From assembly GCA_950072105.1 (NCBI GenBank), contig CATMOE010000003.1, positions 32,001-96,000 on the forward strand: a DNA stretch of 64,000 nt. The letters are read 5' to 3'. Positions 1 to 64,000 of this stretch are shown here, in pieces; the stretch's first letter is position 1, and each line of letters begins with the position of its first letter. Both the position numbers and the translations under genes were made by a program. Below the pieces are notes generated by a model. The model did no database searches and was not told the DNA's origin. It saw only the letters and a program-made list of their open reading frames with translations. The stretch comes from an uncultured Dehalococcoidia bacterium. GTDB taxonomy: Bacteria; Chloroflexota; Dehalococcoidia; Lucifugimonadales; UBA3495.

Positions 1-1
1 G

Positions 2-118
2 GAGCACCGGTATCTGGACGACGATGTTTACGTTTATACCGATGACGGGACCGAACCCGATGAATTACAGGACTCGGATGCTGATCCTGCAGCGGCTCAA
101 GAAAGGTCCGGGGACTGA
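2..118 (+). CDS. 3' end of a CDS entering from the left edge (acidic tail, unknown product)
   Basis: Frame 2 is open from the edge: EHRYLDDDVYVYTDDGTEPDELQDSDADPAAAQERSGD, then TGA at 116-118. Confidence 0.5.
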   Translation, partial: EHRYLDDDVYVYTDDGTEPDELQDSDADPAAAQERSGD

Positions 119-240
119 GGGGGGCGCCAGACCTGGACACAGTCAATCAGATCATCGGCGATTCACAGATGTTACAATGGGTGTTAACTGGCGCAACGTA
201 GTTTTTTGAACATCTACTGCACAACTTGGAGATTTAACCG

Positions 241-1173
241 ATGCGAATATGTTCCTTTTTGCCTAGCGCTACGGAAATCTTGTACCAACTGGGTCTGCAA
301 GACCAGCTTTACGGCGTGACCCACGAATGCGACTTCCCGGCGGAAGCCAAGGAAAAACCCAACGTGGTTCACAGCGTGTTCGATGGCATGGAACCCACCA
401 GCGGGGAGATCAGCCGAGTAATCTCTGAGCGATTAGAACAAGGTCTTGGTATCTACGACATAGACCTGGAAGTGTTGTCTGCCGCTCAACCGGACCTGTT
501 GTTGACTCAAGCCATCTGCGAAGTTTGAGCCGTCTCGTCTCGGCAGGTGGCCGAGGTAACCGCGGGATTGGCCAAGCAACCGGAAGTTATCTCCCTGGAT
601 CCTCAATACTTGGGGGACATATTAGAAGACATCCGGCGTGTCGGCCGGGCCACCGGCACCGAAGAAATGGCGGAGACTATCACATCCCGGCTGCAGGAAC
701 GCATCGACGCGGTGGCGGAACGGGCCTCTCAAGCCAGCAGCAAGCCGAGGGTTTTGCACTTAGAGTGGGTTGATCCGCTGATGTGCGGTGGCCACTGGGT
801 GCCCGAGATGGTGGAGTTGGCCGGTGGAGTCAACTGTTTCGGCGATAAGGACACCGGTTCCTTCCGCATGGAATGGTCTGACGTGGTAGCCAGCCGCCCC
901 GATGTCATAGTGTTCATGCCCTGCGGGTTTGAGGTGAAACGAGGATTAGAAGACGTGCCGATAGTGGCGGCGTTGGAAGGATGGGACTCATTGCCGGCGG
1001 TGGAGAACAACCGGGTTTACGTAGTCGACGCCAGCGCTTACACCAGTCGGTCGGGTCCCCGGTTGATAACCGGCTTGGAAATCATGGCGGAGATGATGCA
1101 CCCGGAGTTGTTTTCGGGGTTGATTCCAGAAGCGGGGGCGACCCGTTTGTACGGGAGCTTGGCTTCGGTTTAG
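241..1173 (+). CDS. Cobalamin/Fe-siderophore ABC solute-binding protein (BtuF-like), probable selenoprotein with UGA at 526-528
   Basis: ORFs 241-528 and 547-1173 share a frame. Joined they read RICSFLPSATEILYQLG..GVTHECDFP..TQAICEV(UGA)AVSSRQV..LEWVDP..GGHWVPEMVELAGG..SRSGPRL; the family usually has CxVCAV here. Confidence 0.85.
539..555 (+). promoter_or_regulatory. Putative bacterial SECIS hairpin
   Basis: CTCGGC-AGGTG-GCCGAG; the stem starts at +11 after the UGA. Confidence 0.65.
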
Positions 1174-1201
1174 GCAACCGGCAACCCAACTTATGGAATC
1201 T

Positions 1202-1870
1202 TTAGTTGAGCCGCGCCCCTCGGAAAGGGTTTCGTTTGGCGACTTCGGCGGTCAACATCTCGTTCCCCCGGTTCAGCAGGGGCAACAACTTTTCTAACCG
1301 CTTGCCGGCATCAGGCAGTTCCAGCAGTTCCTGCTTTACGTCTCTCGGCAGCTCAGTTCCGGAAGCCAAGCTGGAGGCGATGGCAAAGGCCAATGTGACC
1401 GGATCACCGGGCACTTCGGCCTGGGCGGTCCATCCGCCAGTGAGGGCGGTCAGATTTCGCAGATAGCCGCCGTAGGCCTCTTTGACTTCTCCGAAAACCG
1501 AAGCCGCCAGTTCTCCGGGTTCTTCGGTGAAATACCTGACTTGACCCACCATGTAAGGCACCTGCTGGGTAATCTCCACAACTTCGAACCGCTTTTCTCC
1601 CCTGGTCATTATGTTCAATCGGCCCTCTTCCAGCCGCTCTACTTGGACGATACGGGCGGTGGTGCCGACCTTGACCGGCTCGGCCGGCTCTCCAACTTCC
1701 TGTCCTTCCTGAATGAGGATGACACCGAAAGGCTCCTCCCGGTCCACGCACTCTCCAATCATGGTTTTATAGCGCTCTTCGAAGATATGCAGCGGCATGG
1801 GCATTCCGGGAAACAGGACCACATTAAGGGGAAACAGGGACAGTTGAAGTAGATCTTCGGGCTGGTTCAT
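1202..1870 (-). CDS. Lon protease N-terminal (substrate-binding) domain protein
   Basis: LFPLNVVLFPGMPMPLHIFEERYKTMI..PFGVILI..VGTTARI..GRLNI..GEKRF; start uncertain (1870 or 1933). Confidence 0.85.
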   Translation of the reverse strand: MNQPEDLLQLSLFPLNVVLFPGMPMPLHIFEERYKTMIGECVDREEPFGVILIQEGQEVGEPAEPVKVGTTARIVQVERLEEGRLNIMTRGEKRFEVVEITQQVPYMVGQVRYFTEEPGELAASVFGEVKEAYGGYLRNLTALTGGWTAQAEVPGDPVTLAFAIASSLASGTELPRDVKQELLELPDAGKRLEKLLPLLNRGNEMLTAEVAKRNPFRGARLN

Positions 1871-2087
1871 AACATCGTTGAGTATATTCTCCCGGTCTTG
1901 GCAAGACAAGTTTGAGGGAGAAAGAAGGATCACGAGAGAGCGACAATGCTTAGGGCAGGGTAATTTCCATCTCCCGCCGCGATAGGCCTATATTTAACAC
2001 TTTCAGGGGAAGTTGCTATTATATTCAAAGGCGTCATGTCATCCATGATCTACGGGACGCCGACACTATTCCAACCGGCGGATAAAT

Positions 2088-3026
2088 ATGGCAATTATTG
2101 ATAACCTGCTGGTTCAGATCTGGATAGACAGCCTGGTGGCGATGGTTATCCTGGGGGTAATCATATCCGTGTGGGCGGCGTGGCGGACCATCTCCAGGCA
2201 GCGCAGCCAGCTTCTGGCGGTGAACACGGAGCTCGACCTACGAATCACCGACCTGTCGACGGAGATCAATCTGCGCCAACAGGCTCAAAGGGAATTGGCC
2301 GAGCAGGCCGCAGCTCTGGCCAGAGCCGACGAGATGCAACGCTCACGGCAGCGTATCGTCAGCGCCCAGGAGTCGTTGCGGAAAGAGATTGCCCAACAAC
2401 TACATGGTTCGGTGCAGAACCGTCTCATTTTCCTTGTGTTGCGGTTGAAACAATTGGAGGCAACCGCCGAACCTAAAGGCGTAGCCTTGGAACTGACCGA
2501 TCTACGTGAGAAGTTTGAAGAACTGCTGGAGCAAGAGATCCGGTCCATTGTGCACCAACTGTATCCCTATATCCTGCGCCGGGGATTCGTGCCGGCCCTG
2601 CAATCCATGGGGGACCAGATTGAATCCGTCATATCAATAGAGATGGACCTGGACCAGGAACTGGTGCGCAAAGAAAGGGCCGATCGGAGTTTGATCCCAG
2701 AACAAGCCAAGCTGGCGGCCTATCGAATCGCTGAAGAAGCTTTGACCAACGTGGTGAAACACGCCAACGCAAGCAAGGTCTCGGTGCGGTTGGAGACGCC
2801 TTTCGGAGGGTGGTTCAGGCTGACGGTTCAAGACGATGGGCAAGGGTTCGCTGTGGAAGAATCCTTGGAGGGCATGGGCATCGTGGGAATGCGCGACTAC
2901 GCCGAGGCCATCGGCGGGGAGTGCGTCATTCTGGGGGCTCCTGGCAAAGGGACGCAGGTTACCGCTACTCTTCCCCTTGTAATACTTGAGAAAGAATTTC
3001 CAGAGACAGCTTTGCTTTCGGAATAA
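2088..3026 (+). CDS. Sensor histidine kinase (HisKA_3 / NarX-DegS type) with one N-terminal TM helix
   Basis: H-box EIAQQLHGSVQN, N-box EEALTNVVKHA, G-boxes DDGQGF and GMGIVGM, GKGTQV. Confidence 0.9.
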   Translation: MAIIDNLLVQIWIDSLVAMVILGVIISVWAAWRTISRQRSQLLAVNTELDLRITDLSTEINLRQQAQRELAEQAAALARADEMQRSRQRIVSAQESLRKEIAQQLHGSVQNRLIFLVLRLKQLEATAEPKGVALELTDLREKFEELLEQEIRSIVHQLYPYILRRGFVPALQSMGDQIESVISIEMDLDQELVRKERADRSLIPEQAKLAAYRIAEEALTNVVKHANASKVSVRLETPFGGWFRLTVQDDGQGFAVEESLEGMGIVGMRDYAEAIGGECVILGAPGKGTQVTATLPLVILEKEFPETALLSE

Positions 3027-3348
3027 ACGCGGCGGCGCCTTCTTCTCTGGCCAGGCGCTCGTAGCCCTTTCCAGTATGTGCGCTGACGATGATGACTTGG
3101 ACTGCGGGCACCTGTTCCCGCAGAATCCTCACTACCTCTAGGCCGTCTCCATCTGGCATGTCCACGTCGGTGATTACCAGGTCCGGATTCAGGCTTCCCA
3201 CCAGCTTGACGGCTTCCGACCCGGTCTGAGCCTCCCCGACCACTGTGAACTGGCTGCTTTCCTCTAACAAAGAACGCAGCCAGTTGCGGAACTCACCGGC
3301 ATCGTCGGCGAGAACAACTCGGTAAACGCCGATTCGGTCTGTGGCCAG
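2965..3348 (-). CDS. Single-domain response regulator (receiver only), probable CTG start
   Basis: The frame extends upstream of 3270 to include RVVLADD; DLVITDVDMPDGDG, IIVSAH and FIPK are present; GGAGGAGG precedes CTG at 3348. Confidence 0.85.
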   Translation of the reverse strand: MATDRIGVYRVVLADDAGEFRNWLRSLLEESSQFTVVGEAQTGSEAVKLVGSLNPDLVITDVDMPDGDGLEVVRILREQVPAVQVIIVSAHTGKGYERLAREEGAAAFIPKAKLSLEILSQVLQGEE

Positions 3349-3440
3349 AGTTCCTCCTCCTTTCCATGCGGTGTCCGGCAGTTAAACTGCCAGCAAACGA
3401 TCAAGTTGGCCAAACGGTTTCCCCTGATTAAAGGGCGACG

Positions 3441-4088
3441 TTAGGAATCTTCCAAGTAGACCAGGGTAGCCTTTACCCGGGAATGAACGCCCTCTTCGCC
3501 AGGAATCTGCAAAACTTGATAGATGGCATTGATATAGGTTTCAACCGATTTTTCAGTCAGTGTCAGCCGTTGGGCTATAGATGTGTTGTTGAATCCTTGG
3601 GCGATCAACTCCAACACTTGCCGATGCCTGGGAGTCAGCTTGGCCGCTGAGGATCCCCGCTTGGGTTGCAGGCTCTCCACAACCTCAGGGTCCAACACCA
3701 CCATGCCGTCCACACTGCCCTGAATCGCCCGTAGCACCGAAGCCATGTCTGGGACATTCTGTTTCAACAGATACGCCCAACCGTGGGTCTCGCTCAAAGG
3801 GAGGCTGGAAACGTACCGGCGGTCCTTGTGGACGGAGAGGATGACGATTCCAGTGTCCAGCCGCCTCTCCTTGATCTTTAGTGCGGCATCTATGCCGTCC
3901 ATCTCGCCCGGAAGCTCGATGTCCATTATCACCGCGTCAGGATTCTTCTCGGCGGCCATCGCTACGGCGGATTCGCCATCGGTAGCCACCCCAACGACGT
4001 CAAGCCCCGGCTCCGCGTCAAGGGTATGGCGCAGCATCTCACGGAAAAGAGGTTCGTCCTCGACTATGAGTATCTTTAGCGGATCCAA
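3441..4088 (-). CDS. NarL/LuxR-family response regulator
   Basis: ILIVEDE..DAVIMDIELPG receiver domain; LTPRHRQVLELIAQGFNNTSIAQRLTLTEKSVETY HTH. Confidence 0.92.
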   Translation of the reverse strand: MDPLKILIVEDEPLFREMLRHTLDAEPGLDVVGVATDGESAVAMAAEKNPDAVIMDIELPGEMDGIDAALKIKERRLDTGIVILSVHKDRRYVSSLPLSETHGWAYLLKQNVPDMASVLRAIQGSVDGMVVLDPEVVESLQPKRGSSAAKLTPRHRQVLELIAQGFNNTSIAQRLTLTEKSVETYINAIYQVLQIPGEEGVHSRVKATLVYLEDS

Positions 4089-4362
4089 ACCATACTCCGC
4101 ATAAATCTCCGGTCAAGTCTCATTGGATTTGGGAGCTAAATTCCCACATCGCGCTCATTATGACAACGGCCCATAGTCGTGTCTACCACATGGAGTTACC
4201 CCTATCCATCATCGTGCTAGCCCGTGGCGGGTAACGGGAAAACAGTATGTCAAAAACCGGGAGAAGCACGATGCCCCGCGGGAAGTTGCGGCGGTACCAT
4301 TTCTTCAGTTGGCCTCGCAAGGCAATAAATCTGGCAGCAACCGAAGAAAAGGGAGAATTGAA

Positions 4363-4968
4363 ATGGAACGGAAAAGATTCGCATCACCAGGGGATTTAAG
4401 GGCAGACCAAAGAGGAATCACCGGCCTGGAAACGGCCATCGTGCTCATCGCGTTTGTCGTCGTGGCGTCGGTGTTCGCCTTCGCCGTCCTCAGCACCGGA
4501 CTGCTCAGCTCTGAAAAGAGCAAAGAGACGGTATTGGGAGGCCTAGAGGAAACTTCGTCGACACTGAGCATTCGGGGCGACATCGTAGGTGACGCCAATG
4601 CGGGCAAGACGGCCGTCGATACCGTCAAGTTCACCCTGACCAGCGCCGCCCAAGCCGCGGATGCGGTGGATCTTTCCAGCACCGGAGTGGTGATCACATA
4701 TTTAGACTCGGACCAAGCTCTGAACTGCACTAATGGCTCGGGATCAGGTTCATCCTATTGTTTCTGGACCACGAGCTGGATCATCGGCTCCGGGGACTTG
4801 GTTGACCCGGGGGAGCAAGTGGATGTGACTGTCGACCTGTCTAACATGACACCGGTCCTAGGCCTGAAGAAGGAATTCACCATACAGGTAAAGCCCAATA
4901 AAGGAGCGGTGGTCATCGTGAATCGGACCACGCCACCGGAATTCAAAGCGATCCAAGCTCTTAACTGA
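4363..4968 (+). CDS. arlB: Archaellin (archaeal flagellin family)
   Basis: Class III signal peptide DQRG|ITGLETAIVLIAFVVVASVFAFAVLSTG; C-terminal LVDPGEQV and FTIQVKPNKGA; GGGAGA upstream of ATG 4363. Confidence 0.9.
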   Translation: MERKRFASPGDLRADQRGITGLETAIVLIAFVVVASVFAFAVLSTGLLSSEKSKETVLGGLEETSSTLSIRGDIVGDANAGKTAVDTVKFTLTSAAQAADAVDLSSTGVVITYLDSDQALNCTNGSGSGSSYCFWTTSWIIGSGDLVDPGEQVDVTVDLSNMTPVLGLKKEFTIQVKPNKGAVVIVNRTTPPEFKAIQALN

Positions 4969-5041
4969 GCAGGACGGCCCGGGGAAAATGCCAGTTCATG
5001 TCGCCGTAATTTGATCGATCAGGGAGTTTGAATCAGAAACC

Positions 5042-5668
5042 ATGAAGAATCTATTAGATCAACGATTGATAAAATCAGCAAGGCTACACAGTGACCAGCG
5101 AGGGATCACCGGCCTAGAGACAGCCATCGTTCTCATCGCCTTCGTTGTAGTCGCCTCGGTGTTCGCCTTCGCCGTCCTCAGCACCGGGCTTCTCAGCTCG
5201 GAAAAGAGCAAAGAAACTGTATTAGGAGGCTTGGAGGAGACTTCGTCGACCATTAGCGTAAGAGGCTCGGTTATCGGGGACTCCAACACGGCTAAGACTT
5301 TCATCGATACCGTCAAGTTTACTCTGAGCAGTGCCGCCCAGGCATCCGACACGGTGGACCTGTCCACCACCGGTGTGGTGGTTACCTACCTGGACCAAGA
5401 CCAAGCTATCAACTGCGAGAACCCCCAGAGTTTTGACGGCGATGCCGACACCGCCGAATGTTCATGGTCCACCAGTTGGGTTATCGGCTCCGGAGACCTG
5501 GTGGACCCGGGCGAACAAGTGGACATGACGGTTACTCTGACCAACCTGTCCCCGTTACTGCCTAAGAGCAGGGAATTCACGATTCAAGTTAAGCCGAACA
5601 AGGGTGCAGTGGTCATCGTTAATCGGACCACACCGCCAGAGTTGAAAGCCATCATGGAGCTTAATTAG
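5042..5668 (+). CDS. arlB: Archaellin, tandem paralog
   Basis: Same DQRG|ITGLETAIVLIAFVVVASVFAFAVL N-terminus and conserved C-terminus. Confidence 0.9.
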   Translation: MKNLLDQRLIKSARLHSDQRGITGLETAIVLIAFVVVASVFAFAVLSTGLLSSEKSKETVLGGLEETSSTISVRGSVIGDSNTAKTFIDTVKFTLSSAAQASDTVDLSTTGVVVTYLDQDQAINCENPQSFDGDADTAECSWSTSWVIGSGDLVDPGEQVDMTVTLTNLSPLLPKSREFTIQVKPNKGAVVIVNRTTPPELKAIMELN

Positions 5669-5817
5669 GCTTACGCGCCGATCGGAGCCAACCGTGTCAT
5701 TGGAAGAGATTAATCTTCCCCCGTCCGTCCCCCGGATCCTTCTAGGACCGCCCTCTTCTGGAGGGACCGGGGACGGATGAGCAGGCGGCGCCAAGAGATC
5801 GAAACGTCATTGCCAAG

Positions 5818-5858
5818 AAGACCGCCGGTGAGAAAGCCCTCCTCACCGGCGGTCTTTT
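5818..5858. terminator. Probable terminator hairpin between convergent genes
   Basis: AAGACCGCCGGTGAG..CTCACCGGCGGTCTT-TT. Confidence 0.6.
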
Positions 5859-6151
5859 GCGCGTCTTACCCGAAAGCTGGTGGGGCCTTTTTGCCGCCTT
5901 GCCCAACGCAAGTATTCGGACATCTGAGGGTTGGCGCGGATCAGGTCTATGGAGTGTAGCTCCTTGGCCAACGTGGTTTCGGAGAAGAGGGCGTGTAGTT
6001 GCCGGTGACAGGTGGGACAAAGCTTGGCCTTGGGTCCAAACCGGCCACCCTTGGCGCGGGGGACCAAGTGGTGCACCGTGTACCGCTCTGCGTCTCTCGC
6101 GCATAGCTCGCAAGCGGCAGACTGGCCGTTGTTGCCGGTCTTCCCATCCAT
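5843..6151 (-). CDS. Small HNH endonuclease-like protein
   Basis: CELC..TVHHLVPRAKGG..LCPTCHRQLH. Confidence 0.75.
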   Translation of the reverse strand: MDGKTGNNGQSAACELCARDAERYTVHHLVPRAKGGRFGPKAKLCPTCHRQLHALFSETTLAKELHSIDLIRANPQMSEYLRWARRQKGPTSFRVRRAKDRR

Positions 6152-6183
6152 GGATCGATCGGGATCGCGCATGATGGAACCGG

Positions 6184-6666
6184 CTACTCTTGCCCCGGCT
6201 GTTGTAGCAACCGCCAACTGGGCAAATCCACTCTCCATTCGTTTTCTTCAAGCAGCATGGGCACTATCAAACCGGACATCATGCGGCCACTGGAAACCTG
6301 GCTTTCATCGCCGGTCATCCCGAAGGGAAGAAAGGCGAAGGCATGGTCGTCATCCAGGTAGGTTGTGGGAGCCACGCCCAACTCGGTTAGGTCTTCCAGT
6401 GGCCACAGTCTCAGGATGGTGGTCCGGAAATCTTCCATCATCGAGGGGCGGCGGGGATGCGAGGAATCGTAGGCGGCCCGGTAGGCCTCTTGCATATCGA
6501 TGTCGTTTCGGGTGGCCCAGACCCCCATGCGCATGCCGCGGGTTTCCTTGGATAGCAGGGACCAGGCTAGGTCCATCAGATTGTCCCGAATAGCTTCGGC
6601 GAATACTCCGGCCCGGTTGCCGCATTCGTCAGGCTGTTGGCTTCTCTTCTCGCCGGGAATTTTCAT
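6184..6666 (-). CDS. Hypothetical protein
   Basis: 160-aa ORF with an upstream GGAAGG, co-oriented between ggt and the HNH gene. Confidence 0.6.
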   Translation of the reverse strand: MKIPGEKRSQQPDECGNRAGVFAEAIRDNLMDLAWSLLSKETRGMRMGVWATRNDIDMQEAYRAAYDSSHPRRPSMMEDFRTTILRLWPLEDLTELGVAPTTYLDDDHAFAFLPFGMTGDESQVSSGRMMSGLIVPMLLEENEWRVDLPSWRLLQQPGQE

Positions 6667-6769
6667 GCGCCTTCCATCGTGTCGCAGCTCCCTTGAGGTT
6701 CGGTTGGGTTGCGGTTAATCGCCGGAATCACCGTCAAATTATCGGATGCCGATTGATGGCGTCCGGTGC

Positions 6770-8503
6770 TTACCATCCGACGGCATATCCGTCCCGCCGG
6801 GGGTCGGCGGCTCCGTGCAATGCTCCGTTGTCTTGGTCCACCTCGATCATAACCTCGCTGCCCGCGGCCAGCCAGGGACCCAAGACATTTAACGTGTGGC
6901 CGCGATTCTCCAATTCGGTTCTAAGCTCGGGAGAAAACCGGCTTTCCATGAGCAATTCGTTCTCGCAAGTATGAGGGAAATTGGACTCCGTGGGGCTTTG
7001 GGTGTTCCGCCAGCGGGGGGCTTCCACGGCTTCGGCGACGGTCATCCCGAAATCCAATAAGTGGGTGATTACCTGTAGGTTGGTCTGCACCTGCGTGTCG
7101 GCCCCCGGGGTGCCGCAAACCAGCTTTAACTGCCCCAATGAGGTTTGGGACGCGGCGCCCGGACCGGAAGATTCGGGTGGGGCGAACACCATAACCGGAT
7201 TCATGGTGTGCCGGACCCGCTTGCCCGGTTGCAGGCAGTCAACGTGGTCTTCTTCCAGGTGCCAGTAGGTCATGCGGTTGTTGAGCAATATCCCTGTGTC
7301 TCCGGCGATAATGCTGGACCCCCAGGCGCTCTGGATGCTTTGTAGTTGGGATACGGCGTTGCCCCACCGGTCCACCACCGCAAAGCAAGTGGTGTCTTCC
7401 TCTCCATCGCCCCCGGTGACCACCGGAACTGCTGTCTGACGAGGTTTCGCCGTTTGGAATTCCCAAGGGTTTCCCGCGGAAATCTCCTGGGCCGCCCGGC
7501 TGGGGTCGATTAATTTGGCTCGTTCTTTGGCGTACTCTTTGGAAAGTAGGCCCTCGATAGGAATGTCGGTATAGTCAGGGTCGGCCATGTAGGCCTCCCG
7601 GTCGGCGAAAGACAGTTTCTTGGCTTCGACCATAAGATGGATCGATGCGGCCGTGTTGCAGCCCAGGGCCTGCAGGTCGAACTGTTCGACCAGGTTCAAC
7701 TCTTGGAGAAGTATGTGGCCGCTGGAGTTGGGCGGCGCTTCGTAAATTACGTGACCCCGGTAGGTGGTGGAGATCGCTTCCTGCCAGCGGCTGTGGCAAT
7801 CGGCCATATCTTTCATGGTCAAAATTCCGCCCTGATCCTGGCTGAATGCTACGATAGCCCGTGCGATGGCTCCTTCATAGAAGGCCTCCCTACCGCCGTC
7901 GGCCACGGCTTGGAAAGTTCTGGCGAGGTTTTGCTGGTAAAGTATCTCCCCTGGACGTAGGGGCCGTCCGTCTATGGTGAACACAGCTTGGGAGGTGGGG
8001 AACTGGCGCAACAAAGAGTCGGCGGCGATGGCGTTGGATAACACGCGGCTGGTGGGAAAGCCGTTGGCCGCCAGATCTATCGCGGGGGCCAAGACTTGGC
8101 CCAATGAGAGGACGCCGTATTTCTCGTGAGACGCCAGCCAGCTATCCAGTAAACCGGGCACGGATACGGAAAGGATGCCCTTCGTCGGGATTCCCTCAGG
8201 CAAGTAACGCTCACGGGTTGCCGCGTAGGGGGCCGCTCCGGTTCCGTTGCAGATCTCGATGCGGTCCGACTCTTTCCAGTGGACCATGATGAACCCATCG
8301 CCGCCGATGCCCGACATCAGCGGTTCCACCACGTTCAGCGCCGCGGCGGTGGCGATGGCGGCGTCCACGGCGTTGCCTCCTTGTTGCAATATGGAGATTC
8401 CTGCCTGCGAGGCCAGTGGATGGCCCGAAGAAACCATACCGTTGCGCCCCATGACCACCGGCCTATGGGACTCAAAATTCACACTGTGTGGTGACTGGGC
8501 CAT
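6770..8503 (-). CDS. ggt: Gamma-glutamyltransferase family Ntn hydrolase
   Basis: GGNAVDAAIA..VVEPLMSGIGGDGF, nucleophile DTTCFAVVD, LQPGKRVRHTMNP, GAADPRRDG. Confidence 0.95.
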   Translation of the reverse strand: MAQSPHSVNFESHRPVVMGRNGMVSSGHPLASQAGISILQQGGNAVDAAIATAAALNVVEPLMSGIGGDGFIMVHWKESDRIEICNGTGAAPYAATRERYLPEGIPTKGILSVSVPGLLDSWLASHEKYGVLSLGQVLAPAIDLAANGFPTSRVLSNAIAADSLLRQFPTSQAVFTIDGRPLRPGEILYQQNLARTFQAVADGGREAFYEGAIARAIVAFSQDQGGILTMKDMADCHSRWQEAISTTYRGHVIYEAPPNSSGHILLQELNLVEQFDLQALGCNTAASIHLMVEAKKLSFADREAYMADPDYTDIPIEGLLSKEYAKERAKLIDPSRAAQEISAGNPWEFQTAKPRQTAVPVVTGGDGEEDTTCFAVVDRWGNAVSQLQSIQSAWGSSIIAGDTGILLNNRMTYWHLEEDHVDCLQPGKRVRHTMNPVMVFAPPESSGPGAASQTSLGQLKLVCGTPGADTQVQTNLQVITHLLDFGMTVAEAVEAPRWRNTQSPTESNFPHTCENELLMESRFSPELRTELENRGHTLNVLGPWLAAGSEVMIEVDQDNGALHGAADPRRDGYAVGW

Positions 8504-8675
8504 CGGTTGCCTCCTGGTGATTATGGTCGAAATTCGAACTGAATAGAGGGGAATTAATCCAGGCGAAATTCAATCAGGATTATCCTTTGGTCCGGCAGGC
8601 AGTCAAGCGAGGAATCATTCGGCTGATCCTTGGATAGGACGTACTGCCCTCGATTGGCGATGAGGTTGCGTAGAC

Positions 8676-8711
8676 AAAAAAAGAACCGCCCAGATGCATC
8701 GGGGCGGTTCT
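8676..8711 (-). terminator. Intrinsic terminator of the HesB-like gene
   Basis: On the minus strand AGAACCGCCC..GGGCGGTTCT followed by a T-run. Confidence 0.8.
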
Positions 8712-8740
8712 AAATCATAACTTAGTTCAATTTTGAGGAA

Positions 8741-9118
8741 CTAATGTCCGCCGCAACCGCCGCTACCGCAGCCACAACCACCGCCGCCACTGCCACAGCC
8801 ACAACTGCCACTACCACAACCACCGGCGCTGGCAAACATCGGGTTGTTGATTACGAACCCAACCTGTCCGCCGAAGTTCTCCACAAAATCTATGGTAGCT
8901 TCCTCAAGAAATGGAACGCTGTCAGCGTCCATCAACAGGTTGACTCCGTCCAGAGTCAGGACCGTATCGTCGGCCTGGGTCTCCTTTTCCATGGTCAACA
9001 TGTACTGGACACCACCGGATTCTGCAGGCATTGCGATAACTCGCAGGGAGCTATCGGTTTCCCCTTGTTCTTCCATGACTTCCTTGAGTTTCTCTATGGC
9101 TAATGTGGTGACTTCCAT
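8741..9118 (-). CDS. HesB/IscA-like A-type Fe-S carrier with Cys/Gly-rich tail
   Basis: EVTTLAIEKLKE..LRV..Y.L..DD..D.DS..FLEEATIDFV..GFVINNP..CGCG. Confidence 0.85.
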   Translation of the reverse strand: MEVTTLAIEKLKEVMEEQGETDSSLRVIAMPAESGGVQYMLTMEKETQADDTVLTLDGVNLLMDADSVPFLEEATIDFVENFGGQVGFVINNPMFASAGGCGSGSCGCGSGGGGCGCGSGGCGGH

Positions 9119-9337
9119 TTAATTTCACGCTCCTTGTTATTGAACCAAGTAGCGAATCACGCTGTAGGATTGGCTAAACAAGGCTATCACAAGGGTAGAT
9201 ATGAGTCAACGATTGTAACACCCGATTAACGTAGATTCGGCTGGTGTTCGATCTGAGATTCAGAGATTCGACGACCTGCCCCATTTGATCGCTGCCACTG
9301 ACTGGCGATTCAAGTTTCGGTCAGTGTCACTGTTGTG

Positions 9338-9367
9338 TTGACAGCCTGGAATCCCCCTCTCTAATCT
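9338..9367 (+). promoter_or_regulatory. Putative sigma70-type promoter of the capsid operon
   Basis: TTGACA-N18-TAATCT. Confidence 0.45.
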
Positions 9368-9501
9368 CGATATCAACAAGTTAACCGGGTTGGCAGCCAG
9401 GCCAACGGGCCATATTTTTCGGAAGGGACAGACCCCGACGTGGATCTGTCCCTTTCTTCGTTGGTCTGGCGGCGCATCCCAAATCAGCGGGAGGTGAAAC
9501 A

Positions 9502-10314
9502 TTGACGGGGACAGGCTTGGGGCTGTGGGAACGAGAGAGGCTGCTGGAGGCGCTGGACGCTTACCAGAGAGGCCTGAGCGACGCCCCACTCTTACACAAA
9601 TGGACGGAAAGCCAGGCGGGCATCAGCGAGAACGAAGACGGCCTGGCGATGCCCTTCGTAATCTCCACCGACGAGGTTGATCGCCACGGCGACGTAATAA
9701 TGGCGTAAGGATGGCGCCTGGACGCCTATCGGAACAACCCGGTGTTTTTGTGGGCTCACGACTACGCCCGCCCGGTGATCGGCCGCGCTGTCGAGGTGTG
9801 GCAAGAGCCTCACAGACTTCTGGCCAAGATGAATTTTGCCCCCACCGAGTTCGCCCAGGAAGTCGCCATGCTGTACCGCACCGGATATCAAAAGGGTGTG
9901 TCGGTGGGATTCAAGCCCCTTCGTTATGAAGAACGGCGGGATGAGAAGACCGGAGCATTTCTGGGGATACGTTTCCTAGAGCAGGAACTGCTGGAGACCA
10001 GCGCGGTTCCCGTTCCGGCAAATCGAAACGCCTTACGACGTGCTCTGGACCAAGCTCCTGTGGTGGGTGAGTACTTGCGCCTGGTCGACGCCATTGGAAA
10101 TGCAGCCGAGGCCCCATCAAGCAACATAAATCGGGCCGCTGTTTGTGTGCATGAGGGGATCTGGCCGGAGTTGGCCGCCCGAGTGGACGACATTAGCAAA
10201 TTGATCGGAGAGTTAGCACAGATGCTGGAGGAAGCGGACCAGTTTGGCGAACCGGGGGAAGCCATGGGGCAACTGGACCAGGTGCTATCGCTGATTCGGC
10301 AAGCCCGCGCCTAG
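9502..10314 (+). pseudogene. HK97-family prohead protease interrupted by an in-frame TAA (9706-9708)
   Basis: ISTDEVDRHGDVIMA*GWRLDAYRNNPVFLWAHDY..GVSVGF..ELLETSAVPVPANRNAL; both ORFs share a frame; GGAGGTG upstream. Confidence 0.85.
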
Positions 10315-10393
10315 AAAACCAACGTGACGAAATACCGGGTTCGGTCCCGGGACCCGGCGCCAAGGCAAAAAACCAGCATTCTTGGAGGTTAAT

Positions 10394-11725
10394 ATGACCA
10401 TCGCGACTCAAGACCTAGACCTGATCAAACGGGAAGTGGCTTCGATACGGGAGTATTACCAGTCCCGAATGGACGCTGAAATTCCGCCTATAAAAGAGGA
10501 AGTGGAACGGGTTGGCGCCCAACTTGCCCGGGTACAAGATATGTGGCGTGAAGGGGAAAAGCGCGCCATCCTATCCAAGTTCGCCGGCGGTGACCGGGCA
10601 CGGGTGCCCTACGGCAAGTATACCGGGCTAGACCCCTTGGACATGGCCTGCGTCCGTAGCCTGCTCAAAGCCCAGCTAAGAGAACCCTCCGGCCTGAACT
10701 CTCGCATGTTGGAGGACTGGCAAAGCAACATAAAAGCGGCCATGGACTCCACCTCGGCGGGGAGCGGTGACGAACTGGTAGATACCCAGGAAGCACGGGC
10801 ACTGTGGGACGACGTCAATCTGGAAACCGCCGTGGCCCCGTTGTTAAACACCATTGAAATGCCCAGTAACCCGTTCCAGATTCCCCTCCAGTTGGGCGCG
10901 GTTAACTGGTTTCCCGGCACGGAGAATGTGGCCACCAAGAGCACGACCTTGGCCACCGCCCGCCAAACTCTGACCGCTTACGAGCTGGTAGCCGAGGTCC
11001 CCTGGTCCTACGACCTGGACGAAGATGCCGTCATCGCCATGATGGAGGAGCTGCGGCGAGGCCTGCTGCGGAACGCCCGGGAAGTCATTGACGACGTTCT
11101 TCTCAACGCCGATACCACCACGACCAACAACATCAACGCCGACGGAACCACCATCACGACCACCGACGCCGGCAAAGGCCATTGGTTGGTGGGCTTCGAC
11201 GGTCTGCTACATCTGCCTTTGGTCGACAACACCAGCCAGGTCAACGACCACAACGCCGCGGTCTCCGACGACATGTTCAACGAGGTCCGGGCCAAGCTAG
11301 GAAAGTATGGGGTCCGTCCTTCGGAGTTGGTGTATGTCTGCGACATTAACACCTTTATCCGGTCCCTCAGCGTGGACAATTTCCGAACCTTGGACAAATT
11401 CGGCCCGCAAGCCACTGTGCTGACCGGTCAACTGGGATCTGTGGAAGGTATTCCCGTCATCGTGTCGGAACAGATGGGCTTGGCTGACACCGACGGAAAA
11501 GTCACCGATGGAGGTAACGGCACCGACACCGGAAGGCTGCTTATCGTCAACCGCAGCCAATGGCGCGTCGGCTTCAAGAGGGAACTGGCTATCGAAACGG
11601 TTCGCGATGCCCAAAAGCGGCAGAACATCATGGTTGTCAGCTTCCGGATCGCCTTGCAAGAACGCAGCGGGACCAGATCCACCGCAACCCATACGGCTCT
11701 GCAGTACAACATCACCGGCGTCTAA
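10394..11725 (+). CDS. HK97-fold major capsid protein with N-terminal helical scaffold (delta-like) domain
   Basis: AAMDSTSAGSGDELVD.., IEMPSNPFQIP, TLTAYELVAEVPWSYDLDEDAVI, LLNADT, FDGL, GQLGSVEGIPVIVSE; directly follows the protease; GGAGG SD. Confidence 0.88.
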   Translation: MTIATQDLDLIKREVASIREYYQSRMDAEIPPIKEEVERVGAQLARVQDMWREGEKRAILSKFAGGDRARVPYGKYTGLDPLDMACVRSLLKAQLREPSGLNSRMLEDWQSNIKAAMDSTSAGSGDELVDTQEARALWDDVNLETAVAPLLNTIEMPSNPFQIPLQLGAVNWFPGTENVATKSTTLATARQTLTAYELVAEVPWSYDLDEDAVIAMMEELRRGLLRNAREVIDDVLLNADTTTTNNINADGTTITTTDAGKGHWLVGFDGLLHLPLVDNTSQVNDHNAAVSDDMFNEVRAKLGKYGVRPSELVYVCDINTFIRSLSVDNFRTLDKFGPQATVLTGQLGSVEGIPVIVSEQMGLADTDGKVTDGGNGTDTGRLLIVNRSQWRVGFKRELAIETVRDAQKRQNIMVVSFRIALQERSGTRSTATHTALQYNITGV

Positions 11726-11787
11726 ATATCAGACTCTAGCTCAATCTAAATGAAACGCTCTGTTAAGAGCGGAACCAAGGAGGATTC

Positions 11788-12246
11788 ATGACAACCATCA
11801 GCCGGGCAGACCCCACCGCCGAAGCGGTCAAGAACATGCTTCCACCGGATCAGCCGGGAATCGCTTATGTAATGAAGCGGTACATCGTTGAAGACCTGGC
11901 GTCGGGTAGTGCCAACGCTTTCGCCGTCCAGAACCCTGAGGGCGTTGATTGCGTCGTCACCAACGTGATCGTTGATATCGCCACCGCCGGGGGCACCGCC
12001 AGCTCGGTTTTGGACGTGGACGTGGTGGCCGACGCCACGTCCACTGGGGACACGATCATCGACGGATTGGACCTGAACGCCGCCGGTGTCGCCGACCGTC
12101 ATGACAATGCCGGATCCAACGGCGGCGAACCCAAGAAGTGGGACAAGAATGGAGGAAGCAATGACTACGTTACCGGGAAGATTTTGGCGCAGAATGCCGC
12201 CAGTTTGGGCGGTAAGGTAATCATCGAGTACGTCCCCCTAAGTTAG
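11788..12246 (+). CDS. Putative capsid accessory/decoration protein
   Basis: Beta-rich Ala/Gly/Thr protein directly after the capsid gene; AAGGAGG SD. Confidence 0.6.
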   Translation: MTTISRADPTAEAVKNMLPPDQPGIAYVMKRYIVEDLASGSANAFAVQNPEGVDCVVTNVIVDIATAGGTASSVLDVDVVADATSTGDTIIDGLDLNAAGVADRHDNAGSNGGEPKKWDKNGGSNDYVTGKILAQNAASLGGKVIIEYVPLS

Positions 12247-12318
12247 GCCTGTATAGGCTCGATGTAGTTTGCGAGATTTCGTTCTTATTTTCGACACAGG
12301 AGGCCTGATAGATTCGCT

Positions 12319-12933
12319 ATGAGCTATACCGAAGGAGCACATAACTCACCGGCCGACACCAAGGACCGGCTGGTCCGCATCGGCTCCAAATACCAGGCCT
12401 CCGCGCCTACTGTCGCCGATGGAGACAATGCTTACCTACTACTAGACTCAGCGGGCCGCCTCTTGATATCCGGCGCGGCGGCCCATGATGCCACGGCCGC
12501 GGGCAACCCCCTTCGCGTCGGGGGCGTGTATCGCACTGCCATACCGGCGGTGGCCGCGGGAGACATCGTAGACCTATTGCTGGATGCTGCCGGCCGCCTA
12601 AGGTTGGCCTTCAGTACCGACACGTTCAAGATTATCGACGCCGTGGCGATCACCGCCGGCACGCCCGCCACCGTCTGGACTCCGGCAAGCGGAAAGAAGG
12701 TGCGCCTGCTGGGCTGGGCTTTTTCATCCACCGCATCCGCGGCGCTGGAGTTTCAAGACAGCGGAGCCGCGGGCACGGTGATAGCCCAATCACCTTTGCT
12801 GGCTGCCGCCGGTCTCCACAACGCGCCCCCGCTGGGCGAAGGGATCCTGCTGGCCGCGGCCGACAATACCCTGGAATTGGACGTAACGGGCAACAGCACC
12901 GTATCCGGTATGGTGTTCGGCGTCGAAGAATAA
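12319..12933 (+). CDS. Putative virion structural protein
   Basis: Internal repeat (LLLDSAGRL / LLLDAAGRL); the C-terminal segment resembles the ORFs at 15698 and 16115. Confidence 0.6.
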   Translation: MSYTEGAHNSPADTKDRLVRIGSKYQASAPTVADGDNAYLLLDSAGRLLISGAAAHDATAAGNPLRVGGVYRTAIPAVAAGDIVDLLLDAAGRLRLAFSTDTFKIIDAVAITAGTPATVWTPASGKKVRLLGWAFSSTASAALEFQDSGAAGTVIAQSPLLAAAGLHNAPPLGEGILLAAADNTLELDVTGNSTVSGMVFGVEE

Positions 12934-12999
12934 GGGCGATTGAATCACCCGTGAGAAAAACTGGAGGTTAAGCATGACATCTGAGGAGAAAAAATATCT

Positions 13000-13227
13000 A
13001 TGACACGCCAGGAACAAACGGCTGCCATCACCCCCAGCATAGCCAAACCCCAGATCGATCCCCCGGTAATAAAAGGCAGTAACCGGTCCACCAAGCAAGG
13101 CCGGGCCCGAGAAGGCAATTTATTGATAGCGACGGCGCTCCTCACCGGCTCGCCGGCGCCGGAAGAAACTCTTATCGACGTGGATGCCTATGGAGACGGT
13201 ATGGCGTTTCGATTCACCTGGAGGTAG
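13000..13227 (+). CDS. Hypothetical protein in the head operon
   Basis: 75-aa co-oriented ORF; start uncertain. Confidence 0.5.
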   Translation: MTRQEQTAAITPSIAKPQIDPPVIKGSNRSTKQGRAREGNLLIATALLTGSPAPEETLIDVDAYGDGMAFRFTWR

Positions 13228-13229
13228 CA

Positions 13230-13502
13230 ATGGCAATCTCAGGCACCATCAAAGTAACATCGGCGGGCACCCGGGTCCAGGCGGCCCATAAAGGAAACGT
13301 TCGGGCCGTGGTTTTCAAAGCCCGGGCCGGCAACACCGGAGACGTGTACCTAGGCGGCAACGATGTTTCGTCCACCGACGGTATGACATTGAGTCCTAGT
13401 GAGTCCATTCAGGTAAGCCTTGCCAACCCGGAGTCTACCTCCCAATTCTGGGCCGACGCGGCCAGCAACAACGACCAGATCGATTTCGTCGGGAGCCCGT
13501 AA
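13230..13502 (+). CDS. Small putative structural protein
   Basis: VVFKARAGNTGDVYLGG..GMTLSPSESI beta-rich pattern; GGAGG SD. Confidence 0.6.
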   Translation: MAISGTIKVTSAGTRVQAAHKGNVRAVVFKARAGNTGDVYLGGNDVSSTDGMTLSPSESIQVSLANPESTSQFWADAASNNDQIDFVGSP

Positions 13503-14548
13503 ATGGTTCAACCTCAAGAGACCCACCGCCCGCTTCTACGCATGGTTTTGGAGTCCTACGTCAGCGTTACCGGCGCCACTTACGCCGCTAAGGCCGGAGA
13601 TCGGCTGATCGGCGTCAACCGCGCCGGTACCGTCACCGTAACGTTACCACCGCCCAACTCCGCGCCGGCCGGACTTATACCGTTAAGGACGAGTCCGGCG
13701 CAGCCGCAACCAACAATATCACTGTGGCTACGGAAGGATCGGAGACGATCGATGGGTCGGCTACGGACGTCATATCGGACAATTACGGAGCCAAGCACTA
13801 CTACTCCGATGGCTCCAACTGGTTTGAAGTTCCCTTGCTCCCGGCGGCGGCCATCGCCCATTCCGCCACTACCGGTCAAGGTTCCGGTGACCATCATGCC
13901 CAAGCACATACTGCCGCCCACGCCAGCGGCGGCGCCGACGCCATCAAGATTGACGACCTTGCCGCCCCCGATGACAACACCGACTTAGATTTTTCCACCA
14001 GCGCCCACGGTCTAGTTCCGAAAGGAACCAATGCCGGTAACTTCTTGAAAGACGACGGAAGTTGGGCCGCTCCCGCCGGTGGAAGTGGAGCCATAACTAG
14101 AGAAGGCGGCAGCACTACCGAAGCAACCACGACAAGCACCAGCCTGGTGGATATAATTTCAGCCGCCAGCTTATCCATTGCTGCCGGGGCTCCCATCGAG
14201 GTTATATACGTCGCGCGGAAAACCAGCGGGGCCGCCAACGATGCCAACTCCGCGTTCACGATCAACGCCACTAACGTCGGGTCTGAAAAGGTATTTAGTA
14301 CGACTAACCAGGCGGAAGCTTTCGTGGAAAATTGGCTATTTGGCACAAGAGTCACTAACTACACAGGAGTTCCGCGCCACATTCGTCTCGCTTCCGGGCC
14401 AGCCGGTTCATACGATATAACGGCCCACGGAATGCTTACACTTCCCACGGTAACAGTTACTGACCTCAACACCAGGGGTAGCGTGGACGACGCGTTAATC
14501 ACCTTGGGCCACGATGAGTACCACATCTACTCGAGGGCAGTAAGCTAG
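13503..14548 (+). pseudogene. Fibre/spike-like structural protein with a 1-nt frameshift near 13648
   Basis: Adding one base gives continuous VNRAGTVTVTLP-TAQLRAGRTYTVKDESGAAATNNITVATEGSETIDG..YSDGSNWF..HAQAHTAAHASGGADAI..FLKDDGSWAAP. Confidence 0.65.
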
Positions 14549-15190
14549 ATGCTATACATCTTTGCGGGATTCCCAAGAAACGGTCTTCACGCCGGCGGAA
14601 TCCAATTCGCCGTGGAAGAGGTAGAGCAGCTTGCCATCCTGGAACATGAGCCGCGGGCGCAGTACCGCAAAGCAGGCGTATTTTCCGTGACTGAATACGG
14701 TGAGGAATGGTTGATGCCGGTGGAATATCGGGTGAGCCGAATGTGCCTGAGAGACGGTATCACTTGGGACTGGTTTCCGGAAAACTGGACATTTGGCAAC
14801 GGCGTAACCATCAGCAAGACGATGGCCAGTCCGGAATACAAGACCGTGGTCCATGGAACAGACTTGATCTTGGACGAATTTCTCGCCATATCAGGATCTG
14901 CCAGGTTAGTGGACCTTGGATTAGAGCAAACGCATATCAAGCACGAAGGTTGGAAAGAATACGAGGCGCGCTGGGTTCCAGGAACCTGCCCCCAGGAGAG
15001 CCACGTGGTACACCTAACCTGTCTTGTTACCGTCCACCCCCTGCCTGAATTCGCCTACCAGCGCATCAGGGAGTTGATCGAGGAATCGGGGGAGCTAAGG
15101 GAGCCGGATTCCTATAGCTCTGAGGACGGCAAGCACTTTGCAACAAATCGATGCTGGGACGGCAAGCCGGTCTATACGAGGATGAGTTGA
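14549..15190 (+). CDS. Hypothetical protein
   Basis: 213-aa ORF abutting the upstream stop codon; no recognisable motif. Confidence 0.55.
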   Translation: MLYIFAGFPRNGLHAGGIQFAVEEVEQLAILEHEPRAQYRKAGVFSVTEYGEEWLMPVEYRVSRMCLRDGITWDWFPENWTFGNGVTISKTMASPEYKTVVHGTDLILDEFLAISGSARLVDLGLEQTHIKHEGWKEYEARWVPGTCPQESHVVHLTCLVTVHPLPEFAYQRIRELIEESGELREPDSYSSEDGKHFATNRCWDGKPVYTRMS

Positions 15191-15519
15191 CAGTTTACAG
15201 ATGTCTCAGGATTGTAAACACAGGCCAGTGGCTTGATGTTCTATTTACCTCTTCCAGCGAGGATTTTGAAGTTCCTGATCTTTCCCACCGGACGGATATT
15301 GCGAATGCTCTCGGCCTTGATCCCGCTGAGCTTGAGGCCTTGGATACTAATGATGACCAAAGGAGTGGCCTCCTCTTAGGTATACCAATACTACCGGAGG
15401 CGCCACCGGACCCAGACCAGGTCAGGACACGAGAACTTCTCTCCATACCCCGGTCCAACTGGACGGCCGCTCAACGAGCCGAATTATTGGAACTCATCGC
15501 GTTGGAGAATTTGAGATGA
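15187..15519 (+). CDS. Hypothetical protein (possible fibre assembly chaperone)
   Basis: TTGA overlap with the previous stop; acidic N-part, PEAPPDP linker, short helical C-terminus. Confidence 0.5.
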   Translation: MTVYRCLRIVNTGQWLDVLFTSSSEDFEVPDLSHRTDIANALGLDPAELEALDTNDDQRSGLLLGIPILPEAPPDPDQVRTRELLSIPRSNWTAAQRAELLELIALENLR

Positions 15520-15701
15520 TCCCCATCAACAAAGGCATTTTAGCTCGCCGATGGGCTGCCGTCGCGGCTCTGGGAATCGTATCCGTGACCGCCGTCGAGC
15601 TGTATGCCCTCGCCCAAGGGATAAACGGCACGGCGCTTACAGCCTCCCTGGCGGCCATCGCCGGCCTGGGAGGAACGGGCATCGGACGGCTGCTCAAATG
15701 A
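15516..15701 (+). CDS. Small two-TM membrane protein (holin-like)
   Basis: WAAVAALGIVSVTAVELYAL and ALTASLAAIAGLGG, basic C-terminus; ATGA-coupled at both ends. Confidence 0.55.
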   Translation: MIPINKGILARRWAAVAALGIVSVTAVELYALAQGINGTALTASLAAIAGLGGTGIGRLLK

Positions 15702-16111
15702 CCAGCCAGCGAGTTTCATCACGGAGGACCCACAGCGTCAATGTTAGGCGCCGGGCGTACGTGGCGCAGGTTAACTCCCACGATTCCAATACGTCTAACA
15801 CCAGGGATACGTTAGTCACGCCGTCCAAGGGTAGACGGATCCGTCTATTGCGAGTGAGAGTGATCCAGGAACTAGCCGCCGGCTGTCATCTGTGGGAATT
15901 GTACTTCGGCACTGGGGCCGACATAACCATCAATCCGGACAACGCAATCGACATCTTAGACATTCCTGACTTAGGTGAAGCCAGCACTCGGACTTTCCTG
16001 AGGGAAGAAGGCCCCAGAGGTCTCCGGGATGAGGTTCTTAGCGGGCGGTGGCTGGGGACTCCTCCCACGACGGTGCACAAAGTAATCGTCGAATACTCCG
16101 ACGAATCCTGA
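15698..16111 (+). CDS. Hypothetical protein, paralog of 16115-16534
   Basis: Shares HLWEL.FG, ID.L..PD.G.A.TRT, GPRG..DEVLSGRW.G and K.I.EY with the next gene. Confidence 0.7.
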   Translation: MTSQRVSSRRTHSVNVRRRAYVAQVNSHDSNTSNTRDTLVTPSKGRRIRLLRVRVIQELAAGCHLWELYFGTGADITINPDNAIDILDIPDLGEASTRTFLREEGPRGLRDEVLSGRWLGTPPTTVHKVIVEYSDES

Positions 16112-16114
16112 GCC

Positions 16115-16534
16115 ATGCCATTGTCCTTAGTTCGCCGGAGCGTCCGCCGGACCCATCGGGCCGCGATCCGCCGCCGGCCATATCAACTCCGGGTAAAGAT
16201 AGTGGATGGCAGCACCAGCATCAGCCGGCAACACCTGCTGGCGCCGGTAAGGGGCTACCATGTCCGGCTCATTCGAGTCAAGGTGCTTCAGACTTCCAGC
16301 GACGGCCGGCATTTGTGGGAATTGTTCTTCGGGGATGCCGGTAACATGATTACCGCTCCCAACCGGTCGATCGACGTTCTGGCCGTGCCTGACGCGGGCA
16401 GCGCAGTAACCCGCACGTATTCCAGGAGCCAGGGACCCCGAGGCAAAAAGGACGAAGTGCTCAGCGGAAGATGGCGAGGAGTGGCTCCAACGTCAACTAC
16501 TAAAATCATTATCGAATACACCGAAGAGGCGTAG
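16115..16534 (+). CDS. Hypothetical protein, paralog of 15698-16111
   Basis: Same shared motifs. Confidence 0.7.
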   Translation: MPLSLVRRSVRRTHRAAIRRRPYQLRVKIVDGSTSISRQHLLAPVRGYHVRLIRVKVLQTSSDGRHLWELFFGDAGNMITAPNRSIDVLAVPDAGSAVTRTYSRSQGPRGKKDEVLSGRWRGVAPTSTTKIIIEYTEEA

Positions 16535-16604
16535 CACCGCCTTGATTTCCGTAGTGGGAATTCAAATCCGTTCCCATTTTCAGGAAGGCTATAGGGAGTA
16601 AAAC

Positions 16605-17426
16605 ATGGCGCGTGAAGCATATAGGTCCCTGTATGGTGACCTAACCAAGCTCAAAGACGATAGTCTACTGAAGGACCCAGCTGCCGGTGCCGGTGACGAC
16701 AACGAGATGTTCCAGTTGCTTCTGGCCGTATCGGACTGGGTGGATCATTTCTGTAACCGTTATTTCTATTCCAAGACGCAGACAATGGAGTTCGACGGCA
16801 CCGGCTCCACCAGGCTGCTGATTCCCGATCTGGTGTCGCTGACTTCTCTAAAAGAGGATTCCACCGACGACCAATCGTTCAACGAAACATGGGCGGCCGG
16901 CGATTATCGGCTTGAACCCTATAACGGCGAACCGGAACAGCACTGGGGTGAGCCTCATACCTCTATCCGAGTCCGGCAGCATGGCGCCAAGACCACATTC
17001 AGCAGTGGGGAGCAGCGATTCCAGATCGCCGGTGTCTGGGGCTATCGTCAATATAAAGAGGACAGTGGCACAGACCTCAACGACGCTGCAATGGCGGCCA
17101 CAAAAATCACTGTCCCGGTTGACGACGGGACTCAGTTCGCTATTGGACAGACCATTATGATAGGCAGCGAGCAGATGCTCATTACGGATATATCCACCAA
17201 CGATCTAACGGTGACCAGGGGGTTGAACGGCACCACCGGCGTCGCTCACGCCGACAACTCGGACGTTTTCACCCTCCGTTGGCCCGCATCTATCGAGCGT
17301 GCGGTTCTCATACAGGCCTCGCGAATTTGGACTAGGGCCGCCGATTTCGAGCCATTTTTCGTGGATGCCGACGTAGACACTGATGTTCGCATTCTGGGCG
17401 AACCCTATAAACGGCTTCCTATTTAG
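16605..17426 (+). CDS. Head-tail connector/adaptor-like protein with an inserted beta domain
   Basis: DDNEMFQLLLAVSDWVDHFCNRYF..FDGTG..LLIPDL..IAGVWGY..WPASIERAVLIQASRIW..D.DV..L..PYKR. Confidence 0.75.
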   Translation: MAREAYRSLYGDLTKLKDDSLLKDPAAGAGDDNEMFQLLLAVSDWVDHFCNRYFYSKTQTMEFDGTGSTRLLIPDLVSLTSLKEDSTDDQSFNETWAAGDYRLEPYNGEPEQHWGEPHTSIRVRQHGAKTTFSSGEQRFQIAGVWGYRQYKEDSGTDLNDAAMAATKITVPVDDGTQFAIGQTIMIGSEQMLITDISTNDLTVTRGLNGTTGVAHADNSDVFTLRWPASIERAVLIQASRIWTRAADFEPFFVDADVDTDVRILGEPYKRLPI

Positions 17427-17522
17427 CCGGTTAACGGATATCTCCCCGTCCACCTGATTCTGGGTCCGCCGTCGACCGATTGCCCCATCGCGTTTCAAAG
17501 CCGCTCGGTTCATGGGCAATCG

Positions 17523-17556
17523 ATTCCCTCTGCGCATGTCCATGCGCAGAGGGAAT
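17523..17556. repeat. Perfect 16-bp inverted repeat downstream of the head operon (possible terminator)
   Basis: ATTCCCTCTGCGCATG-TC-CATGCGCAGAGGGAAT. Confidence 0.8.
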
Positions 17557-17603
17557 GCCGATGCATTCATATTTCCTTTTTATGGGTCCGGCCACGGTAT
17601 CAC

Positions 17604-17632
17604 TTGACTTGCCAGGGTGAGTAAGCTAAGAT
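17604..17632 (+). promoter_or_regulatory. Putative sigma70 promoter of the ABC transporter operon
   Basis: TTGACT-N17-TAAGAT. Confidence 0.5.
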
Positions 17633-17827
17633 TCGGCCGCTCTCACATATTAAGTATTACATTCTATTATTTGGATATGCCTGGGATAGCTGCTGCTTTC
17701 CCGTTGAGGCTGGGAATGTAAAGCTTCGGTTCGCCAGATTGAATTTAGATTCATCTGGTGGATTTGAACGTAACACCCGCCTGAACGTGGTAGGGGCACT
17801 TAGTACCAAGAAGACGGAGGATTAGTT

Positions 17828-19753
17828 ATGCGGACACACCCTTGGGTTAACACTCGGACGTTGCTGCCAATCTTGGCAGCTTCTTTATTGTTGCTGGCCG
17901 TTGCCTGCGGCGGAACCGCGGCCACGCCAACTGTGATAGAGAAAGAGGTTATTGTCGAGAGGGAAGTCATCAAGGAAGTACCCGTTGAAAAGCAAGTAAT
18001 CGTCGAGAGAGAAGTCATTAAAGAGGTCATCAAAGAAGTCCCGGTTGATCGAGAAGTCATCAAAGAGGTAGAGGTCATAAAAGAGGTGGAGAAGCAGGTG
18101 ATCAAAGAGGTCATCATCCGGGCCACTAACACTCCTATACCGACCGCTACCCCAGGCGCCCGGCAGACCCCGGTGCCCAGCCAGGCGCCCGTGTACGGAC
18201 AGCACGTTAACATGCGGGCTTACGCCGACACCAAGGACTGGGACCCGCTGGGTTCCTCATCTCTTTCCAGCGTGATCTCCTACTCCCAGCTCTACAACCA
18301 GGTGGTGCAGTACGACACGATCGACACCAGTAGAATCGTCTGCGACCTGTGTACGAGTTGGGAGATCTCCAACGCCGGCAAGACATTCACGTTCCATCTC
18401 AATAGGAATGCCAAATGGTTCGACGGTACGGACCTAACCTCCGCCGATGTGGTTTACGCTCTTAAGCGCTATTACGATCCCGATGTCTCTATCGGCAGGT
18501 CAGGACTTACCCGCAACTATGTCGATGAGAATCTTGACAACGGTTTGAAGGCCATCGACGGCGACACCGTGGAGTTCAACCTCCAGTTCGCTTCGGGGGC
18601 GTTCATCAAGTTCTTGGCAGTCGACTACGCTAAGATTCTCCCCAAGCACATAATGGAACAAGGGGTAGACCTGAACCAGGCTGAAAACGTCCTCAAATAC
18701 AATGCTGGCTCCGGTCCCTTCATCTTGCAGGAGTATAAACGAGGCAACTTCTACAAGGTGGAGAAGAACCCCAATTACTTCAAAGTGGGACGTCCCTTCT
18801 TCGACTCCATAGATCACTACATCATCACTGACGCCTCCCGCTACATCTCGGCCCTCAAAGTGGGCCAGATCGACATGTCCAACGCTGGCGGGGCGTCTCT
18901 GACCCCCAAACAAAACATCCAACTGGTGGAGGACACCGACAGCGAGGTCGTGGCCCACTTCTTGTCACCGTCCTTCAACGTGGGTCTGATGATAAACCGC
19001 AAGAAAGCGCCGTTCACTGACCCCCGTGTGCGAAAGGCGATCTACCTGGCCTTGGACCGGCAGGCGATCGACCGTATCGTATTGGATGACACCGCTGGAG
19101 AGCCCATGGTATTCATGCCTGGGATGGCCCATTCCGAAGACGAAGCCTCGAAATGGCCGGGCTTGCGTCCAAAGGATACTCCCGGCGGTAAAGAGGACTT
19201 GGCAGAAGCCAAGCGGCTGATGGCTGAGGCTGGCTTCCCCGACGGGTTCAAGACTGACTTCCACTCCCGGAAGGTCTCTTTCTACGTACCGATCTGTCAG
19301 GTGGTCAAAGAGCAACTCAAGGAGACCCTTGGTATCACCGGCGACCTCATGACTCACGAGAGCGCCGCTGGCTACAAGATGTACGGCACCGCCCGGGCCG
19401 CGGACGCCGAAGGTGACTGGGGCTTGGGCTGTCAGGGTGAGGGAATGGTCGTTCTGGACGCTGATGCCGTCTTGGGTGGCGTATACCGGCCGGGCGGAAC
19501 CAGGAACTATACCGATTGGTCCCACCCGAAGGTCGAGGAGCTGTTCCAAAAACAAAAGGTCGAGCAGGACCTGGACAAGCGCCGGGAATATCTGCGGGAA
19601 ATCGCCGACATCATCCGGGTGGGTGACAACCACTGGGTAACTCTGGTGTGGGGCCGGTTCTTCTGGCAGATGCACCGGGACGTTAAGGGCTTCCATCCGC
19701 CCCAAACCGTCCAGTATGGCTTCAAGCACGAACATCTCTGGCTAGATCGGTAA
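17828..19753 (+). CDS. ABC transporter family-5 (Opp/Dpp) solute-binding lipoprotein with N-terminal V/E/K repeats
   Basis: Lipobox LAVAC; DLCTSWEIS..TFTFHL..WFDG..LTSADV; GSGPF; PFTDPRVRKAIYLALDR. Confidence 0.92.
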   Translation: MRTHPWVNTRTLLPILAASLLLLAVACGGTAATPTVIEKEVIVEREVIKEVPVEKQVIVEREVIKEVIKEVPVDREVIKEVEVIKEVEKQVIKEVIIRATNTPIPTATPGARQTPVPSQAPVYGQHVNMRAYADTKDWDPLGSSSLSSVISYSQLYNQVVQYDTIDTSRIVCDLCTSWEISNAGKTFTFHLNRNAKWFDGTDLTSADVVYALKRYYDPDVSIGRSGLTRNYVDENLDNGLKAIDGDTVEFNLQFASGAFIKFLAVDYAKILPKHIMEQGVDLNQAENVLKYNAGSGPFILQEYKRGNFYKVEKNPNYFKVGRPFFDSIDHYIITDASRYISALKVGQIDMSNAGGASLTPKQNIQLVEDTDSEVVAHFLSPSFNVGLMINRKKAPFTDPRVRKAIYLALDRQAIDRIVLDDTAGEPMVFMPGMAHSEDEASKWPGLRPKDTPGGKEDLAEAKRLMAEAGFPDGFKTDFHSRKVSFYVPICQVVKEQLKETLGITGDLMTHESAAGYKMYGTARAADAEGDWGLGCQGEGMVVLDADAVLGGVYRPGGTRNYTDWSHPKVEELFQKQKVEQDLDKRREYLREIADIIRVGDNHWVTLVWGRFFWQMHRDVKGFHPPQTVQYGFKHEHLWLDR

Positions 19754-19780
19754 CCAACCGATTAGGCAAGTCAGTTTTAC

Positions 19781-19813
19781 GGCACCCTGGCCTGTATCTT
19801 GGGTCAGGGTGCT
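19781..19813 (+). terminator. Hairpin after the SBP gene (terminator or mRNA stabiliser)
   Basis: GGCACCCTGGCCT..GGGTCAGGGTGCT. Confidence 0.45.
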
Positions 19814-19944
19814 AGGTATTCTCGGGAGACCCTCTTAATTTAGGTCGCCGTTCAAATGAAACTGACCGGGCTAGTCCAACTCATATGGCGGATGTACGGA
19901 TAGAAGCTCCGTGCTTAAAACCCCTGAACACCGGAAGAGCGTAG

Positions 19945-20901
19945 ATGAGACAGTACACGATAAAGAGAATAGGCCTGTTCATACCCACTGTTATATTAGT
20001 AACTGTCTTGGTCTTCGTGCTGATGCGGATAATCCCCGGGGACCCCGCATTGGCCATTCTGGAAGATGAAGGAGGTGGCTCCTATACTCAGGAAGACCTG
20101 GCTAGACTGCGCCACGAAATAGGTACAGACCGGCCTATCGTGGTCCAATATGCCACCTGGGTTAGCGGGGTGGTCCGGGGAGACTTTGGAGATTCTCTCT
20201 GGTTTAAGGCCCCGGTCATGGGTGAATTGAAAGACCGGATACCGACAACGGTGGAGTTGGCAGTGTTCGCTATGGTCCTGGCCATGGTCGTAGCTATCCC
20301 TCTGGGGGTGGTTTCGGCCATCAACCCCGACAGTAAATTGGATTACGCCGCCCGGGTGTTCACCCTGACCGGTATCGCTCTGCCCACATTCTTCACCGGG
20401 ATTCTGATAATACTGTTCCTGGCGATGCTGTTCAATTGGCTACCGCCACTGGGATACGAGACGCTCTGGGATGACCCGAAGTCTAACCTGCAGCAAATGT
20501 TCTTCCCGGCCTTGGCATTGGCAGGTTATGACTTGGCTTTCATCGCTCGGGTTACCCGCTCCTCCATGATGGAGATTCTGCGGGAGGACTACATGCGGAC
20601 CGCCCGCTCTAAGGGTCTGTCCGAGCGGGTCGTGTTGACCCGTCACGGCTTGAAAAATGCTTTCCTGCCCATTCTCACCATTTCAGGCTGGCAGTTCGGT
20701 CGCCTCTTTGGCGGCACAATCATCATCGAGAGCATTTTCCTGGTTCCTGGCATGGGACGGATCCTCATCGAGTCCATAGGTCACCGGGATTACGTCATGA
20801 TACAGGCGGTCGTTGTGATAATAGGGCTGTCCATCGTAACCATAAATCTGTTGATAGACCTGCTTTACGGCTGGTTGGACCCACGCATCCGTTTCGCGTA
20901 G
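19945..20901 (+). CDS. ABC permease, OppB/DppB family
   Basis: IIPGDPA..GDFGDSL..EDYMRTARSKGL..RHGLKNA..LDPRIR. Confidence 0.93.
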   Translation: MRQYTIKRIGLFIPTVILVTVLVFVLMRIIPGDPALAILEDEGGGSYTQEDLARLRHEIGTDRPIVVQYATWVSGVVRGDFGDSLWFKAPVMGELKDRIPTTVELAVFAMVLAMVVAIPLGVVSAINPDSKLDYAARVFTLTGIALPTFFTGILIILFLAMLFNWLPPLGYETLWDDPKSNLQQMFFPALALAGYDLAFIARVTRSSMMEILREDYMRTARSKGLSERVVLTRHGLKNAFLPILTISGWQFGRLFGGTIIIESIFLVPGMGRILIESIGHRDYVMIQAVVVIIGLSIVTINLLIDLLYGWLDPRIRFA

Positions 20902-20946
20902 CGTGTCCGCGCAGTGGTCCGTCATAGCCACAGGAGGTAGCAAGGG

Positions 20947-21855
20947 ATGCTTGTAGACCGAACCCGGGAAACTGCCGCAGCGGAGACTTTGGCCATACTT
21001 CGGCCGAAGTCTACACTTCCCGTTGCGCTGCTCCGGTTCTGCGCCCAACAACCCCTGGGTGCCTTTGGCGCTGCAGTGCTTATATTCGCTGTCGTGGTCG
21101 CCGTGTTGGCCCCGATGCTTGCGCCCTACAGTCCCACAGCGATAGAGGTAGCGGAGAAATTCACACCGCCCTTTGGTAAGCAGATCCTGGGCACCGACGA
21201 ACTGGGCCGAGACGTGCTGAGCCGGTTGATCTTTGGAGCGCGCATATCCATGTCGGTGAGTTTGTTAAGCGTGGGCATAGCAATCTCCGCGGGTACGTTG
21301 ATCGGCATCTTCAGCGCCTACTCCGGCGGTAAGACTGACCTGGCTATCCAAAGGCTGGTGGACACAATGATGGCATTTCCGGCCATCATCATGGCATTGG
21401 CACTGATGGCCGCTCTGGGGGCTTCTCAGACCAACGTGATTGTGGCCCTGGTGGTGATACTTCTGCCGGGCGCAGTCAGGGTCGTGCGGTCACAAGTCCT
21501 TAGCATAAAAGAGCAGGACTATACCCTGGCTGCACGAGCTATTGGTGCCGGTTCCACCCGGATCATGCTCCGTCATATCCTCCCCAACGTCATGGCCACT
21601 TACATAGTGTTGAGCACCATTACTCTCGGTTATGCCATCGTCGTCGAGGCGTCTTTGAGCTTCTTGGGCGTGGGGATCCCACCGGATATCGCCTCATGGG
21701 GCGGTATGCTGAACCTGGGTGCCACCACATACATCGATGTGTCGCCGTGGCTATCGGTCTTCCCAGGTATTACCATTGCGGTGATAGTGTTTTCGGTCAA
21801 CCTCCTTGGCGACTCTCTTCGGGATGTCTTGGATCCCAGGCTACGGGGCAGGTAA
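20947..21855 (+). CDS. ABC permease, OppC/DppC family
   Basis: LGTDELGRDVLSRLIFGARIS..RHILPN..NLLGDSLRDVLDPR. Confidence 0.93.
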   Translation: MLVDRTRETAAAETLAILRPKSTLPVALLRFCAQQPLGAFGAAVLIFAVVVAVLAPMLAPYSPTAIEVAEKFTPPFGKQILGTDELGRDVLSRLIFGARISMSVSLLSVGIAISAGTLIGIFSAYSGGKTDLAIQRLVDTMMAFPAIIMALALMAALGASQTNVIVALVVILLPGAVRVVRSQVLSIKEQDYTLAARAIGAGSTRIMLRHILPNVMATYIVLSTITLGYAIVVEASLSFLGVGIPPDIASWGGMLNLGATTYIDVSPWLSVFPGITIAVIVFSVNLLGDSLRDVLDPRLRGR

Positions 21856-21901
21856 CCCTCTATCACTGAACTGCGACCTAGTTAACAGCCCAACCGTCAT
21901 A

Positions 21902-21954
21902 GTTTGACACAATTAGGGGATAGGACTCGGTCCTATCCCCTAATTGTGTCAAAC
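21902..21954. repeat. Perfect 25-bp inverted repeat with 3-nt spacer
   Basis: GTTTGACACAATTAGGGGATAGGAC-TCG-GTCCTATCCCCTAATTGTGTCAAAC. Confidence 0.9.
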
Positions 21955-22032
21955 AGCCCGGGTGGTGACATACCATTCGCCCCCGGATATACTGGCGGCA
22001 TCCCCCGTGAAATTTACTGAGAGGCCAACCCT

Positions 22033-22923
22033 ATGAGTTGGAACTTCGAACTGGTGGCGGGTCCCTACGGCGGTACTACCGAAGGACCGGTTTGGGATGG
22101 AGAGGCGTTGCTCTTCACCCACATCCCGGCCAACCGTATACTGAGGTATGATTCAAAAACGGGGGAGACCACCGAGTATTTCACCGATACACGGCGCACC
22201 AACGGTCTCTGTTTCGACGCCCAAGGAAATCTCTACGGTTGCCAAAGCGGCGAGCGGCGCATCGTGCGCTTTGAGAAAGACCGTTCGACCACCACTTCGC
22301 TGCCACACCAACTGGAAGGAGAGCAACACAACAACCCCAACGACTTGGCCGTGGATAAGCAGGGCCGCGTTTGGTTCACCGATCCCTTCAACGCCTCGGC
22401 AGGCGATCAGGATCTAGACCACATGTCTGTGCTGCGCCTGGACCCAAAGGGCAACGATCAATGGGAGTTGACCAGGGCTACATTCGATGTCAGCCGCCCC
22501 AATGGTGTATTGATTTCCCGGGACCAGAAGACTCTCTACGTAGCCCAAAGCGACTATTCCCCCGGTCAGCCCCGCCAATTGAGAGCTTACCCGATCAACG
22601 ATGACGGTTCCTTGGGCGACTTCGTCACCTTGCATACTTTCGGCATCGACCATCTGGGCGTACAAAGAGGCGTCGACGGCATGACACTGGACGCAGAAGG
22701 CAACATTGTGGTCTGCGCCGGCTGGGAGCAGAGCGGACCCGGCCCGATGATTTACGTCTTCGCACCCACGGGAAGGATCTTGGAAACCCACGCCTTGCGA
22801 GTGGACCGCCCGACCAACTGTTGCTTCGGCGATCCTGATATGAAAACCCTCTACGTGACCACCGGGGGCGGACACCTCTTCCGGGCCCGGACCGATCGCA
22901 CCGGTTGGATAATGTGGCCTTGA
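22033..22923 (+). CDS. SMP-30/gluconolactonase family protein
   Basis: TEGPVW..FTHIP..NGL..NNPNDL..WFTDP..PNG..DGM.LD..PTNCCFG. Confidence 0.9.
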   Translation: MSWNFELVAGPYGGTTEGPVWDGEALLFTHIPANRILRYDSKTGETTEYFTDTRRTNGLCFDAQGNLYGCQSGERRIVRFEKDRSTTTSLPHQLEGEQHNNPNDLAVDKQGRVWFTDPFNASAGDQDLDHMSVLRLDPKGNDQWELTRATFDVSRPNGVLISRDQKTLYVAQSDYSPGQPRQLRAYPINDDGSLGDFVTLHTFGIDHLGVQRGVDGMTLDAEGNIVVCAGWEQSGPGPMIYVFAPTGRILETHALRVDRPTNCCFGDPDMKTLYVTTGGGHLFRARTDRTGWIMWP

Positions 22924-22954
22924 CCATCCCAATCTTTGGACGAGTCCAAATCCA

Positions 22955-23722
22955 ATGGCCAAGTTGACTGACAAGCCGAGTAAAAGAAAGCGGGCCGATC
23001 TGCTTTTGGTCGACCGCGGGTTGGCAGAAAGCCGGGGGCAGGCTCAAACCCTCATCGCCGAAGGACTGGTTTTCAGCCGCGCGGGGCGGGTCCTAAAAGC
23101 CAGTTCAATCTTGCCAGGGACAGATTCCCTGGAGGTTCGCGGCAACCTTCCCTACGTTAGCCGTGGCGGCTTGAAACTGGCTCACGCTCTGGACAATTTC
23201 AAACTTGCGGTGGAAGGATTTACCGTGTTGGACGTGGGCGCGTCCACCGGCGGATTTACCGACTGCGTCCTGCAACGGGGCGCCGAGCGCGTCTATGCCC
23301 TGGACGTGGGCCACGGTCAGATGGCCTACAAGCTACGGCAGGATTCAAGAGTGACGGTCATCGAAAAATGCAACGCCCGCAATCCATTCGAATTGCCCGA
23401 ACCGGTGGACCTGATCACCATCGACGTGTCCTTCATCTCCCTGGCCCTGGTGATACCTTCAGCGATTCAGCACTTGAGGCACGGCTCGTACGTCGCTGCA
23501 CTGGTCAAACCCCAGTTCGAGGCACGCCGGGAAGACGTCGGACGGGGCGGCGTGATCAAGGACCCCAAGATCCACGCGGCCGTGCTCAGCCGGATGATCA
23601 ACTGGGCGATCAACGCCGGGCTGCGCGTCCGCAACCTCTGCCCGTCGCCGATCCTAGGTAACGCCGGCAATCGGGAGTTCTTCCTGCTGCTCCAGAAACC
23701 AGCCATCCGATCCACCAAGTGA
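22955..23722 (+). CDS. tlyA: TlyA family rRNA 2'-O-methyltransferase
   Basis: S4-like RADLLLV.RGL..SR; YVSRGGLKL; LDVGASTGGFTD; DVSFISL; LVKPQFE; GNREF. Confidence 0.95.
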   Translation: MAKLTDKPSKRKRADLLLVDRGLAESRGQAQTLIAEGLVFSRAGRVLKASSILPGTDSLEVRGNLPYVSRGGLKLAHALDNFKLAVEGFTVLDVGASTGGFTDCVLQRGAERVYALDVGHGQMAYKLRQDSRVTVIEKCNARNPFELPEPVDLITIDVSFISLALVIPSAIQHLRHGSYVAALVKPQFEARREDVGRGGVIKDPKIHAAVLSRMINWAINAGLRVRNLCPSPILGNAGNREFFLLLQKPAIRSTK

Positions 23723-23728
23723 GCCCAA

Positions 23729-23761
23729 CCTCCCCCCTTACAAAGGGGGGAATGAGGGGGG
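23729..23761 (+). repeat. Divergent copy of the C6-TTTCGTAAA-G6 palindromic repeat (intergenic)
   Basis: CCTCCCCCCTTACAAAGGGGGGAATGAGGGGGG. Confidence 0.6.
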
Positions 23762-23798
23762 CGACCCCCAACCAACCCAAAATTCAGGAGAAGAGTCA

Positions 23799-24272
23799 AT
23801 GGATGTTACCGAGATAGCAGAGTTACTGGTCGCCCAAGGCAAAACCGTTTCCGTGGCCGAAGCCGATACCATGGGACTGATCGGCTACATGCTGGGGTCG
23901 GTTCCCGGAAGCTCCCGGTACTGTCCGGGCGGCGTTATCGCCTATACCGGCGGCTTGAAACAGAGCGTGCTGGGGGTAACCGACGAGCAATACAACACCT
24001 ATGGCAGCGTCAGCAGGGAAGTCGCCATCGCCATGGCAAAAGGAGTCAGAGAGCTCTGTGGGACCGATTACGCCGTCTCCACCACCGGAGTCACCGGTCC
24101 GGCCCAGGGACACTCCAGCTTCCCCATAGGGACATTTTGGATCGGATTGGCGGTCAAGGATGGAGAGGACGTGGCGATAGAAGTCCACCTATCCGGAGAC
24201 CGGGACGCCACCAAGCGGGGGGCGGCCCAAGCGGCCCTGGATCTGCTGGGCAACCATCTGAAGGGCGGCTGA
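23799..24272 (+). CDS. CinA C-terminal / PncC-like protein with a degenerate motif
   Basis: VSVAEADTMGLI..VPGSS..GGVIAY..K..LGV..GSVS.EVA.AMA..STTGVTGP. Confidence 0.8.
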   Translation: MDVTEIAELLVAQGKTVSVAEADTMGLIGYMLGSVPGSSRYCPGGVIAYTGGLKQSVLGVTDEQYNTYGSVSREVAIAMAKGVRELCGTDYAVSTTGVTGPAQGHSSFPIGTFWIGLAVKDGEDVAIEVHLSGDRDATKRGAAQAALDLLGNHLKGG

Positions 24273-24285
24273 TCCTTGCGCTAGC

Positions 24286-26610
24286 CTAAGCCGGGTCCAA
24301 CCGTTGCTGGGTTTCACTGTTAGCAACGATGTGGTCCCAGTCGTACTCCATGGGCGCCATTTCCACCCTGCTCCAAATCTCCGACTGGTCGTGATAATGG
24401 GGGCTGCCCGGATGCCCCGAGCTTCCGAGGGGAACCGCCCACATGGAGTTGCTCCAGTCGGAAGGGTCGTAAACGTAACGGGCCACCGAAAGACTGGTGA
24501 CCGCGGCAAAGTCGGCCGTGGAGTAGCTCCCAGCCAGGGGCGTATCGCCGTCTCCGTTCATGGGAATGGGCGGCGGGTCCAATAGGTGCGCCAGCTCCGG
24601 GAAAGCATCCGACAGCGTGTGTTTAGGGCGGGCCTGGTGCAGCTTGTTCCAACGCCATTCGTCCAGGTTGTCGCCCAGGAGTTGTTTCAGAGTGTCCACT
24701 GCGTCGGCCAGACCGTCGGCCACCATCTCCGGCCAGTCCTTACCCGGCGGCAACATGCTCCGGTCGTCCTCGGCGATCATCGACGCCAACATACCCTTAA
24801 ACCTGGCGAGGAACTGTCCCAAGCCTCGTCCATCGGGGTTTCGCGCCAGTTCGGAGAGTTCGTCTCCCAGGTTGTGCTTTAGAATCTTGTGGAGCAGGCT
24901 ATCCCGTAACGCGCTGTAAATGGTTGGCTCCACCCGGCCGGCATCCATCTGTCCCTGCCATGCGAGCAGCTTGTCCTTGGCCAGGGCCGAGGTTTTGTCC
25001 CGGGGCTCTACCTGGGCCATGATTCCCAGATAAGACTGGGCCGGGATGGATACCCGCTCGCCGTGAACGATGGCCATATCGGCTGTCGAGGGTCGTTCCA
25101 GGGACAGCAACCGCTTGGTCACCCGCTGGGCGCGGAATCCCGGCGTGAAGTCCGTCGAGATGTAGTAAGGATAATCGTTGTCCACCGGCCGGTTGTTGCA
25201 CGTGACGATATAGCCCTCCTCCGGGTTCACGGCCTTAGGCATATCTTCGAAGGGGATGTAGCCCTGCCATTCGTGTTCGCCGGTCCAGCCCGGAACCGGC
25301 AGCCAACCGTTGTCCTGAGAACGTATGGGCACCTTGCCCCGGCACAAGTGACCGAAGTTGCCATCGGTATCGACGAATACCAGGTTGTTGCACGGGTCAA
25401 CCCATTCCCGCATCGATTCGATCAACTCGTCCGAATTTTTTGCCAGCAACATTTGCCACAACCCGTCGGGCCAGGTGGACGGCCCTTCCGTCGCCGTGTA
25501 CTTGAAAGCGATACCGCTGCCCTGCTCCGGGTTTCCCGAGATAACCGGACCGTGTTGGGTGACCCAGACCTTCAAGGGAACGTCGTCGCCGCCCTTAACT
25601 TTTATCGTCTCTTGATACACCTCAGCTCGCCGCCACTGGTCTTTGTACTTGTAGTAACCGGAGTCGTCTTTCTTAAACTGTTCGATATAGAGATCCTGAT
25701 AATCTGCGCCCAAGTGAGTCACGCACCAGGCCACCCAGGGATTGTGGCCGAAGTGGGGGAACGCGGGCATCCCCGGAAACGATAGACCCACCACGTCGAA
25801 TTCGGGACAGGACACATGATTCTGGTAGTAGACGTTGGGTGTGTCCAACGCCCGGTGGGAGTCTCCCGCCAGGAGGGGCATTCCCGTTGCGGTCCGGCTT
25901 CCGGACAGGGCCCAGCTATTGCTGCCTCCGTCGCTGCCGTTCAACACGGCCAAGGCAGCCATTCCCCTGTTCAGCTCTTCAAGTCCGTCCGCCACGGGTC
26001 CTTCGTAGGATGTTCCAGGCGGTAGTATCTGCAGTTGCCCGGCCTGGTATCCGGGGAACAACTCCGCCGTCTTCTCCGGACCAACCTGGTGAAGGACCTT
26101 GGTCCGCCAGATCTTCGACTCGAAAACCCCCATGAAGATGTGCCGTATCTTGTAGACCACCAGGCCGTCCCACGGCTGCCAGGGCTCTGGGGATATTCCC
26201 GCTATCTGATACTCCACCGGCAGGACCGGCGACGTCTCGATGAAAGCGTTGACACCGCGAGCGTAAGAATCCATCATCTGCCTGGTCCGCTCGCTGACGG
26301 CTTGGTAGTCGGACCGGGCGCTGGCCTCCAACCGGAATCTCCGCATCATCTTGTCCTGGTCCACCGCCGACGGCCCCACCACCTCCGCCCAGCGTCCCGC
26401 TCCCCGCAGGCGGTCGTATTCCATGTGCCAGAGTTGGTCTTGGGCAGTAACGAAGCCCTGGGCGAAAAACGCGTCGCCCTCGCTGGCGGCCCGGATGTGA
26501 GGAATGCCGTAGCGGTCCCGGTACACGTCCACGGGGGATTCCAGTCCCGGAAGGGTGATCTCTCCGCTCAGGGGCGGGACCGCTGCTTTCAGCTCATCAA
26601 GACCTATCAT
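24286..26610 (-). CDS. Penicillin acylase family (peptidase S45) Ntn hydrolase
   Basis: VYRDRYGIPHI..FAQGFVTAQDQLW; GSNSWALSG; GHNPWVAW; GSSGHPGSPHYHDQ; GGAGAG before ATG 26610. Confidence 0.93.
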   Translation of the reverse strand: MIGLDELKAAVPPLSGEITLPGLESPVDVYRDRYGIPHIRAASEGDAFFAQGFVTAQDQLWHMEYDRLRGAGRWAEVVGPSAVDQDKMMRRFRLEASARSDYQAVSERTRQMMDSYARGVNAFIETSPVLPVEYQIAGISPEPWQPWDGLVVYKIRHIFMGVFESKIWRTKVLHQVGPEKTAELFPGYQAGQLQILPPGTSYEGPVADGLEELNRGMAALAVLNGSDGGSNSWALSGSRTATGMPLLAGDSHRALDTPNVYYQNHVSCPEFDVVGLSFPGMPAFPHFGHNPWVAWCVTHLGADYQDLYIEQFKKDDSGYYKYKDQWRRAEVYQETIKVKGGDDVPLKVWVTQHGPVISGNPEQGSGIAFKYTATEGPSTWPDGLWQMLLAKNSDELIESMREWVDPCNNLVFVDTDGNFGHLCRGKVPIRSQDNGWLPVPGWTGEHEWQGYIPFEDMPKAVNPEEGYIVTCNNRPVDNDYPYYISTDFTPGFRAQRVTKRLLSLERPSTADMAIVHGERVSIPAQSYLGIMAQVEPRDKTSALAKDKLLAWQGQMDAGRVEPTIYSALRDSLLHKILKHNLGDELSELARNPDGRGLGQFLARFKGMLASMIAEDDRSMLPPGKDWPEMVADGLADAVDTLKQLLGDNLDEWRWNKLHQARPKHTLSDAFPELAHLLDPPPIPMNGDGDTPLAGSYSTADFAAVTSLSVARYVYDPSDWSNSMWAVPLGSSGHPGSPHYHDQSEIWSRVEMAPMEYDWDHIVANSETQQRLDPA

Positions 26611-26819
26611 GCTGCTCTCCGGTGAGTCTCGCCGCTTTGGATTATTGGGGGTCCAGGCCAAAGGGCGACGATTTCGCACATCATACCATCGTCACACCAC
26701 GTGCGGCTCTCGATAGGGTGATTCGCCCACGCCGATAACGTTGACGCGGACCAGCCTCCCGGATAATATCCGGTCAGATATCAAAAGTTCGATACACCTC
26801 CATCGCACAGAGGAAAGAC

Positions 26820-27653
26820 ATGCAGATCGCCGACAACATCTACAGCACTCACATCCTGGAAGACCCCAACACCTTCGGCGCGATGCACCCCGGTGGGACG
26901 CAGATATACTTCGTCGGCGACCCCAACGACAACATGGTGATGATCGATTCTGGAGAGCCTTACCGGGCCTGGACTCGCCAGATACTGGACTACTACGCCG
27001 AGTTGGGGCGGCCTCGAATGTCGGCGATATTGGTGACCCACGGCCACGGAGACCACATCGGCGGTCTGGACCGGATACAAGAAGAGATGGGCTGCCAGGT
27101 GCGTTGCCACCCCAAGCTGGCTGCCTATCTAACGGAGCGACTGGGCACAGGCTGCGTCCAGCCGATAAAGTCTCGAGAAGTCATACCCACCGGCGGAGGG
27201 CAGGGCTTGCGAGCCTTGTTCACCCCAGGCCACGAGGACAACCATATCTCCTACTTCATGAGGGATCAACGAACACTATTCACCGGCGACACCATCCTGG
27301 GCAACTCCTCATCCAGCATCCGCAACCTGAAGCAGTACATGGCCTCTTTGGAGCTTCTGGCCCGGCAACGCCCAAACCTGATCTGTCCCGGCCACGGACA
27401 ACTTGTCCACGACGGAGCCAAGCGCATACAGTGGTACATCGACCATCGGCAGGCCCGGGAGCAACAGATAATAAAAGCCCTGGCCGCTGGCTCAGGGACC
27501 GTGGACGAGGTTGTTAAAGCCGTTTACCCCCGGAACCTACGCAAGAACCTTCGATCGGCGGCAGCCCGCAACGTAACCACCCACCTGGCCAAGCTGATGG
27601 AAGAGGGCGCAGTTTCCCAAAACGCGGTCACCTACAGCGTCAACGGAGCCTAA
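26820..27653 (+). CDS. Metallo-beta-lactamase fold hydrolase (LACTB2-like)
   Basis: THGHGDHIGG, TPGH..H, FTGDTILG, PGHG, C-terminal winged-helix-like segment. Confidence 0.9.
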   Translation: MQIADNIYSTHILEDPNTFGAMHPGGTQIYFVGDPNDNMVMIDSGEPYRAWTRQILDYYAELGRPRMSAILVTHGHGDHIGGLDRIQEEMGCQVRCHPKLAAYLTERLGTGCVQPIKSREVIPTGGGQGLRALFTPGHEDNHISYFMRDQRTLFTGDTILGNSSSSIRNLKQYMASLELLARQRPNLICPGHGQLVHDGAKRIQWYIDHRQAREQQIIKALAAGSGTVDEVVKAVYPRNLRKNLRSAAARNVTTHLAKLMEEGAVSQNAVTYSVNGA

Positions 27654-27700
27654 CGAATCACTGTCCAGTAGGCCACTGACAACGCAGAATCGATCACAAA

Positions 27701-27740
27701 ATCCCTTCCCCCTCGATGGGGGAAGGTTAGGATGGGGGTG
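27701..27740. repeat. REP-like palindrome between convergent genes
   Basis: CCTTCCCCC-TCGAT-GGGGGAAGG-TTAGGATGGGGGTG: hairpin plus G-run, like the main repeat family. Confidence 0.6.
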
Positions 27741-27807
27741 ATACCCCACCCGATAACCTTTTTCCATATAAGTGCTTATGAGGCTACCAGGTCAAACCCC
27801 GCTAGCC

Positions 27808-28188
27808 CTAGCTCCGTTCCAGCAGTTCTATCCGCACATCCCCAGGCGCGCGGACAAAGGCGATCTTCAGTCCTGGCCGCAGTTCGAAAGGTTCCGTGGC
27901 GAACTCGGCGCCCTTGGCCTTCAATTCTTCTGCCGCTTGCGCCAAGTTCTCCACCCGGAACCCGAAGTGATCCAAACCCAAGTGAGGGTCCCGCAACCCG
28001 GCGGGCACGCTCTCGTCAGCCTTGGCGATGAAGATCATCAGCCCGTTGAGATCGATGTCGATTCGAGGCTGACCGTCCGACTGAACCGACTCCACAATCT
28101 TAGCGTCGAACATCTTGTTGAAGTACTGGGCCGTCTCCATCGGGTTCTGGCTGCGAAGATGTATGTGGTCATACGTATAAGTAGTCAT
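27808..28188 (-). CDS. VOC/glyoxalase family protein
   Basis: YDHIHL..GLDHFGFRV..IAFVRAPGDVRIELLE. Confidence 0.9.
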   Translation of the reverse strand: MTTYTYDHIHLRSQNPMETAQYFNKMFDAKIVESVQSDGQPRIDIDLNGLMIFIAKADESVPAGLRDPHLGLDHFGFRVENLAQAAEELKAKGAEFATEPFELRPGLKIAFVRAPGDVRIELLERS

Positions 28189-28256
28189 ATCTCTCCTCCG
28201 ATGTTTTTAGTTCATCGACAGATCGGAATGCAACTCCTGTCCATCCAGTCGTAAAG

Positions 28257-28290
28257 CCCCCCTTTCGTAAAGGGGGGTTGGGGGGATTTC
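28257..28290 (+). repeat. C6-TTTCGTAAA-G6 palindromic repeat (intergenic)
   Basis: CCCCCCTTTCGTAAAGGGGGGTTGGGGGGATTTC. Confidence 0.85.
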
Positions 28291-28999
28291 ACCCCGCCAC
28301 GTCCAACAGGTCCTTGAGCAGCCTGCAGTTCCGGCAGTTCCTTCGGCCAAATGGACTGATATCCGAGTCCAATATGTCCCTAACCCGGATAAGCAACGGA
28401 CCGATGATTGAAGTTTTCAATTCCACCGGAACCACATTTGCCACAAACCCCATAGCAAACCCGTCGTCCCGGTGGACACCCTCTCCGGCGGCGTCGTCAT
28501 CGCTGGTTGCCGGCTCCGTATAAATAAGCGCCAATCCCGTCACCGGCTCCAAACCGCACTGTTCCCCGATCAAGGCGTAGGCGTTGAGTTGGGCTTCGTA
28601 AAGTGGGAACAGCCGCTCTTGATAAGGCGTGTACCTGGAGGTCTTATAGTCCACGATCAAGTGGGATCCGTCGGGCCGCACGAACACGCCGTCCGGGTTT
28701 CCGGTCAGCATTATATCGTTGTCATGGTCGACGATGTTGAATTTGGTGTGATGGGGAGGCGGTTTGTACCCCGCCAACTCTCCCAGAGACTCGAACCAAA
28801 CGGGGGCCCCGCCTCCCTTGTCGAACCAACCGTGGACGACCTTCTTGCTGAATGAGTCTATGGAGCTGAAGATGCCGGGAAAGGACTGATAGGGGAGCCG
28901 GTCGGGTACCCGTCGTTTGACCCAAAAGCACCGGGGGCAGAAGTCGGGCATGGCCAGTTCTGCCAGGACCTTGGCGGATATTCGCAACTGTTGGACCAA
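28289..28999 (-). CDS. PD-(D/E)XK nuclease, RecB/Cas4-like
   Basis: CPRCFW..LTGNPDG..IVDYKT..QLNAYA..CRNC. Confidence 0.8.
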   Translation of the reverse strand: MVQQLRISAKVLAELAMPDFCPRCFWVKRRVPDRLPYQSFPGIFSSIDSFSKKVVHGWFDKGGGAPVWFESLGELAGYKPPPHHTKFNIVDHDNDIMLTGNPDGVFVRPDGSHLIVDYKTSRYTPYQERLFPLYEAQLNAYALIGEQCGLEPVTGLALIYTEPATSDDDAAGEGVHRDDGFAMGFVANVVPVELKTSIIGPLLIRVRDILDSDISPFGRRNCRNCRLLKDLLDVAG

Positions 29000-29284
29000 G
29001 GTTGACTCCCAGGGACCGCGGGTCCAGCCGATTCAGATCTATCTGATTGCCTGCTCCGAACCCGCATCAACTTTACGTAGACACGCGATAACCGGGGCCT
29101 GGCGCGGACATAACGTATGCCCGTGCCGATTGGGTTGTCAAGAGACGATTTGACGCTGGTTGGCGGTCATCATAGAATAACCTCGTATCCATCTAGGTCC
29201 AGGGGATTTGCTAAGGCGGATTCCCGATCGCGATTAAGACTTGCCCATCCTCTTACCCAAGCGCCCTTTTACAACTGGGAACAG

Positions 29285-29449
29285 CCTGCAGGTGGCCCCG
29301 TTGCCGGGGCTTAATAGGGAAGCCGGTGGGAGTCCGGCGCGGTCCCGCCACTGTAACTGGATGAGGCTATCTCCATTGCCAACCCCACGGCGTTAAGGCC
29401 GGGAAGGCGGGGGATGGCCCGTTATCCGGAAGCCAGGAGACCTGCCGCA
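29285..29449 (+). ncRNA. Cobalamin riboswitch
   Basis: AATAGGGAAGCCGGTG..TCCGGCGCGGTCCCGCCACTGT..GGGAAGGC..AAGCCAGGAGACCTGCC (B12 box), upstream of cob genes. Confidence 0.95.
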
Positions 29450-29502
29450 GACTCGACTTGATACACTTCGAGGATAAGGGTATGGGTCTTGGAGAGCATC
29501 AA

Positions 29503-29529
29503 CCCGGCCGAGAAGCCGGGCATTTTTTT
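29503..29529 (+). terminator. Intrinsic terminator (riboswitch expression platform)
   Basis: CCCGGC-CGAGAA-GCCGGG-CA-T7 between the aptamer and the first gene. Confidence 0.75.
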
Positions 29530-29573
29530 GGGGTGAAGCCTTCGAATGCTTTCCCCACACCAAGGAGACCCGA

Positions 29574-29957
29574 ATGATACGCGAGATACTTGAGGCCTGC
29601 CAGCCGGGGTTTGCCGAGGTAGTCCTGATGTTGGCCAACAACGGGGCCACCGCCGAGGTCTACACCATGTTTGAGGACCTGCGTTTTGCCGATGACGGCA
29701 ACGTCGTCACCTTCATGGCCGAAGGGGGCACCCACCTCCATATGCACATGAACGAGGTCAAAGAGGTCCGGTTCATCCACAATACAAACGCTGAGGGCCT
29801 ACCCAGCTACTCAGTCTGGTTTATAGACGGAGAAGATCAGCCCATGCTTCGCGTCTATCTGAGAAAATCAGAAAAGGACGAGACGAATCAACCCAGGCAC
29901 GACCTGTTTATCAGCCTCCAAAAGAAGTACGGCGAAAGCTTATCCATCCCTAACTAA
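29574..29957 (+). CDS. ChuX/HutX-like tetrapyrrole carrier protein
   Basis: L..F.EV.L...N.GATAEV..HLH....VKEVRF..SYSVWF.D..QPMLRVYL..F..L..KYG resembles HutX/HemS domains. Confidence 0.6.
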   Translation: MIREILEACQPGFAEVVLMLANNGATAEVYTMFEDLRFADDGNVVTFMAEGGTHLHMHMNEVKEVRFIHNTNAEGLPSYSVWFIDGEDQPMLRVYLRKSEKDETNQPRHDLFISLQKKYGESLSIPN

Positions 29958-30026
29958 GCCAGCAGTGAGGGGTATAATAGCCCCTGATAGCTGACGGCTG
30001 ATTGCCGATAGCTGGGAGACTTACAC

Positions 30027-31403
30027 TTGACTTCATCCGTCGTAATTGCCGGCGTTCGCAGCGGGGTCGGCAAGACCACCATCGCCACCGGAATCATGGG
30101 CGCATTGACCCGGCGCGGCCAACTCGTTCAGCCTTTCAAAGCCGGTCCGGACTACATCGATCCGTCTTATCATAAACTTGCCTGCGGAGTCCCCTCCCGC
30201 AACCTGGATACCTGGTTGATGCCTCACCAAACTGTGTTGGAGTTGTTCCAGCGGGCCGGCTCTCAGCGCCAAATTTCAATAGTTGAAGGGGTGATGGGAG
30301 TATTCGACGGCCACTCCAATCTCTCGGAAGAGGGCTCCACCGCTGAGCTTGCCAAGCTGTTGAACGCCCCAGTCATATTAGTGGCTGACGCTTCCAAAGT
30401 TGCCCGCAGCGTGGCCGCTGAGATTTTGGGATACCAGCAGTTTGACCCTGATCTAAGGATCGCCGGCGTCATCCTGAATGGGGTCGGCAGCCCCCGCCAC
30501 ATGGAATTCTGCCAGCCGCAGATCGAGGCCACCACCGGGATACCGGTACTGGGCTACCTGCCCCGCCGGGATGAACTGGTGCAACCCGAGCGTCACCTGG
30601 GCCTGATTCCCACCGTGGAGGGCACGGTGGCTCGCCAATGGTACGACACGCTGATTGCCCAGGTGGAAGAAACCATCGACCTGGACCGTATCGTTGCTAT
30701 CGCCTCCGGTTCCAAGAGTGCCGAAGTCTTCCCGGCGGCGTATCCAACCGAACCTCAACCCAAGCGGGCCCGGATTGCCATCGCGCAGGACATGGCCTTT
30801 AGTTTTTACTATCAGGACTCATTGGACCTGCTTGAAGCATGGGGGGCCGAGCTTGTTTCTTTTAGCCCCCTGGAGGACACGAGCTTACCCCAAGGCGCCG
30901 GTGGCATTTACCTGGGCGGCGGCTTCCCCGAGATGTTTGGCGCCGAACTGGCGGCCAACAAGCCCATGCACGACGCGATACGGAAGGCGGTCAGCGACGG
31001 CGTGCCGGTCTACGCCGAGTGCGGTGGCCTGATGTACCTTGGCCGGAGCCTGGACGACCTTGACGGGACACGGCACACCATGGTCGGAGTGATTCCTGCC
31101 GTGTCCGCAATGTCCCATCAGCGTATGACCCTCGGTTACCGGGAGGTTGAGTCCCGCCGAGATGGTCCGCTGATGTTGCAAGGGCAGCGGGTACGGGGCC
31201 ACGAATTTCACTGGTCTACGCTGGAGGAGCCACCCGATCCTGACCAGTCAGTTTACAAAGTTGTGGACCAAGACAACCGGGCCGACGGGTTCCAGGCGGG
31301 AAGCGTGTACGCGTCCTACATCCACATCCATCTGGGCAGTGACCCGTCCCTCGCCCCCCGCTTCGTGGAAACTTGTGCTCCCCATTCGAGCATGGGGCTT
31401 TAA
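30027..31403 (+). CDS. cobB: Cobyrinate a,c-diamide synthase
   Basis: SGVGKTT, FKAGPDYIDP, VEGVMG, ERHLGL, AFSFYY, GGGFPE, AECGGLMYL, GHEFH. Confidence 0.95.
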   Translation: MTSSVVIAGVRSGVGKTTIATGIMGALTRRGQLVQPFKAGPDYIDPSYHKLACGVPSRNLDTWLMPHQTVLELFQRAGSQRQISIVEGVMGVFDGHSNLSEEGSTAELAKLLNAPVILVADASKVARSVAAEILGYQQFDPDLRIAGVILNGVGSPRHMEFCQPQIEATTGIPVLGYLPRRDELVQPERHLGLIPTVEGTVARQWYDTLIAQVEETIDLDRIVAIASGSKSAEVFPAAYPTEPQPKRARIAIAQDMAFSFYYQDSLDLLEAWGAELVSFSPLEDTSLPQGAGGIYLGGGFPEMFGAELAANKPMHDAIRKAVSDGVPVYAECGGLMYLGRSLDDLDGTRHTMVGVIPAVSAMSHQRMTLGYREVESRRDGPLMLQGQRVRGHEFHWSTLEEPPDPDQSVYKVVDQDNRADGFQAGSVYASYIHIHLGSDPSLAPRFVETCAPHSSMGL

Positions 31404-31444
31404 GCCCCGTTACTTGAGCAACCGTTATTGGAGGTCAACGACCC

Positions 31445-32017
31445 ATGAGCACCGGAGAAAGTTCTGAACCGGGCCCCCAGTCCGTAACCGGCCCACGCAT
31501 CAACAAGGGACTGGTCATCGTCAACACCGGCAACGGCAAGGGGAAGACCACCGCCGCCATGGGTGTGCTGTTTCGCGCCTGGGGCAGAGACTTCAAGGTA
31601 ATCATGCTCCAGTTCATCAAACATTCCACCGCCAACTTCGGTGAGCAACGCGCTGCCAAAAAGATCGGCGTAGAGATGCGGGCCATGGGCGACGGATTTA
31701 CCTGGCGCTCTAAAGACTTGGATCAATCTGCCGACATGGCCCGTGCCCACTGGGATGACTGCAAGGAGATTATCGCCTCCGGAGATTACGACGTGATCGT
31801 GCTGGATGAGTTCACCTATCCGATGCACTACGGCTGGATCCCGGTAGAGGAAGTTGTCGAGGTTCTGAAAAACCGGCCTGAGATGCAGCACGTAATCATC
31901 ACCGGCCGCCACGCCCCTCAAGAGTTGATCGATTACGCTGACTTGGTCACCGAGATGAACGTGATCAAACATCCCTACCACGAAGGCATCAAAGCCCAAC
32001 CGGGTATCGAGTTTTAA
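31445..32017 (+). CDS. cobO: Cob(I)yrinate diamide adenosyltransferase (CobO/BtuR)
   Basis: [51 protein letters not shown]. Confidence 0.95.
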
Positions 32018-32038
32018 GCTGCGCCTTAGGAACAATCA

Positions 32039-33133
32039 ATGACCACTTCGGACCTCATAGAGCAAACATTGGCGGCGATATTCCCTCCGGACCAGAGCGC
32101 CATGGACGCGGCGCGGGCGCGGCAGGACACCCTGACCAAACCCCAGGGCAGCCTGGGACGGCTGGAAGAGCTGTCCATCACTCTGGCGGGCATCTTTAGA
32201 GTTCCCATCCCTCAGATAAATCGCAAGTCGGTGATCCTGGTGGCCGGAGACCACGGCGTTGTGGCCGAGGGTGTCAGCGCCTATCCACAAGAGGTGACAC
32301 CCGCCATGGTCGCCAATTTCCTGGCCGGCGGCGCGGCGATCAATGTGCTGGCCCGGCACGTGGGAGCAAGTATCGTCGTTCTGGACGCCGGTGTCGCCGC
32401 CGACCTGGAGCCCCACCCGTTATTGAAGTTGGTCAAGATTGGCCGTGGCACCGCGAATATCGCCGCCGGGCCGGCGATGACCCGCCAAGACGCCATCAAG
32501 TGCATCGAAACCGGGATAGCGGCCGCCAACGATCAGATCGCCGAAGGCGCCGACCTCATCGCCTTCGGGGACATGGGCATCGGCAATACCACTCCCTCCA
32601 GTGCCATAACTGCGGTCGTGACCGGCGCCGACCCAGAGGTGACCACCGGCAGGGGCACCGGCCTGGACGACCCGGCTCTGGCCCATAAGATCGACGTGGT
32701 GCGCCGGGCGATTGAAGTTAACAATCCGGACCCTAAAGACGGCCTCGACCTGCTTGCCAAAGTCGGCGGTTTCGAGATCGGGGTGCTGGCCGGGGCCATG
32801 CTGGGCACCGCGGCGGGTCACCGTCCGGCGGTCGTCGACGGATTCATCTCCGGTGCGGCCGCTCTTATCGCCTGGACCATGTCCCCAACGCTGAGCCACT
32901 ACCTCATTGCCTCTCACCAATCCGTTGAGCCGGGCCATCGCATCGGCATGGAAACAATGGGTCTGACCCCCCTGTTGGACATGGGCATGCGTCTGGGAGA
33001 AGGGTCGGGCGCTGCTTTGGCGATGCCGATCATCGAAGCCGCGGCCAAGTGCCTATCGGAAATGGCCACCTTCGCCGACGCCGGAGTCTCGGAGCGTATC
33101 GAAGACGAGAACGGCGGGGAGCCTCAAAGCTGA
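32039..33133 (+). CDS. cobT: Nicotinate-nucleotide-dimethylbenzimidazole phosphoribosyltransferase
   Basis: LTKPQGSLGRLE, AGDHGV, GDMGIGNTT, VGGFEI, DGFIS, MRLGEGSGA. Confidence 0.95.
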   Translation: MTTSDLIEQTLAAIFPPDQSAMDAARARQDTLTKPQGSLGRLEELSITLAGIFRVPIPQINRKSVILVAGDHGVVAEGVSAYPQEVTPAMVANFLAGGAAINVLARHVGASIVVLDAGVAADLEPHPLLKLVKIGRGTANIAAGPAMTRQDAIKCIETGIAAANDQIAEGADLIAFGDMGIGNTTPSSAITAVVTGADPEVTTGRGTGLDDPALAHKIDVVRRAIEVNNPDPKDGLDLLAKVGGFEIGVLAGAMLGTAAGHRPAVVDGFISGAAALIAWTMSPTLSHYLIASHQSVEPGHRIGMETMGLTPLLDMGMRLGEGSGAALAMPIIEAAAKCLSEMATFADAGVSERIEDENGGEPQS

Positions 33134-33918
33134 CACCATTTCTGGCGGCCCTTAGTTTCCTCACCGTGTTTCCCTTCATCGGTAGACGCAGCTTTAGCCA
33201 ACGGGAAATTAGCGACTCCCGGGCCTATTACCCAACGGTGGGGTTGTTCCTAGGGCTCCTCTTGGTTGGGGTGGAGCTTGGCGGTCGCGAGTTGTTTCCG
33301 GTTTATCTGACCGCTGCCCTGTTGCTGGTTGTCCTGGTGGTGGCGACTCGTGGCCTTCACCTGGACGGGTTCATGGATGTGTGCGACGGCCTTTTTGGCG
33401 GTTACACTCGGGAACGCCGTCTGGAAATCATGCGAGACTCCAACGTCGGCGCTTTCGCCGTCGCCGGAGCCGCTTCCCTGTTGATCTTGAAATATGGGGC
33501 GCTGCTCTCTTTGCTGACCATCCCATCGCCGGGCAAAGAATGGTCTTTATTGCTTTTCCCGATGATGTCCCGTTGGTCCATGGTTGTCGCTTTGGAGGCC
33601 TTCCCCTACGTCCGTGGCGATGGTCTGGGTTCGCCCTTCCACGAGGGGGGGTCAAGACTCGCCACGTTTATTGCCGTGTTGATCGCGGTTTTGGCGTCAG
33701 CAGTTCTCGGCGGAATCGGCGGAATCGGCTTGCTGTTTGGGGCGTCCGTCCTGGCTTGGTTTCTTGGCAAGGTGATGTCCAACATGCTGGGTGGTCTGAC
33801 CGGAGACTCTTATGGAGCGATCAACGAAGTGACTGAGGTAGGAGTTCTGGTGGCCGCTGTGGCGTTGCTGCCCCACGGTCTGATCGAGCCGTTGCCGGCT
33901 CTATTGGGAGTATTCTGA
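33130..33918 (+). CDS. cobS: Adenosylcobinamide-GDP ribazoletransferase, probable CTG start
   Basis: ALSFLT, TRGLHLDGFMDVCDG, RLEIMRDSNVGAF, GGLTGDSYGA; CTGA overlaps the cobT stop. Confidence 0.92.
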   Translation: MTPFLAALSFLTVFPFIGRRSFSQREISDSRAYYPTVGLFLGLLLVGVELGGRELFPVYLTAALLLVVLVVATRGLHLDGFMDVCDGLFGGYTRERRLEIMRDSNVGAFAVAGAASLLILKYGALLSLLTIPSPGKEWSLLLFPMMSRWSMVVALEAFPYVRGDGLGSPFHEGGSRLATFIAVLIAVLASAVLGGIGGIGLLFGASVLAWFLGKVMSNMLGGLTGDSYGAINEVTEVGVLVAAVALLPHGLIEPLPALLGVF

Positions 33919-34862
33919 TGCTCTGGTCCGTGCCTCCGGATCTGGCGGTTCTGATAGTGGCCGTGGTTCTGGAGATGGTAGGCCGCGAACCGCCCAAGTG
34001 GCTTCATCCCACGGTGTGGATCGGACGCACCGTGACCATTGCCGAAGCAAATGCCCCAACATCTCGCAACGGCGGATTTATAATTGGCGTCATGATTCTG
34101 CTGCTTATCACCGGATTTTGGTGTGCCGCCGCCTATTTCGCCGCGGCGGGCTTGCGCGACGTCCACCAGGTAGCTTACGTCTTGGTCGGTGGCTTCCTAC
34201 TTAAGACCACTTTTTCTGTCAAGATGCTCCACCAAACGGCGGCTCGGGTTCGTGAACTGCTGACCGCGGGTGACATGGCAGGGGTGCGCGCCCAGATGTC
34301 ATCGCTGGTCAGTCGTGACCCGTCCCAACTCACAGCAGAGGGGGCCACCGCCGCCACTGTCGAGTCGGTGTCGGAGAACATCGCCGACAGCATTATCGGG
34401 CCCTGGTTGGCTTTTGCCCTTTTCGGACTCCCCGGCGCCGTCGCCTATCGTGCCATCAACACCCTGGATAGTATGATAGGCTACCATGGCCGCTACGAGT
34501 ATCTGGGAAAAGCTTCGGCCCGGTTCGACGATTTGGTGAACCTGATCCCTTCCAGGCTGGCCGGGCTGCTTCTGGTAATTGCCAGTCTCGTATTGCCAGG
34601 GCAGAAAGCATCAGATGCTTGGCGGATCATGTTGCGGGATCATGGCAAGACCGAAAGCCCTAACGCCGGTTGGACGATGAGCGGCATGGCGGGCGCCTTG
34701 GGAGTTGAACTGGAGAAAGCCGATCATTACCGGTTGGGCGACGCCAGGCGGCAAGTGGAGCCTGAGGACATCACCCGAACCGTTCGCACCATGTATGTTG
34801 TTGCGGGGGCCGGTTTGCTTTTAGCGTTAGGAATAACTTACTTGAGGTCGGGAATCTGGTGA
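33918..34862 (+). CDS. cbiB: Adenosylcobinamide-phosphate synthase
   Basis: HPTVWIG, LVSRD, VESVSENIAD, YRAINTLDSMIGY, DDLVNLIPSRL, SPNAGW. Confidence 0.93.
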   Translation: MLWSVPPDLAVLIVAVVLEMVGREPPKWLHPTVWIGRTVTIAEANAPTSRNGGFIIGVMILLLITGFWCAAAYFAAAGLRDVHQVAYVLVGGFLLKTTFSVKMLHQTAARVRELLTAGDMAGVRAQMSSLVSRDPSQLTAEGATAATVESVSENIADSIIGPWLAFALFGLPGAVAYRAINTLDSMIGYHGRYEYLGKASARFDDLVNLIPSRLAGLLLVIASLVLPGQKASDAWRIMLRDHGKTESPNAGWTMSGMAGALGVELEKADHYRLGDARRQVEPEDITRTVRTMYVVAGAGLLLALGITYLRSGIW

Positions 34863-34878
34863 TGGCGCGGGTTTACTG

Positions 34879-36018
34879 ATGACTACACAGGGGCCTTCCG
34901 GCCACGACCCGGAAGTTTCGACTGGGCGACCCGTCCACGGCGGCATCAAACCTTCTCAACTTCGCGCCCTGGGCCTGCGTCCCGAAGATGTCCTGGACTT
35001 CAGCGCCAGTGTCAGCCCCATCGGGCCACCGGAAGGAGTGTGGGACGCCATGCGCAGGGTGGACCTTGGGGCCTACCCAGATCCGGCATGTTTGGAGTTG
35101 CGGGAGTCGCTGTCCCAAACTCTTCCGCCATTTCAAGGTAAACCGGTCCCGGTGGAACGAATCCTGGTGGGAAACGGCTCCACCGAAATCATCCACCTGC
35201 TGGCTCGGGTTTATCTGTCTGACTTGGGTTCGGACAGAGAGCCTAGCGTTTTCCAACTAACGCCCACTTACGGCGAGTACACGGGGGCCTGCCGCCAAGC
35301 CGGCGCCGTGGTTTCGAGTTTCGAAGCAACATCCAACCCAGCGTTCTGCTGGGATATAGTCGAGGCGGCGCAACAAATAATCCAAGAACGTCCCAGACTG
35401 GTGTTTGTTTGCAACCCCAACAACCCCACCGGCGTCTACTTGGGCTTGGAAGAGATCGAACCTTTGACTGAAGCGGCTGCCGCCTGTGGAGCATTGATGG
35501 TGATCGACGAAGCCTACCTTTCATTCGTCAATGATTCTTGGGACAGCATGGGCTTGCCGGCGCTGGACAACGTGGTCCTGTTGCGCTCTATGACTAAAGA
35601 CTACGCTTTGACCGGTTTGAGATTGGGTTACGCGATCGCATCGGAAAACGTGATCGCCGACCTGCAAGCGTTCCAGCCCGACTGGAGCGTCAACGGTCTG
35701 GCTCAAGCGGCTGGGCTGGCCGCCCTGGCCGACACCGAATATCTGCCTCGAGCGCGGCAGGCCATCGACCAGGCCAAGTCACTCCTGTCAGACCGGCTGG
35801 ACCGGCTCAGCCTAACCGTCCATCCTTCCGCCGCCAACTTCCTGCTGGTCAACGTGGGCGATGCCGGTGTCTGGCATGACAAACTTATGCGCCTGGGTCT
35901 CTTCGTTCGGGACTGTACCTCCTTCGGCCTACCCGAACACATCAGGATCGGCATCCGTTCAATGGCCGATTGTCAGCGTCTCATTGAAGCCATGGAAACG
36001 GTTTCGTTCCAAGTCTAA
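34879..36018 (+). CDS. cobD: Threonine-phosphate decarboxylase-like PLP enzyme (CobD/CobC)
   Basis: HGG..LDFSASVSP, YPDP, GNGSTE, CNPNNPTG, DEAY, LRSMTKDYALTGLRLGY, VRDC; lies in the cob cluster. Confidence 0.85.
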   Translation: MTTQGPSGHDPEVSTGRPVHGGIKPSQLRALGLRPEDVLDFSASVSPIGPPEGVWDAMRRVDLGAYPDPACLELRESLSQTLPPFQGKPVPVERILVGNGSTEIIHLLARVYLSDLGSDREPSVFQLTPTYGEYTGACRQAGAVVSSFEATSNPAFCWDIVEAAQQIIQERPRLVFVCNPNNPTGVYLGLEEIEPLTEAAAACGALMVIDEAYLSFVNDSWDSMGLPALDNVVLLRSMTKDYALTGLRLGYAIASENVIADLQAFQPDWSVNGLAQAAGLAALADTEYLPRARQAIDQAKSLLSDRLDRLSLTVHPSAANFLLVNVGDAGVWHDKLMRLGLFVRDCTSFGLPEHIRIGIRSMADCQRLIEAMETVSFQV

Positions 36019-36055
36019 AGCAAACCCATGCCCCGCTAATGTAATCGTATCCTAG

Positions 36056-36088
36056 CCCCCCTTTCGTAAAGGAGGGTTGGGGGGATTC
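36056..36088 (+). repeat. C6-TTTCGTAAA-G6 palindromic repeat (intergenic)
   Basis: CCCCCCTTTCGTAAAGGAGGGTTGGGGGGATTC. Confidence 0.85.
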
Positions 36089-36208
36089 CCCCCTACGCTC
36101 AACCAAAAAATCCGCAAAAAATTCCACCTAAATCCACGTCTGACCGTTGCTTGCCCATCGCCAGCGGCCCGGTTAGAATGATTTGTATACGGTTCTTCGG
36201 GAGGGACA

Positions 36209-36769
36209 ATGGCCACCAACGACACCGCTCAACGCAACCGCTTTTCCGACACTTTTGGCTACGCATCCGGCCGGGCCGCAACCAAAGTAGTCGGCAAAAT
36301 GACCCCTTACGTGCAGGAGTTCATCCAGAATGCCCCCTTTGTGATTCAGGCCAGCGCCGACGCCGACGGCAATTGCGACGCCTCCCCCAAAGGCGGCAAG
36401 CCGGGGTTCGTCAAAGTACTGGACGAAAAGCACCTCGTATTCCCGGACGTGGCCGGCAACAAGCTATTCCAGACCTATCAAAACCTTGATAGCAACTCCC
36501 ACATCGGACTCCTCTTCCTCATTCCCGGTGTCAACGATGTTGTCCGAGTCAATGGGCGCGTTACCATCGTAGACCAAGAGGAATTGGAAAAAATGGATGT
36601 CGAAGTCGCTCTCTTCGAGATCGACGAGCGGTCTCACCACCTGCAAGGAATCGTTATCGAAGTGGACGAGTCGTATACCCATTGTCCCAGGGCCCTGAAG
36701 TTCTCTGATCTTTGGAATCCAGAGACCATCTCGGCCAACATCGCTGAACGCCCGATTGCGGACCGATAA
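36209..36769 (+). CDS. Pyridoxamine 5'-phosphate oxidase-like FMN-binding protein
   Basis: CDASPKGG.PGFV, PD..GN, IGLLFLIPG, RVNG, HCPRA. Confidence 0.88.
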   Translation: MATNDTAQRNRFSDTFGYASGRAATKVVGKMTPYVQEFIQNAPFVIQASADADGNCDASPKGGKPGFVKVLDEKHLVFPDVAGNKLFQTYQNLDSNSHIGLLFLIPGVNDVVRVNGRVTIVDQEELEKMDVEVALFEIDERSHHLQGIVIEVDESYTHCPRALKFSDLWNPETISANIAERPIADR

Positions 36770-36857
36770 CCGAATAATTCAGGACCCGAAGGCTCCTACA
36801 AGGGCTCCTCTGGACCTATCCCTGTGGAAGCCTCCAGGGAAGTAGTAGATCATCATA

Positions 36858-37636
36858 ATGGCGGTCAACCCTTTGCTGCTGCCGGTTAGAAGTATCCGGC
36901 AGATATTGGGAGGAGACCCAGGGATGCGGCGGATTTTTCACCGGTTTCCGTCGCACAAGCGGTGCAAGCAGTGTTGCGCCCCTTTCTCGGAGTCTTCGCA
37001 ATATTCTTCCGGCTGATTCAGATCAGACCCTCCCGGAAGAACCCCAATCTTTGCACGATTTGATATGAGCTGGCTCCCCCGGGCGGGGAGTTGATTGAAC
37101 TGTCTGTACTTTTCATAGATGTTCGTGGATTCACTGCTCTGTCGGAGCGCAAGTCCGCCAACGAGGTGGTGTGGCTGCTCAACCAGTTTTACAGTCTTTC
37201 CGCCGAGACCGTGTTCGCATTGGATGGGACCCTGGACAAAATGGTGGGAGACCAAGTAATGGCATTCTTCGGTGCTCCATTTCGTCCCGAAGATCACCAA
37301 AAAAGAGCGGTGGAGGCGGCCCTAACGATCGTTAGAGGAATGGACGCCATGTTTCCCGATGGCAATCCATTGTCAGTGGGTGGAGCCGTGGCCTCCGGAA
37401 GGATGTTCATGGGCAACGTGGGAGAGGGGGAGGTAAGGGATTTCACCGTAATTGGTGATGTGGTCAACACTGCGGCGCGCCTGCAAGCCGAGGCTTTGGC
37501 CGGAGAAGTGTTGGTAACCGAAGATACTTACGAGGCGCTGGGGCCCCAGATCCAGGATTTCCCGCTACGCACCCTGGAGCTACGGGGGAAGGAAACACCA
37601 GTCCCGGTTAGGGTCCTGCGTAATCATATCGTCTAG
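36858..37636 (+). CDS. Class III adenylate/guanylate cyclase with N-terminal Cys-rich domain; in-frame UGA at 37061-37063 (candidate Sec) and a 1-nt frameshift near 36980
   Basis: MAVNP..PSHKRCKQCCAP[fs]FLGVFAIFFRLIQIRPSRKNPNLCTI(UGA)YELAPPGGELIELSVLFIDVRGFT..DKMVGDQVM..FTVIGDVVNTAARLQ. Confidence 0.8.
37074..37090 (+). promoter_or_regulatory. Putative bacterial SECIS hairpin
   Basis: CTCCCC-CGGGC-GGGGAG; the stem starts at +11 after the UGA and extends by two G-U pairs. Confidence 0.65.
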
Positions 37637-37729
37637 GCCTGAAGAATATAGCCAAGAAAGCCCCGCTCGCCGCTGCGCCCGAAAATCCGTCCAGTCGAAC
37701 GGCAAATAATGTTGTGGAAAGGAAAGTGA

Positions 37730-40393
37730 TTGATGGTTTCTATATCCTCTGAGAAAATCACTCTGTCCAATGGACTCGACGTCATACTCCATGAGGATCA
37801 CGCCATTCCGTTGGTGGCGGTCAACGTCTGGTATCACGTCGGTTCTAAAGACGAAGAACAGGGCCGCACCGGTTTTGCCCATCTCTTTGAGCACATCATG
37901 TTCGAAGGGTCCAAACACCACAACAGCAGCCACTTCGACCCCCTGCAGAAAGCCGGGGCTAATCTAAACGGTTCCACCAGCTCTGACCGGACCAATTATT
38001 GGGAAGACGTACCCTCCAACTATCTGGAGCTGGCTCTATGGCTGGAGTCCGACCGCATGGGCTTTCTCTTGGACGCGGTGGACCAACAGCGGTTTGACGT
38101 CCAACGGGACGTTGTGAAAAACGAGCGCCGGCAGTCCTACGAAAACCGGCCGTACGGGATGGCTTCCTGGGAGATTCAAGAAGCACTGTTCCCCATGCCG
38201 CATCCCTACCATTGGATGACCATCGGATCCCAGGAAGACCTGGACGCCGCATCCCTGGAGGATGTGAAAGACTTCTTCCGCCGCTACTATTCCCCTTCCA
38301 ATAGCAGCCTTGCCGTGGTGGGTGACTTCCGGCGGGACGAAGCTCTGGAACTGGTCAACCGGTACTTCGGCGATCTGCCCCCCGGACCGCCTTTGCCTCG
38401 TATGGGCCGCCGGGACTCGCCGCTGGCTGGTCGGGTCGAATTGGAGATGCGGGATAAGGTATCTCTACCAAAGTTGTATATCGCTTGGCCGACACCTCCC
38501 GACATGGATCCTGACGATGCTCCCCTCGACCTTTTGCAGGGGATCCTCTCCGACGGCCTCAGCTCCCGATTGCATCGGAGTCTGGTCTACGAGAAGCAGA
38601 TCGCCCAAAGCGCGTCCGTTCGCTACCATCCCGGGGAGATTGCCGGACAGTTTGTCGTCCAGGTGACTGCCGCGGAAGGACATGATCTGGACGAGATGGA
38701 GGCTTCCGTTGACGCCGAGATAAGTCGATTGGCGACCGAGCCGCCCACCGATGAGGAGATTAACCGGGTAAAGAATCGGATCGAGTCGTCCCATTATCGC
38801 CAGCTAACGCGGATCGGCGGATTTGGCGGTCTTGCCGACCAGTTGAACCACTACAACATCATGGCCGGCGACCCCGAGATGGTTAACACCAGCTTGGACC
38901 GCTATCTTGCCGTACAGCGGGACGATATTCTCCGGGTCCACGAATCGGTCCTTGACCATCGTCAGGTCAGGCTACGGGTGATGCCGGAGCAGCCGCTCAA
39001 GCCAGCGGTTACCTCGGTGGACCGCTGGAAGATGCCCGAGCCGGCTCCGGAACCGGCATTCACTCCCCCTATGCCCGTTCGCCATCAGTTGAGCAACGGT
39101 ATGGGTATTGCCGTCGTGGAACGCCGTGGCGCACCCATAGTCTCTTTCGCTTTGGTCCTTCGCGCCGGGGCCGTGGCTGACCCCGAGGACTTGCCCGGTT
39201 TGGCCAGCTTCACCGCTCAGATGTTGATGGAAGGGACCGAGGGCCGTACCAGCCTGGAAATCGCTAATGCCGCCGAGTTCATTGGGGCTCGGATTTCCTC
39301 GGACGCTCGCAGAGAATACACTCTTCTATCCAGCGAAACCTTAACCAAACACTGGCCGACTGCCCTTGAATTGATTGCCGACCTAGTCAAGCGGCCCACC
39401 TTCCCTGAGCACGAACTGGAGCGGGTAAGGCGGGAGCATTTGACCGACCTGCGAAGGGGGAAAGACGACCCCACCATAGTCGCGGAGCGTCTGATAGCCG
39501 GTCTGGTGTTCTCCAAGGATAGCGGCTACGGACACTACATTTTGGGCACGGAAGCCTCGGCGTCTGCTCTGACACGCCAAGATCTGCAACAGCTTTTCCA
39601 AGGGGTTTATACTCCGGGACGAGCGACACTGGTCGTTGTGGGCGACACCAACCTGGAAGAGGTTACTGAACAGGCTCAGGATCTCTTCGGTGATTGGTCC
39701 GGAAATGGCGCCGGCTATATTCCCCGAACCGTCGACGACACGAACGGCTCGACGCCGGCCACCACGATATATCTGGTAGACCAACCGGGCGCCGCTCAAT
39801 CGGTCATCCGTGCGCTCCAACCAACGATACCCCGCAATCATCCCGACTATTTCGGCCTTACGTTGGTCAACTATGTCTTTGGCGGCCAATTCTCCGCCCG
39901 CCTGAACCAGAACCTTCGCCAAGACAAGGGATACAGCTACGGCTATCAGTCGTCGGTCCATTGGTATCAAGGAACGTCCTTGGTGTCAGCCGGGGGCAGC
40001 GTACAGACCGAAGTAACCAAAGAGTCAGTTCAGGAAACACTTAAAGAGTTTCGGGAGATTCAAGGTGATCGGCCGATCACCGAGGAAGAGCTTTCGGCGG
40101 CAAAAGCCGGCATCTTACAAGGTTATCCTGCCAGCTTCGAGCGGTCGGGGATGGTGTTGAACCACCTGATTCAACTGTTGGTGTTCGACCTGCCCGACGA
40201 CTACTTCCAGTCGGTTGGCCCAGGGATAACCGCTGTTTCGCTGAAAGACGTTCACCGTGTTGCCGCTGAACGGATCCAAACCGACAAACTCCAATTGCTG
40301 GTGGTGGGAGACCGCGAAAAAATAGAACCCGGTCTGCGGGAGTTGGGCATTCCCATGGTCTTGCTGGATGCTGACGGCGCCCGTATCGGCTGA
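37730..40393 (+). CDS. M16 family zinc protease
   Basis: WYHVGSKDE..GFAHLFEHIMFEGS (HxxEH), VVKNERRQ; second half has SARLNQNLRQDKGYSYG. Confidence 0.93.
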   Translation: MMVSISSEKITLSNGLDVILHEDHAIPLVAVNVWYHVGSKDEEQGRTGFAHLFEHIMFEGSKHHNSSHFDPLQKAGANLNGSTSSDRTNYWEDVPSNYLELALWLESDRMGFLLDAVDQQRFDVQRDVVKNERRQSYENRPYGMASWEIQEALFPMPHPYHWMTIGSQEDLDAASLEDVKDFFRRYYSPSNSSLAVVGDFRRDEALELVNRYFGDLPPGPPLPRMGRRDSPLAGRVELEMRDKVSLPKLYIAWPTPPDMDPDDAPLDLLQGILSDGLSSRLHRSLVYEKQIAQSASVRYHPGEIAGQFVVQVTAAEGHDLDEMEASVDAEISRLATEPPTDEEINRVKNRIESSHYRQLTRIGGFGGLADQLNHYNIMAGDPEMVNTSLDRYLAVQRDDILRVHESVLDHRQVRLRVMPEQPLKPAVTSVDRWKMPEPAPEPAFTPPMPVRHQLSNGMGIAVVERRGAPIVSFALVLRAGAVADPEDLPGLASFTAQMLMEGTEGRTSLEIANAAEFIGARISSDARREYTLLSSETLTKHWPTALELIADLVKRPTFPEHELERVRREHLTDLRRGKDDPTIVAERLIAGLVFSKDSGYGHYILGTEASASALTRQDLQQLFQGVYTPGRATLVVVGDTNLEEVTEQAQDLFGDWSGNGAGYIPRTVDDTNGSTPATTIYLVDQPGAAQSVIRALQPTIPRNHPDYFGLTLVNYVFGGQFSARLNQNLRQDKGYSYGYQSSVHWYQGTSLVSAGGSVQTEVTKESVQETLKEFREIQGDRPITEEELSAAKAGILQGYPASFERSGMVLNHLIQLLVFDLPDDYFQSVGPGITAVSLKDVHRVAAERIQTDKLQLLVVGDREKIEPGLRELGIPMVLLDADGARIG

Positions 40394-40491
40394 ACACCTG
40401 TAACCCTAAGCACGCCGCCTTTGGGATGACCGGTCTCTTTGACGACTCATGCCCGGCTAACGATGCCAGACCTGACGAGGGTAAGGTCGTT

Positions 40492-41835
40492 CTACCGGCG
40501 GGGCCTTTCTCCCAGCGCCAAAACGAGGGTCTCGGTGGATCCCTCTCGGAACAACTCAACTTCGATTTCCAACCCGACGAAAAATTTTGTACGAAGCAGC
40601 CTGGTAAGGTCGGTTACCGTAGCAATCTTATTTCCGTCCATCGATAGAATAATATCCCCGGGTCTGATTCCTGCCCGATCCGAGGGCCCTCCCTGCAGCA
40701 CATCCTGAATCACCACCCCCTCGCGAATGGGCAACCCTAGTTCCGCGGCCATCTCCGGTATCAGATCCGCCAGGAACACCCCCATCCAAGCCCATTTCAC
40801 CCGGCCGTCGTTGATCAGTTGGTCGGAGACCAAGACGGCCGTCTCCATATTTATCGCAAAGCCGATCCCTTCGATCGTGGGTCTTCCGCTACCGCCACCG
40901 CCGCCACGGAGGACCGCGGTGTTGATGCCTACCAGATTCCCCTCCAAGCTTATCAACGGGCCTCCGCTGTTACCTGGATTGATCACCGTGTCGGTCTGGA
41001 TCAGGTCGTATAGGGGAGAGCCTCCGGAGCCTCCGATCGTGCGGCCTAGCGCCGAAACCACCCCCACCGTGACGGTAGGCCCTCCAGGCAGCGCCAGCGC
41101 GTTTCCGATGGCGATGACCCACTCGCCCACCCGGAGCTTGACATCCTGCTTCAGAGGCAAAAAGGTTTCGAAAGTCCCAGGGATCCTCAATACCGCCAGG
41201 TCAGCCAGTGCGTCGGCGCCCAAGAGTTCCGCTTCCAGTTGGCTGCCGTCGTCCATGGTGACAATAATATTTGTTGCCCCTTCTATGACGTGGTTGTTGG
41301 TCAAAGCCAAGCCGTCACGGGAGAAGATCACCCCGGTCCCGCTACCGAAATTAGACCGCCGGTTCCCAAACCGGTCCTGGACGATGGACTCGGCAACGAT
41401 GGATAGCACCGCGCCCCGCACCCGCTCTACCGTGTCTGCCACGTTGGGCAGTTGCAGCATCGGAGCCGGAGGTGGTTCAGCCGGGGCTTTCGTAGGCATG
41501 GCGGTCGGTTCGGGTACGGCGGTTGCCGTTGGAGGTGGGACGTTGGTAGCCGTGGGCAGCGGAGGTTTGGCTTCCTCGGAAACGGGTTCGGCAACGACTT
41601 CCGGAGCCGTGGCGGGCGTGGGCGCCTCCGTGGGAGCAGCAGTGGTGGCAGGCTCAACTTCTGCGGTCGGGGTGGAGTTTGAGCAAGCAACGCCGACCAT
41701 CAATGCCAGCAAAACGGCCAGCGATGGCCACGGGAAGATTTTTCCAAAGAACCGGACCGCCCGATGCCTCGTGGAATCACCCCAACGGACATGCCTTTGA
41801 TTCCCGGCTGTTACCCATCCAATGTCGCGACTCAT
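40492..41835 (-). CDS. HtrA/DegS-like serine protease with PDZ domain (lipoprotein-like; start uncertain)
   Basis: GSGTG, TNNHVI, DLAVL, IQTDTVINPGNSGGPL, PDZ GDII; lipobox VGVAC and Pro/Thr linker. Confidence 0.92.
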   Translation of the reverse strand: MSRDIGWVTAGNQRHVRWGDSTRHRAVRFFGKIFPWPSLAVLLALMVGVACSNSTPTAEVEPATTAAPTEAPTPATAPEVVAEPVSEEAKPPLPTATNVPPPTATAVPEPTAMPTKAPAEPPPAPMLQLPNVADTVERVRGAVLSIVAESIVQDRFGNRRSNFGSGTGVIFSRDGLALTNNHVIEGATNIIVTMDDGSQLEAELLGADALADLAVLRIPGTFETFLPLKQDVKLRVGEWVIAIGNALALPGGPTVTVGVVSALGRTIGGSGGSPLYDLIQTDTVINPGNSGGPLISLEGNLVGINTAVLRGGGGGSGRPTIEGIGFAINMETAVLVSDQLINDGRVKWAWMGVFLADLIPEMAAELGLPIREGVVIQDVLQGGPSDRAGIRPGDIILSMDGNKIATVTDLTRLLRTKFFVGLEIEVELFREGSTETLVLALGERPRR

Positions 41836-41924
41836 TATTTCGATCTTAATTGAGATGGTTTAGATGTGCCGAAGTCATGCCATCAGTCCATCGGATTAAT
41901 CTCGAAGCTACGGCCCCTTGCCGG

Positions 41925-42647
41925 TCACAGATTTCTTAAGGCTTCCTGTTGCGCCTTAAACAGGACCTCCATACCCGCTGCGGCCAGGTCTAGCACTTCC
42001 ACCACCTGCTGACGAGGGAATGGCGCAGCCTCGGTGGCGCCTTGTAGCTCCACCATATCACCGCTTTTAGTGAGAACAAGATTGAAGTCCACGTCGGCCT
42101 TGAAGTCCTCTTCATAACACAGATCGAGCATCAATTCACCGTCGATTATGCCGACGCTGATGGCCGCCACCGCATCTCTGATCGGCAGCTTGGGCAAGAT
42201 CCGGTTGTCGACCAGCATTTGCAGCGCCTGATGCAGAGCGACATACGCCCCGGTGATAGCGGCGGTCCGGGTCCCGCCGTCCGCTTGGATAACGTCGCAG
42301 TCCACCGTCACGGTTCTCTCGCCCAAAGCCTCCAGGTCGGTAACGGCCCGCAGCGATCGCCCGATAAGCCGTTGGATCTCTTGGGAACGCCCGTTGATGC
42401 GCCCGGCGTCCCGGTCTCGGGCGGTTCGAGTGTTGGTGGCGCGGGGCAACATCGCGTATTCGGCGGTCACCCAACCCTTGCCCTGGCCTCTCAAGAATGC
42501 CGGTACCCGTTCTTCCAGGGAAACCGCGCACAACACTTTGGTTTCGCCCACTTCTATCAGCGCCGAGCCTTCGGCGAACTTCTGGTGGTTCAAGGTGATA
42601 CTAGCCGGCCGGCTTTCATCCCATCGCCGGCCATCCGCTCTAACCAA
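41925..42647 (-). CDS. rph: Ribonuclease PH
   Basis: RADGR, GWVTAEYAMLP, GRSQEIQRLIGRSLR, DCDVIQADGGTRTA, DLCYEED; TTG start after GGAGAG. Confidence 0.95.
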   Translation of the reverse strand: MVRADGRRWDESRPASITLNHQKFAEGSALIEVGETKVLCAVSLEERVPAFLRGQGKGWVTAEYAMLPRATNTRTARDRDAGRINGRSQEIQRLIGRSLRAVTDLEALGERTVTVDCDVIQADGGTRTAAITGAYVALHQALQMLVDNRILPKLPIRDAVAAISVGIIDGELMLDLCYEEDFKADVDFNLVLTKSGDMVELQGATEAAPFPRQQVVEVLDLAAAGMEVLFKAQQEALRNL

Positions 42648-42754
42648 AATGGACTCTCCTCCGGAAATTAAACTGTTCACAGGCAAAGTTGCTCCCCAGT
42701 ATACATGACCGGATTTAATCTTGGCCTTCAGTGCGCCGGGGAGCACCCGTCGAT

Positions 42755-45235
42755 CTATGGGTAATCCCTATCGGTCCCCACCCATAGATCGACGCCATCG
42801 CTGATGAACTCGATGGTCCCCTGCCGGTCAGTCCTGAATAATCCCTCCGGCCCCAAGAATCGCTCCAAGCGTTCGGCCACCTCCGCGTGGGGGTGTCCGA
42901 ACTGGTTGCCGGCGCCAGAGGAGATAACCGCTAAAGTTGGGTTCACCTGGTTCAAAAAACCGGCGGTGCTTGAAGTGCGGCTGCCATGGTGGCCCGCCTT
43001 AAGCACCGTGCTCGCCAATTCAGCGGAGGAACGAACCAGGTAGCCTTCGGCAAAAGCTCCAATGTCCGAGGCCAGCATGAAAGACACCTGGCCATAGATG
43101 AGCCGTATCACCACGGCATTGTTATTACGGTCCGAACCTGACCCGTTGAATGGCACCCTTGGTGGGTTCAGCACTTCCAAGGTTACTCCGGGCTCCACCT
43201 CCAACCGGTAACCCTCAGAAACTTTCACCGGGTCGATCTGTCGCCGCTTCAACTTGGCCTGCCACTCTTGGGGCAAATCATCGTCCAAAGGGTTTCCGCC
43301 CACCACCACGGTCGCCACGTCGTACCGGTCCAGTACTTCCAGAAGCCCCTTACTGTGGTCCCCATCCAGGTGCGTCATTACCACCACATCCAAGCTTCGG
43401 TCCGTGGCAGACATGGGACCGGCCAATGCTCGAGTTGCGCTGGTTAGATCAGGTCCGCCGTCCACCAACACCTGCTTTCCCTCTGGGGTAACGATCAGGA
43501 TGCTGTCGCCTTGGCCTACGTCGAAGAAGTAAACGTGGAGTTTCCCGTCGTGTCTTTGCAACACCTGAATCCAAAGGATCACCGAAACGACCAGCAAACT
43601 CACAGCCAAGAAGACGATACCCAACGACCATCTGGCCTGACCTCCATGTTTCGCTAACCCTCCAAACAGACGGTCCGATGCTGCGATGACCCGGATCCCC
43701 GCTCCTTGAGCACGAGCCACCCGGCCCGGTACGAAAATCAATCCCAACAACAGCCCATACCAGGCCAACACCACAGGCGTTCCTACCCAGGTCCCTGGAA
43801 TTCCCGGCGACGGCAGTACTGAGATCAATCACAGGAGGTAGGACAGGGGCACAAAGGTTATCCAGCCGGCAAACTGCCCCAACAGCGGGTGCGCCAGGCC
43901 CAACCCGCCGGTGGCCAGTGACCCGCCAAGAATGGAGGGCATGGCCGGCAATGCCAGCAAGGTTGCCGGAATACTCGCCAGAGGAATCCGGTCGAAATTC
44001 GACGCCACCAAGGGCCAGGTGGCCAACGTTGCCCCCAACGACACGATCAACGCCGATGATATCCAGTTTCCGGCTTGCCAGGCCAGATGCTTCAACCAAG
44101 ACCCAGAAGCCGCGGCCCGGCGTGTGATTGATTCTGAAATCTTGGAATGAAGGGGCAAGACCAGGACGATCCCCGCCAAGGCGGTGAAGCTAAGCTGGAA
44201 AGAGATCTGCCCAAGTACTTTAGGCTCGATTCCAACCATCACTGCGGCGCTCAGTGCCAAGGAAGGCAGAGCGCTCCGAGGTCTGCCCAAGGCCAAAGCA
44301 GCCAAGAACACCGACCCCATGATCCCGGCCAGCAACACCGAAACCGGAAAACCGCTGACCAGGACATAGAACCAGATGGCCGCCAGCGCCAGCAACAGAT
44401 AAGCCGGACTTCGCCGTCCGAATATCCAGGTCGCCGCCATCATCGTCATGGCTATCAGGACCCCAACGTGCAGGCCTGAGATGGCCAGCAGATGGGCGGC
44501 TCCGGTCTGGCGAAAATCCTCCTTCACGTCGGCCGGGAGTTGGCCGCGAAGCCCCAGCAGCAACGCCTGGGCCAAGGCCGAGTGGGGCTCCGGCAACGCC
44601 TCCTGTAACTCTTCGGCCAGGTTCCGCCGCAGTCCGAACATCCAACCCTTCCAGGCCGAAGCCGGCCGCCCCTCCCATTGGGAAATCAGCTCCGCGTTCC
44701 GGACCCAAAGTATCCCGGAAATGCCCTGATGGCTCAGATAAGAAGGATAATTGAAGTCCTCGAAAACTTGCGGCTGCCGTAACTCGCCCTCTAGCAGCAG
44801 CGTGTCCCCATACCGAAAGTAGGGGTCGTCGCGCTGGGAAAGCAGACTTGGAGGAGGACTGGCGTAAACCAAAGCCTTGGCCTCAGGACGGGTAGTCTCC
44901 CCCTCCCGGTTAATCTCCGCCACGGATAGCACGAACTTAATCCGGCGGGCCGTCGCCTCCGGGTCGTTAACTATCCGCCCCCGCAGCGTAACAGTTTCCT
45001 TTCCCTGCACCGCCAACGACCTAACGGTGACTTCCCAGGCTTCAATCCGTAACAACCCCGCCAACAGGACGACCACCAGCAACACCGGCCAAAGAGACCG
45101 CCCCAGCAACCGCAGCAACAACCCCGCCGGCAACGCAGCGAGTAGCAGCAACGCAACCGGAAGGATACCGGCTTCGAGGCTTAAGCCGATTAAGATCCCG
45201 GCCAGCCAGGCAGCCACAAGTAAGGCTAGCTTCAC
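42755..45235 (-). pseudogene. comEC: ComEC DNA uptake channel split by an in-frame TGA (43829-43831)
   Basis: OB-like domain, FRQTGAAHLLAISGLHV, SFQLSF..SYLL*LISV..FFDVGQGDS, THLDGDH, KAGHHGS, FGHPH, RTDRQG. Confidence 0.85.
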
Positions 45236-45587
45236 GCTGTCTCCTGAATGTCTGGATCCCTTTCAATCAAGTAAGTCCCTCGCCCCTTGATCTCTAAAGC
45301 CCATTTTTACCCACCAGGTCAAGTAGTACGATAGAAAGTATCAACAGGGACCCGGCAATGTGAGTGTAATACGGGGTCCGGGACTCCTAATAAAGTAAGA
45401 AAAGGGCGAATCCCATGGTGGCTGTGGAGATATGATCGGTGGCGACTAAAGTAGCCATTCTGTTCGTCATTGGCACAGTGGTGGTGGCTTGGTACTTTGT
45501 GGTCTCTTGGCTATGAGGATCCAACATCAGGAAGAGGAAGTACGGAGAGGGCGAATCCAATTGCGACCTTGGTGACCCTGGGGAAAG

Positions 45588-46505
45588 ATGAAATTAGACT
45601 CAATATTCCGCGTATTCTCTCGGCGATCTCCTGATGAAAGGGCGGTTGGAAAACCCCTAACAAAAGAGTTTCGAAGCCGATTCGCGCTCCTCTGCCAAGA
45701 CGCGATCAAAGGAGATGACGCCACAACTTTTTGGGGGGCAATCCATAGAAATCTTCAAATGCTTCACGGGCGACAAAGGCTATATGCTCAGTCGCTAAAA
45801 ATCCTGAGCGACCTCGACGATCTATCGGAATTCGTAAACCGATGCAGTGACAATCACTTCTTCGACTTTGTGGAGTTCATATTCGGGTCCGAACATCTAT
45901 GGCGGTTCGGTTCGGACGCAAATCATAATCGTTTCGTCGAGGATGTCAACCGTTTGTTCGAGGTGGACGACTTACCATACGCCCTGACGGGATTCGTCCG
46001 TCAAGAGGGAGTCGGCTCGTTCCATGGTAGTCCAACCAAGACTATAGAGACGACTGCTTATCCCCGAGTCATTCTCCGGGACAGCCAGGTCGAACACGCT
46101 GAAATAATTGAGCCAACACTAACACTGTTGACCGGTGCTGACTTCAAAAGCGCAAACGATGAATTTCTCGCAGCGCTTACGGATTACCGGAAGGGAGACT
46201 ATGGGGATTGCTTAACGAAATGTGCGAGTTCCTTTGAAAGTGTGATGAAAATCATTTGCGACCGCAAGAAATGGCCTTTTAAGCAGACCGACACGGCCTC
46301 GGACCTCCTCAAGATTGTTCGTCCGAATACAAACTTGGATTCGTTCTTTGACCAGCCGCTCATGATTATAGCCACTCTAAGGAACCGTATCAGCACGGCG
46401 CATGGCGCAGGCACTCAGGTGAAGGCTCCCCCTAGTCATCTTGCCAGATATGCAATCAACGCCACTGGTGCGGCGATTCTCCTCCTTGTAGATGAGACGT
46501 CTTAG
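45588..46505 (+). CDS. Abortive-infection (AbiJ/Abi_C-like) protein with C-terminal HEPN-type motif
   Basis: FFDFVEF..VNRLF; EF..AL..Y..G.Y.DC...C...FES.MK.I; LRNRISTAHG. Confidence 0.6.
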   Translation: MKLDSIFRVFSRRSPDERAVGKPLTKEFRSRFALLCQDAIKGDDATTFWGAIHRNLQMLHGRQRLYAQSLKILSDLDDLSEFVNRCSDNHFFDFVEFIFGSEHLWRFGSDANHNRFVEDVNRLFEVDDLPYALTGFVRQEGVGSFHGSPTKTIETTAYPRVILRDSQVEHAEIIEPTLTLLTGADFKSANDEFLAALTDYRKGDYGDCLTKCASSFESVMKIICDRKKWPFKQTDTASDLLKIVRPNTNLDSFFDQPLMIIATLRNRISTAHGAGTQVKAPPSHLARYAINATGAAILLLVDETS

Positions 46506-46589
46506 GCTGGGAATGGCTGAGCGCTAACACTTCGCGGGTTAGGTGGACGCATCCGAGACGGACTGACACGTAGGACCGAATAGAGGTGC

Positions 46590-47204
46590 TTGAAGGTACA
46601 CGCTTTGGACTGGAGATTGTTCACCGTCGCTATCGTCGGAGATTTGATTTGGCCGATTACCGCCCTCATCGTATTGTTGGTATTGCGCGGTCCGATCACT
46701 ACGTTGCTGGAGACGATAAGTCGATTTAAGGCGTCAGGGTTTGGATCAAACATCGACGTAGACTTCGGTGTACAAGCCTCAGGGTTGGTCGATAGTGCGG
46801 TCAGTTTAGTTGGCGAGCATGAAACGGGAATCCTAATTGACCCTCCAGTTGGCGATGTACTACCAGATCTCGAAGATCGTTTCAAGGACCTTACATCGAT
46901 TGTTTACGTCGCCCCGCAAGGAGCTATCCTCGAGGCTTGGAAAATAATTGAGCAGGAGTTATCAAGGGTGGCCCAGCTGCATGGTATAGGGCAGCCAGCT
47001 CAAAATCGTTCTATAAGGAGAATGATAAACGATATGTCAGATTTGGGGTTCTTGCACAAGTCCGAGGCGCTGCTACTTGACGAGCTCCGGTTCCTTCGCA
47101 ATCAAGCCGCCCATCCAAACACCAAAAACGAATTATCGCCAGAAAGCGCTCTCTATTACCTGGAGGCTACTAACTTGGCGCTAACTCTACTACGGTCCCA
47201 TTGA
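46590..47204 (+). CDS. Membrane-anchored HEPN (DUF4145-like) protein
   Basis: N-terminal TM (LIWPITALIVLLVL), AILEAWKIIE, LRFLRNQAAH (RxxxxH). Confidence 0.6.
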   Translation: MKVHALDWRLFTVAIVGDLIWPITALIVLLVLRGPITTLLETISRFKASGFGSNIDVDFGVQASGLVDSAVSLVGEHETGILIDPPVGDVLPDLEDRFKDLTSIVYVAPQGAILEAWKIIEQELSRVAQLHGIGQPAQNRSIRRMINDMSDLGFLHKSEALLLDELRFLRNQAAHPNTKNELSPESALYYLEATNLALTLLRSH

Positions 47205-47268
47205 CGTTGTAGTTAGAACCGGCTGCGTAGACGCTGCCGAGCGACAATAAACACATTTATCTTCCAGG

Positions 47269-47933
47269 CTAAGGCAACTCACCAACAATAACCAATTCCC
47301 GGATCTCCCCAAAGATGGACGGTCCTATCCCCTTGACCCGCGTGATTTGCTCAATGGTGAGGAAAGGCCCGTTCAACTCCCGGTCGGCAACGATATCCCC
47401 CGCCCGCACCGGTCCGATGCCTGGTAGCGTTTCCAGCAACTCGGCGGACGCCGTATTCAGATCGATCAACTCTCCAGAGGACTGTCCCTCGCCGCTCTTT
47501 GAGAAGCTGCTGGAGCTGTGACAACGTTTGATTCGGGGTCGGGTGGCTCTCCGATTCTTGGGATCTTGTATTGGGCCTCGTCTTGAACCCGGAGGGCCAA
47601 GTTGACCGCTTCCAGGTCGGCTTCAGGTGTTTCGCCGCCCGCTGCCTCCACCGCATCGATCAACCGGTCCCCTGGTTTTAACGTGTATACTCCTGGCCGG
47701 CGAACCGCGCCGCTGACATAAACCTGGAGTTCAGGCTCGGATTCGGTTGTTTGGGATGATCTAGTTCCGGCCGGAGCATTCCCGCCAGCCGAATCTTGGG
47801 GTGTGGGTAGGATTATCCGCACCGGTGTGTTGCCGCCGCCACGGCTGATTAACGCCACCCCGGCGATCACTATGATGACCACCAAAGCGCCCAGAACAAC
47901 GACCGCTAATTTTTTGAATTTCGATTCAGGCAT
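47269..47933 (-). pseudogene. comEA: ComEA (TM, SLBB, HhH) with a 1-nt frameshift near 47499
   Basis: VYVSGAVRRPGVY..RLIDAVEAAGG..VNLA; IDLNTAS..LETLPGIGP..VKGIG continues in another frame. Confidence 0.85.
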
Positions 47934-48022
47934 GTCCCTTCTCAAAGGCTTGACGGTTGTCTTGTGTTTAACGCCGGTATCCGATTATAATTTACCCCAG
48001 TTTTTGACGAAAGGGGTCACAG

Positions 48023-48982
48023 TTGAGCACCAATAAAACCTCCACCGGCGAAGAGCTTCTGGCATTCTTTCGGGGCGAGTACGTGCCCATCAGCGAGGCG
48101 CGCGTCAGCGTCATGACCCACGCCCTGCATTATGCAACCGCCGTGTTCGAGGGAATCAGAGGCAACTGGAACGAAGAAAAGGGCCTTATACATATTTTCA
48201 AACTGCGGGAGCACTACGAGCGCATGCTCAAGGGCTGCCGCTTGCTGATGCTGGATATTCCCTACTCTTTGGAAGACCTCTGCCAGATCACAGTTGAATT
48301 GGTGGAAAGGAACGGCCACCGGCAGGACATCTATATCCGCCCTCTGGCTTACAAGAGCGCCGAGTTGGTTGCCAACCTGAAGCTGCAAGACCTGGCCAGC
48401 GACTTTACCCTTATTACCGTCCCCTTCGGCAACTACTTAGGCTCCGACGAGCTGCGTTGCTGTACATCTTCATGGCGCCGTCCGGAAGACACGATGATTC
48501 CCACCCACATCAAGAGCAGCGCAAGCTACATCAACAGTATCTTGGCCAAGACAGAGGCCACTCTGGCCGGATTTGATGAGGCCATCATCCTGAATCAAAA
48601 AGGCCAGGTTTGCGAAGGCTCCGGCGAAAACCTCTTCATGGTGTCCCGCGGCCGGTTGATAACACCGTTGTTGGAAGACAACGCTTTGCCGGGGTTTACC
48701 CGCGATACCATCATGGATCTGGCCGTACGGGAGTTCGGCCTTGAAGTCGTGGAGCGAAGTATCGACCGTAGTGAACTATACCTGGCCGATGAGGTTTTCC
48801 TGACCGGCACGGCGGCTCACCTAACGCCGGTGGTGGAGCTGGACAGCCGGGCCATCGGCGACGGAAAAACCGGACCCATTTCCAACAAGCTGCAGAGAAT
48901 GTACTTTGACATCGTGTTGGGAAAGAATCCCAAATACCTCCATTGGTGCACCACCGCGCAGCCTCGCCTAGTTACTGCTTAG
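48023..48982 (+). CDS. ilvE: Branched-chain amino acid aminotransferase
   Basis: HALHYATAVFEGIR, YIRP, K...Y.NS, EGSGENLF, LPGFTR, ADEVFLTGTAA. Confidence 0.93.
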   Translation: MSTNKTSTGEELLAFFRGEYVPISEARVSVMTHALHYATAVFEGIRGNWNEEKGLIHIFKLREHYERMLKGCRLLMLDIPYSLEDLCQITVELVERNGHRQDIYIRPLAYKSAELVANLKLQDLASDFTLITVPFGNYLGSDELRCCTSSWRRPEDTMIPTHIKSSASYINSILAKTEATLAGFDEAIILNQKGQVCEGSGENLFMVSRGRLITPLLEDNALPGFTRDTIMDLAVREFGLEVVERSIDRSELYLADEVFLTGTAAHLTPVVELDSRAIGDGKTGPISNKLQRMYFDIVLGKNPKYLHWCTTAQPRLVTA

Positions 48983-49120
48983 GCAAACCACACCCGATAA
49001 AGAACCACCGGATTGCGGGTAGGCTATCCTGGTTTTGCGTCCGGCTTACCCTTCGGTTATTCCCACAGTCGCGATACGCAAAAGGACGAAACTAGAGAAT
49101 TTCTCCGGGGAGATGGCGAG

Positions 49121-49735
49121 TTGCCACCCAACGGGACGATCTGGTTGATCTCCGGCCTGGTTTCCTATCTGATAGGAGGCCTGCCAACCGCGTACATCGC
49201 GGCGCGGATGCTCAAAGGCCAGGACATCCGGAAGCTGGGTGACCGCAATGTCGGGGCGGCCAACGTCTATCGCAACATCGGCCCAACCGCCGGTCTCGCG
49301 GTGGGCGCCGTAGATATAGCCAAGGGTGCGGTCGTGGTTTTGCTGGCCCGCGTTCTAGTAGATTCCACGGTTGCCGAAATGATTTGCGGAGTGGCGGTTA
49401 TCGCTGGTCACAGTTGGCCGGTCCACTTCCGGATGAAGGGCGGACGCGGCGCGGCCACGGCAGTCGGTGTGTTAATAGCGATGATGCCCGCACTGGCGAT
49501 TCCTTTGTCTCTGTTGGCGGGGGTGGTACTGTTTTCGACCAAAAGCGCTATGAAAACTCTGAGTTTTTTCCTCATCGGCGTGCCGTTACTGGCTTGGTGG
49601 CCCGCTCACTATTCCAACCCCGTAGTCATTTTTGCGCTGGGTATACCGCTGATGGTTGGGTTTAGCCACTTCTTGAGCGTAAGGCGGCGAACCGGTCCCG
49701 GATCGGTTGGTGAACCGGCCTTGCCCCGCGGCTGA
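49121..49735 (+). CDS. plsY: PlsY-family glycerol-3-phosphate acyltransferase
   Basis: YLIGGLP, DIRKLGDRNVGAAN, DIAKG, GHSWPV..KGGRGAAT; start uncertain. Confidence 0.75.
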   Translation: MPPNGTIWLISGLVSYLIGGLPTAYIAARMLKGQDIRKLGDRNVGAANVYRNIGPTAGLAVGAVDIAKGAVVVLLARVLVDSTVAEMICGVAVIAGHSWPVHFRMKGGRGAATAVGVLIAMMPALAIPLSLLAGVVLFSTKSAMKTLSFFLIGVPLLAWWPAHYSNPVVIFALGIPLMVGFSHFLSVRRRTGPGSVGEPALPRG

Positions 49736-49741
49736 ATATCC

Positions 49742-50218
49742 GTGGCCGGCTCCTTCGTTCCCGACTACCTGGTCCTGGTCTTCTTCGCCTCCTGTGGCGT
49801 TTTCCAGATGGCCGCGGCCTGCAACGGACTCCACGGCCTGCTTTTTTTCAAAGGACGCCGCACCGCCTTCATTTTCGGTCTCGTTCTGTGGGTTGCCGCT
49901 TTTGCCTGGTTCTTCCTGTCCGAGCCTCGCAACCAGCCCGACACCACCCTGGGATTGACCGGCAACCAACAGTTCGGATTTTTCTTCGTCGGCTCCGGCG
50001 CTGGGCTCACTTTCACACTCTTGATATCTTCCCTGCGGAACTTGAGCCTTGGCAAAGATCAGATCCAACCCGGACTCGACGCTTTAAGACAGAGCAACTA
50101 TCTACGAGCGCTCCACGGGACGCTGCGACCTTGGGTGGCTCTGCTCCGCGGCAGGTCGTTCACTGGACATAAGCCTAGCATCGGAGCCCAAACGCACTGT
50201 CAGGAAACCGAGGATTAG
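49742..50218 (+). CDS. Hypothetical membrane protein
   Basis: About three hydrophobic segments; operon spacing with neighbours. Confidence 0.65.
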   Translation: MAGSFVPDYLVLVFFASCGVFQMAAACNGLHGLLFFKGRRTAFIFGLVLWVAAFAWFFLSEPRNQPDTTLGLTGNQQFGFFFVGSGAGLTFTLLISSLRNLSLGKDQIQPGLDALRQSNYLRALHGTLRPWVALLRGRSFTGHKPSIGAQTHCQETED

Positions 50219-50220
50219 CC

Positions 50221-50811
50221 ATGGATACACTTCTCGAGTTGGACGGATGGATAGTGTTGTGGCTGAACCGGGGCATCGGCCATTCCGCTGTTTTGGACGG
50301 GGCTGCATATCTAGCCGTCAGCGACTACTTCGTGCCCTTGTCCATGTGTTTTTGGATGCTTGGCCTGTGGTTTTTCGGCCCCGACTCTGATACCAGAAGC
50401 CGTAATCAACGGGCTGTCTTGGCCGCTGCCATTGCTTTAGGGTTCGCCAATCTGGCGGTGCTGCTGCTGGACCAGGCCGTGTTCCGGGCCCGCCCGTTTA
50501 CCCGATTCGACCTGGCCACCCTATTCTACGCGCCTACCGACTCATCCTTTCCCGCAAATCCCGCGGCGGTCGCCTTCGCGATGGCTACGGCGGTGTGGCT
50601 GGGCAACCGTCGGGCCGCGATTCCGCTGCTTTGCTTGGGGGGCGTCTGGTGCCTGGCCCGGGTCTACAGTGGACTCTTCTATCCCAGCGATATCCTAGCC
50701 GGGAGCCTTATCGGCGCGGGCGTTGCCTGGTTGGTTACCCTGGGGATGAGGCGCATCGAGCCGGTGCCTACCTGGGTGCTAAACGGCGCCCGGTTTTTGC
50801 ACTTGGCTTGA
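50221..50811 (+). CDS. PAP2 family membrane protein with degenerate catalytic motifs
   Basis: RARPF, DSSFPANPA, ARVYSGLFYPSDILAG. Confidence 0.8.
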   Translation: MDTLLELDGWIVLWLNRGIGHSAVLDGAAYLAVSDYFVPLSMCFWMLGLWFFGPDSDTRSRNQRAVLAAAIALGFANLAVLLLDQAVFRARPFTRFDLATLFYAPTDSSFPANPAAVAFAMATAVWLGNRRAAIPLLCLGGVWCLARVYSGLFYPSDILAGSLIGAGVAWLVTLGMRRIEPVPTWVLNGARFLHLA

Positions 50812-50920
50812 CGAGCCGGGCCCTTCTTCCGGATTTCGATCTTCCAGCCACGAATTGCGCCCGTGCACGTATAATAGAACAGGGTCTGGCCGCCCATATC
50901 TAAACCTTCAGGAGGGATCC

Positions 50921-52060
50921 ATGGGCTGGTCTTCCCATCACGCCGTTGGACTTATCCACTACTCCCCCCAGCATTGCTACCGGGGGTACACCCTGTCTAC
51001 GAACACTCGTGGCAGCAACTACGCCGACCTCATCGACATGGAAGGCCGGATGTGCCACCGTTGGCACTCCGATGAGGGGATCGGTTACGCTCATTTATTG
51101 CCTTACGGGAACCTCCTCATCCGCACCTCTCCACCCGCCGACGCAGGTGGAGCGGAGAAGATCGGGGGCTCTTCAACGGCCATACTGGAGCTGGACTGGG
51201 ACGGAAACGTGGTCTGGGAGTACCGCAATCCCATGGTGCACCATGACTACGAACGCCTGCCTAACGGCAATACCCTGGTCTTGCTGTTCGAAAACCTTTC
51301 ACCGGAGATGACCGCCAGCATCAGAGGCGGGGCGCCCGGCGACTCGGACCCGGAGAGTATGTTCGGAGACATAGTCCAGGAGATCGCTCCCGACGGTTCG
51401 ATCGTCTACGAGTGGAAGGCCTGGGAACACCTCGACCCGGAAGAGGACGCTATCTGCCCCTTGGAAGACCGCGTGGAGTGGACCCACGGCAACTCCTTAA
51501 AAATAACGCCAGAAGGTGACCTGATCGTCAGCTACCGCCGGATCAGCACGGTGGGAATCGTCGACAAGGCCAGCGGGGATTTCCGTTGGAAATGGGGACG
51601 GGGCGAGATATCCCACCCCCACCATCCAACCTATTTGAGCAACGGCAATATTCTGTTATTCGACAACGGCTTCCATCGTCCGTTGGGTACCTATTCCCGG
51701 GTTGTTGAAGTGAACCCGGCCACCAGCGAGATCGTCTGGGAATACCGGGGACAACCCGCCATCTCCTTCTACAGCCAGGCAACCAGCAGCGCCGAGCGGC
51801 TCCCCAACGGCAATACACTGATCTGCGAGGGTACGCCGGGCCGCATCTTCGAAGTTACGGCCAACAAGGAGGTCGTGTGGGAATACATCAACCCCTTCTT
51901 CACGCAGGGGCAACCCCAGGCGTCGGGAGCGCCGGGTGAGTCCATAAACTCCTTATTTCGCTCCCATCGCTACGGCCCGGAATTCTCGGCCTTCAAGGGC
52001 CGTGACTTGGACCCGAATCGCTACGCCAACCTAAACCGCCTATACGCGTCTGCAAGATAG
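50921..52060 (+). CDS. Arylsulfotransferase (ASST)-like beta-propeller protein
   Basis: ELDWDGNVVWEY..HHD..LPNGN, WTHGNS, H.P..LSNGNILLFDNG, SRVVE, SAERLPNGNTLICEG. Confidence 0.8.
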   Translation: MGWSSHHAVGLIHYSPQHCYRGYTLSTNTRGSNYADLIDMEGRMCHRWHSDEGIGYAHLLPYGNLLIRTSPPADAGGAEKIGGSSTAILELDWDGNVVWEYRNPMVHHDYERLPNGNTLVLLFENLSPEMTASIRGGAPGDSDPESMFGDIVQEIAPDGSIVYEWKAWEHLDPEEDAICPLEDRVEWTHGNSLKITPEGDLIVSYRRISTVGIVDKASGDFRWKWGRGEISHPHHPTYLSNGNILLFDNGFHRPLGTYSRVVEVNPATSEIVWEYRGQPAISFYSQATSSAERLPNGNTLICEGTPGRIFEVTANKEVVWEYINPFFTQGQPQASGAPGESINSLFRSHRYGPEFSAFKGRDLDPNRYANLNRLYASAR

Positions 52061-52165
52061 CCGCCAATGTAGGTAGGCGTCGCCCATCGTTGTTCCGGCC
52101 CTTCCGCGGAAGGGGAACCCAGGAATAGTTCAGGTTTCAAGCCGCGCTTCCTGGTTCGGGATCTG

Positions 52166-52194
52166 CTGGATTTCCGCCTGCGCGGGAATGACGG
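52166..52194 (-). repeat. REP-like palindrome of the GTCATTCCCGCG..GCGGGAATCCAG type
   Basis: Reverse complement reads CCGTCATTCCCGCGCAGGCGGAAATCCAG; a degenerate partner lies near 52088-52123. Confidence 0.6.
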
Positions 52195-52314
52195 GATGGT
52201 CTTAGGATCTTGAACCCCGTCCTTCTAGCGAAATCGGTGGCGGGGCTGGCGGGCTGCTCGTTTCCTAAGTGACCGCTCCAAAGCCCTGGCTAAGCCCTAT
52301 GCTATACTTTCCCC

Positions 52315-52977
52315 ATGACCACCGGGCATATTCCCGAACAGGGGCAAGCCGCTATTCACCCTCCCATCGATCTCGCAGCTACCGGCGTGATTCTGGCCGG
52401 CGGGCTTAGCCGGCGGCTGGGCCGGGACAAGGCGGTAGAGCCCATCGGTGGGCAGCCGCTGATCCAGCGGGTGATCCAGCGGGTTGAGCAAGTGTGCCAG
52501 GAAATCGCGGTGGTTGTAGCCAATCAGGACCGAGCTGCTGGCTTGCCTCTAGAACCACAACATCAGGTGGTGCTGGACCGCTATGCGGGTGCCGGCTCCT
52601 TGGGCGGTATCTTCTCCGGGCTGGACGCCGCTATCAACCAATGGACCCTCGTCGTCGCCTGCGACATGCCTTTCCTGAACCTCTCGCTGTTGCGCCGCAT
52701 GTTGGCCCTCAGGGAAGACGCCGATGCCGTGGTGCCGATGATCGAAGGCCGCCCCGAGCCGACCCACGCCCTCTACTCCAAAGCTTGTTTGCCCTTCATC
52801 GAGCCGCGGCTAATAGCCGGCGACCTGAAAATCTCCGGTTTCTATGACCAGGTGCGAGTGCGCTACCTCCCTGAAGAAGAAGTTGCCGCCCTGGACCCGG
52901 AATTCTTGAGCTTTTTTAACGTGAACACCCCCGAAGACCTGGAACGTGCCCTATCCCTGGCGGCCCAGGGAATCTGA
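52315..52977 (+). CDS. mobA: Molybdenum cofactor guanylyltransferase
   Basis: ILAGGLSRRLGRDKA, GSLGGI, ACDMPF, EPTHALY, FFNVNTPED. Confidence 0.9.
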   Translation: MTTGHIPEQGQAAIHPPIDLAATGVILAGGLSRRLGRDKAVEPIGGQPLIQRVIQRVEQVCQEIAVVVANQDRAAGLPLEPQHQVVLDRYAGAGSLGGIFSGLDAAINQWTLVVACDMPFLNLSLLRRMLALREDADAVVPMIEGRPEPTHALYSKACLPFIEPRLIAGDLKISGFYDQVRVRYLPEEEVAALDPEFLSFFNVNTPEDLERALSLAAQGI

Positions 52978-53015
52978 TTCGGACTTTCGGGCATCGCTCC
53001 GGGAGTGAAAACATC

Positions 53016-53318
53016 GTGGCTCTGACCAATAAAATCAGCATTGCCGTCAAAGTAGAGCTATTCGGAACGCCTCGCCTCGCCGCGGGTAGGCGCGAGCTAG
53101 AACTTGTTCTACCTGCTGAGACCAGCCGCCAGGAATTCGCTGCGGCTCTCGCCGAGGCTTGCCCGGCACTTGTCGGGAAGGTGATTCGGGACGACCTGAG
53201 CGGCCTGCAAGAAGGCTACGTGCTCAACCTTAACGGATTGGCCTTCTTGAATGGCGATGTTCTGCATGTTCAAGACGGAGACGCGGTCCTGATATTGTCC
53301 AACCAGGCGGGGGGGTAA
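53016..53318 (+). CDS. moaD: MoaD/ThiS sulfur carrier
   Basis: Ubiquitin-like size and C-terminal AGG. Confidence 0.8.
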   Translation: MALTNKISIAVKVELFGTPRLAAGRRELELVLPAETSRQEFAAALAEACPALVGKVIRDDLSGLQEGYVLNLNGLAFLNGDVLHVQDGDAVLILSNQAGG

Positions 53319-53323
53319 CCCCA

Positions 53324-55177
53324 GTGTACGGCTATCACGGAAAAGCGCTGGTGGTCGACCTGTCCTCCCGAAGTCACCACTGGGACGCCATCCCGGAGCA
53401 GGTGTTGCGAAGCTTCATCGGCGGTATCGGCCTGGGGACCTACTTGCTGTACAGATATTGCCCAGCCGGAGCCGATCCATTGGGGCCGGACAACCCCCTC
53501 ATCTTCGCCGGCAGTCCCTTGGTTGGAAGCCGCTTGACCACTTCCAGTAAGTTCGCCGTGATGACCAAATCCCCTCTGACGGGATTCATCGGCGATTCCC
53601 TGTCCTCCAGCTTCCTGGCCACCGAGCTAAAGAAGACCTGTGGCGACGCATTGATAATCGTGGGCCGGGCTGAATCCCTAACCCTCCTGTTCATCGAAGA
53701 CGGTGTGCCCAGATTCCTCGACGCCGCTGATCTGATGGGCTTGGGGACTTTCGACACCGAACAAGCCGTGAAAGAAATGTTGGGCGGTCCGCGAATCCGC
53801 GTCGCCAGCATCGGCCCCGCGGGAGAGCATCTGGTCCGTTACGCCAGCATCGCCAACGACGGTGGACGCCAGGCCGGCCGGTGCGGCCCCGGCGCGGTTA
53901 TGGGCTCGAAAAACCTCAAGGCGCTGGCCTTGCACGGCAGTCAAACCGTGGACGTGGCCAATCCGGTCGCTACTCACGAGTACGGGATCGACCTGAGCAA
54001 GCGTAGTTTGGGCGCAGCGACGGAGAAATACCGGGAACTGGGGACCATGGCTAACGTGTCGGTGTTCAACCGGTTAGGGACGCTGCCCACCAGAAATTTC
54101 CGGGAGTCCACCTTTGAAGGGGCCGAGCAGGTTAGCGGCGAGCATCTGCATCAAGAGCATCTGGCCAAGAACGCCACTTGCGCCAACTGCACCATTGGGT
54201 GCGAGAAAATTCTGGTTACCAGCGACGATGGGAAGAAGTCCCAAGGCCGGATGGAGTACGAAAGTCTCTTCGCACTAGGACCGTTGTGCGGGGTGGACGA
54301 CCCCAACACCGTCATTCGGGCCGCCGGAATCTGCGACGACCTGGGCATGGATACCATAAGCGCCGGTGTGACCATCGCCTGGGCCATGGAGTGTTTCGAC
54401 AAAGGCTTGATCACTGCTGATGACACCGGCGGCATCGACTTGCGGTTCGGCAACGGCCAGGCTCTTTTGGACACTCTGGAGCTGATCGGTCATCGCCGTG
54501 ACCTTGGTAGCCTCCTGGCCGAAGGCACTAAAATTGCCGCACAACAACTGGGTGGAGGCTCCGGCGATTGGGCCATGAACGTCAAAGGTCTGGAAATGCC
54601 CGGCTACGAACCACGCAGCCTGAAAACCATGGCCCTGGGGTTGGCGGTCACGCCAAGAGGGGCCTGCCATAATCGGTCATCAGCATACGAGGCGGACTTT
54701 TCCGGCCGCGTAGACCGGTTGACCGTGGACGATAGCCGCGGCCTGATCGCCGCCGAAAGCGAGGACTTTACCGCAGTGTTGGACTCCCTGATCTGGTGCA
54801 AGTTCCTTCGCAAAGCCTTCAACGACTTTTACCAGGAGTCGGCCCAGGTTTACACCATGATCACCGGCTTGGAAATGTCTCCGGACGAGCTGAAACGGGC
54901 AGGGGAACGGATCAATAACTTGAAAAAGCTGTTCAACATCCGAGAGGGTTGGCGCCGCCAGGACGATACCCTTCCCCCACGTGTCCTCCAAGAGAAGCTG
55001 CCCACCGGCGTCGTTGCCGGGGTTGGGCTGACCCAAGAAGAACTGGATTATATGATTGCCGGTTATTACCAGGCCCGAGGTTGGAACGAAGACGGTTCGG
55101 TGCCGGACACGAAGCTGGCCGACCTGGGCCTTTTGGATCTGCTACCTGTATCGTCCGGCGTAACGATTTCCGCTTAG
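53324..55177 (+). CDS. aor: Aldehyde:ferredoxin oxidoreductase family (W/Mo-pterin)
   Basis: FIGGIGLG, KSPLTG, IGPAGE, AGRCG.GAVMGSKNLKA, CANCTIGC, EYES, CDDLGMDTIS, RGACH. Confidence 0.92.
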   Translation: MYGYHGKALVVDLSSRSHHWDAIPEQVLRSFIGGIGLGTYLLYRYCPAGADPLGPDNPLIFAGSPLVGSRLTTSSKFAVMTKSPLTGFIGDSLSSSFLATELKKTCGDALIIVGRAESLTLLFIEDGVPRFLDAADLMGLGTFDTEQAVKEMLGGPRIRVASIGPAGEHLVRYASIANDGGRQAGRCGPGAVMGSKNLKALALHGSQTVDVANPVATHEYGIDLSKRSLGAATEKYRELGTMANVSVFNRLGTLPTRNFRESTFEGAEQVSGEHLHQEHLAKNATCANCTIGCEKILVTSDDGKKSQGRMEYESLFALGPLCGVDDPNTVIRAAGICDDLGMDTISAGVTIAWAMECFDKGLITADDTGGIDLRFGNGQALLDTLELIGHRRDLGSLLAEGTKIAAQQLGGGSGDWAMNVKGLEMPGYEPRSLKTMALGLAVTPRGACHNRSSAYEADFSGRVDRLTVDDSRGLIAAESEDFTAVLDSLIWCKFLRKAFNDFYQESAQVYTMITGLEMSPDELKRAGERINNLKKLFNIREGWRRQDDTLPPRVLQEKLPTGVVAGVGLTQEELDYMIAGYYQARGWNEDGSVPDTKLADLGLLDLLPVSSGVTISA

Positions 55178-55191
55178 ACCCACGAAGAGAT

Positions 55192-55521
55192 ATGGACGCA
55201 TTTGAACTTGAACACGTCATCGCAGAACACGCTCGGCTTGGTGAGCGGTATCATGAATTCTTCATCGCCTCGAGATTGAGTCTCGGCCTTTACGTCTTGC
55301 AGGCCGGGCAGCCCGACCCTCAGCAACCCCACACCGAGGACGAAGTCTATTTTGTGATTCAAGGCCGGGGGATGATTCGGGTGGGCGAAGAAGACCGTCC
55401 CGTCACCGCCGGGTCGATAATCTATGTGGATGAAGCTGTGGAGCACCGTTTCCACTCGATCACCGAGGACCTGCAGATCTTGGTCATGTTTGCTCCGCCG
55501 CGAAGGTCCCGGGCTGTTTAG
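55192..55521 (+). CDS. Cupin domain protein
   Basis: QQPHTEDEVYFV..G..EHRFH. Confidence 0.88.
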   Translation: MDAFELEHVIAEHARLGERYHEFFIASRLSLGLYVLQAGQPDPQQPHTEDEVYFVIQGRGMIRVGEEDRPVTAGSIIYVDEAVEHRFHSITEDLQILVMFAPPRRSRAV

Positions 55522-55560
55522 GGAACCGGGCAATTTTACCGGATTACCGGCTAGAGTTAA

Positions 55561-56016
55561 ATGAATCGAAGCGATCTTCGCCCCATATTACGCGAAAAAT
55601 TTCCTCCGGAGCGGACCTACCTGCTACCGGCGTTGCACTATTTGCAGGAAGAGTTTGGCCACCTCCCAGACTGGGCGCTGCAGACCGTGGCCTGGCATCT
55701 GCGGGTGCCGGCCAGCGAAGTCTACGGGGCGGCGACCAGTTACAGCGAACTCCGCATAGAAGCGCCGGGACGCCACGTAGTAAGGGTCTGCAACGGCCTG
55801 AGTTGTTGGCATAACGGTGGCCGGATCATATTGGAACGCCTGTCAGACGAGTTCGGCGTCCAACCTGGTGAGACCGGCACGGATAGCCGGGTAACTCTGG
55901 AGGAAACCCCCTGCGGTTTCCTCTGCCCCATGGCCCCGGTGGTGGAAGTTGACGGCCGTTGGCGAGGCCGGGTCGCCGCTGCCGATATCCCGAGTCTTGT
56001 GAAAGAGTTGACCTGA
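55561..56016 (+). CDS. NuoE/FdsG-like [2Fe-2S] subunit
   Basis: LLPALH.LQE.FG, EVYGAATSY, VCNGLSC, CGFLC..AP. Confidence 0.88.
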   Translation: MNRSDLRPILREKFPPERTYLLPALHYLQEEFGHLPDWALQTVAWHLRVPASEVYGAATSYSELRIEAPGRHVVRVCNGLSCWHNGGRIILERLSDEFGVQPGETGTDSRVTLEETPCGFLCPMAPVVEVDGRWRGRVAAADIPSLVKELT

Positions 56017-56017
56017 C

Positions 56018-57709
56018 GTGACTTCCTACGCCCAACTACATGAAGCTGCTCAGGAATCCCTGGCCGCGTCGACACGGGTGATTGTCCAAGTCGGCCATTG
56101 CAGCCAGGCCGTCGGCGCCACTCAAGTAGCGGAAGCATTGCAAGCCGAGCTGTCCGGACATTCCGGCGTCGAACTGATCATCGCGGGCTGCGACGGGGCC
56201 TGCTTCGCCGCGCCTCAGGTTATCGTGACCACCCCTTCCAACAACATACAACGGTATTCCCAAGTCTCCGTTGGCGACGTTGCAGAATTAACCGCAACCC
56301 TCACTTCCGGCAACACCCCGCAACAAACGGAGCACCCCCCTTTCGTAAAGGGGGGGCGGGGGGATTTAGACTCGTTCTTCGCCGCCCAGACTCGCCTATT
56401 GCTAACTCGATGCGGTTACATCGATCCCACAAGCATCAACGAATACATCGCGTTGGGTGGCTACCGAGGCCTGAACGCTGCCCTATCCCGATCGCCGGAG
56501 GAAGTCATCCAGACGGTCCTGGACGCCGGTTTGCTGGGACGGGGCGGCGCTTACTTCCCGGCGGCTCGTAAGTGGCAGGCGGCCCGGGCGGCCAACGGAT
56601 CGCCCCGGTATCTGGTGGTCAACGCCGAAGAGGGTGAACCCGGCCTGTTTAAAGACCGCCACATCATGGAAGGCGACCCCCACCTGTTGCTGGAAGGGAT
56701 GCTCATCGCCGCCTACGCCACCGGCGCTTCCGAAACGTACATATACATCAATGCCGAAGCCCACCTGAGCGCGCAACGCATTGAAACGGCGATCGGGCAA
56801 GCCCAAGATGCAGGCTTGATCGGCGATAATATCCTGGGTTCCGGTTTCGATTGCCAGGTCACCGTAAGACGCGGCGCGGGCGGCTACGTCTGCGGCGAGG
56901 AGACCACCCTGCTAGACACCATCCAGGGCAACCGCCGTGAGCCTCGCCTGCGTCCTCCCTTTCCTGCCGAATCGGGCCTGTTCCAAAGACCAACAGTCAT
57001 CAACAACGTGGAAACTCTGTCCAACGTGCCAATCATACTTAGTGATACCACCGACCCACCCGTTCGTCCTGAGCCTGTCGAAGGACACGCCGAGGACGCA
57101 TCCCCCGTCCTCCCCCCTTTCGTACAGGGGGGCCGGAGGGGATTTTCGGACCTCGGTCTAGACTCCGCTAAAGGCACCAAGCTGATATGCCTCAGCGGCT
57201 TGGTCCAGCGGCCCGGCTTAGCCGAGGTCCCCATGGGAAGCACCCTACGCCATGTGATCTATGACATCGGCGGCGGCCCTCCGCCCGGCACTGATTTAGG
57301 AGTCGTGGCGGTTGGTGGACCGTCCAGCGGAGTGTTGCCGCCAACCGAACTGGACATGGAATTGCGTCCCGGAATGCTCCATCCGTCTGGTGTCGTTATG
57401 GGCGCCGGGGGAATCATGGTTATAGCAGAAGGCGTCCCGGTCATCGACGTCGTGCGCCAACTGGCTGCTTATAACGCCGCCGAGTCCTGCGGCAAGTGCA
57501 CCCCCTGCCGGGAAGGCACCCCCCGGATGGTGCAGGTTCTGGACCGGCTGGCCTCGGGCAGCGGATCAACCACCGATTTGGAAGAGCTACGCTATCTGGC
57601 GGAAATCATTGGCGCGGCATCCCTGTGCGGCCTGGGACAGATGTCCGGCGGACCCATCAACAGCGCCTTGCACTTCTTCGGAGATGAACTGGCTCGATTG
57701 ATTAGCTAA
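56018..57709 (+). CDS. NuoF/FdsB-like NAD(H)/FMN-binding subunit
   Basis: GLLGRGGAYFP, NAEEGEPG, GAGGYVCGEET, NNVET, ESCGKCTPCREG, SLCGLG. Confidence 0.92.
   Translation: MTSYAQLHEAAQESLAASTRVIVQVGHCSQAVGATQVAEALQAELSGHSGVELIIAGCDGACFAAPQVIVTTPSNNIQRYSQVSVGDVAELTATLTSGNTPQQTEHPPFVKGGRGDLDSFFAAQTRLLLTRCGYIDPTSINEYIALGGYRGLNAALSRSPEEVIQTVLDAGLLGRGGAYFPAARKWQAARAANGSPRYLVVNAEEGEPGLFKDRHIMEGDPHLLLEGMLIAAYATGASETYIYINAEAHLSAQRIETAIGQAQDAGLIGDNILGSGFDCQVTVRRGAGGYVCGEETTLLDTIQGNRREPRLRPPFPAESGLFQRPTVINNVETLSNVPIILSDTTDPPVRPEPVEGHAEDASPVLPPFVQGGRRGFSDLGLDSAKGTKLICLSGLVQRPGLAEVPMGSTLRHVIYDIGGGPPPGTDLGVVAVGGPSSGVLPPTELDMELRPGMLHPSGVVMGAGGIMVIAEGVPVIDVVRQLAAYNAAESCGKCTPCREGTPRMVQVLDRLASGSGSTTDLEELRYLAEIIGAASLCGLGQMSGGPINSALHFFGDELARLIS
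56335..56367 (+). repeat. Palindromic repeat in frame within the NuoF-like gene
   Basis: CCCCCCTTTCGTAAAGGGGGGGCGGGGGGATTT encodes PPFVKGGRGD. Confidence 0.85.
57059..57147 (+). repeat. Composite in-frame insert: CCTGAGCCTGTCGAAGG element plus C6/G6 palindrome
   Basis: Encodes PVRPEPVEGH..LPPFVQGGRRGF between NNVETL and GTKL. Confidence 0.75.
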
Positions 57710-57733
57710 AATCGGGACTAGGGGAATAATCGC

Positions 57734-60586
57734 ATGACCACCACCCTAACCATAGACGACAAATCCGTAACCGTTCCCGACGGTGGCAGTGTCCTGGACG
57801 CCATAAACGCTTCGGACATCTACATATCTCAGCTATGTAAAGACCCGGACATGAAGGCCATCGGCGCTTGCCGCACCTGCCTGGTGCAGATCGACGGCGT
57901 CCGCGGCTTTCCCGCCTCATGCTCCGTACCCGCCACTGAAGGAATGGTGGTCCAAACCGATTCGGATGATGCCCGCCGCATCCGCTCCGGCGTCATAGAA
58001 TTAACAATGGCGATGCTACCACAACCTGCGAAAAACCCCCCTTTCGTAAAGGGGGGTTGGGGGGATTTCGGCCAATTAACCACCGCCGCCCAACACCACG
58101 GCATCCAATCGCCCCGCTGGCAGTCCCGCCCACGTGAAGAGACCGACGAAAGCAACCCGGTCTTCAACATCGCCATGGAGTCTTGCATCCTCTGCGGCCG
58201 CTGCGCTCAGGCCTGCCAGGAAGGCCACCAGTTCATCGGCGCCATCGACTTCCTGGGCGCCGGCGCTAACAGCCGCATCGGCACCTTCATGGACAAACCC
58301 CTGGTCGAATCCATCTGCACCACTTGCGGGCAATGCCTGTCCGTCTGCCCTACCGGGGCGATTCAGACCAAAGAGCAGTCAGCAGTCAGCAGTCAGCAAT
58401 CAGCAACCGAAGGTGGTCCCCCGACCGCTGACAAGCTGACCGCTGACTGCTTACGCTCCGTTTCCACCACCTGCCCCTACTGTGGCGTGGGCTGCGGAAT
58501 CAAGATTCAGGTCGGCGATGGGGATCAATTCGTTGAGGTCCTAGACGACCCGGAGAACCTCTCCAGTGTCGGCATGCTATGCGTTAAAGGGCGTTTCGGC
58601 ACAAGCTTCGTCCATCATCCCGACCGGTTGACTACGCCTCTGATCAAAGAAGGCGGGGAATTCCGGCCGGCGACCTGGGACGAGGCTCTGGACCTGATCG
58701 CCGAGCGACTGACCCATTACCGAGGTAGCTCTTTTGGCACCCTTTGCTCGGCCAAAGCCACCAATGAAGACGGCTACATCCAGCAGAAGTTCTCTCGTCT
58801 GCTGATGCAGAGCAACAACATCGACCACTGCACCCGCCTCTGCCACTCGCCGTCCGTCGAGGCCATGCTCACGTCCCTGGGCAGCGGGGCCACCAGCAAC
58901 TCCTATACCGACTACGAGGATGCGGGTTGCCTGGTCGTTATCGGCTGCGACCCAACGTCCAACCACCCGGTAGCTGCCTCCCGGATGCGCCGTGCCGTGG
59001 TGGAGCGAGGTGCCAAGCTCATCGTCGTAAACCCTCGCCGCATCGACATGTGCGACTATGCCGATCTGTGGCTGCGGGCTCACCCAGGCACCGACGTGGC
59101 TCTGCTAAACGGCATGGCCCAGGTCATTCTGGACGAGGGGCTCCAGGACCAAGCATTTGTAACCAACCGCACCGAAGGATTTGAGGAGTGGGCCAAAGTG
59201 GTGGAGTCCTACACCCCAGACCGTGTCGAAGAAATAACCGGCGTTCCCGCCGAGGACATCCGCCAAGCCGCCCGATTCTACGCCCAACCCCCGGCGCCAT
59301 CGACTCCCCCCTTTGGTAAAGGGAGGTCAGGGGGGATTTCCCCCGGCTCCTGCCTTATTTGGGGAATGGGCATCACTCAGCACACCAATGGCACCGCTAA
59401 CGCCCACGGTCTGCTCAACCTGTCGTTGCTGGCCGGTCAACTGGGTAGGCCTGGCTCGGGCATCTCTCCCTTGCGGGGTCAAAACAACGTTCAGGGCTGC
59501 GGCGACGCCGGCTGTTTGCCCAACGCCATGCCCGGCTATCAGGTCCTGGGCCAAGAAACCGTGGCCAAATTCCAGGATGCCTGGGGTGGGCACGGGTTCC
59601 CTGAAGAGCACGGTCTGGTCATCACTGAGATGGTCGACTCCATGAAAGAGCCTACCGGCATCAAGGCCATGTACATCACGGGTGAGAATCCCTTGCTCAG
59701 CGAGCCGGACCTGAATCACGCTCAAGAGATGTTCGAGAGCCTGGAGTTCCTGGTGGTTCAGGACATCTTCATGCACGAGACTGCCCTGATGGCCGACGTG
59801 GTGCTCCCCGCCACCAGCTTCGCGGAAAAGGACGGAACCTTCACCAACAGCGAACGCCGCGTGCAGCGGGTGAGGAAAGCGATCGATCCTTTAGGCCAGA
59901 GCCGCCCGGACTGGGAAATCATCAGCGACTTGGCCAAGCGGATGTGCCAAAAATTGGAACTGGACTTTGCTGACCAGTTCGACTACAGCCATCCGTCCCA
60001 AATCTTCGACGAGATGGCTCGCCTGACGCCGATCATATCTGGCATAACCTATGACAGGCTGGACCGGGAAGGCGGCATCCAATGGCCTTGTCCCACAACC
60101 GACCATCCGGGCACGCCCTACCTTTACGCCGACAGCTTTCCCCGAGGTCCCCGGGCCCTCTTCGTTCCCTTTGAGCAAGGGCCCTTGGCCGCCGAAATGC
60201 CCAACCGGCGCTTCCCATTGATTCTCAACACGGGAAGGCTCCTGTATCACTGGCACGGCGGCACCATAACCCGGCGGGTAACGAACCTGATGGCGCGTTC
60301 CCCGGAGCTTCAGATAGCGATAAGCCCGCAAGACGGCCAGAAATACGGCATCGAAGACGGACAGATGATCCGGGTCTCCTCCCGCCGCGGCCAGCTAACC
60401 GGCCGGGCGCTGCTCACCGACCGGGAGAACCCCGGAGGCATCTTCATCCCCTTCGTAAAACTTTCCGAATCAGCCGCCAACTTTCTAACCAACGCCGCCT
60501 ACGACCCCACCTCCAAGATCCCCGAGTATAAGGTTTGTGCGGTGAAGGTTGAGGTGGTGGAAGAGGAAGGCGGTCGTGTGATTTAG
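57734..60586 (+). CDS. fdhA: Formate dehydrogenase alpha subunit (Cys form, FdsA/FdhF-like)
   Basis: N-terminal Fe-S motifs, CPYCGVGC, LCVKG, NNIDHCTRLCH, LRGQNNVQG, EKDGTFTNSERRVQ, IPEYKVCAV. Confidence 0.93.
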   Translation: MTTTLTIDDKSVTVPDGGSVLDAINASDIYISQLCKDPDMKAIGACRTCLVQIDGVRGFPASCSVPATEGMVVQTDSDDARRIRSGVIELTMAMLPQPAKNPPFVKGGWGDFGQLTTAAQHHGIQSPRWQSRPREETDESNPVFNIAMESCILCGRCAQACQEGHQFIGAIDFLGAGANSRIGTFMDKPLVESICTTCGQCLSVCPTGAIQTKEQSAVSSQQSATEGGPPTADKLTADCLRSVSTTCPYCGVGCGIKIQVGDGDQFVEVLDDPENLSSVGMLCVKGRFGTSFVHHPDRLTTPLIKEGGEFRPATWDEALDLIAERLTHYRGSSFGTLCSAKATNEDGYIQQKFSRLLMQSNNIDHCTRLCHSPSVEAMLTSLGSGATSNSYTDYEDAGCLVVIGCDPTSNHPVAASRMRRAVVERGAKLIVVNPRRIDMCDYADLWLRAHPGTDVALLNGMAQVILDEGLQDQAFVTNRTEGFEEWAKVVESYTPDRVEEITGVPAEDIRQAARFYAQPPAPSTPPFGKGRSGGISPGSCLIWGMGITQHTNGTANAHGLLNLSLLAGQLGRPGSGISPLRGQNNVQGCGDAGCLPNAMPGYQVLGQETVAKFQDAWGGHGFPEEHGLVITEMVDSMKEPTGIKAMYITGENPLLSEPDLNHAQEMFESLEFLVVQDIFMHETALMADVVLPATSFAEKDGTFTNSERRVQRVRKAIDPLGQSRPDWEIISDLAKRMCQKLELDFADQFDYSHPSQIFDEMARLTPIISGITYDRLDREGGIQWPCPTTDHPGTPYLYADSFPRGPRALFVPFEQGPLAAEMPNRRFPLILNTGRLLYHWHGGTITRRVTNLMARSPELQIAISPQDGQKYGIEDGQMIRVSSRRGQLTGRALLTDRENPGGIFIPFVKLSESAANFLTNAAYDPTSKIPEYKVCAVKVEVVEEEGGRVI
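58036..58069 (+). repeat. Palindromic repeat in frame within fdhA
   Basis: CCCCCCTTTCGTAAAGGGGGGTTGGGGGGATTTC encodes PPFVKGGWGDF; identical to the intergenic copy at 28257. Confidence 0.9.
58374..58452 (+). repeat. Heptamer tandem repeat with inverted partner, in frame within fdhA
   Basis: (AGCAGTC)3-AGCAATC-AGCAACC followed by GCTGAC-type inverted units. Confidence 0.8.
59304..59340 (+). repeat. Palindromic repeat in frame within fdhA
   Basis: CTCCCCCCTTTGGTAAAGGGAGGTCAGGGGGGATTTC encodes PPFGKGRSGGI. Confidence 0.8.
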
Positions 60587-60650
60587 GAGGCTGAAAGCCG
60601 CACGTAACTCGAAGCGTTGGGCCTCTACGTCAATCGCCAAGAAGGCATTA

Positions 60651-61610
60651 ATGACCCGTCAAAAAACCCACGATCTATACGATTTCATGCGGCAGATAAG
60701 CGATGAAATGTCTGCTGAGTACAACCGTATACAGATGCGAGCCACCGAAGATCCCGGAACAGCGGGAGACCAAGGCGAAGAGAATTGGGCGGAGTTATTG
60801 CGAGACTGGCTTCCGCTGACCTATGAGGTAGTTACCAAAGGCCGCATTATCAGCCAAGAGAGCGTAACCAGTCCTCAGATTGATGTGCTTGTCATAAAGG
60901 GCTCATATCCAAAGAAGCTCCTAAATAAAAAACTCTATCTCGCTGCTGGGGTCGCCGCTGCGTTTGAGTGCAAGACAACGCTGAATTCGTCGCACATTGT
61001 CAAGGCTCTTGAAAACTGCACAAAAATCAAGAGTCTATACCCGGAACGGACTGGAACACCCTATAAGGAATTGCATTCACCCCTCGTTTATGGCCTGCTA
61101 GCTCACTCGCATGCCTGGAAAGGCGAGAAATCCACCCCCGAACAGAACATCCAGCGAAAACTACATGAGGCCGATTCCTTGAGCGTATTCCATCCTCGTG
61201 CGCAACTCGACCTTCTGTGTGTCGCGGACCTTGCCGCATGGACATCTTCGAAGATGACTTTCATAGGTCCACGCCAAGTACCCGACTGGTCAACGTTGGC
61301 ACCAGTTTATGGGCCGAAAGGTTCAGCAACCAGTGCGTACGCAGGCCACACTCGTGCGATCAAAAAGCAGGTCGAGCAGTTAACTCCTATCGGTGTTCTT
61401 ATCTCGTATCTCTCACAAAAGCTTGCGTGGGAAGACCTATCGCTGCGTGACCTAGCCGATTACTACCGTATGACGAATATCGCAGGGTCTGCAGAGGGGT
61501 ACATGCGAGTGTGGTCCAGTTCGATCTATAGCGACGAGGTACGTCCGCGTCTGGAGGCGGGCATGCTGTCGAGCGGGAAATCTTGGGATGAATGGCGCCA
61601 ATTCTTCTAA
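60651..61610 (+). CDS. Restriction-endonuclease-like protein (DUF6602-like PD-(D/E)XK)
   Basis: GDQGEENW..LL..WLP..V.KG.I...SPQIDVLV..AAFECKT. Confidence 0.6.
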   Translation: MTRQKTHDLYDFMRQISDEMSAEYNRIQMRATEDPGTAGDQGEENWAELLRDWLPLTYEVVTKGRIISQESVTSPQIDVLVIKGSYPKKLLNKKLYLAAGVAAAFECKTTLNSSHIVKALENCTKIKSLYPERTGTPYKELHSPLVYGLLAHSHAWKGEKSTPEQNIQRKLHEADSLSVFHPRAQLDLLCVADLAAWTSSKMTFIGPRQVPDWSTLAPVYGPKGSATSAYAGHTRAIKKQVEQLTPIGVLISYLSQKLAWEDLSLRDLADYYRMTNIAGSAEGYMRVWSSSIYSDEVRPRLEAGMLSSGKSWDEWRQFF

Positions 61611-61741
61611 TTCCAGAGCTAGCCGTTTGTCAGGACGCTCTTTCATCTCCATTTAGATTAGATTTTCTGGTCTCCCGCTTGCCACCCTCCCCGTATCAGG
61701 GTATAAATACTGCTGGAACCATCCCCATGAGGAGCGTACCA

Positions 61742-63529
61742 ATGAGCGAAAATTCCTCCCAGAGCACTCGAGGTAGTCAGGGCGAGTTTTCTCACCGTCC
61801 CATGGTCTGGGGCACGCAGGGTATGGTGGGGGCGGGTACTCAGCTCACCGCCCAGGCCGGGATGCGCATATTGTGGCAGGGGGGCAACGCCGTTGATGCC
61901 GCCGTGGCTACGGCCCTGGCCGCCGGCGTTCTGGAGCCCACCGCCCACTACTCTTTGGGCGGTGAGGTGGCCATGCTCTTCTACGAGGCATCCACTAAGA
62001 AGGTGCGCTCGGTGGTGGGGCAAGGTTGGGCGGCCCAAGCGGCCACTGCAGAATACTATCAGCAGCAATGGGGAGAAATTCCGTCAGGAGTGTTGAGCAC
62101 GACGGTGCCAGGCGTGATTTCGGCCCTCCTGGCCATGCAGGCCAGTTACGGGACCATGAGCTTCGGCCAGGTGGTCGAAAGTGCCCTGTCCTTTGCCCGT
62201 GACGGTTTCCCCGCGTATCAACTCCTGTGCCGGGCCATCGCGACTTCGGAACGCACGGCCAACATCCAGAAATACCCGGAGTCAGCCGAGATCTATCTGC
62301 CCGGCGGAACCCCCCCGGTTTTGGGCAGCATGTTCGTTCAAAAAGACCTGGGCCGGACATTGTCATTGATGGTCCAAGCCGAACAGCAGGCCTTGGTGGG
62401 CCAGGGCTCCGATCGGGAAACGGCCATCAACGCCGCCCGTGACGTCTTCTACAAGGGCGACGTGGCCCGCCGCATGGTGGCGGCATTGGCCGACTTGGGC
62501 GGTCTGTACACCTACGACGACTTCGCCGAGTTCGAATCTCCCCACGAGGAGCCCATCTCCGCCACCTACCGGGATTACGAGATTTTCACCAACCGCACCT
62601 GGACGCAAGGTATAAGCCTGTTGCAGGCGTTGAAGATCCTGGAAGGGTACGACCTGGCGTCCATGGGCCACAACAGTTCCCAGGCGATACATCTGCAAGT
62701 AGAGGCGCTGAAGTTGGCATTCGCCGACCGGGAGCGCTACGCCGGAGACCCGGCCTTTGTCGACGTGCCGGTGGACGGCCTGGTGTCCAGCGAATACGCC
62801 GCCCTACGCCGCGGCCTTATCGACCCCCACAAGGCTCAGGCAAGTTACCCGCCGGGCGACCCTAAGGGCATGCACGCGGTACTGCCAGGTCACCAGTCCA
62901 AGGAAACAGCAGCCATGGCCGGAGCGGCGGGCGGCGACGAGGACGGCACCACCTACCTGTCCACCGTGGACAGCCAGGGCAATCTGGTGTCGGTCACCCC
63001 CAGCAGCTTCGCCGGACTGGCTCAAGGGATGATTCTTGGGGACACCGGCATCCTGATAAACACACGCGGATGCTACTTCTGGCTGGACCCGGACAATCCC
63101 AACTGTATCGCGCCCCACAAGCGGCCGCGAACCACCCCTTGCACCTTCATCGTGCTCAAGAATGGCAAGCCGTTCATGAGCCTGGGCACTCCCGGCGGCG
63201 ACAGCCAGGCCCAATGCGACCTGCAGGTGCTGTCTAATATCGTGGACTTTGGACTGAACGTCCAGGAAGCGGTGGAGGCGCCCCGGTTCTGCGGCTACAG
63301 CTTCCCGCTGTCACCCTGGCCTCACAAAGAGGCACCCAATCGTCTGGTCTTGGAGGAACGCATATCCTCCAGCGTCGCCGACGCCCTGCGGGACGACGGC
63401 CACGACGTCGAGATAACCGGCCCATGGGGTGTCTCCAACGGCTTCGCGCCTATACTTATGGACCCTGACACCGGCGTATACCACGGCGGCGCCGACCCCC
63501 GCAAAGAATCGGTGATGCTAGGCTGGTAA
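61742..63529 (+). CDS. ggt: Gamma-glutamyltransferase family Ntn hydrolase (second paralog)
   Basis: GGNAVDAAVA, KLAFADRE, GTTYLSTVD, PHKRPRTTP, GTPGGDSQ, GGADPR; AGGAG before ATG 61742. Confidence 0.93.
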   Translation: MSENSSQSTRGSQGEFSHRPMVWGTQGMVGAGTQLTAQAGMRILWQGGNAVDAAVATALAAGVLEPTAHYSLGGEVAMLFYEASTKKVRSVVGQGWAAQAATAEYYQQQWGEIPSGVLSTTVPGVISALLAMQASYGTMSFGQVVESALSFARDGFPAYQLLCRAIATSERTANIQKYPESAEIYLPGGTPPVLGSMFVQKDLGRTLSLMVQAEQQALVGQGSDRETAINAARDVFYKGDVARRMVAALADLGGLYTYDDFAEFESPHEEPISATYRDYEIFTNRTWTQGISLLQALKILEGYDLASMGHNSSQAIHLQVEALKLAFADRERYAGDPAFVDVPVDGLVSSEYAALRRGLIDPHKAQASYPPGDPKGMHAVLPGHQSKETAAMAGAAGGDEDGTTYLSTVDSQGNLVSVTPSSFAGLAQGMILGDTGILINTRGCYFWLDPDNPNCIAPHKRPRTTPCTFIVLKNGKPFMSLGTPGGDSQAQCDLQVLSNIVDFGLNVQEAVEAPRFCGYSFPLSPWPHKEAPNRLVLEERISSSVADALRDDGHDVEITGPWGVSNGFAPILMDPDTGVYHGGADPRKESVMLGW

Positions 63530-63591
63530 CCCCTGATAGCTGAGTGCCCCGATACAATTGAGGCTGACAGCTAGCGAACGAGGAGCGTTTC

Positions 63592-64000
63592 GTGACTACA
63601 CCCACTCCAGAAGAGGCCCGCACTCAGATCGTCAATATGGTCCGCGACTTTGTTCGCCGGGACGTCGAGCCCGTCGCCGATCGGCTTGATCGGGAAGACA
63701 TTGTTCCCCACGACCTCATCGACAAGATGAAGGACCTGGGTCTTTTCGGAATAACCGTGCCTGAAGAGTACGGCGGTCTGGGGCTGGACTACACGACCTT
63801 CGCCAGTATCTTCGAAGAGCTTTCCAAAGGGTTCATGAGTATCAGCGGGGCCATCGGCACCCATCACATATTGACCTACGTGCTCACCCATTTCGGGACC
63901 GAGGAGCAGAAGCGCCAATTTCTTCCCGACCTGGCCAGCGGTAAAAAGCGTGGCGGTTTAGCCTTGACCGAGCCTAGTGGCGGCACCGACGTGGCCAATC
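63592..64000 (+). CDS. Acyl-CoA dehydrogenase, 5' part (runs off the window)
   Basis: GTG after AGGAG; VRDFV..LGLFGITVPEEYGGLGLD..FGTEEQKRQFLP..LALTEPSGGTDVA. Confidence 0.92.
   Translation, partial: MTTPTPEEARTQIVNMVRDFVRRDVEPVADRLDREDIVPHDLIDKMKDLGLFGITVPEEYGGLGLDYTTFASIFEELSKGFMSISGAIGTHHILTYVLTHFGTEEQKRQFLPDLASGKKRGGLALTEPSGGTDVAN

Follow-up and report, generated by a model that had tools for sequence, protein, structure and literature searches.

The 64,000-nucleotide stretch of DNA analyzed here (the window) carries a phage-like head operon at 9502-17426 that, together with a terminase-portal operon on the same contig, may constitute a domesticated, chromosomally inherited, phage-derived particle system, or GTA-like viriform, of marine Dehalococcoidia, probably SAR202. 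We hold the evidence for this two-operon reading to be about evenly balanced, and such a system would probably package host DNA. One option left by the initial annotation, a host-maintained particle with its packaging genes elsewhere, was supported by the finding of TerL and portal genes 23 kb away, co-regulated and co-occurring with the capsid operon, and by the host-like evolution of the system.

The ORF layout bore out a co-oriented + strand cluster between host genes, with an IscA/HesB gene (8741-9118, - strand) on one side and an ABC solute-binding protein gene (starting at 17828, + strand) on the other. The GC content of the operon is similar to that of its surroundings and no att-like repeats were found flanking it. 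The genes, all on the + strand, follow the order protease-capsid-accessories-adaptor. The predicted HK97-type prohead protease (9502-10314) matched PF04586 above the cut-off (E 1.3e-6) and phrog_80, and its gene is broken by an in-frame TAA at 9706-9708 (codon 69), downstream of which we take the His/Ser-type protease motifs to be placed. The same stop occurs in two independent IMG/VR contigs, L168 and L169 (99.7% identity), a different stop lies two codons further on in L170 and L171, and the protease of L173 is intact. The assignment of the HK97-fold major capsid protein (10394-11725) was confirmed by a match to phrog_10 (E 4.9e-12); its ORF opens at 10382, the ATG at 10394 follows a ribosome-binding site, and the gene occupies a single locus in the study genome.

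About ten small accessory genes had been proposed, and ten were counted, present as eleven ORFs. The 152-aa virion accessory protein (11788-12246), whose nearest Atlas clusters are phage proteins without a name, is encoded directly 3' of the capsid gene both in relatives and in mobile circles and is probably a head decoration protein. The following 204-aa protein (12319-12933) gave a weak match to the head decoration family phrog_122 (E 0.045) and is 65% identical to its counterpart in the mobile circle L190. Two ORFs of 75 and 90 aa (13000-13502) come next, the 90-aa one having counterparts in relatives, the G043 prophage and mobile elements. The overlapping ORFs 13503-13988 and 13724-14548 represent one fibre-like gene (13503-14548; weak phrog_20556 tail match) broken by a 1-bp deletion near 13650, since the gene is unbroken, at 290-402 aa, in seven homologues (L172, L177, L184, L185, L182, L202 and L096). 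This frameshift and the protease stop are two lesions of the study genome's copy that the initial annotation did not contain. ORFs of 213 and 122 aa (14549-15519), of unassigned family and patchy in relatives (homologues in L172 and L202), returned no PHROG match and no credible Pfam match. A 61-aa hydrophobic membrane protein (15516-15701; hydropathy peak 1.94), present in 45 of 80 loci, would be holin-like by position and hydropathy.

The last accessory genes are tandem paralogues of 137 and 139 aa (15698-16534), about 47% identical and present in 58/80 and 55/80 loci. They have a single jelly-roll fold (AlphaFold pLDDT 89), with best structural matches (Z 8.6-8.9) to small-virus capsid, turret and cement jelly rolls, and the pair fills the slot that holds the tube and hub in a sister mobile element (L188 compared with L191). 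The operon closes with the gene earlier called a connector (16605-17426), identified here as a head-tail adaptor (phrog_442, E 1.4e-10) of a type common to small circular mobile elements. Its fold matched the neck chains of phage Mycofy1 (9lw9_C) and RcGTA (6toa_C) with probability 1.0 and TMq of about 0.42; a complex prediction of two adaptor copies with the 139-aa jelly roll yielded no usable answer (score 0.00). A perfect 16-bp inverted repeat 3' of the operon (17523-17556) is a likely terminator. Atlas look-ups returned only phage clusters without names, and PDB sequence searches gave nothing useful, whether the query was TerL, the adaptor or the 152-aa alignment.

The reported absence of portal, terminase, tail and integrase genes held for the ORFs of the cluster, among which no match was found, but not for the contig. 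The suggested search of the genome for orphan packaging loci led to an operon of the order zinc-ribbon gene-TerL-portal, located outside the window, 23-26 kb upstream of the capsid operon. The Walker B, coupling and nuclease motifs of TerL are conserved across the aligned rows, and its Walker A is GKG in most family rows, the canonical form being GKS/T. The zinc-ribbon protein has three homologues, none of them named. A PF03237 profile search of the genome matched no terminase although this TerL is present, and absences based on a single profile thus call for caution. A small terminase was not recognised in weak searches (that with phrog_4044 was empty and its control also silent), and TerS, HNH and a separate connector were not found with the queries used, the control of the TerS search being silent. 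Contiguous TerL-portal-protease-capsid genes occur in five close loci of 80 (L247, L272, L274, L275 and L277) and in G036, which suggests that the contiguous order is ancestral.

The two operons have a promoter and a leader hairpin in common. The promoter of the capsid operon (9325-9367, + strand) consists of a TGTCA-N9-TGACA inverted repeat over the -35 box TTGACA, an 18-bp spacer and the -10 box TAATCT. The pattern TTGAC-N19-TA...T precedes the protease gene in 55 of 57 upstream regions and TerL in 23 of 29 (0.1 and 0.0 in shuffles); it also precedes HesB in 22 of 49 regions, and a promoter of this kind is therefore not peculiar to the two operons. The leader hairpin with its U-run (9425-9458, + strand) resembles an intrinsic terminator acting as an attenuator, and it is specific to the two operons: the core was present in 49/57 protease and 24/29 TerL upstream regions versus 0-2 in six control sets. 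Its 3' arm pairs in 43/46 and 18/22 cases, with compensatory changes, and the T-run is kept in 46/46 and 20/22; the folding energy is -22.5 kcal/mol (z -2.46). In a genome-wide scan the two operons ranked at the top (60.9 and 43.8; next 20.9) and, as the model was trained with these very sites, this result shows only the lack of a third conspicuous site of this kind in the 92%-complete assembly. The mobile circles did not score with this model. Three metatranscriptome runs, available as contigs only, contained short capsid-gene contigs (X14, 10883-11211; X15, 10714-11312; X16, 10178-10528) of depth 3.8-8, and neighbouring host genes lay under long or deep contigs; genes cannot be ranked by contig depth, and carried-over DNA may contribute.

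Descent of the system was largely vertical under purifying selection, with partial tree congruence and an exchanged adaptor. The synteny analysis proposed in the initial annotation located the cluster at the same place in other genera; 33 of 60 genomes of relatives carry the capsid gene, at a single locus. Portal and TerL occurred in 36/60 and 35/60 respectively, all three genes together in 30 of the 33 capsid genomes, and a portal match was also missing in 23 of the 27 capsid-less ones. Distances agreed with those of RpoB for the capsid (Mantel r 0.815, 30 genomes) and TerL (r 0.809, 29 genomes; 0/5000 permutations for both), and capsid identity to the study genome approximates RpoB identity. 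The congruence of capsid and RpoB trees is partial: 9 of 27 splits are common to both trees and 4 of 14 supported capsid splits conflict. As to nesting of the capsid in intact phages, only one capsid relative among the 33 genomes, at 51-55% identity, was seen in a full tailed prophage (the full myovirus-type prophage with a related capsid is in G043). The proposed dN/dS analysis excluded neutrality, giving over 28 pairs 0.13 for the capsid, 0.20 for the protease and 0.18 for the adaptor (host genes 0.06-0.28), and 0.13 and 0.15 for portal and TerL against G001. Within the operon, only capsid and protease come close to being invariant (80/80 and 78/80 loci), the capsid being unbroken in 77/80. 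None of the 80 loci matched either of two integrase queries, and no self-replication or integration gene was matched among the ORFs of either operon.

Damage to the system is nonetheless widespread among relatives. Seven of 36 genomes have a split or stopped portal gene, TerL is broken in at least 6 of 33 rows and the capsid in 1 of 33, the breaks in G020 and G055 being possible assembly errors; RpoB matches showed no internal stop in 30/30. Altogether, 10 stops were found in about 99,700 element codons versus none in about 63,500 host codons, in kin that are not independent. The adaptor is missing at the locus in 5 of 14 tailless-clade genomes, the operon is deleted in G001, the capsid gene of G004 has been lost among apparent transposases, and G027 keeps only capsid and protease at the locus. 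G002 lacks capsid, portal and TerL and was not counted as a loss, since its contigs end close to the HesB and TlyA genes. In comparison with L170, the nearest relative, dN/dS was raised (capsid 0.22, accessories up to 0.42, HesB 0.06; small counts).

The clade of the study genome also lacks a recognisable tail. Tail tube and hub were found in 0 of its 14 genomes, the study genome included, versus 10 of the family's 11 other genomes with a capsid gene, in which the stub tail comprises terminator, tube and hub without a tape measure. A tape measure was not found in the study genome or five single-contig relatives; PF10145 was not found, and the exclusion of tails from unrelated families is partial. 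In the adaptor tree the clade groups with circular mobile elements of 13-15 kb (AU p 1.6e-59). The circle L188 (14.8 kb) carries an integrase and a 49-bp match to the 3' end of a tRNA-Gly of the study genome, and L190 (12.8 kb) carries TerS and HNH; primase, AlpA and a separate head-tail connector were not recognised in the circles, nor an integrase in L190. The chromosomal TerL belongs to a different family from that of the circles, and the portals are only 46-47% identical. FastTree placed the circles' capsids outside the family's chromosomal copies (0.952), the best IQ-TREE tree joined them to the tailless clade (94/100), and the FastTree placement survived the AU tests (p 0.26, 0.31).

If the system is GTA-like, the leader terminators would normally shut both operons, with joint read-through only on induction. 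Proheads would then assemble on the portal, mature by the protease and receive DNA from TerL, in which the Walker B, coupling and nuclease motifs are retained; since no small terminase was recognised, packaging should be of non-specific host DNA. The adaptor would seal the head and the small membrane protein may contribute to release, the tailless clade carrying the jelly-roll pair and a different adaptor in place of the stub tail. Owing to the protease stop, the study genome's copy is probably unable to mature heads, and this genome looks like a recent non-producer. As known GTAs are tailed and the clade has no detectable tail, DNA delivery is left unexplained by the GTA reading. A doubtful but conceivable solution is a tailless GTA, in which the clade swapped the tail module of the particle for the neck of the 13-15 kb satellite-like circles; heads would carry host DNA, delivered by captured free phage tails (a cf-PICI-style piracy on behalf of the host) or by way of a jelly-roll cap sitting on the adaptor, with host and circles still trading virion parts.

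Another explanation takes the operons for a grounded satellite remnant without host benefit, an ancient cf-PICI-like element, split and deprived of its integrase, whose head genes are occasionally used and refreshed by circles or helper phages and decay where these are absent. The adaptor common to mobile circles, the best capsid tree, the frequent breaks, deletions and accessory turnover and the raised dN/dS against L170 (small counts) agree with this explanation; a single locus per genome, fixed in place across genera with RpoB-like divergence, the distinct TerL and divergent portal, and the matched control elements kept by both halves after the split, for which the circles did not score, argue against it, and we regard it as unlikely. 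That the operon is what a recent, clean deletion left of an ordinary prophage, now evolving neutrally, we consider very improbable. The two lesions of the study genome and the G043 prophage with its related capsid could be cited in its favour, but this option of the initial annotation found no support in view of a locus shared by many genera, a dN/dS far under 1, the host-like tree and the lack of att repeats and integrase.

Two further explanations assign the operons to the host with another function. In host-kept anti-phage interference, which seems to us quite unlikely, a phage antiterminator would activate both operons and tailless heads would soak up phage tails or DNA via the adaptor, lowering burst size. 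Leader terminators suit activation in trans, and the patchy loss seen here is typical of defence loci; also in its favour, a head and neck without tail is the anatomy of cf-PICIs, whose adaptor and connector set tail specificity (10.1101/2025.02.11.637232). Against it, no activating phage was identified, tube and hub are encoded by the tailed relatives themselves, and defence genes rarely keep one position over family-level time. A mostly empty protein shell, decoy or compartment, with capsid and protease as the selected core and DNA packaging being lost, is in our judgement distinctly improbable. It would account for the near-invariance of these two genes, for their sole retention in G027 and for the more frequent breakage of portal and TerL. 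This earlier option was weakened, on the other hand, by the persistence of portal and TerL in 30 of 33 capsid genomes under purifying selection, by the nuclease and ATPase motifs of TerL and the control element common to both operons, and by an operon without a cargo enzyme gene or an encapsulin family match.

The GTA-like reading would make this a candidate independent domestication in an abundant lineage known from the deep sea and from sponges. The series of states (contiguous, split, stub-tailed, tailless, broken and deleted), with mobile relatives in metagenomes, renders the origin, upkeep and loss of GTA-like systems testable. If tailless heads deliver DNA, the route would have no counterpart that we found in the GTA literature searched. 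Many of these chromosomal fragments are entered in IMG/VR as viruses, which is of consequence for counts of marine viromes too. Beyond the Alphaproteobacteria, GTAs are difficult to detect from sequence, and how common they are is still open (PMC11841831); a search of the freely accessible literature returned no publication on a GTA-like system in SAR202 or Dehalococcoidia.

Among known systems, temperate prophages, intact or as recent remnants, are marked by an integrase, att sites, variable occupancy and a non-host tree, and the present system does not fit this description. Encapsulins and encapsulin-like mini viruses (PMC13669383) likewise have HK97-fold shell genes among host genes and no tail, but the mini viruses are without terminase, portal and connector, all of which the chromosomal system keeps; it has no cargo gene and no encapsulin Pfam match, and its portal and TerL co-occur and are co-regulated with the shell genes. 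With cf-PICIs it has in common the protease, capsid, portal, TerL and adaptor and the lack of a detected tail, but it is not a contiguous 10-18 kb island with integrase and replication module, being split, vertically inherited, without integrase, att or a recognised primase or TerS, and endowed with a holin-like gene. The circles L188 and L190 are cf-PICI-like in size and content, and L188 has the size and integrase of a cf-PICI, with no replication gene recognised. The GTAs of Rhodobacter capsulatus and Caulobacter crescentus differ in phylum and apparently in phage ancestor, and in that the present system has no tape measure found in the study genome or five single-contig relatives, no tube or hub in the clade and a terminase-portal operon split from the capsid. 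The phage-derived, multi-locus head and packaging genes, the lack of replication and integration genes and the vertical inheritance of the GTA class were all found here, and a tail was not. Known GTAs are multi-locus, vertically inherited and tailed and resemble remnant phages (PMC11841831); some lineages have lost theirs or carry them as pseudogenes (PMC10883770), their TerS has no specific DNA-binding domain (PMC6854486), and they use antitermination (10.1101/2023.11.12.565669). RcGTA and CcGTA resemble the present system in having head and packaging genes but none for replication or integration, several loci, vertical inheritance with sporadic pseudogenes and terminator read-through as the likely control, and the neck chain 6toa_C of RcGTA resembles in fold the adaptor described here.

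The head cluster reported in the initial annotation was confirmed as a co-oriented HK97-type operon on the + strand at 9502-17426, with an IscA/HesB gene on one side and an ABC solute-binding protein gene on the other, both belonging to the host. Within this interval, the + strand encodes an HK97-type protease (PF04586), the major capsid protein (phrog_10), an adaptor (phrog_442) and accessory ORFs. The GC content of the cluster equals that of the surrounding DNA, and no att-like repeats flank it. Two lesions had been overlooked: the protease gene contains an in-frame TAA at 9706-9708, and the 161-aa and 274-aa ORFs constitute a single fibre-like gene split by a 1-bp deletion. The TAA recurs in two IMG/VR contigs that are independent of each other and 99.7% identical here; only one of them reaches the site of the deletion, and it carries that too, so both lesions are real and not assembly errors. 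The related loci L170 and L171 (95% nucleotide identity) are free of the 9706-9708 stop but carry a different stop two codons further, and the protease of locus L173 is intact. Judging from the sequence, the stop probably blocks maturation in the window's genome, unless a restart at 9742 yields an active fragment, and this copy of the system is probably defective. Elsewhere in the window, two tandem archaeal-type flagellin genes (archaellin, PF01917) occur in this bacterium at 4309-5668 (+), with no other archaellum genes recognised adjacent, and a (V/I)EKEVIxE repeat of low complexity close to the N terminus of the solute-binding protein (17900-18100, +) leads to mis-joined contigs in RNA runs.

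One option raised at first was that packaging genes lie elsewhere in the genome, and a portal and terminase were indeed located on the same contig (C3), 23-26 kb before the protease. The large terminase gene (TerL; C3:16734-18080, - strand) precedes the portal gene (C3:15186-16580, - strand) among host genes, together with a 67-aa zinc-ribbon ORF. Several relatives keep a 61-aa gene of unassigned family (52-76% identity; L032 locus, 18753-18935, - strand) next to the terminase operon.

Each operon is preceded by TTGACA-N18-TA...T, a hairpin GGAC(A/G/C)GACC...GTCC with co-varying arms, and a T-run. The hairpin core was found in 49/57 protease leaders and 24/29 TerL leaders, compared with 0-2 sequences in each of six control sets. 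The promoter pattern also precedes HesB (22/49), so specificity is confined to the hairpin. From these elements, the leaders may attenuate both operons, whose expression would then require antitermination; 10.1101/2023.11.12.565669 describes antitermination control for the Caulobacter gene transfer agent (GTA).

A scan of GTDB genomes returned 124 confirmed stretches, 80 of which were kept, all with titles naming Dehalococcoidia, Chloroflexota/Chloroflexi or SAR202. At least 94% of sampled words were contained in 13 marine or subsurface DNA runs. The window's genome probably belongs to SAR202. A panel of 60 genomes (the window's genome and 59 relatives) yielded capsid matches in 33, at one locus each time, and portal and TerL matches in 36 and 35, respectively (one TerL match weak); all three occurred together in 30 of the 33 capsid-bearing genomes. 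A capsid match was also present in 5/150 additional genomes sampled from the class. HesB adjoins the operon in 49/80 loci, and two integrase queries gave no match in any of the 80. TerL, portal, protease and capsid are contiguous in some relatives, while in others the two halves lie up to about 1 Mb apart; one genome (G043) carries a related capsid (51-55%) within a complete prophage that has both a sheath and a tape measure. Separately, contig C23 of the window's genome holds a serine-recombinase-like gene at its start and an array of 29 same-strand tRNA genes (about 17631-22111) enclosing a 383-aa ORF, which we take to be RtcB-like.

Congruence between capsid and species trees held in part. 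Patristic distances correlated with those of RpoB for both capsid (r 0.815, n=30) and TerL (r 0.809, n=29), with 0/5000 permutations in each case, and 9/27 capsid splits were common to the RpoB tree (0.2 at random), and 4/14 supported splits conflicted. Capsid identity to the window's genome approximates RpoB identity (e.g., 84.8 vs 85.7% in G010). Nor is evolution neutral: in 28 non-overlapping pairs, picked by capsid dS from 74/80 loci, Nei-Gojobori dN/dS was 0.13 for capsid, 0.20 for protease and 0.18 for adaptor; the jelly rolls gave 0.17-0.22 and neighbouring host genes 0.06-0.28, with paralogues mixed into some values of both these sets. Against the nearest relative, L170, values were higher, at 0.22 for the capsid and as much as 0.42 for accessories, beside 0.06 for HesB, all from small counts. 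Stops numbered 10 in about 99,700 element codons vs 0 in about 63,500 host codons, and frameshifts occurred in both sets (10 and 6, respectively). The portal is stopped or split in 7/36 genomes and TerL broken in at least 6/33 rows; G001, of the same genus, has the operon deleted as far as the adaptor 3' end, and in G004 the capsid gene is gone, amid apparent transposases. The system is old and maintained, yet often lost at tips, as PMC10883770 reports for alphaproteobacterial GTAs.

Genes for a tail tube and for a hub of 650-700 aa occur in 10/11 capsid-bearing family members outside a clade of 14 genomes; in nine of them they were seen a few kb past the capsid gene, and no tape measure was recognised in between. 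PF10145 was not found in the window's genome or five single-contig relatives. Four tailed loci (L126, 8072-12433; L122, L124, L128) encode adaptor, terminator, tube and hub, again without an intervening tape measure, and G055 and G046 carry the tube-hub block at a distance from the capsid operon. Tube and hub were found in none of the 14 clade genomes, including two single-contig assemblies and the window's genome, and these form one group in RpoB and capsid trees alike. Past the capsid, their operons continue with a small membrane protein, a pair of jelly-roll paralogues and the adaptor, the last missing at the locus in 5/14. Modelling of the 139-aa protein gave a single jelly roll (pLDDT 89), with Z scores of 8.6-8.9 against small-virus capsid, turret and cement proteins; this fold is widespread and does not reveal a function. 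The adaptor model matches neck chains of phage and of the Rhodobacter capsulatus GTA (RcGTA).

Above about 74% capsid identity, IMG/VR contigs of sufficient length mostly share the flanking host genes and are chromosomal fragments. In a second group (61-68%), the ends of L188 (14.8 kb, 1-14913) and L190 (12.8 kb, 1-12943) overlap, hence both are circular. They carry genes for portal, protease, capsid and adaptor, for homologous accessories and for a TerL of their own family, and none for a tail; L190 adds TerS and HNH, and L188 an integrase. A 49-bp match of L188 to a tRNA-Gly 3' end of the window's genome, together with intergenic repeats common to L188, L191 and that genome, points to a related host for L188 and L191. 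In these two, integrase, protease and capsid share 86-88% identity; between membrane protein and adaptor, L191 has tube and hub and L188 a jelly-roll-family gene. Both belong, with L190, L192, L195 and L196, to a family whose members span 13-16 kb, carry head and packaging genes, and are either tailless or have tube and hub without tape measure; an integrase occurs in L188, L191, L195 and L196, and no replication gene was recognised. Wherever the adaptor is at least 50% identical to the window's, a jelly-roll gene lies nearby (64/64 loci, a redundant set with flanks of at least 2.5 kb), and tube, hub and terminator in none. The window's adaptor is 69% identical to that of L190 vs 33-37% to tailed relatives. 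The adaptor tree (28/42 rows used) joins tailless-clade adaptors and mobile elements at 100/100, and a single clade of chromosomal adaptors was rejected (AU p 1.6e-59). By these sequences, the adaptor has been exchanged between the tailless clade and the circular elements in either direction, the capsid tree favouring neither.

A GTA-like particle, usually silent and loading HK97 heads with non-specific host DNA, is the favoured reading, at about even odds. The particle genes would be silent in the normal state and, once expressed, the heads would be filled with host DNA irrespective of sequence. Among the aligned relatives, TerL retains the Walker B (DEA) and coupling (GNP) motifs as well as those of the nuclease; its Walker A is GKG in most of the family. 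No small terminase was found in the window's genome by weak tests, and one is present in the operon of G039, a genome with several TerL copies at four loci; one operon there combines a small-terminase-like gene with a large gene inserted between TerL and portal. For RcGTA, PMC6854486 proposes lost sequence-specific TerS function as the basis of random packaging. Tailless heads might deliver DNA by capturing tails, as in capsid-forming PICIs (cf-PICIs), or through a jelly-roll cap; in cf-PICIs, adaptor and connector set tail specificity (10.1101/2025.02.11.637232).

The operons could also be the remnant of a grounded satellite, which seems rather unlikely; a role in anti-phage interference is unlikely, an empty shell distinctly unlikely and recent prophage debris very improbable.

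A comparable system in SAR202 or Dehalococcoidia was not described in the literature searched, subscription journals and supplements lying outside its scope. The system is not an encapsulin (compare PMC13669383), and it is not a cf-PICI either, being split and without integrase. It resembles a GTA in anatomy and inheritance but lacks the tail expected of one, and placing it in that class would take packaging data. The system is real and of the GTA/viriform kind, with a function that we infer.

Follow-up and report, generated by a model that had tools for sequence, protein, structure and literature searches.

The UGA codon at positions 37061-37063 of the window (the whole stretch of DNA analysed here, 64,000 nucleotides from an uncultured Dehalococcoidia bacterium) occupies, as judged by alignment, the fourth ligand position of an N-terminal CxxC-x26-CxxC module that is fused to a class III nucleotide cyclase, and it almost certainly encodes selenocysteine (Sec). 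The favored reading, to which a probability of roughly 60% is assigned, is that Sec is part of a four-ligand metal-site sensor that would gate cAMP synthesis. Comparison of the gene with its relatives supports UGA/Cys alternation at this codon, selection for a SECIS hairpin, presence of the Sec machinery and intact catalytic residues. The family is predicted to comprise soluble class III adenylate cyclases of ~260 aa that synthesize cAMP as homodimers, and Sec appears to be the fourth ligand in many Chloroflexota, most of them Dehalococcoidia. The original prediction of a selenoprotein class III cyclase with a CxxC..CxxU domain is supported by the homologs, the Sec machinery and an extra C found in other assemblies. 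If true, a Sec cyclase would be a direct link between the chemistry of selenium and cAMP signalling in Chloroflexota that are abundant in the sea and in soil, and the findings point to a family of signalling enzymes with selenium that has been overlooked.

Gene layout and the two alleles of the locus

The TGA that had been noted upstream of the cyclase ORF is indeed seen in the window, where it lies within RPSRKNPNLCTI*YELAPPGG and shares the frame of the cyclase ORF at 37091-37636. The frame that begins at ATG 36858 (MAVNP...RCKQCCAPF) differs from that of the cyclase and, as assembled, stops after 52 residues; the interval 36858-37636 is 779 nt, i.e., a multiple of three minus one, and no single frame runs from ATG to stop in this genome, which carries the C4 allele of a short C-run. 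The predicted continuity of ATG 36858 and RCKQCCAPF with the cyclase is therefore found in the C5 allele, but in the C4 allele of the window the two stand in separate frames. With the extra C restored, the product is 259 aa carrying C36, C39, C66 and U69. ATG 36858..36860 (+ strand) is the probable start codon, since similarity to a relative (G004) and to full-length homologs reaches upstream of M23 (42% across the 40 initial codons). A second ATG, at 36924-36926, is an alternative start, with a strong Shine-Dalgarno-like GGGAGGAG located at 36908-36915. The first knuckle of the module, C36-K-Q-C39, is at 36963..36974 (+), and both of its Cys are invariant in 116 N-terminal sequences, which were picked for presence of this first CxxC motif. 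The second knuckle, C66-T-I-U69, is at 37052..37063 (+) and ends in the putative Sec codon.

The C-run, in which a missing base near 36980 had been claimed, is at 36979..36982 (CCCC, + strand), and assemblies of four runs were compared with the window over 36200-38200. The extra C at exactly that change is present behind 36978, making a C5 run, in the contigs of run X6 (DNA, depth 59.9, the whole 2 kb in one piece with no other letter changed) and run X14 (an RNA library, depth 29.1, with a long contig over the gene that is otherwise identical). The contig of run X3 (depth 28.3) equals the window exactly, without the extra C, and run X20 had no raw reads covering the gene; X3 and X6 had both been flagged as possible sources of the window DNA. 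Sampled words of the sequence were present at 1.00 in runs X1 and X2 vs. 0.99 in X6, which suggests that the C4 form may occur in further studies. Both the C4 and C5 alleles exist in independent assemblies. The missing base thus stands on X6 and X14, but the X3 contig supports C4, such that the copy in this genome may be a natural null; that C4 is a real null allele rather than an error is judged probable. The frameshifted copy probably yields no full-length protein, with near-identical populations holding the intact allele. The RNA-library origin of the X14 contig does not by itself imply transcription of the gene. An intact copy with the TGA (L157) is present in a cultured strain, Ca. Lucifugimonas marina JH545, and it is the allele of this genome that is broken, not the family.

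Two other genes of the cAMP pathway in this genome, a second cyclase (G000:C127:3498-4040) and a cNMP-binding protein (G000:C51:23239-23484), have an in-frame TAG each. Together with the frameshift, these stops hint at decay of cAMP signalling in this population. One intact cNMP-binding protein is present, a possible cAMP receptor.

Evidence for selenocysteine at the UGA codon

Among 204 related loci (best hits, not a prevalence sample, with identical flanks removed and the off-frame pattern matches L092, L130 and L134 dropped), the fourth-ligand codon is TGA in 35, the window included, TGC or TGT in 120, and TAA or TAG in none. A TAG flagged in L262 proved to be a normal stop, and one additional TGA copy with a variant motif (L234) lies outside the 35. 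As had been anticipated, homologs have Cys or TGA at this codon and similarity on both sides of it. Synonymous changes are equally frequent upstream and downstream of the TGA, and two of 17 TGA genes (L046 and L052) have no in-frame start codon between the TGA and the first catalytic Asp. Downstream frames are broken in three of the 35 TGA genes and in L234, and the catalytic motifs are lost in L233.

The 35 TGA genes come from 29 genomes and two metagenome contigs, and all 29 genomes have selA or selB. Twelve genomes of one family without selA, 94-99% complete, have Cys forms only, and among the 50 named genomes tested (of 59), all 22 without a selA match carry the Cys form. An order-wide search gave matches in 27 of 301 genomes, with exactly one TGA in 21 of the 41 matches (16 genomes); more loci came from samples at phylum and class level and from scans of metagenomes and genomes. 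Among 39 relatives an orthologue is found only in G004 (64%, with the same TGA, an intact frame and the same neighbours), G023 has a distant TGA form, and the gene was not found in either same-genus genome. There is no conserved operon, neighbour genes being conserved only in G004, and a promoter/terminator scan found none, matching chance expectation. Cys forms were found in Actinomycetota, in other Chloroflexota and in a few further phyla. The closest named database proteins of the cyclase are from the SAR202 cluster, and the runs that contain the sequence are marine, both of which indicate a marine Dehalococcoidia. On a FastTree tree of 132 proteins, ten of them database proteins scored Cys from their letters, 11 Sec/Cys changes are needed, at least seven of which are forced by strong branches, with their direction unpolarized. 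L063, a Cys gene that adjoins TGA genes L052 and L235 on the tree, retains part of the hairpin sequence, as a recent change from Sec to Cys would predict.

The genome (92% complete, 6% contamination) contains selA, selB, a Sec-type selD with an in-frame TGA of its own, and tRNA-Sec, which are all four of the components named in the original prediction. All 37 SelD matches, found in 36 of 40 relatives, contain a single TGA. General recoding of TGA in this genome was rejected, as 561 of 2013 long ORFs end in TGA. Parts of BSepDB record two Dehalococcoidia with 46 and 49 selenoprotein genes. A motif-plus-hairpin scan of the genome returned 133 candidates, mostly noise; when seven of these were compared with models, one scored above the reductase selenoprotein A cut-off and one above the CC/Se cut-off, three had below-cut-off matches (BtuF-, ArsC- and glutaredoxin-like) and two had no match. 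Within the window, a BtuF-like ABC substrate-binding protein gene at 241-1173 (+) has a TGA at 526-528, in a CEV-U motif, with a hairpin 16 nt after the UGA, and fits the listed BtuF CxxU selenoprotein type. Two other UGA candidates, L238 (G000:C34:15231, CYP-U) and L241 (G000:C12:32797, LC-U), have hairpins of 7-8 pairs and no Pfam or NCBIfam match; they could be further unlisted selenoproteins, or chance. Elsewhere in the genome, G000:C23:17631-22111 holds 29 tRNA genes in 4.5 kb on a single strand, with many anticodons duplicated. Such duplicated-anticodon tRNA arrays are typical of phage or mobile elements. A short match to the first 37 positions of selB (G000:C10:42575-42682) lies ~1 kb upstream of the intact selB.

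The 6-bp hairpin said to begin at +11 after the UGA is present: its stem, CTCCCC/GGGGAG from 37074, has nine pairs with G-U, and its CGGGC loop starts 16 nt after the UGA. This bacterial SECIS-type element (37071..37093, + strand) overlaps the LAPPGGEL codons. With its loop, 8-9 pairs, spacing of 16 and -15.9 kcal/mol, it falls within the bSECIS model of PMC13188914 Fig 2A (loop 3-9 nt, G within the initial two positions, stem 4-16 bp, 16-37 nt from the UGA, MFE <= -7.5). By energy the window hairpin alone is not unusual (z = -0.92, 36 of 200 shuffles as good), and its support is therefore comparative. Since the loose model is too permissive, being passed by 17/17 TGA and 17/29 Cys genes, a position-fixed test (a perfect stem of at least 6 pairs, G in the loop) was adopted instead. 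By this test the hairpin follows 27 of the 35 TGAs vs. 6 of the 120 Cys codons, counts in which related genes are not independent, although several separate clades show the pattern; eight of the 35 TGA genes fall below a 6-pair stem. In an earlier set, 18 of 23 TGA genes had the hairpin vs. 3.3 expected from synonymous resampling, and it followed 15 of 559 true TGA stops of this genome. Among genes that encode PPGG, the hairpin codons CCC CCG GGN GGG are used in 14/14 TGA vs. 1/19 Cys genes, and in members with a 2-residue insertion the CGGGN loop is at 22 rather than 16 nt, a 6-nt shift.

It is very improbable that the TGA is a real stop, the genes being decayed or split and the cyclase starting anew downstream of it. 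The second lesion in this allele and the TAG codons of the other two cAMP-pathway genes would accord with it, as would the gene calls, which place the start of most close homologs beyond the TGA (of the 120 closest database proteins, 108 have no CxxC in the first 95 residues). However, 35 independent-looking genes, diverged down to ~35% identity, share this codon, which is always TGA; these genes are confined to Sec-capable genomes, use SECIS-specific codons and conserve coding on both sides. Decay, which would have undone the original prediction, describes this frameshifted allele but not the 35 TGA loci. The skipped read-through exposes a systematic annotation error, in which the UGA truncates most of the close database proteins. 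A 98-aa 'hypothetical' cluster of the Atlas, commonest in Chloroflexota, resembles the module alone and may be such a truncation.

The N-terminal module and its proposed role

The module is matched by no Pfam or NCBIfam model, and even its Cys form, to which 1071 cluster representatives match by profile, is without a family model. Among the best 150 of these 1071, 88 lead directly into the start of a cyclase, 23 are of insufficient length, and the 39 others are irregular, mostly resembling frameshifted cyclases. Its sole similarities, all weak, are to zinc fingers, including L34e at E 0.024 over both knuckles. A fold search with the module model (pLDDT 70) gave RING/S14-type matches below significance (VIA Z 2.0-2.7; Foldseek E above 3), and PDB fold searches returned nothing significant, an absence that is no proof of a new fold. 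In the AF2 model of the G004 protein (pLDDT 92, pTM 0.89), the second knuckle is on helix 62-66, directly before strand 73-84.

In the mechanism proposed, the ~60-aa CxxC-x~26-CxxC module would form a compact four-ligand metal site, most likely a treble-clef-like Zn finger. SelB and tRNA-Sec would insert Sec at the UGA, directed by a SECIS hairpin built into the downstream PPGG codons, and Sec, 19 residues ahead of the first catalytic Asp, would lie on a short helix, where its selenolate may serve as a labile ligand. Zn would then be displaced, and the helix moved, on oxidation or on exposure to a soft metal (Hg, Cd, Cu), and the helix and PPGG linker would couple the module to the dimer active site, such that the cAMP output of the homodimer changes. 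A sensor role for the module, as a redox or metal switch, is thus plausible; counted against it are the fold matches below significance and the six TGA genes that have no first CxxC.

A MerC-like N-terminal membrane domain is present in 24 of 39 long homologs (P0187, P0188, P0272-P0308), which are of the Cys form; CxxC is found in the N-terminal part in 18 of 40 members of this fusion group. At 55-68% identity to the query, the fusions are one close Cys-form group and represent one event. The MerC-like domain, four-Cys module and class III cyclase form a conserved fusion that is possibly a metal-sensing cyclase in its own right, and in the literature searched no paper joins MerC, adenylate cyclase, mercury and fusion. 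The fusion, together with the high Se-Hg affinity noted in parts of 10.1101/2022.07.06.499078, makes soft metals a candidate input.

An alternative in which no metal is involved, with CxxU a selenenylsulfide/dithiol redox switch for whose resetting these genomes have many thioredoxin-fold selenoproteins, is unlikely. Six TGA members (L029, L055, L058, L061, L237, L258) keep CxxU without the first CxxC, and for these a free CxxU redox pair is the better fit; in Table 1 of PMC13188914 no redox motif is commoner than CxxU, and this genome has glutaredoxin/ArsC-like and reductase selenoprotein candidates. Nevertheless, both knuckles are kept in 118 of the 120 Cys rows and in 28 of the 35 TGA rows, the module is without a thioredoxin fold and weakly resembles zinc fingers instead, and in all six exceptions U is followed, three residues on, by a His that may act as a ligand. 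The six make up a Sec-only subgroup (CxxU-x2-HW) in which His or Asn replaces the adenine-specifying substrate Lys; they may be a diverged subfamily, and may act on another substrate or on none.

A shade less likely again is a purely structural Zn site, in which Sec is a tolerated or stabilising swap and selenium-dependent production is the only regulation. The frequent Sec/Cys switching on the tree would be expected of such a site, as would the persistence of Cys forms in selA-positive genomes (27 of 49 Cys loci) and the location of the UGA upstream of the catalytic domain, where translation depends on Sec supply. Yet Sec recurs at just one of the four ligands and requires a selected SECIS, and the module is the sole accessory domain of an enzyme class whose bacterial members, according to parts of PMC4821796, typically have regulatory N-terminal domains. 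Quite improbable is an iron-sulfur cluster or single iron that senses O2 or NO; four invariant Cys/Sec ligands would suit it, and ferredoxin-linked class IIIb cyclases are described in parts of PMC4821796, but the spacing and weak matches are zinc-finger-like and, of 116 members, just one gave a hit to an Fe-S model (E 0.041).

The preferred metal-site sensor can be extended, more tentatively, to a first Sec-gated second-messenger synthase: a Cys3-Sec zinc finger that would read soft-metal (mercury-type) or oxidant exposure into cAMP, in an enzyme that would be produced solely under selenium supply, as its UGA lies ahead of the catalytic domain, with Sec gained or lost repeatedly at the same ligand and convergent SECIS hairpins. 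As the family supplies natural Sec/Cys pairs, an easy cAMP read-out and a cultured carrier, the benefit of Sec as a zinc-finger ligand is directly testable.

Novelty and comparison with known systems

Full-text literature searches returned no report of a selenoprotein cyclase, a CxxC-x26-CxxC module or a MerC-cyclase fusion. Deng et al. 2026 reportedly have unvalidated new selenoprotein candidates from 44,000 MAGs, which could include a cyclase family. In the literature covered, which excludes that work and Haft and Tolstoy 2025, the genes described here, which belong to the known class III cyclases, make up a selenoprotein family that is new and that carries a sensor-like module not described before. 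The 119 prokaryotic selenoprotein families in Table 1 of PMC13188914 (2026) are oxidoreductases or have transport or metal-handling roles; none makes a nucleotide second messenger, no cyclase is among them, and the word is absent from the text. The word 'cyclase' is also absent from the BSepDB main text, the deep-Sep text and four supplements, SelCysML, and Haft and Gwadz 2022.

The C-terminal 180 aa (37100..37636, + strand) are a class III cyclase domain (PF00211, E 8e-21) whose nearest known relatives are Cya2, CyaB and CyaC. The catalytic motifs DVRGFT, DKMVGD and DFTVIGDVVNTAAR include all six residues when aligned to CyaB, namely D88, K128, D132, T197, N204 and R208 (numbered on the in-frame allele); these we take to be the two metal-binding Asp, the substrate Lys and Thr/Asp, and the transition-state Asn and Arg. 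CyaB (P. aeruginosa, PDB 3R5G), CyaC (S. platensis, PDB 1WC0) and Cya2 (2W01) have the same catalytic fold (Foldseek vs. class IIIb cyclases E 2e-19, TM by target 0.8; phmmer E 3e-22), but are without the N-terminal four-ligand module and without Sec. Both Asp and the Lys, Thr, Asn and Arg are as in CyaB, whereas in the guanylyl cyclase Cya2 Glu stands in place of the Lys, and ATP is therefore the likely substrate.

For the module, the treble-clef zinc fingers of ribosomal L34e, ClpX C4, DksA/TraR and GATA likewise have two CxxC knuckles, the second at a helix start, although every hit to them is sub-threshold, with fold Z below 3. Among listed selenoproteins, the FmdB-family regulatory protein TIGR02605, the dual CXXC small protein NF041197 and Trx7/PDZ NF041199 (PMC13188914 Table 1) also have Sec for Cys in CxxC-type motifs, with the SECIS right after the UGA as here, but 0 of 116 module sequences match them at E 0.01 and none is a nucleotide cyclase. 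The working analogy for the proposed sensor is DgcZ, in which, as described in parts of PMC8262984, oxidation of a zinc-binding Cys of the CZB domain controls Zn occupancy and c-di-GMP synthesis; in both, a cyclase for a nucleotide second messenger is, or in the present case would be, under the control of a zinc site that has a reactive chalcogen ligand. DgcZ is a GGDEF enzyme that makes c-di-GMP rather than a class III enzyme that makes cAMP, and its CZB is a different zinc domain with Cys in place of Sec, such that the likeness is one of principle, with no homology claimed.
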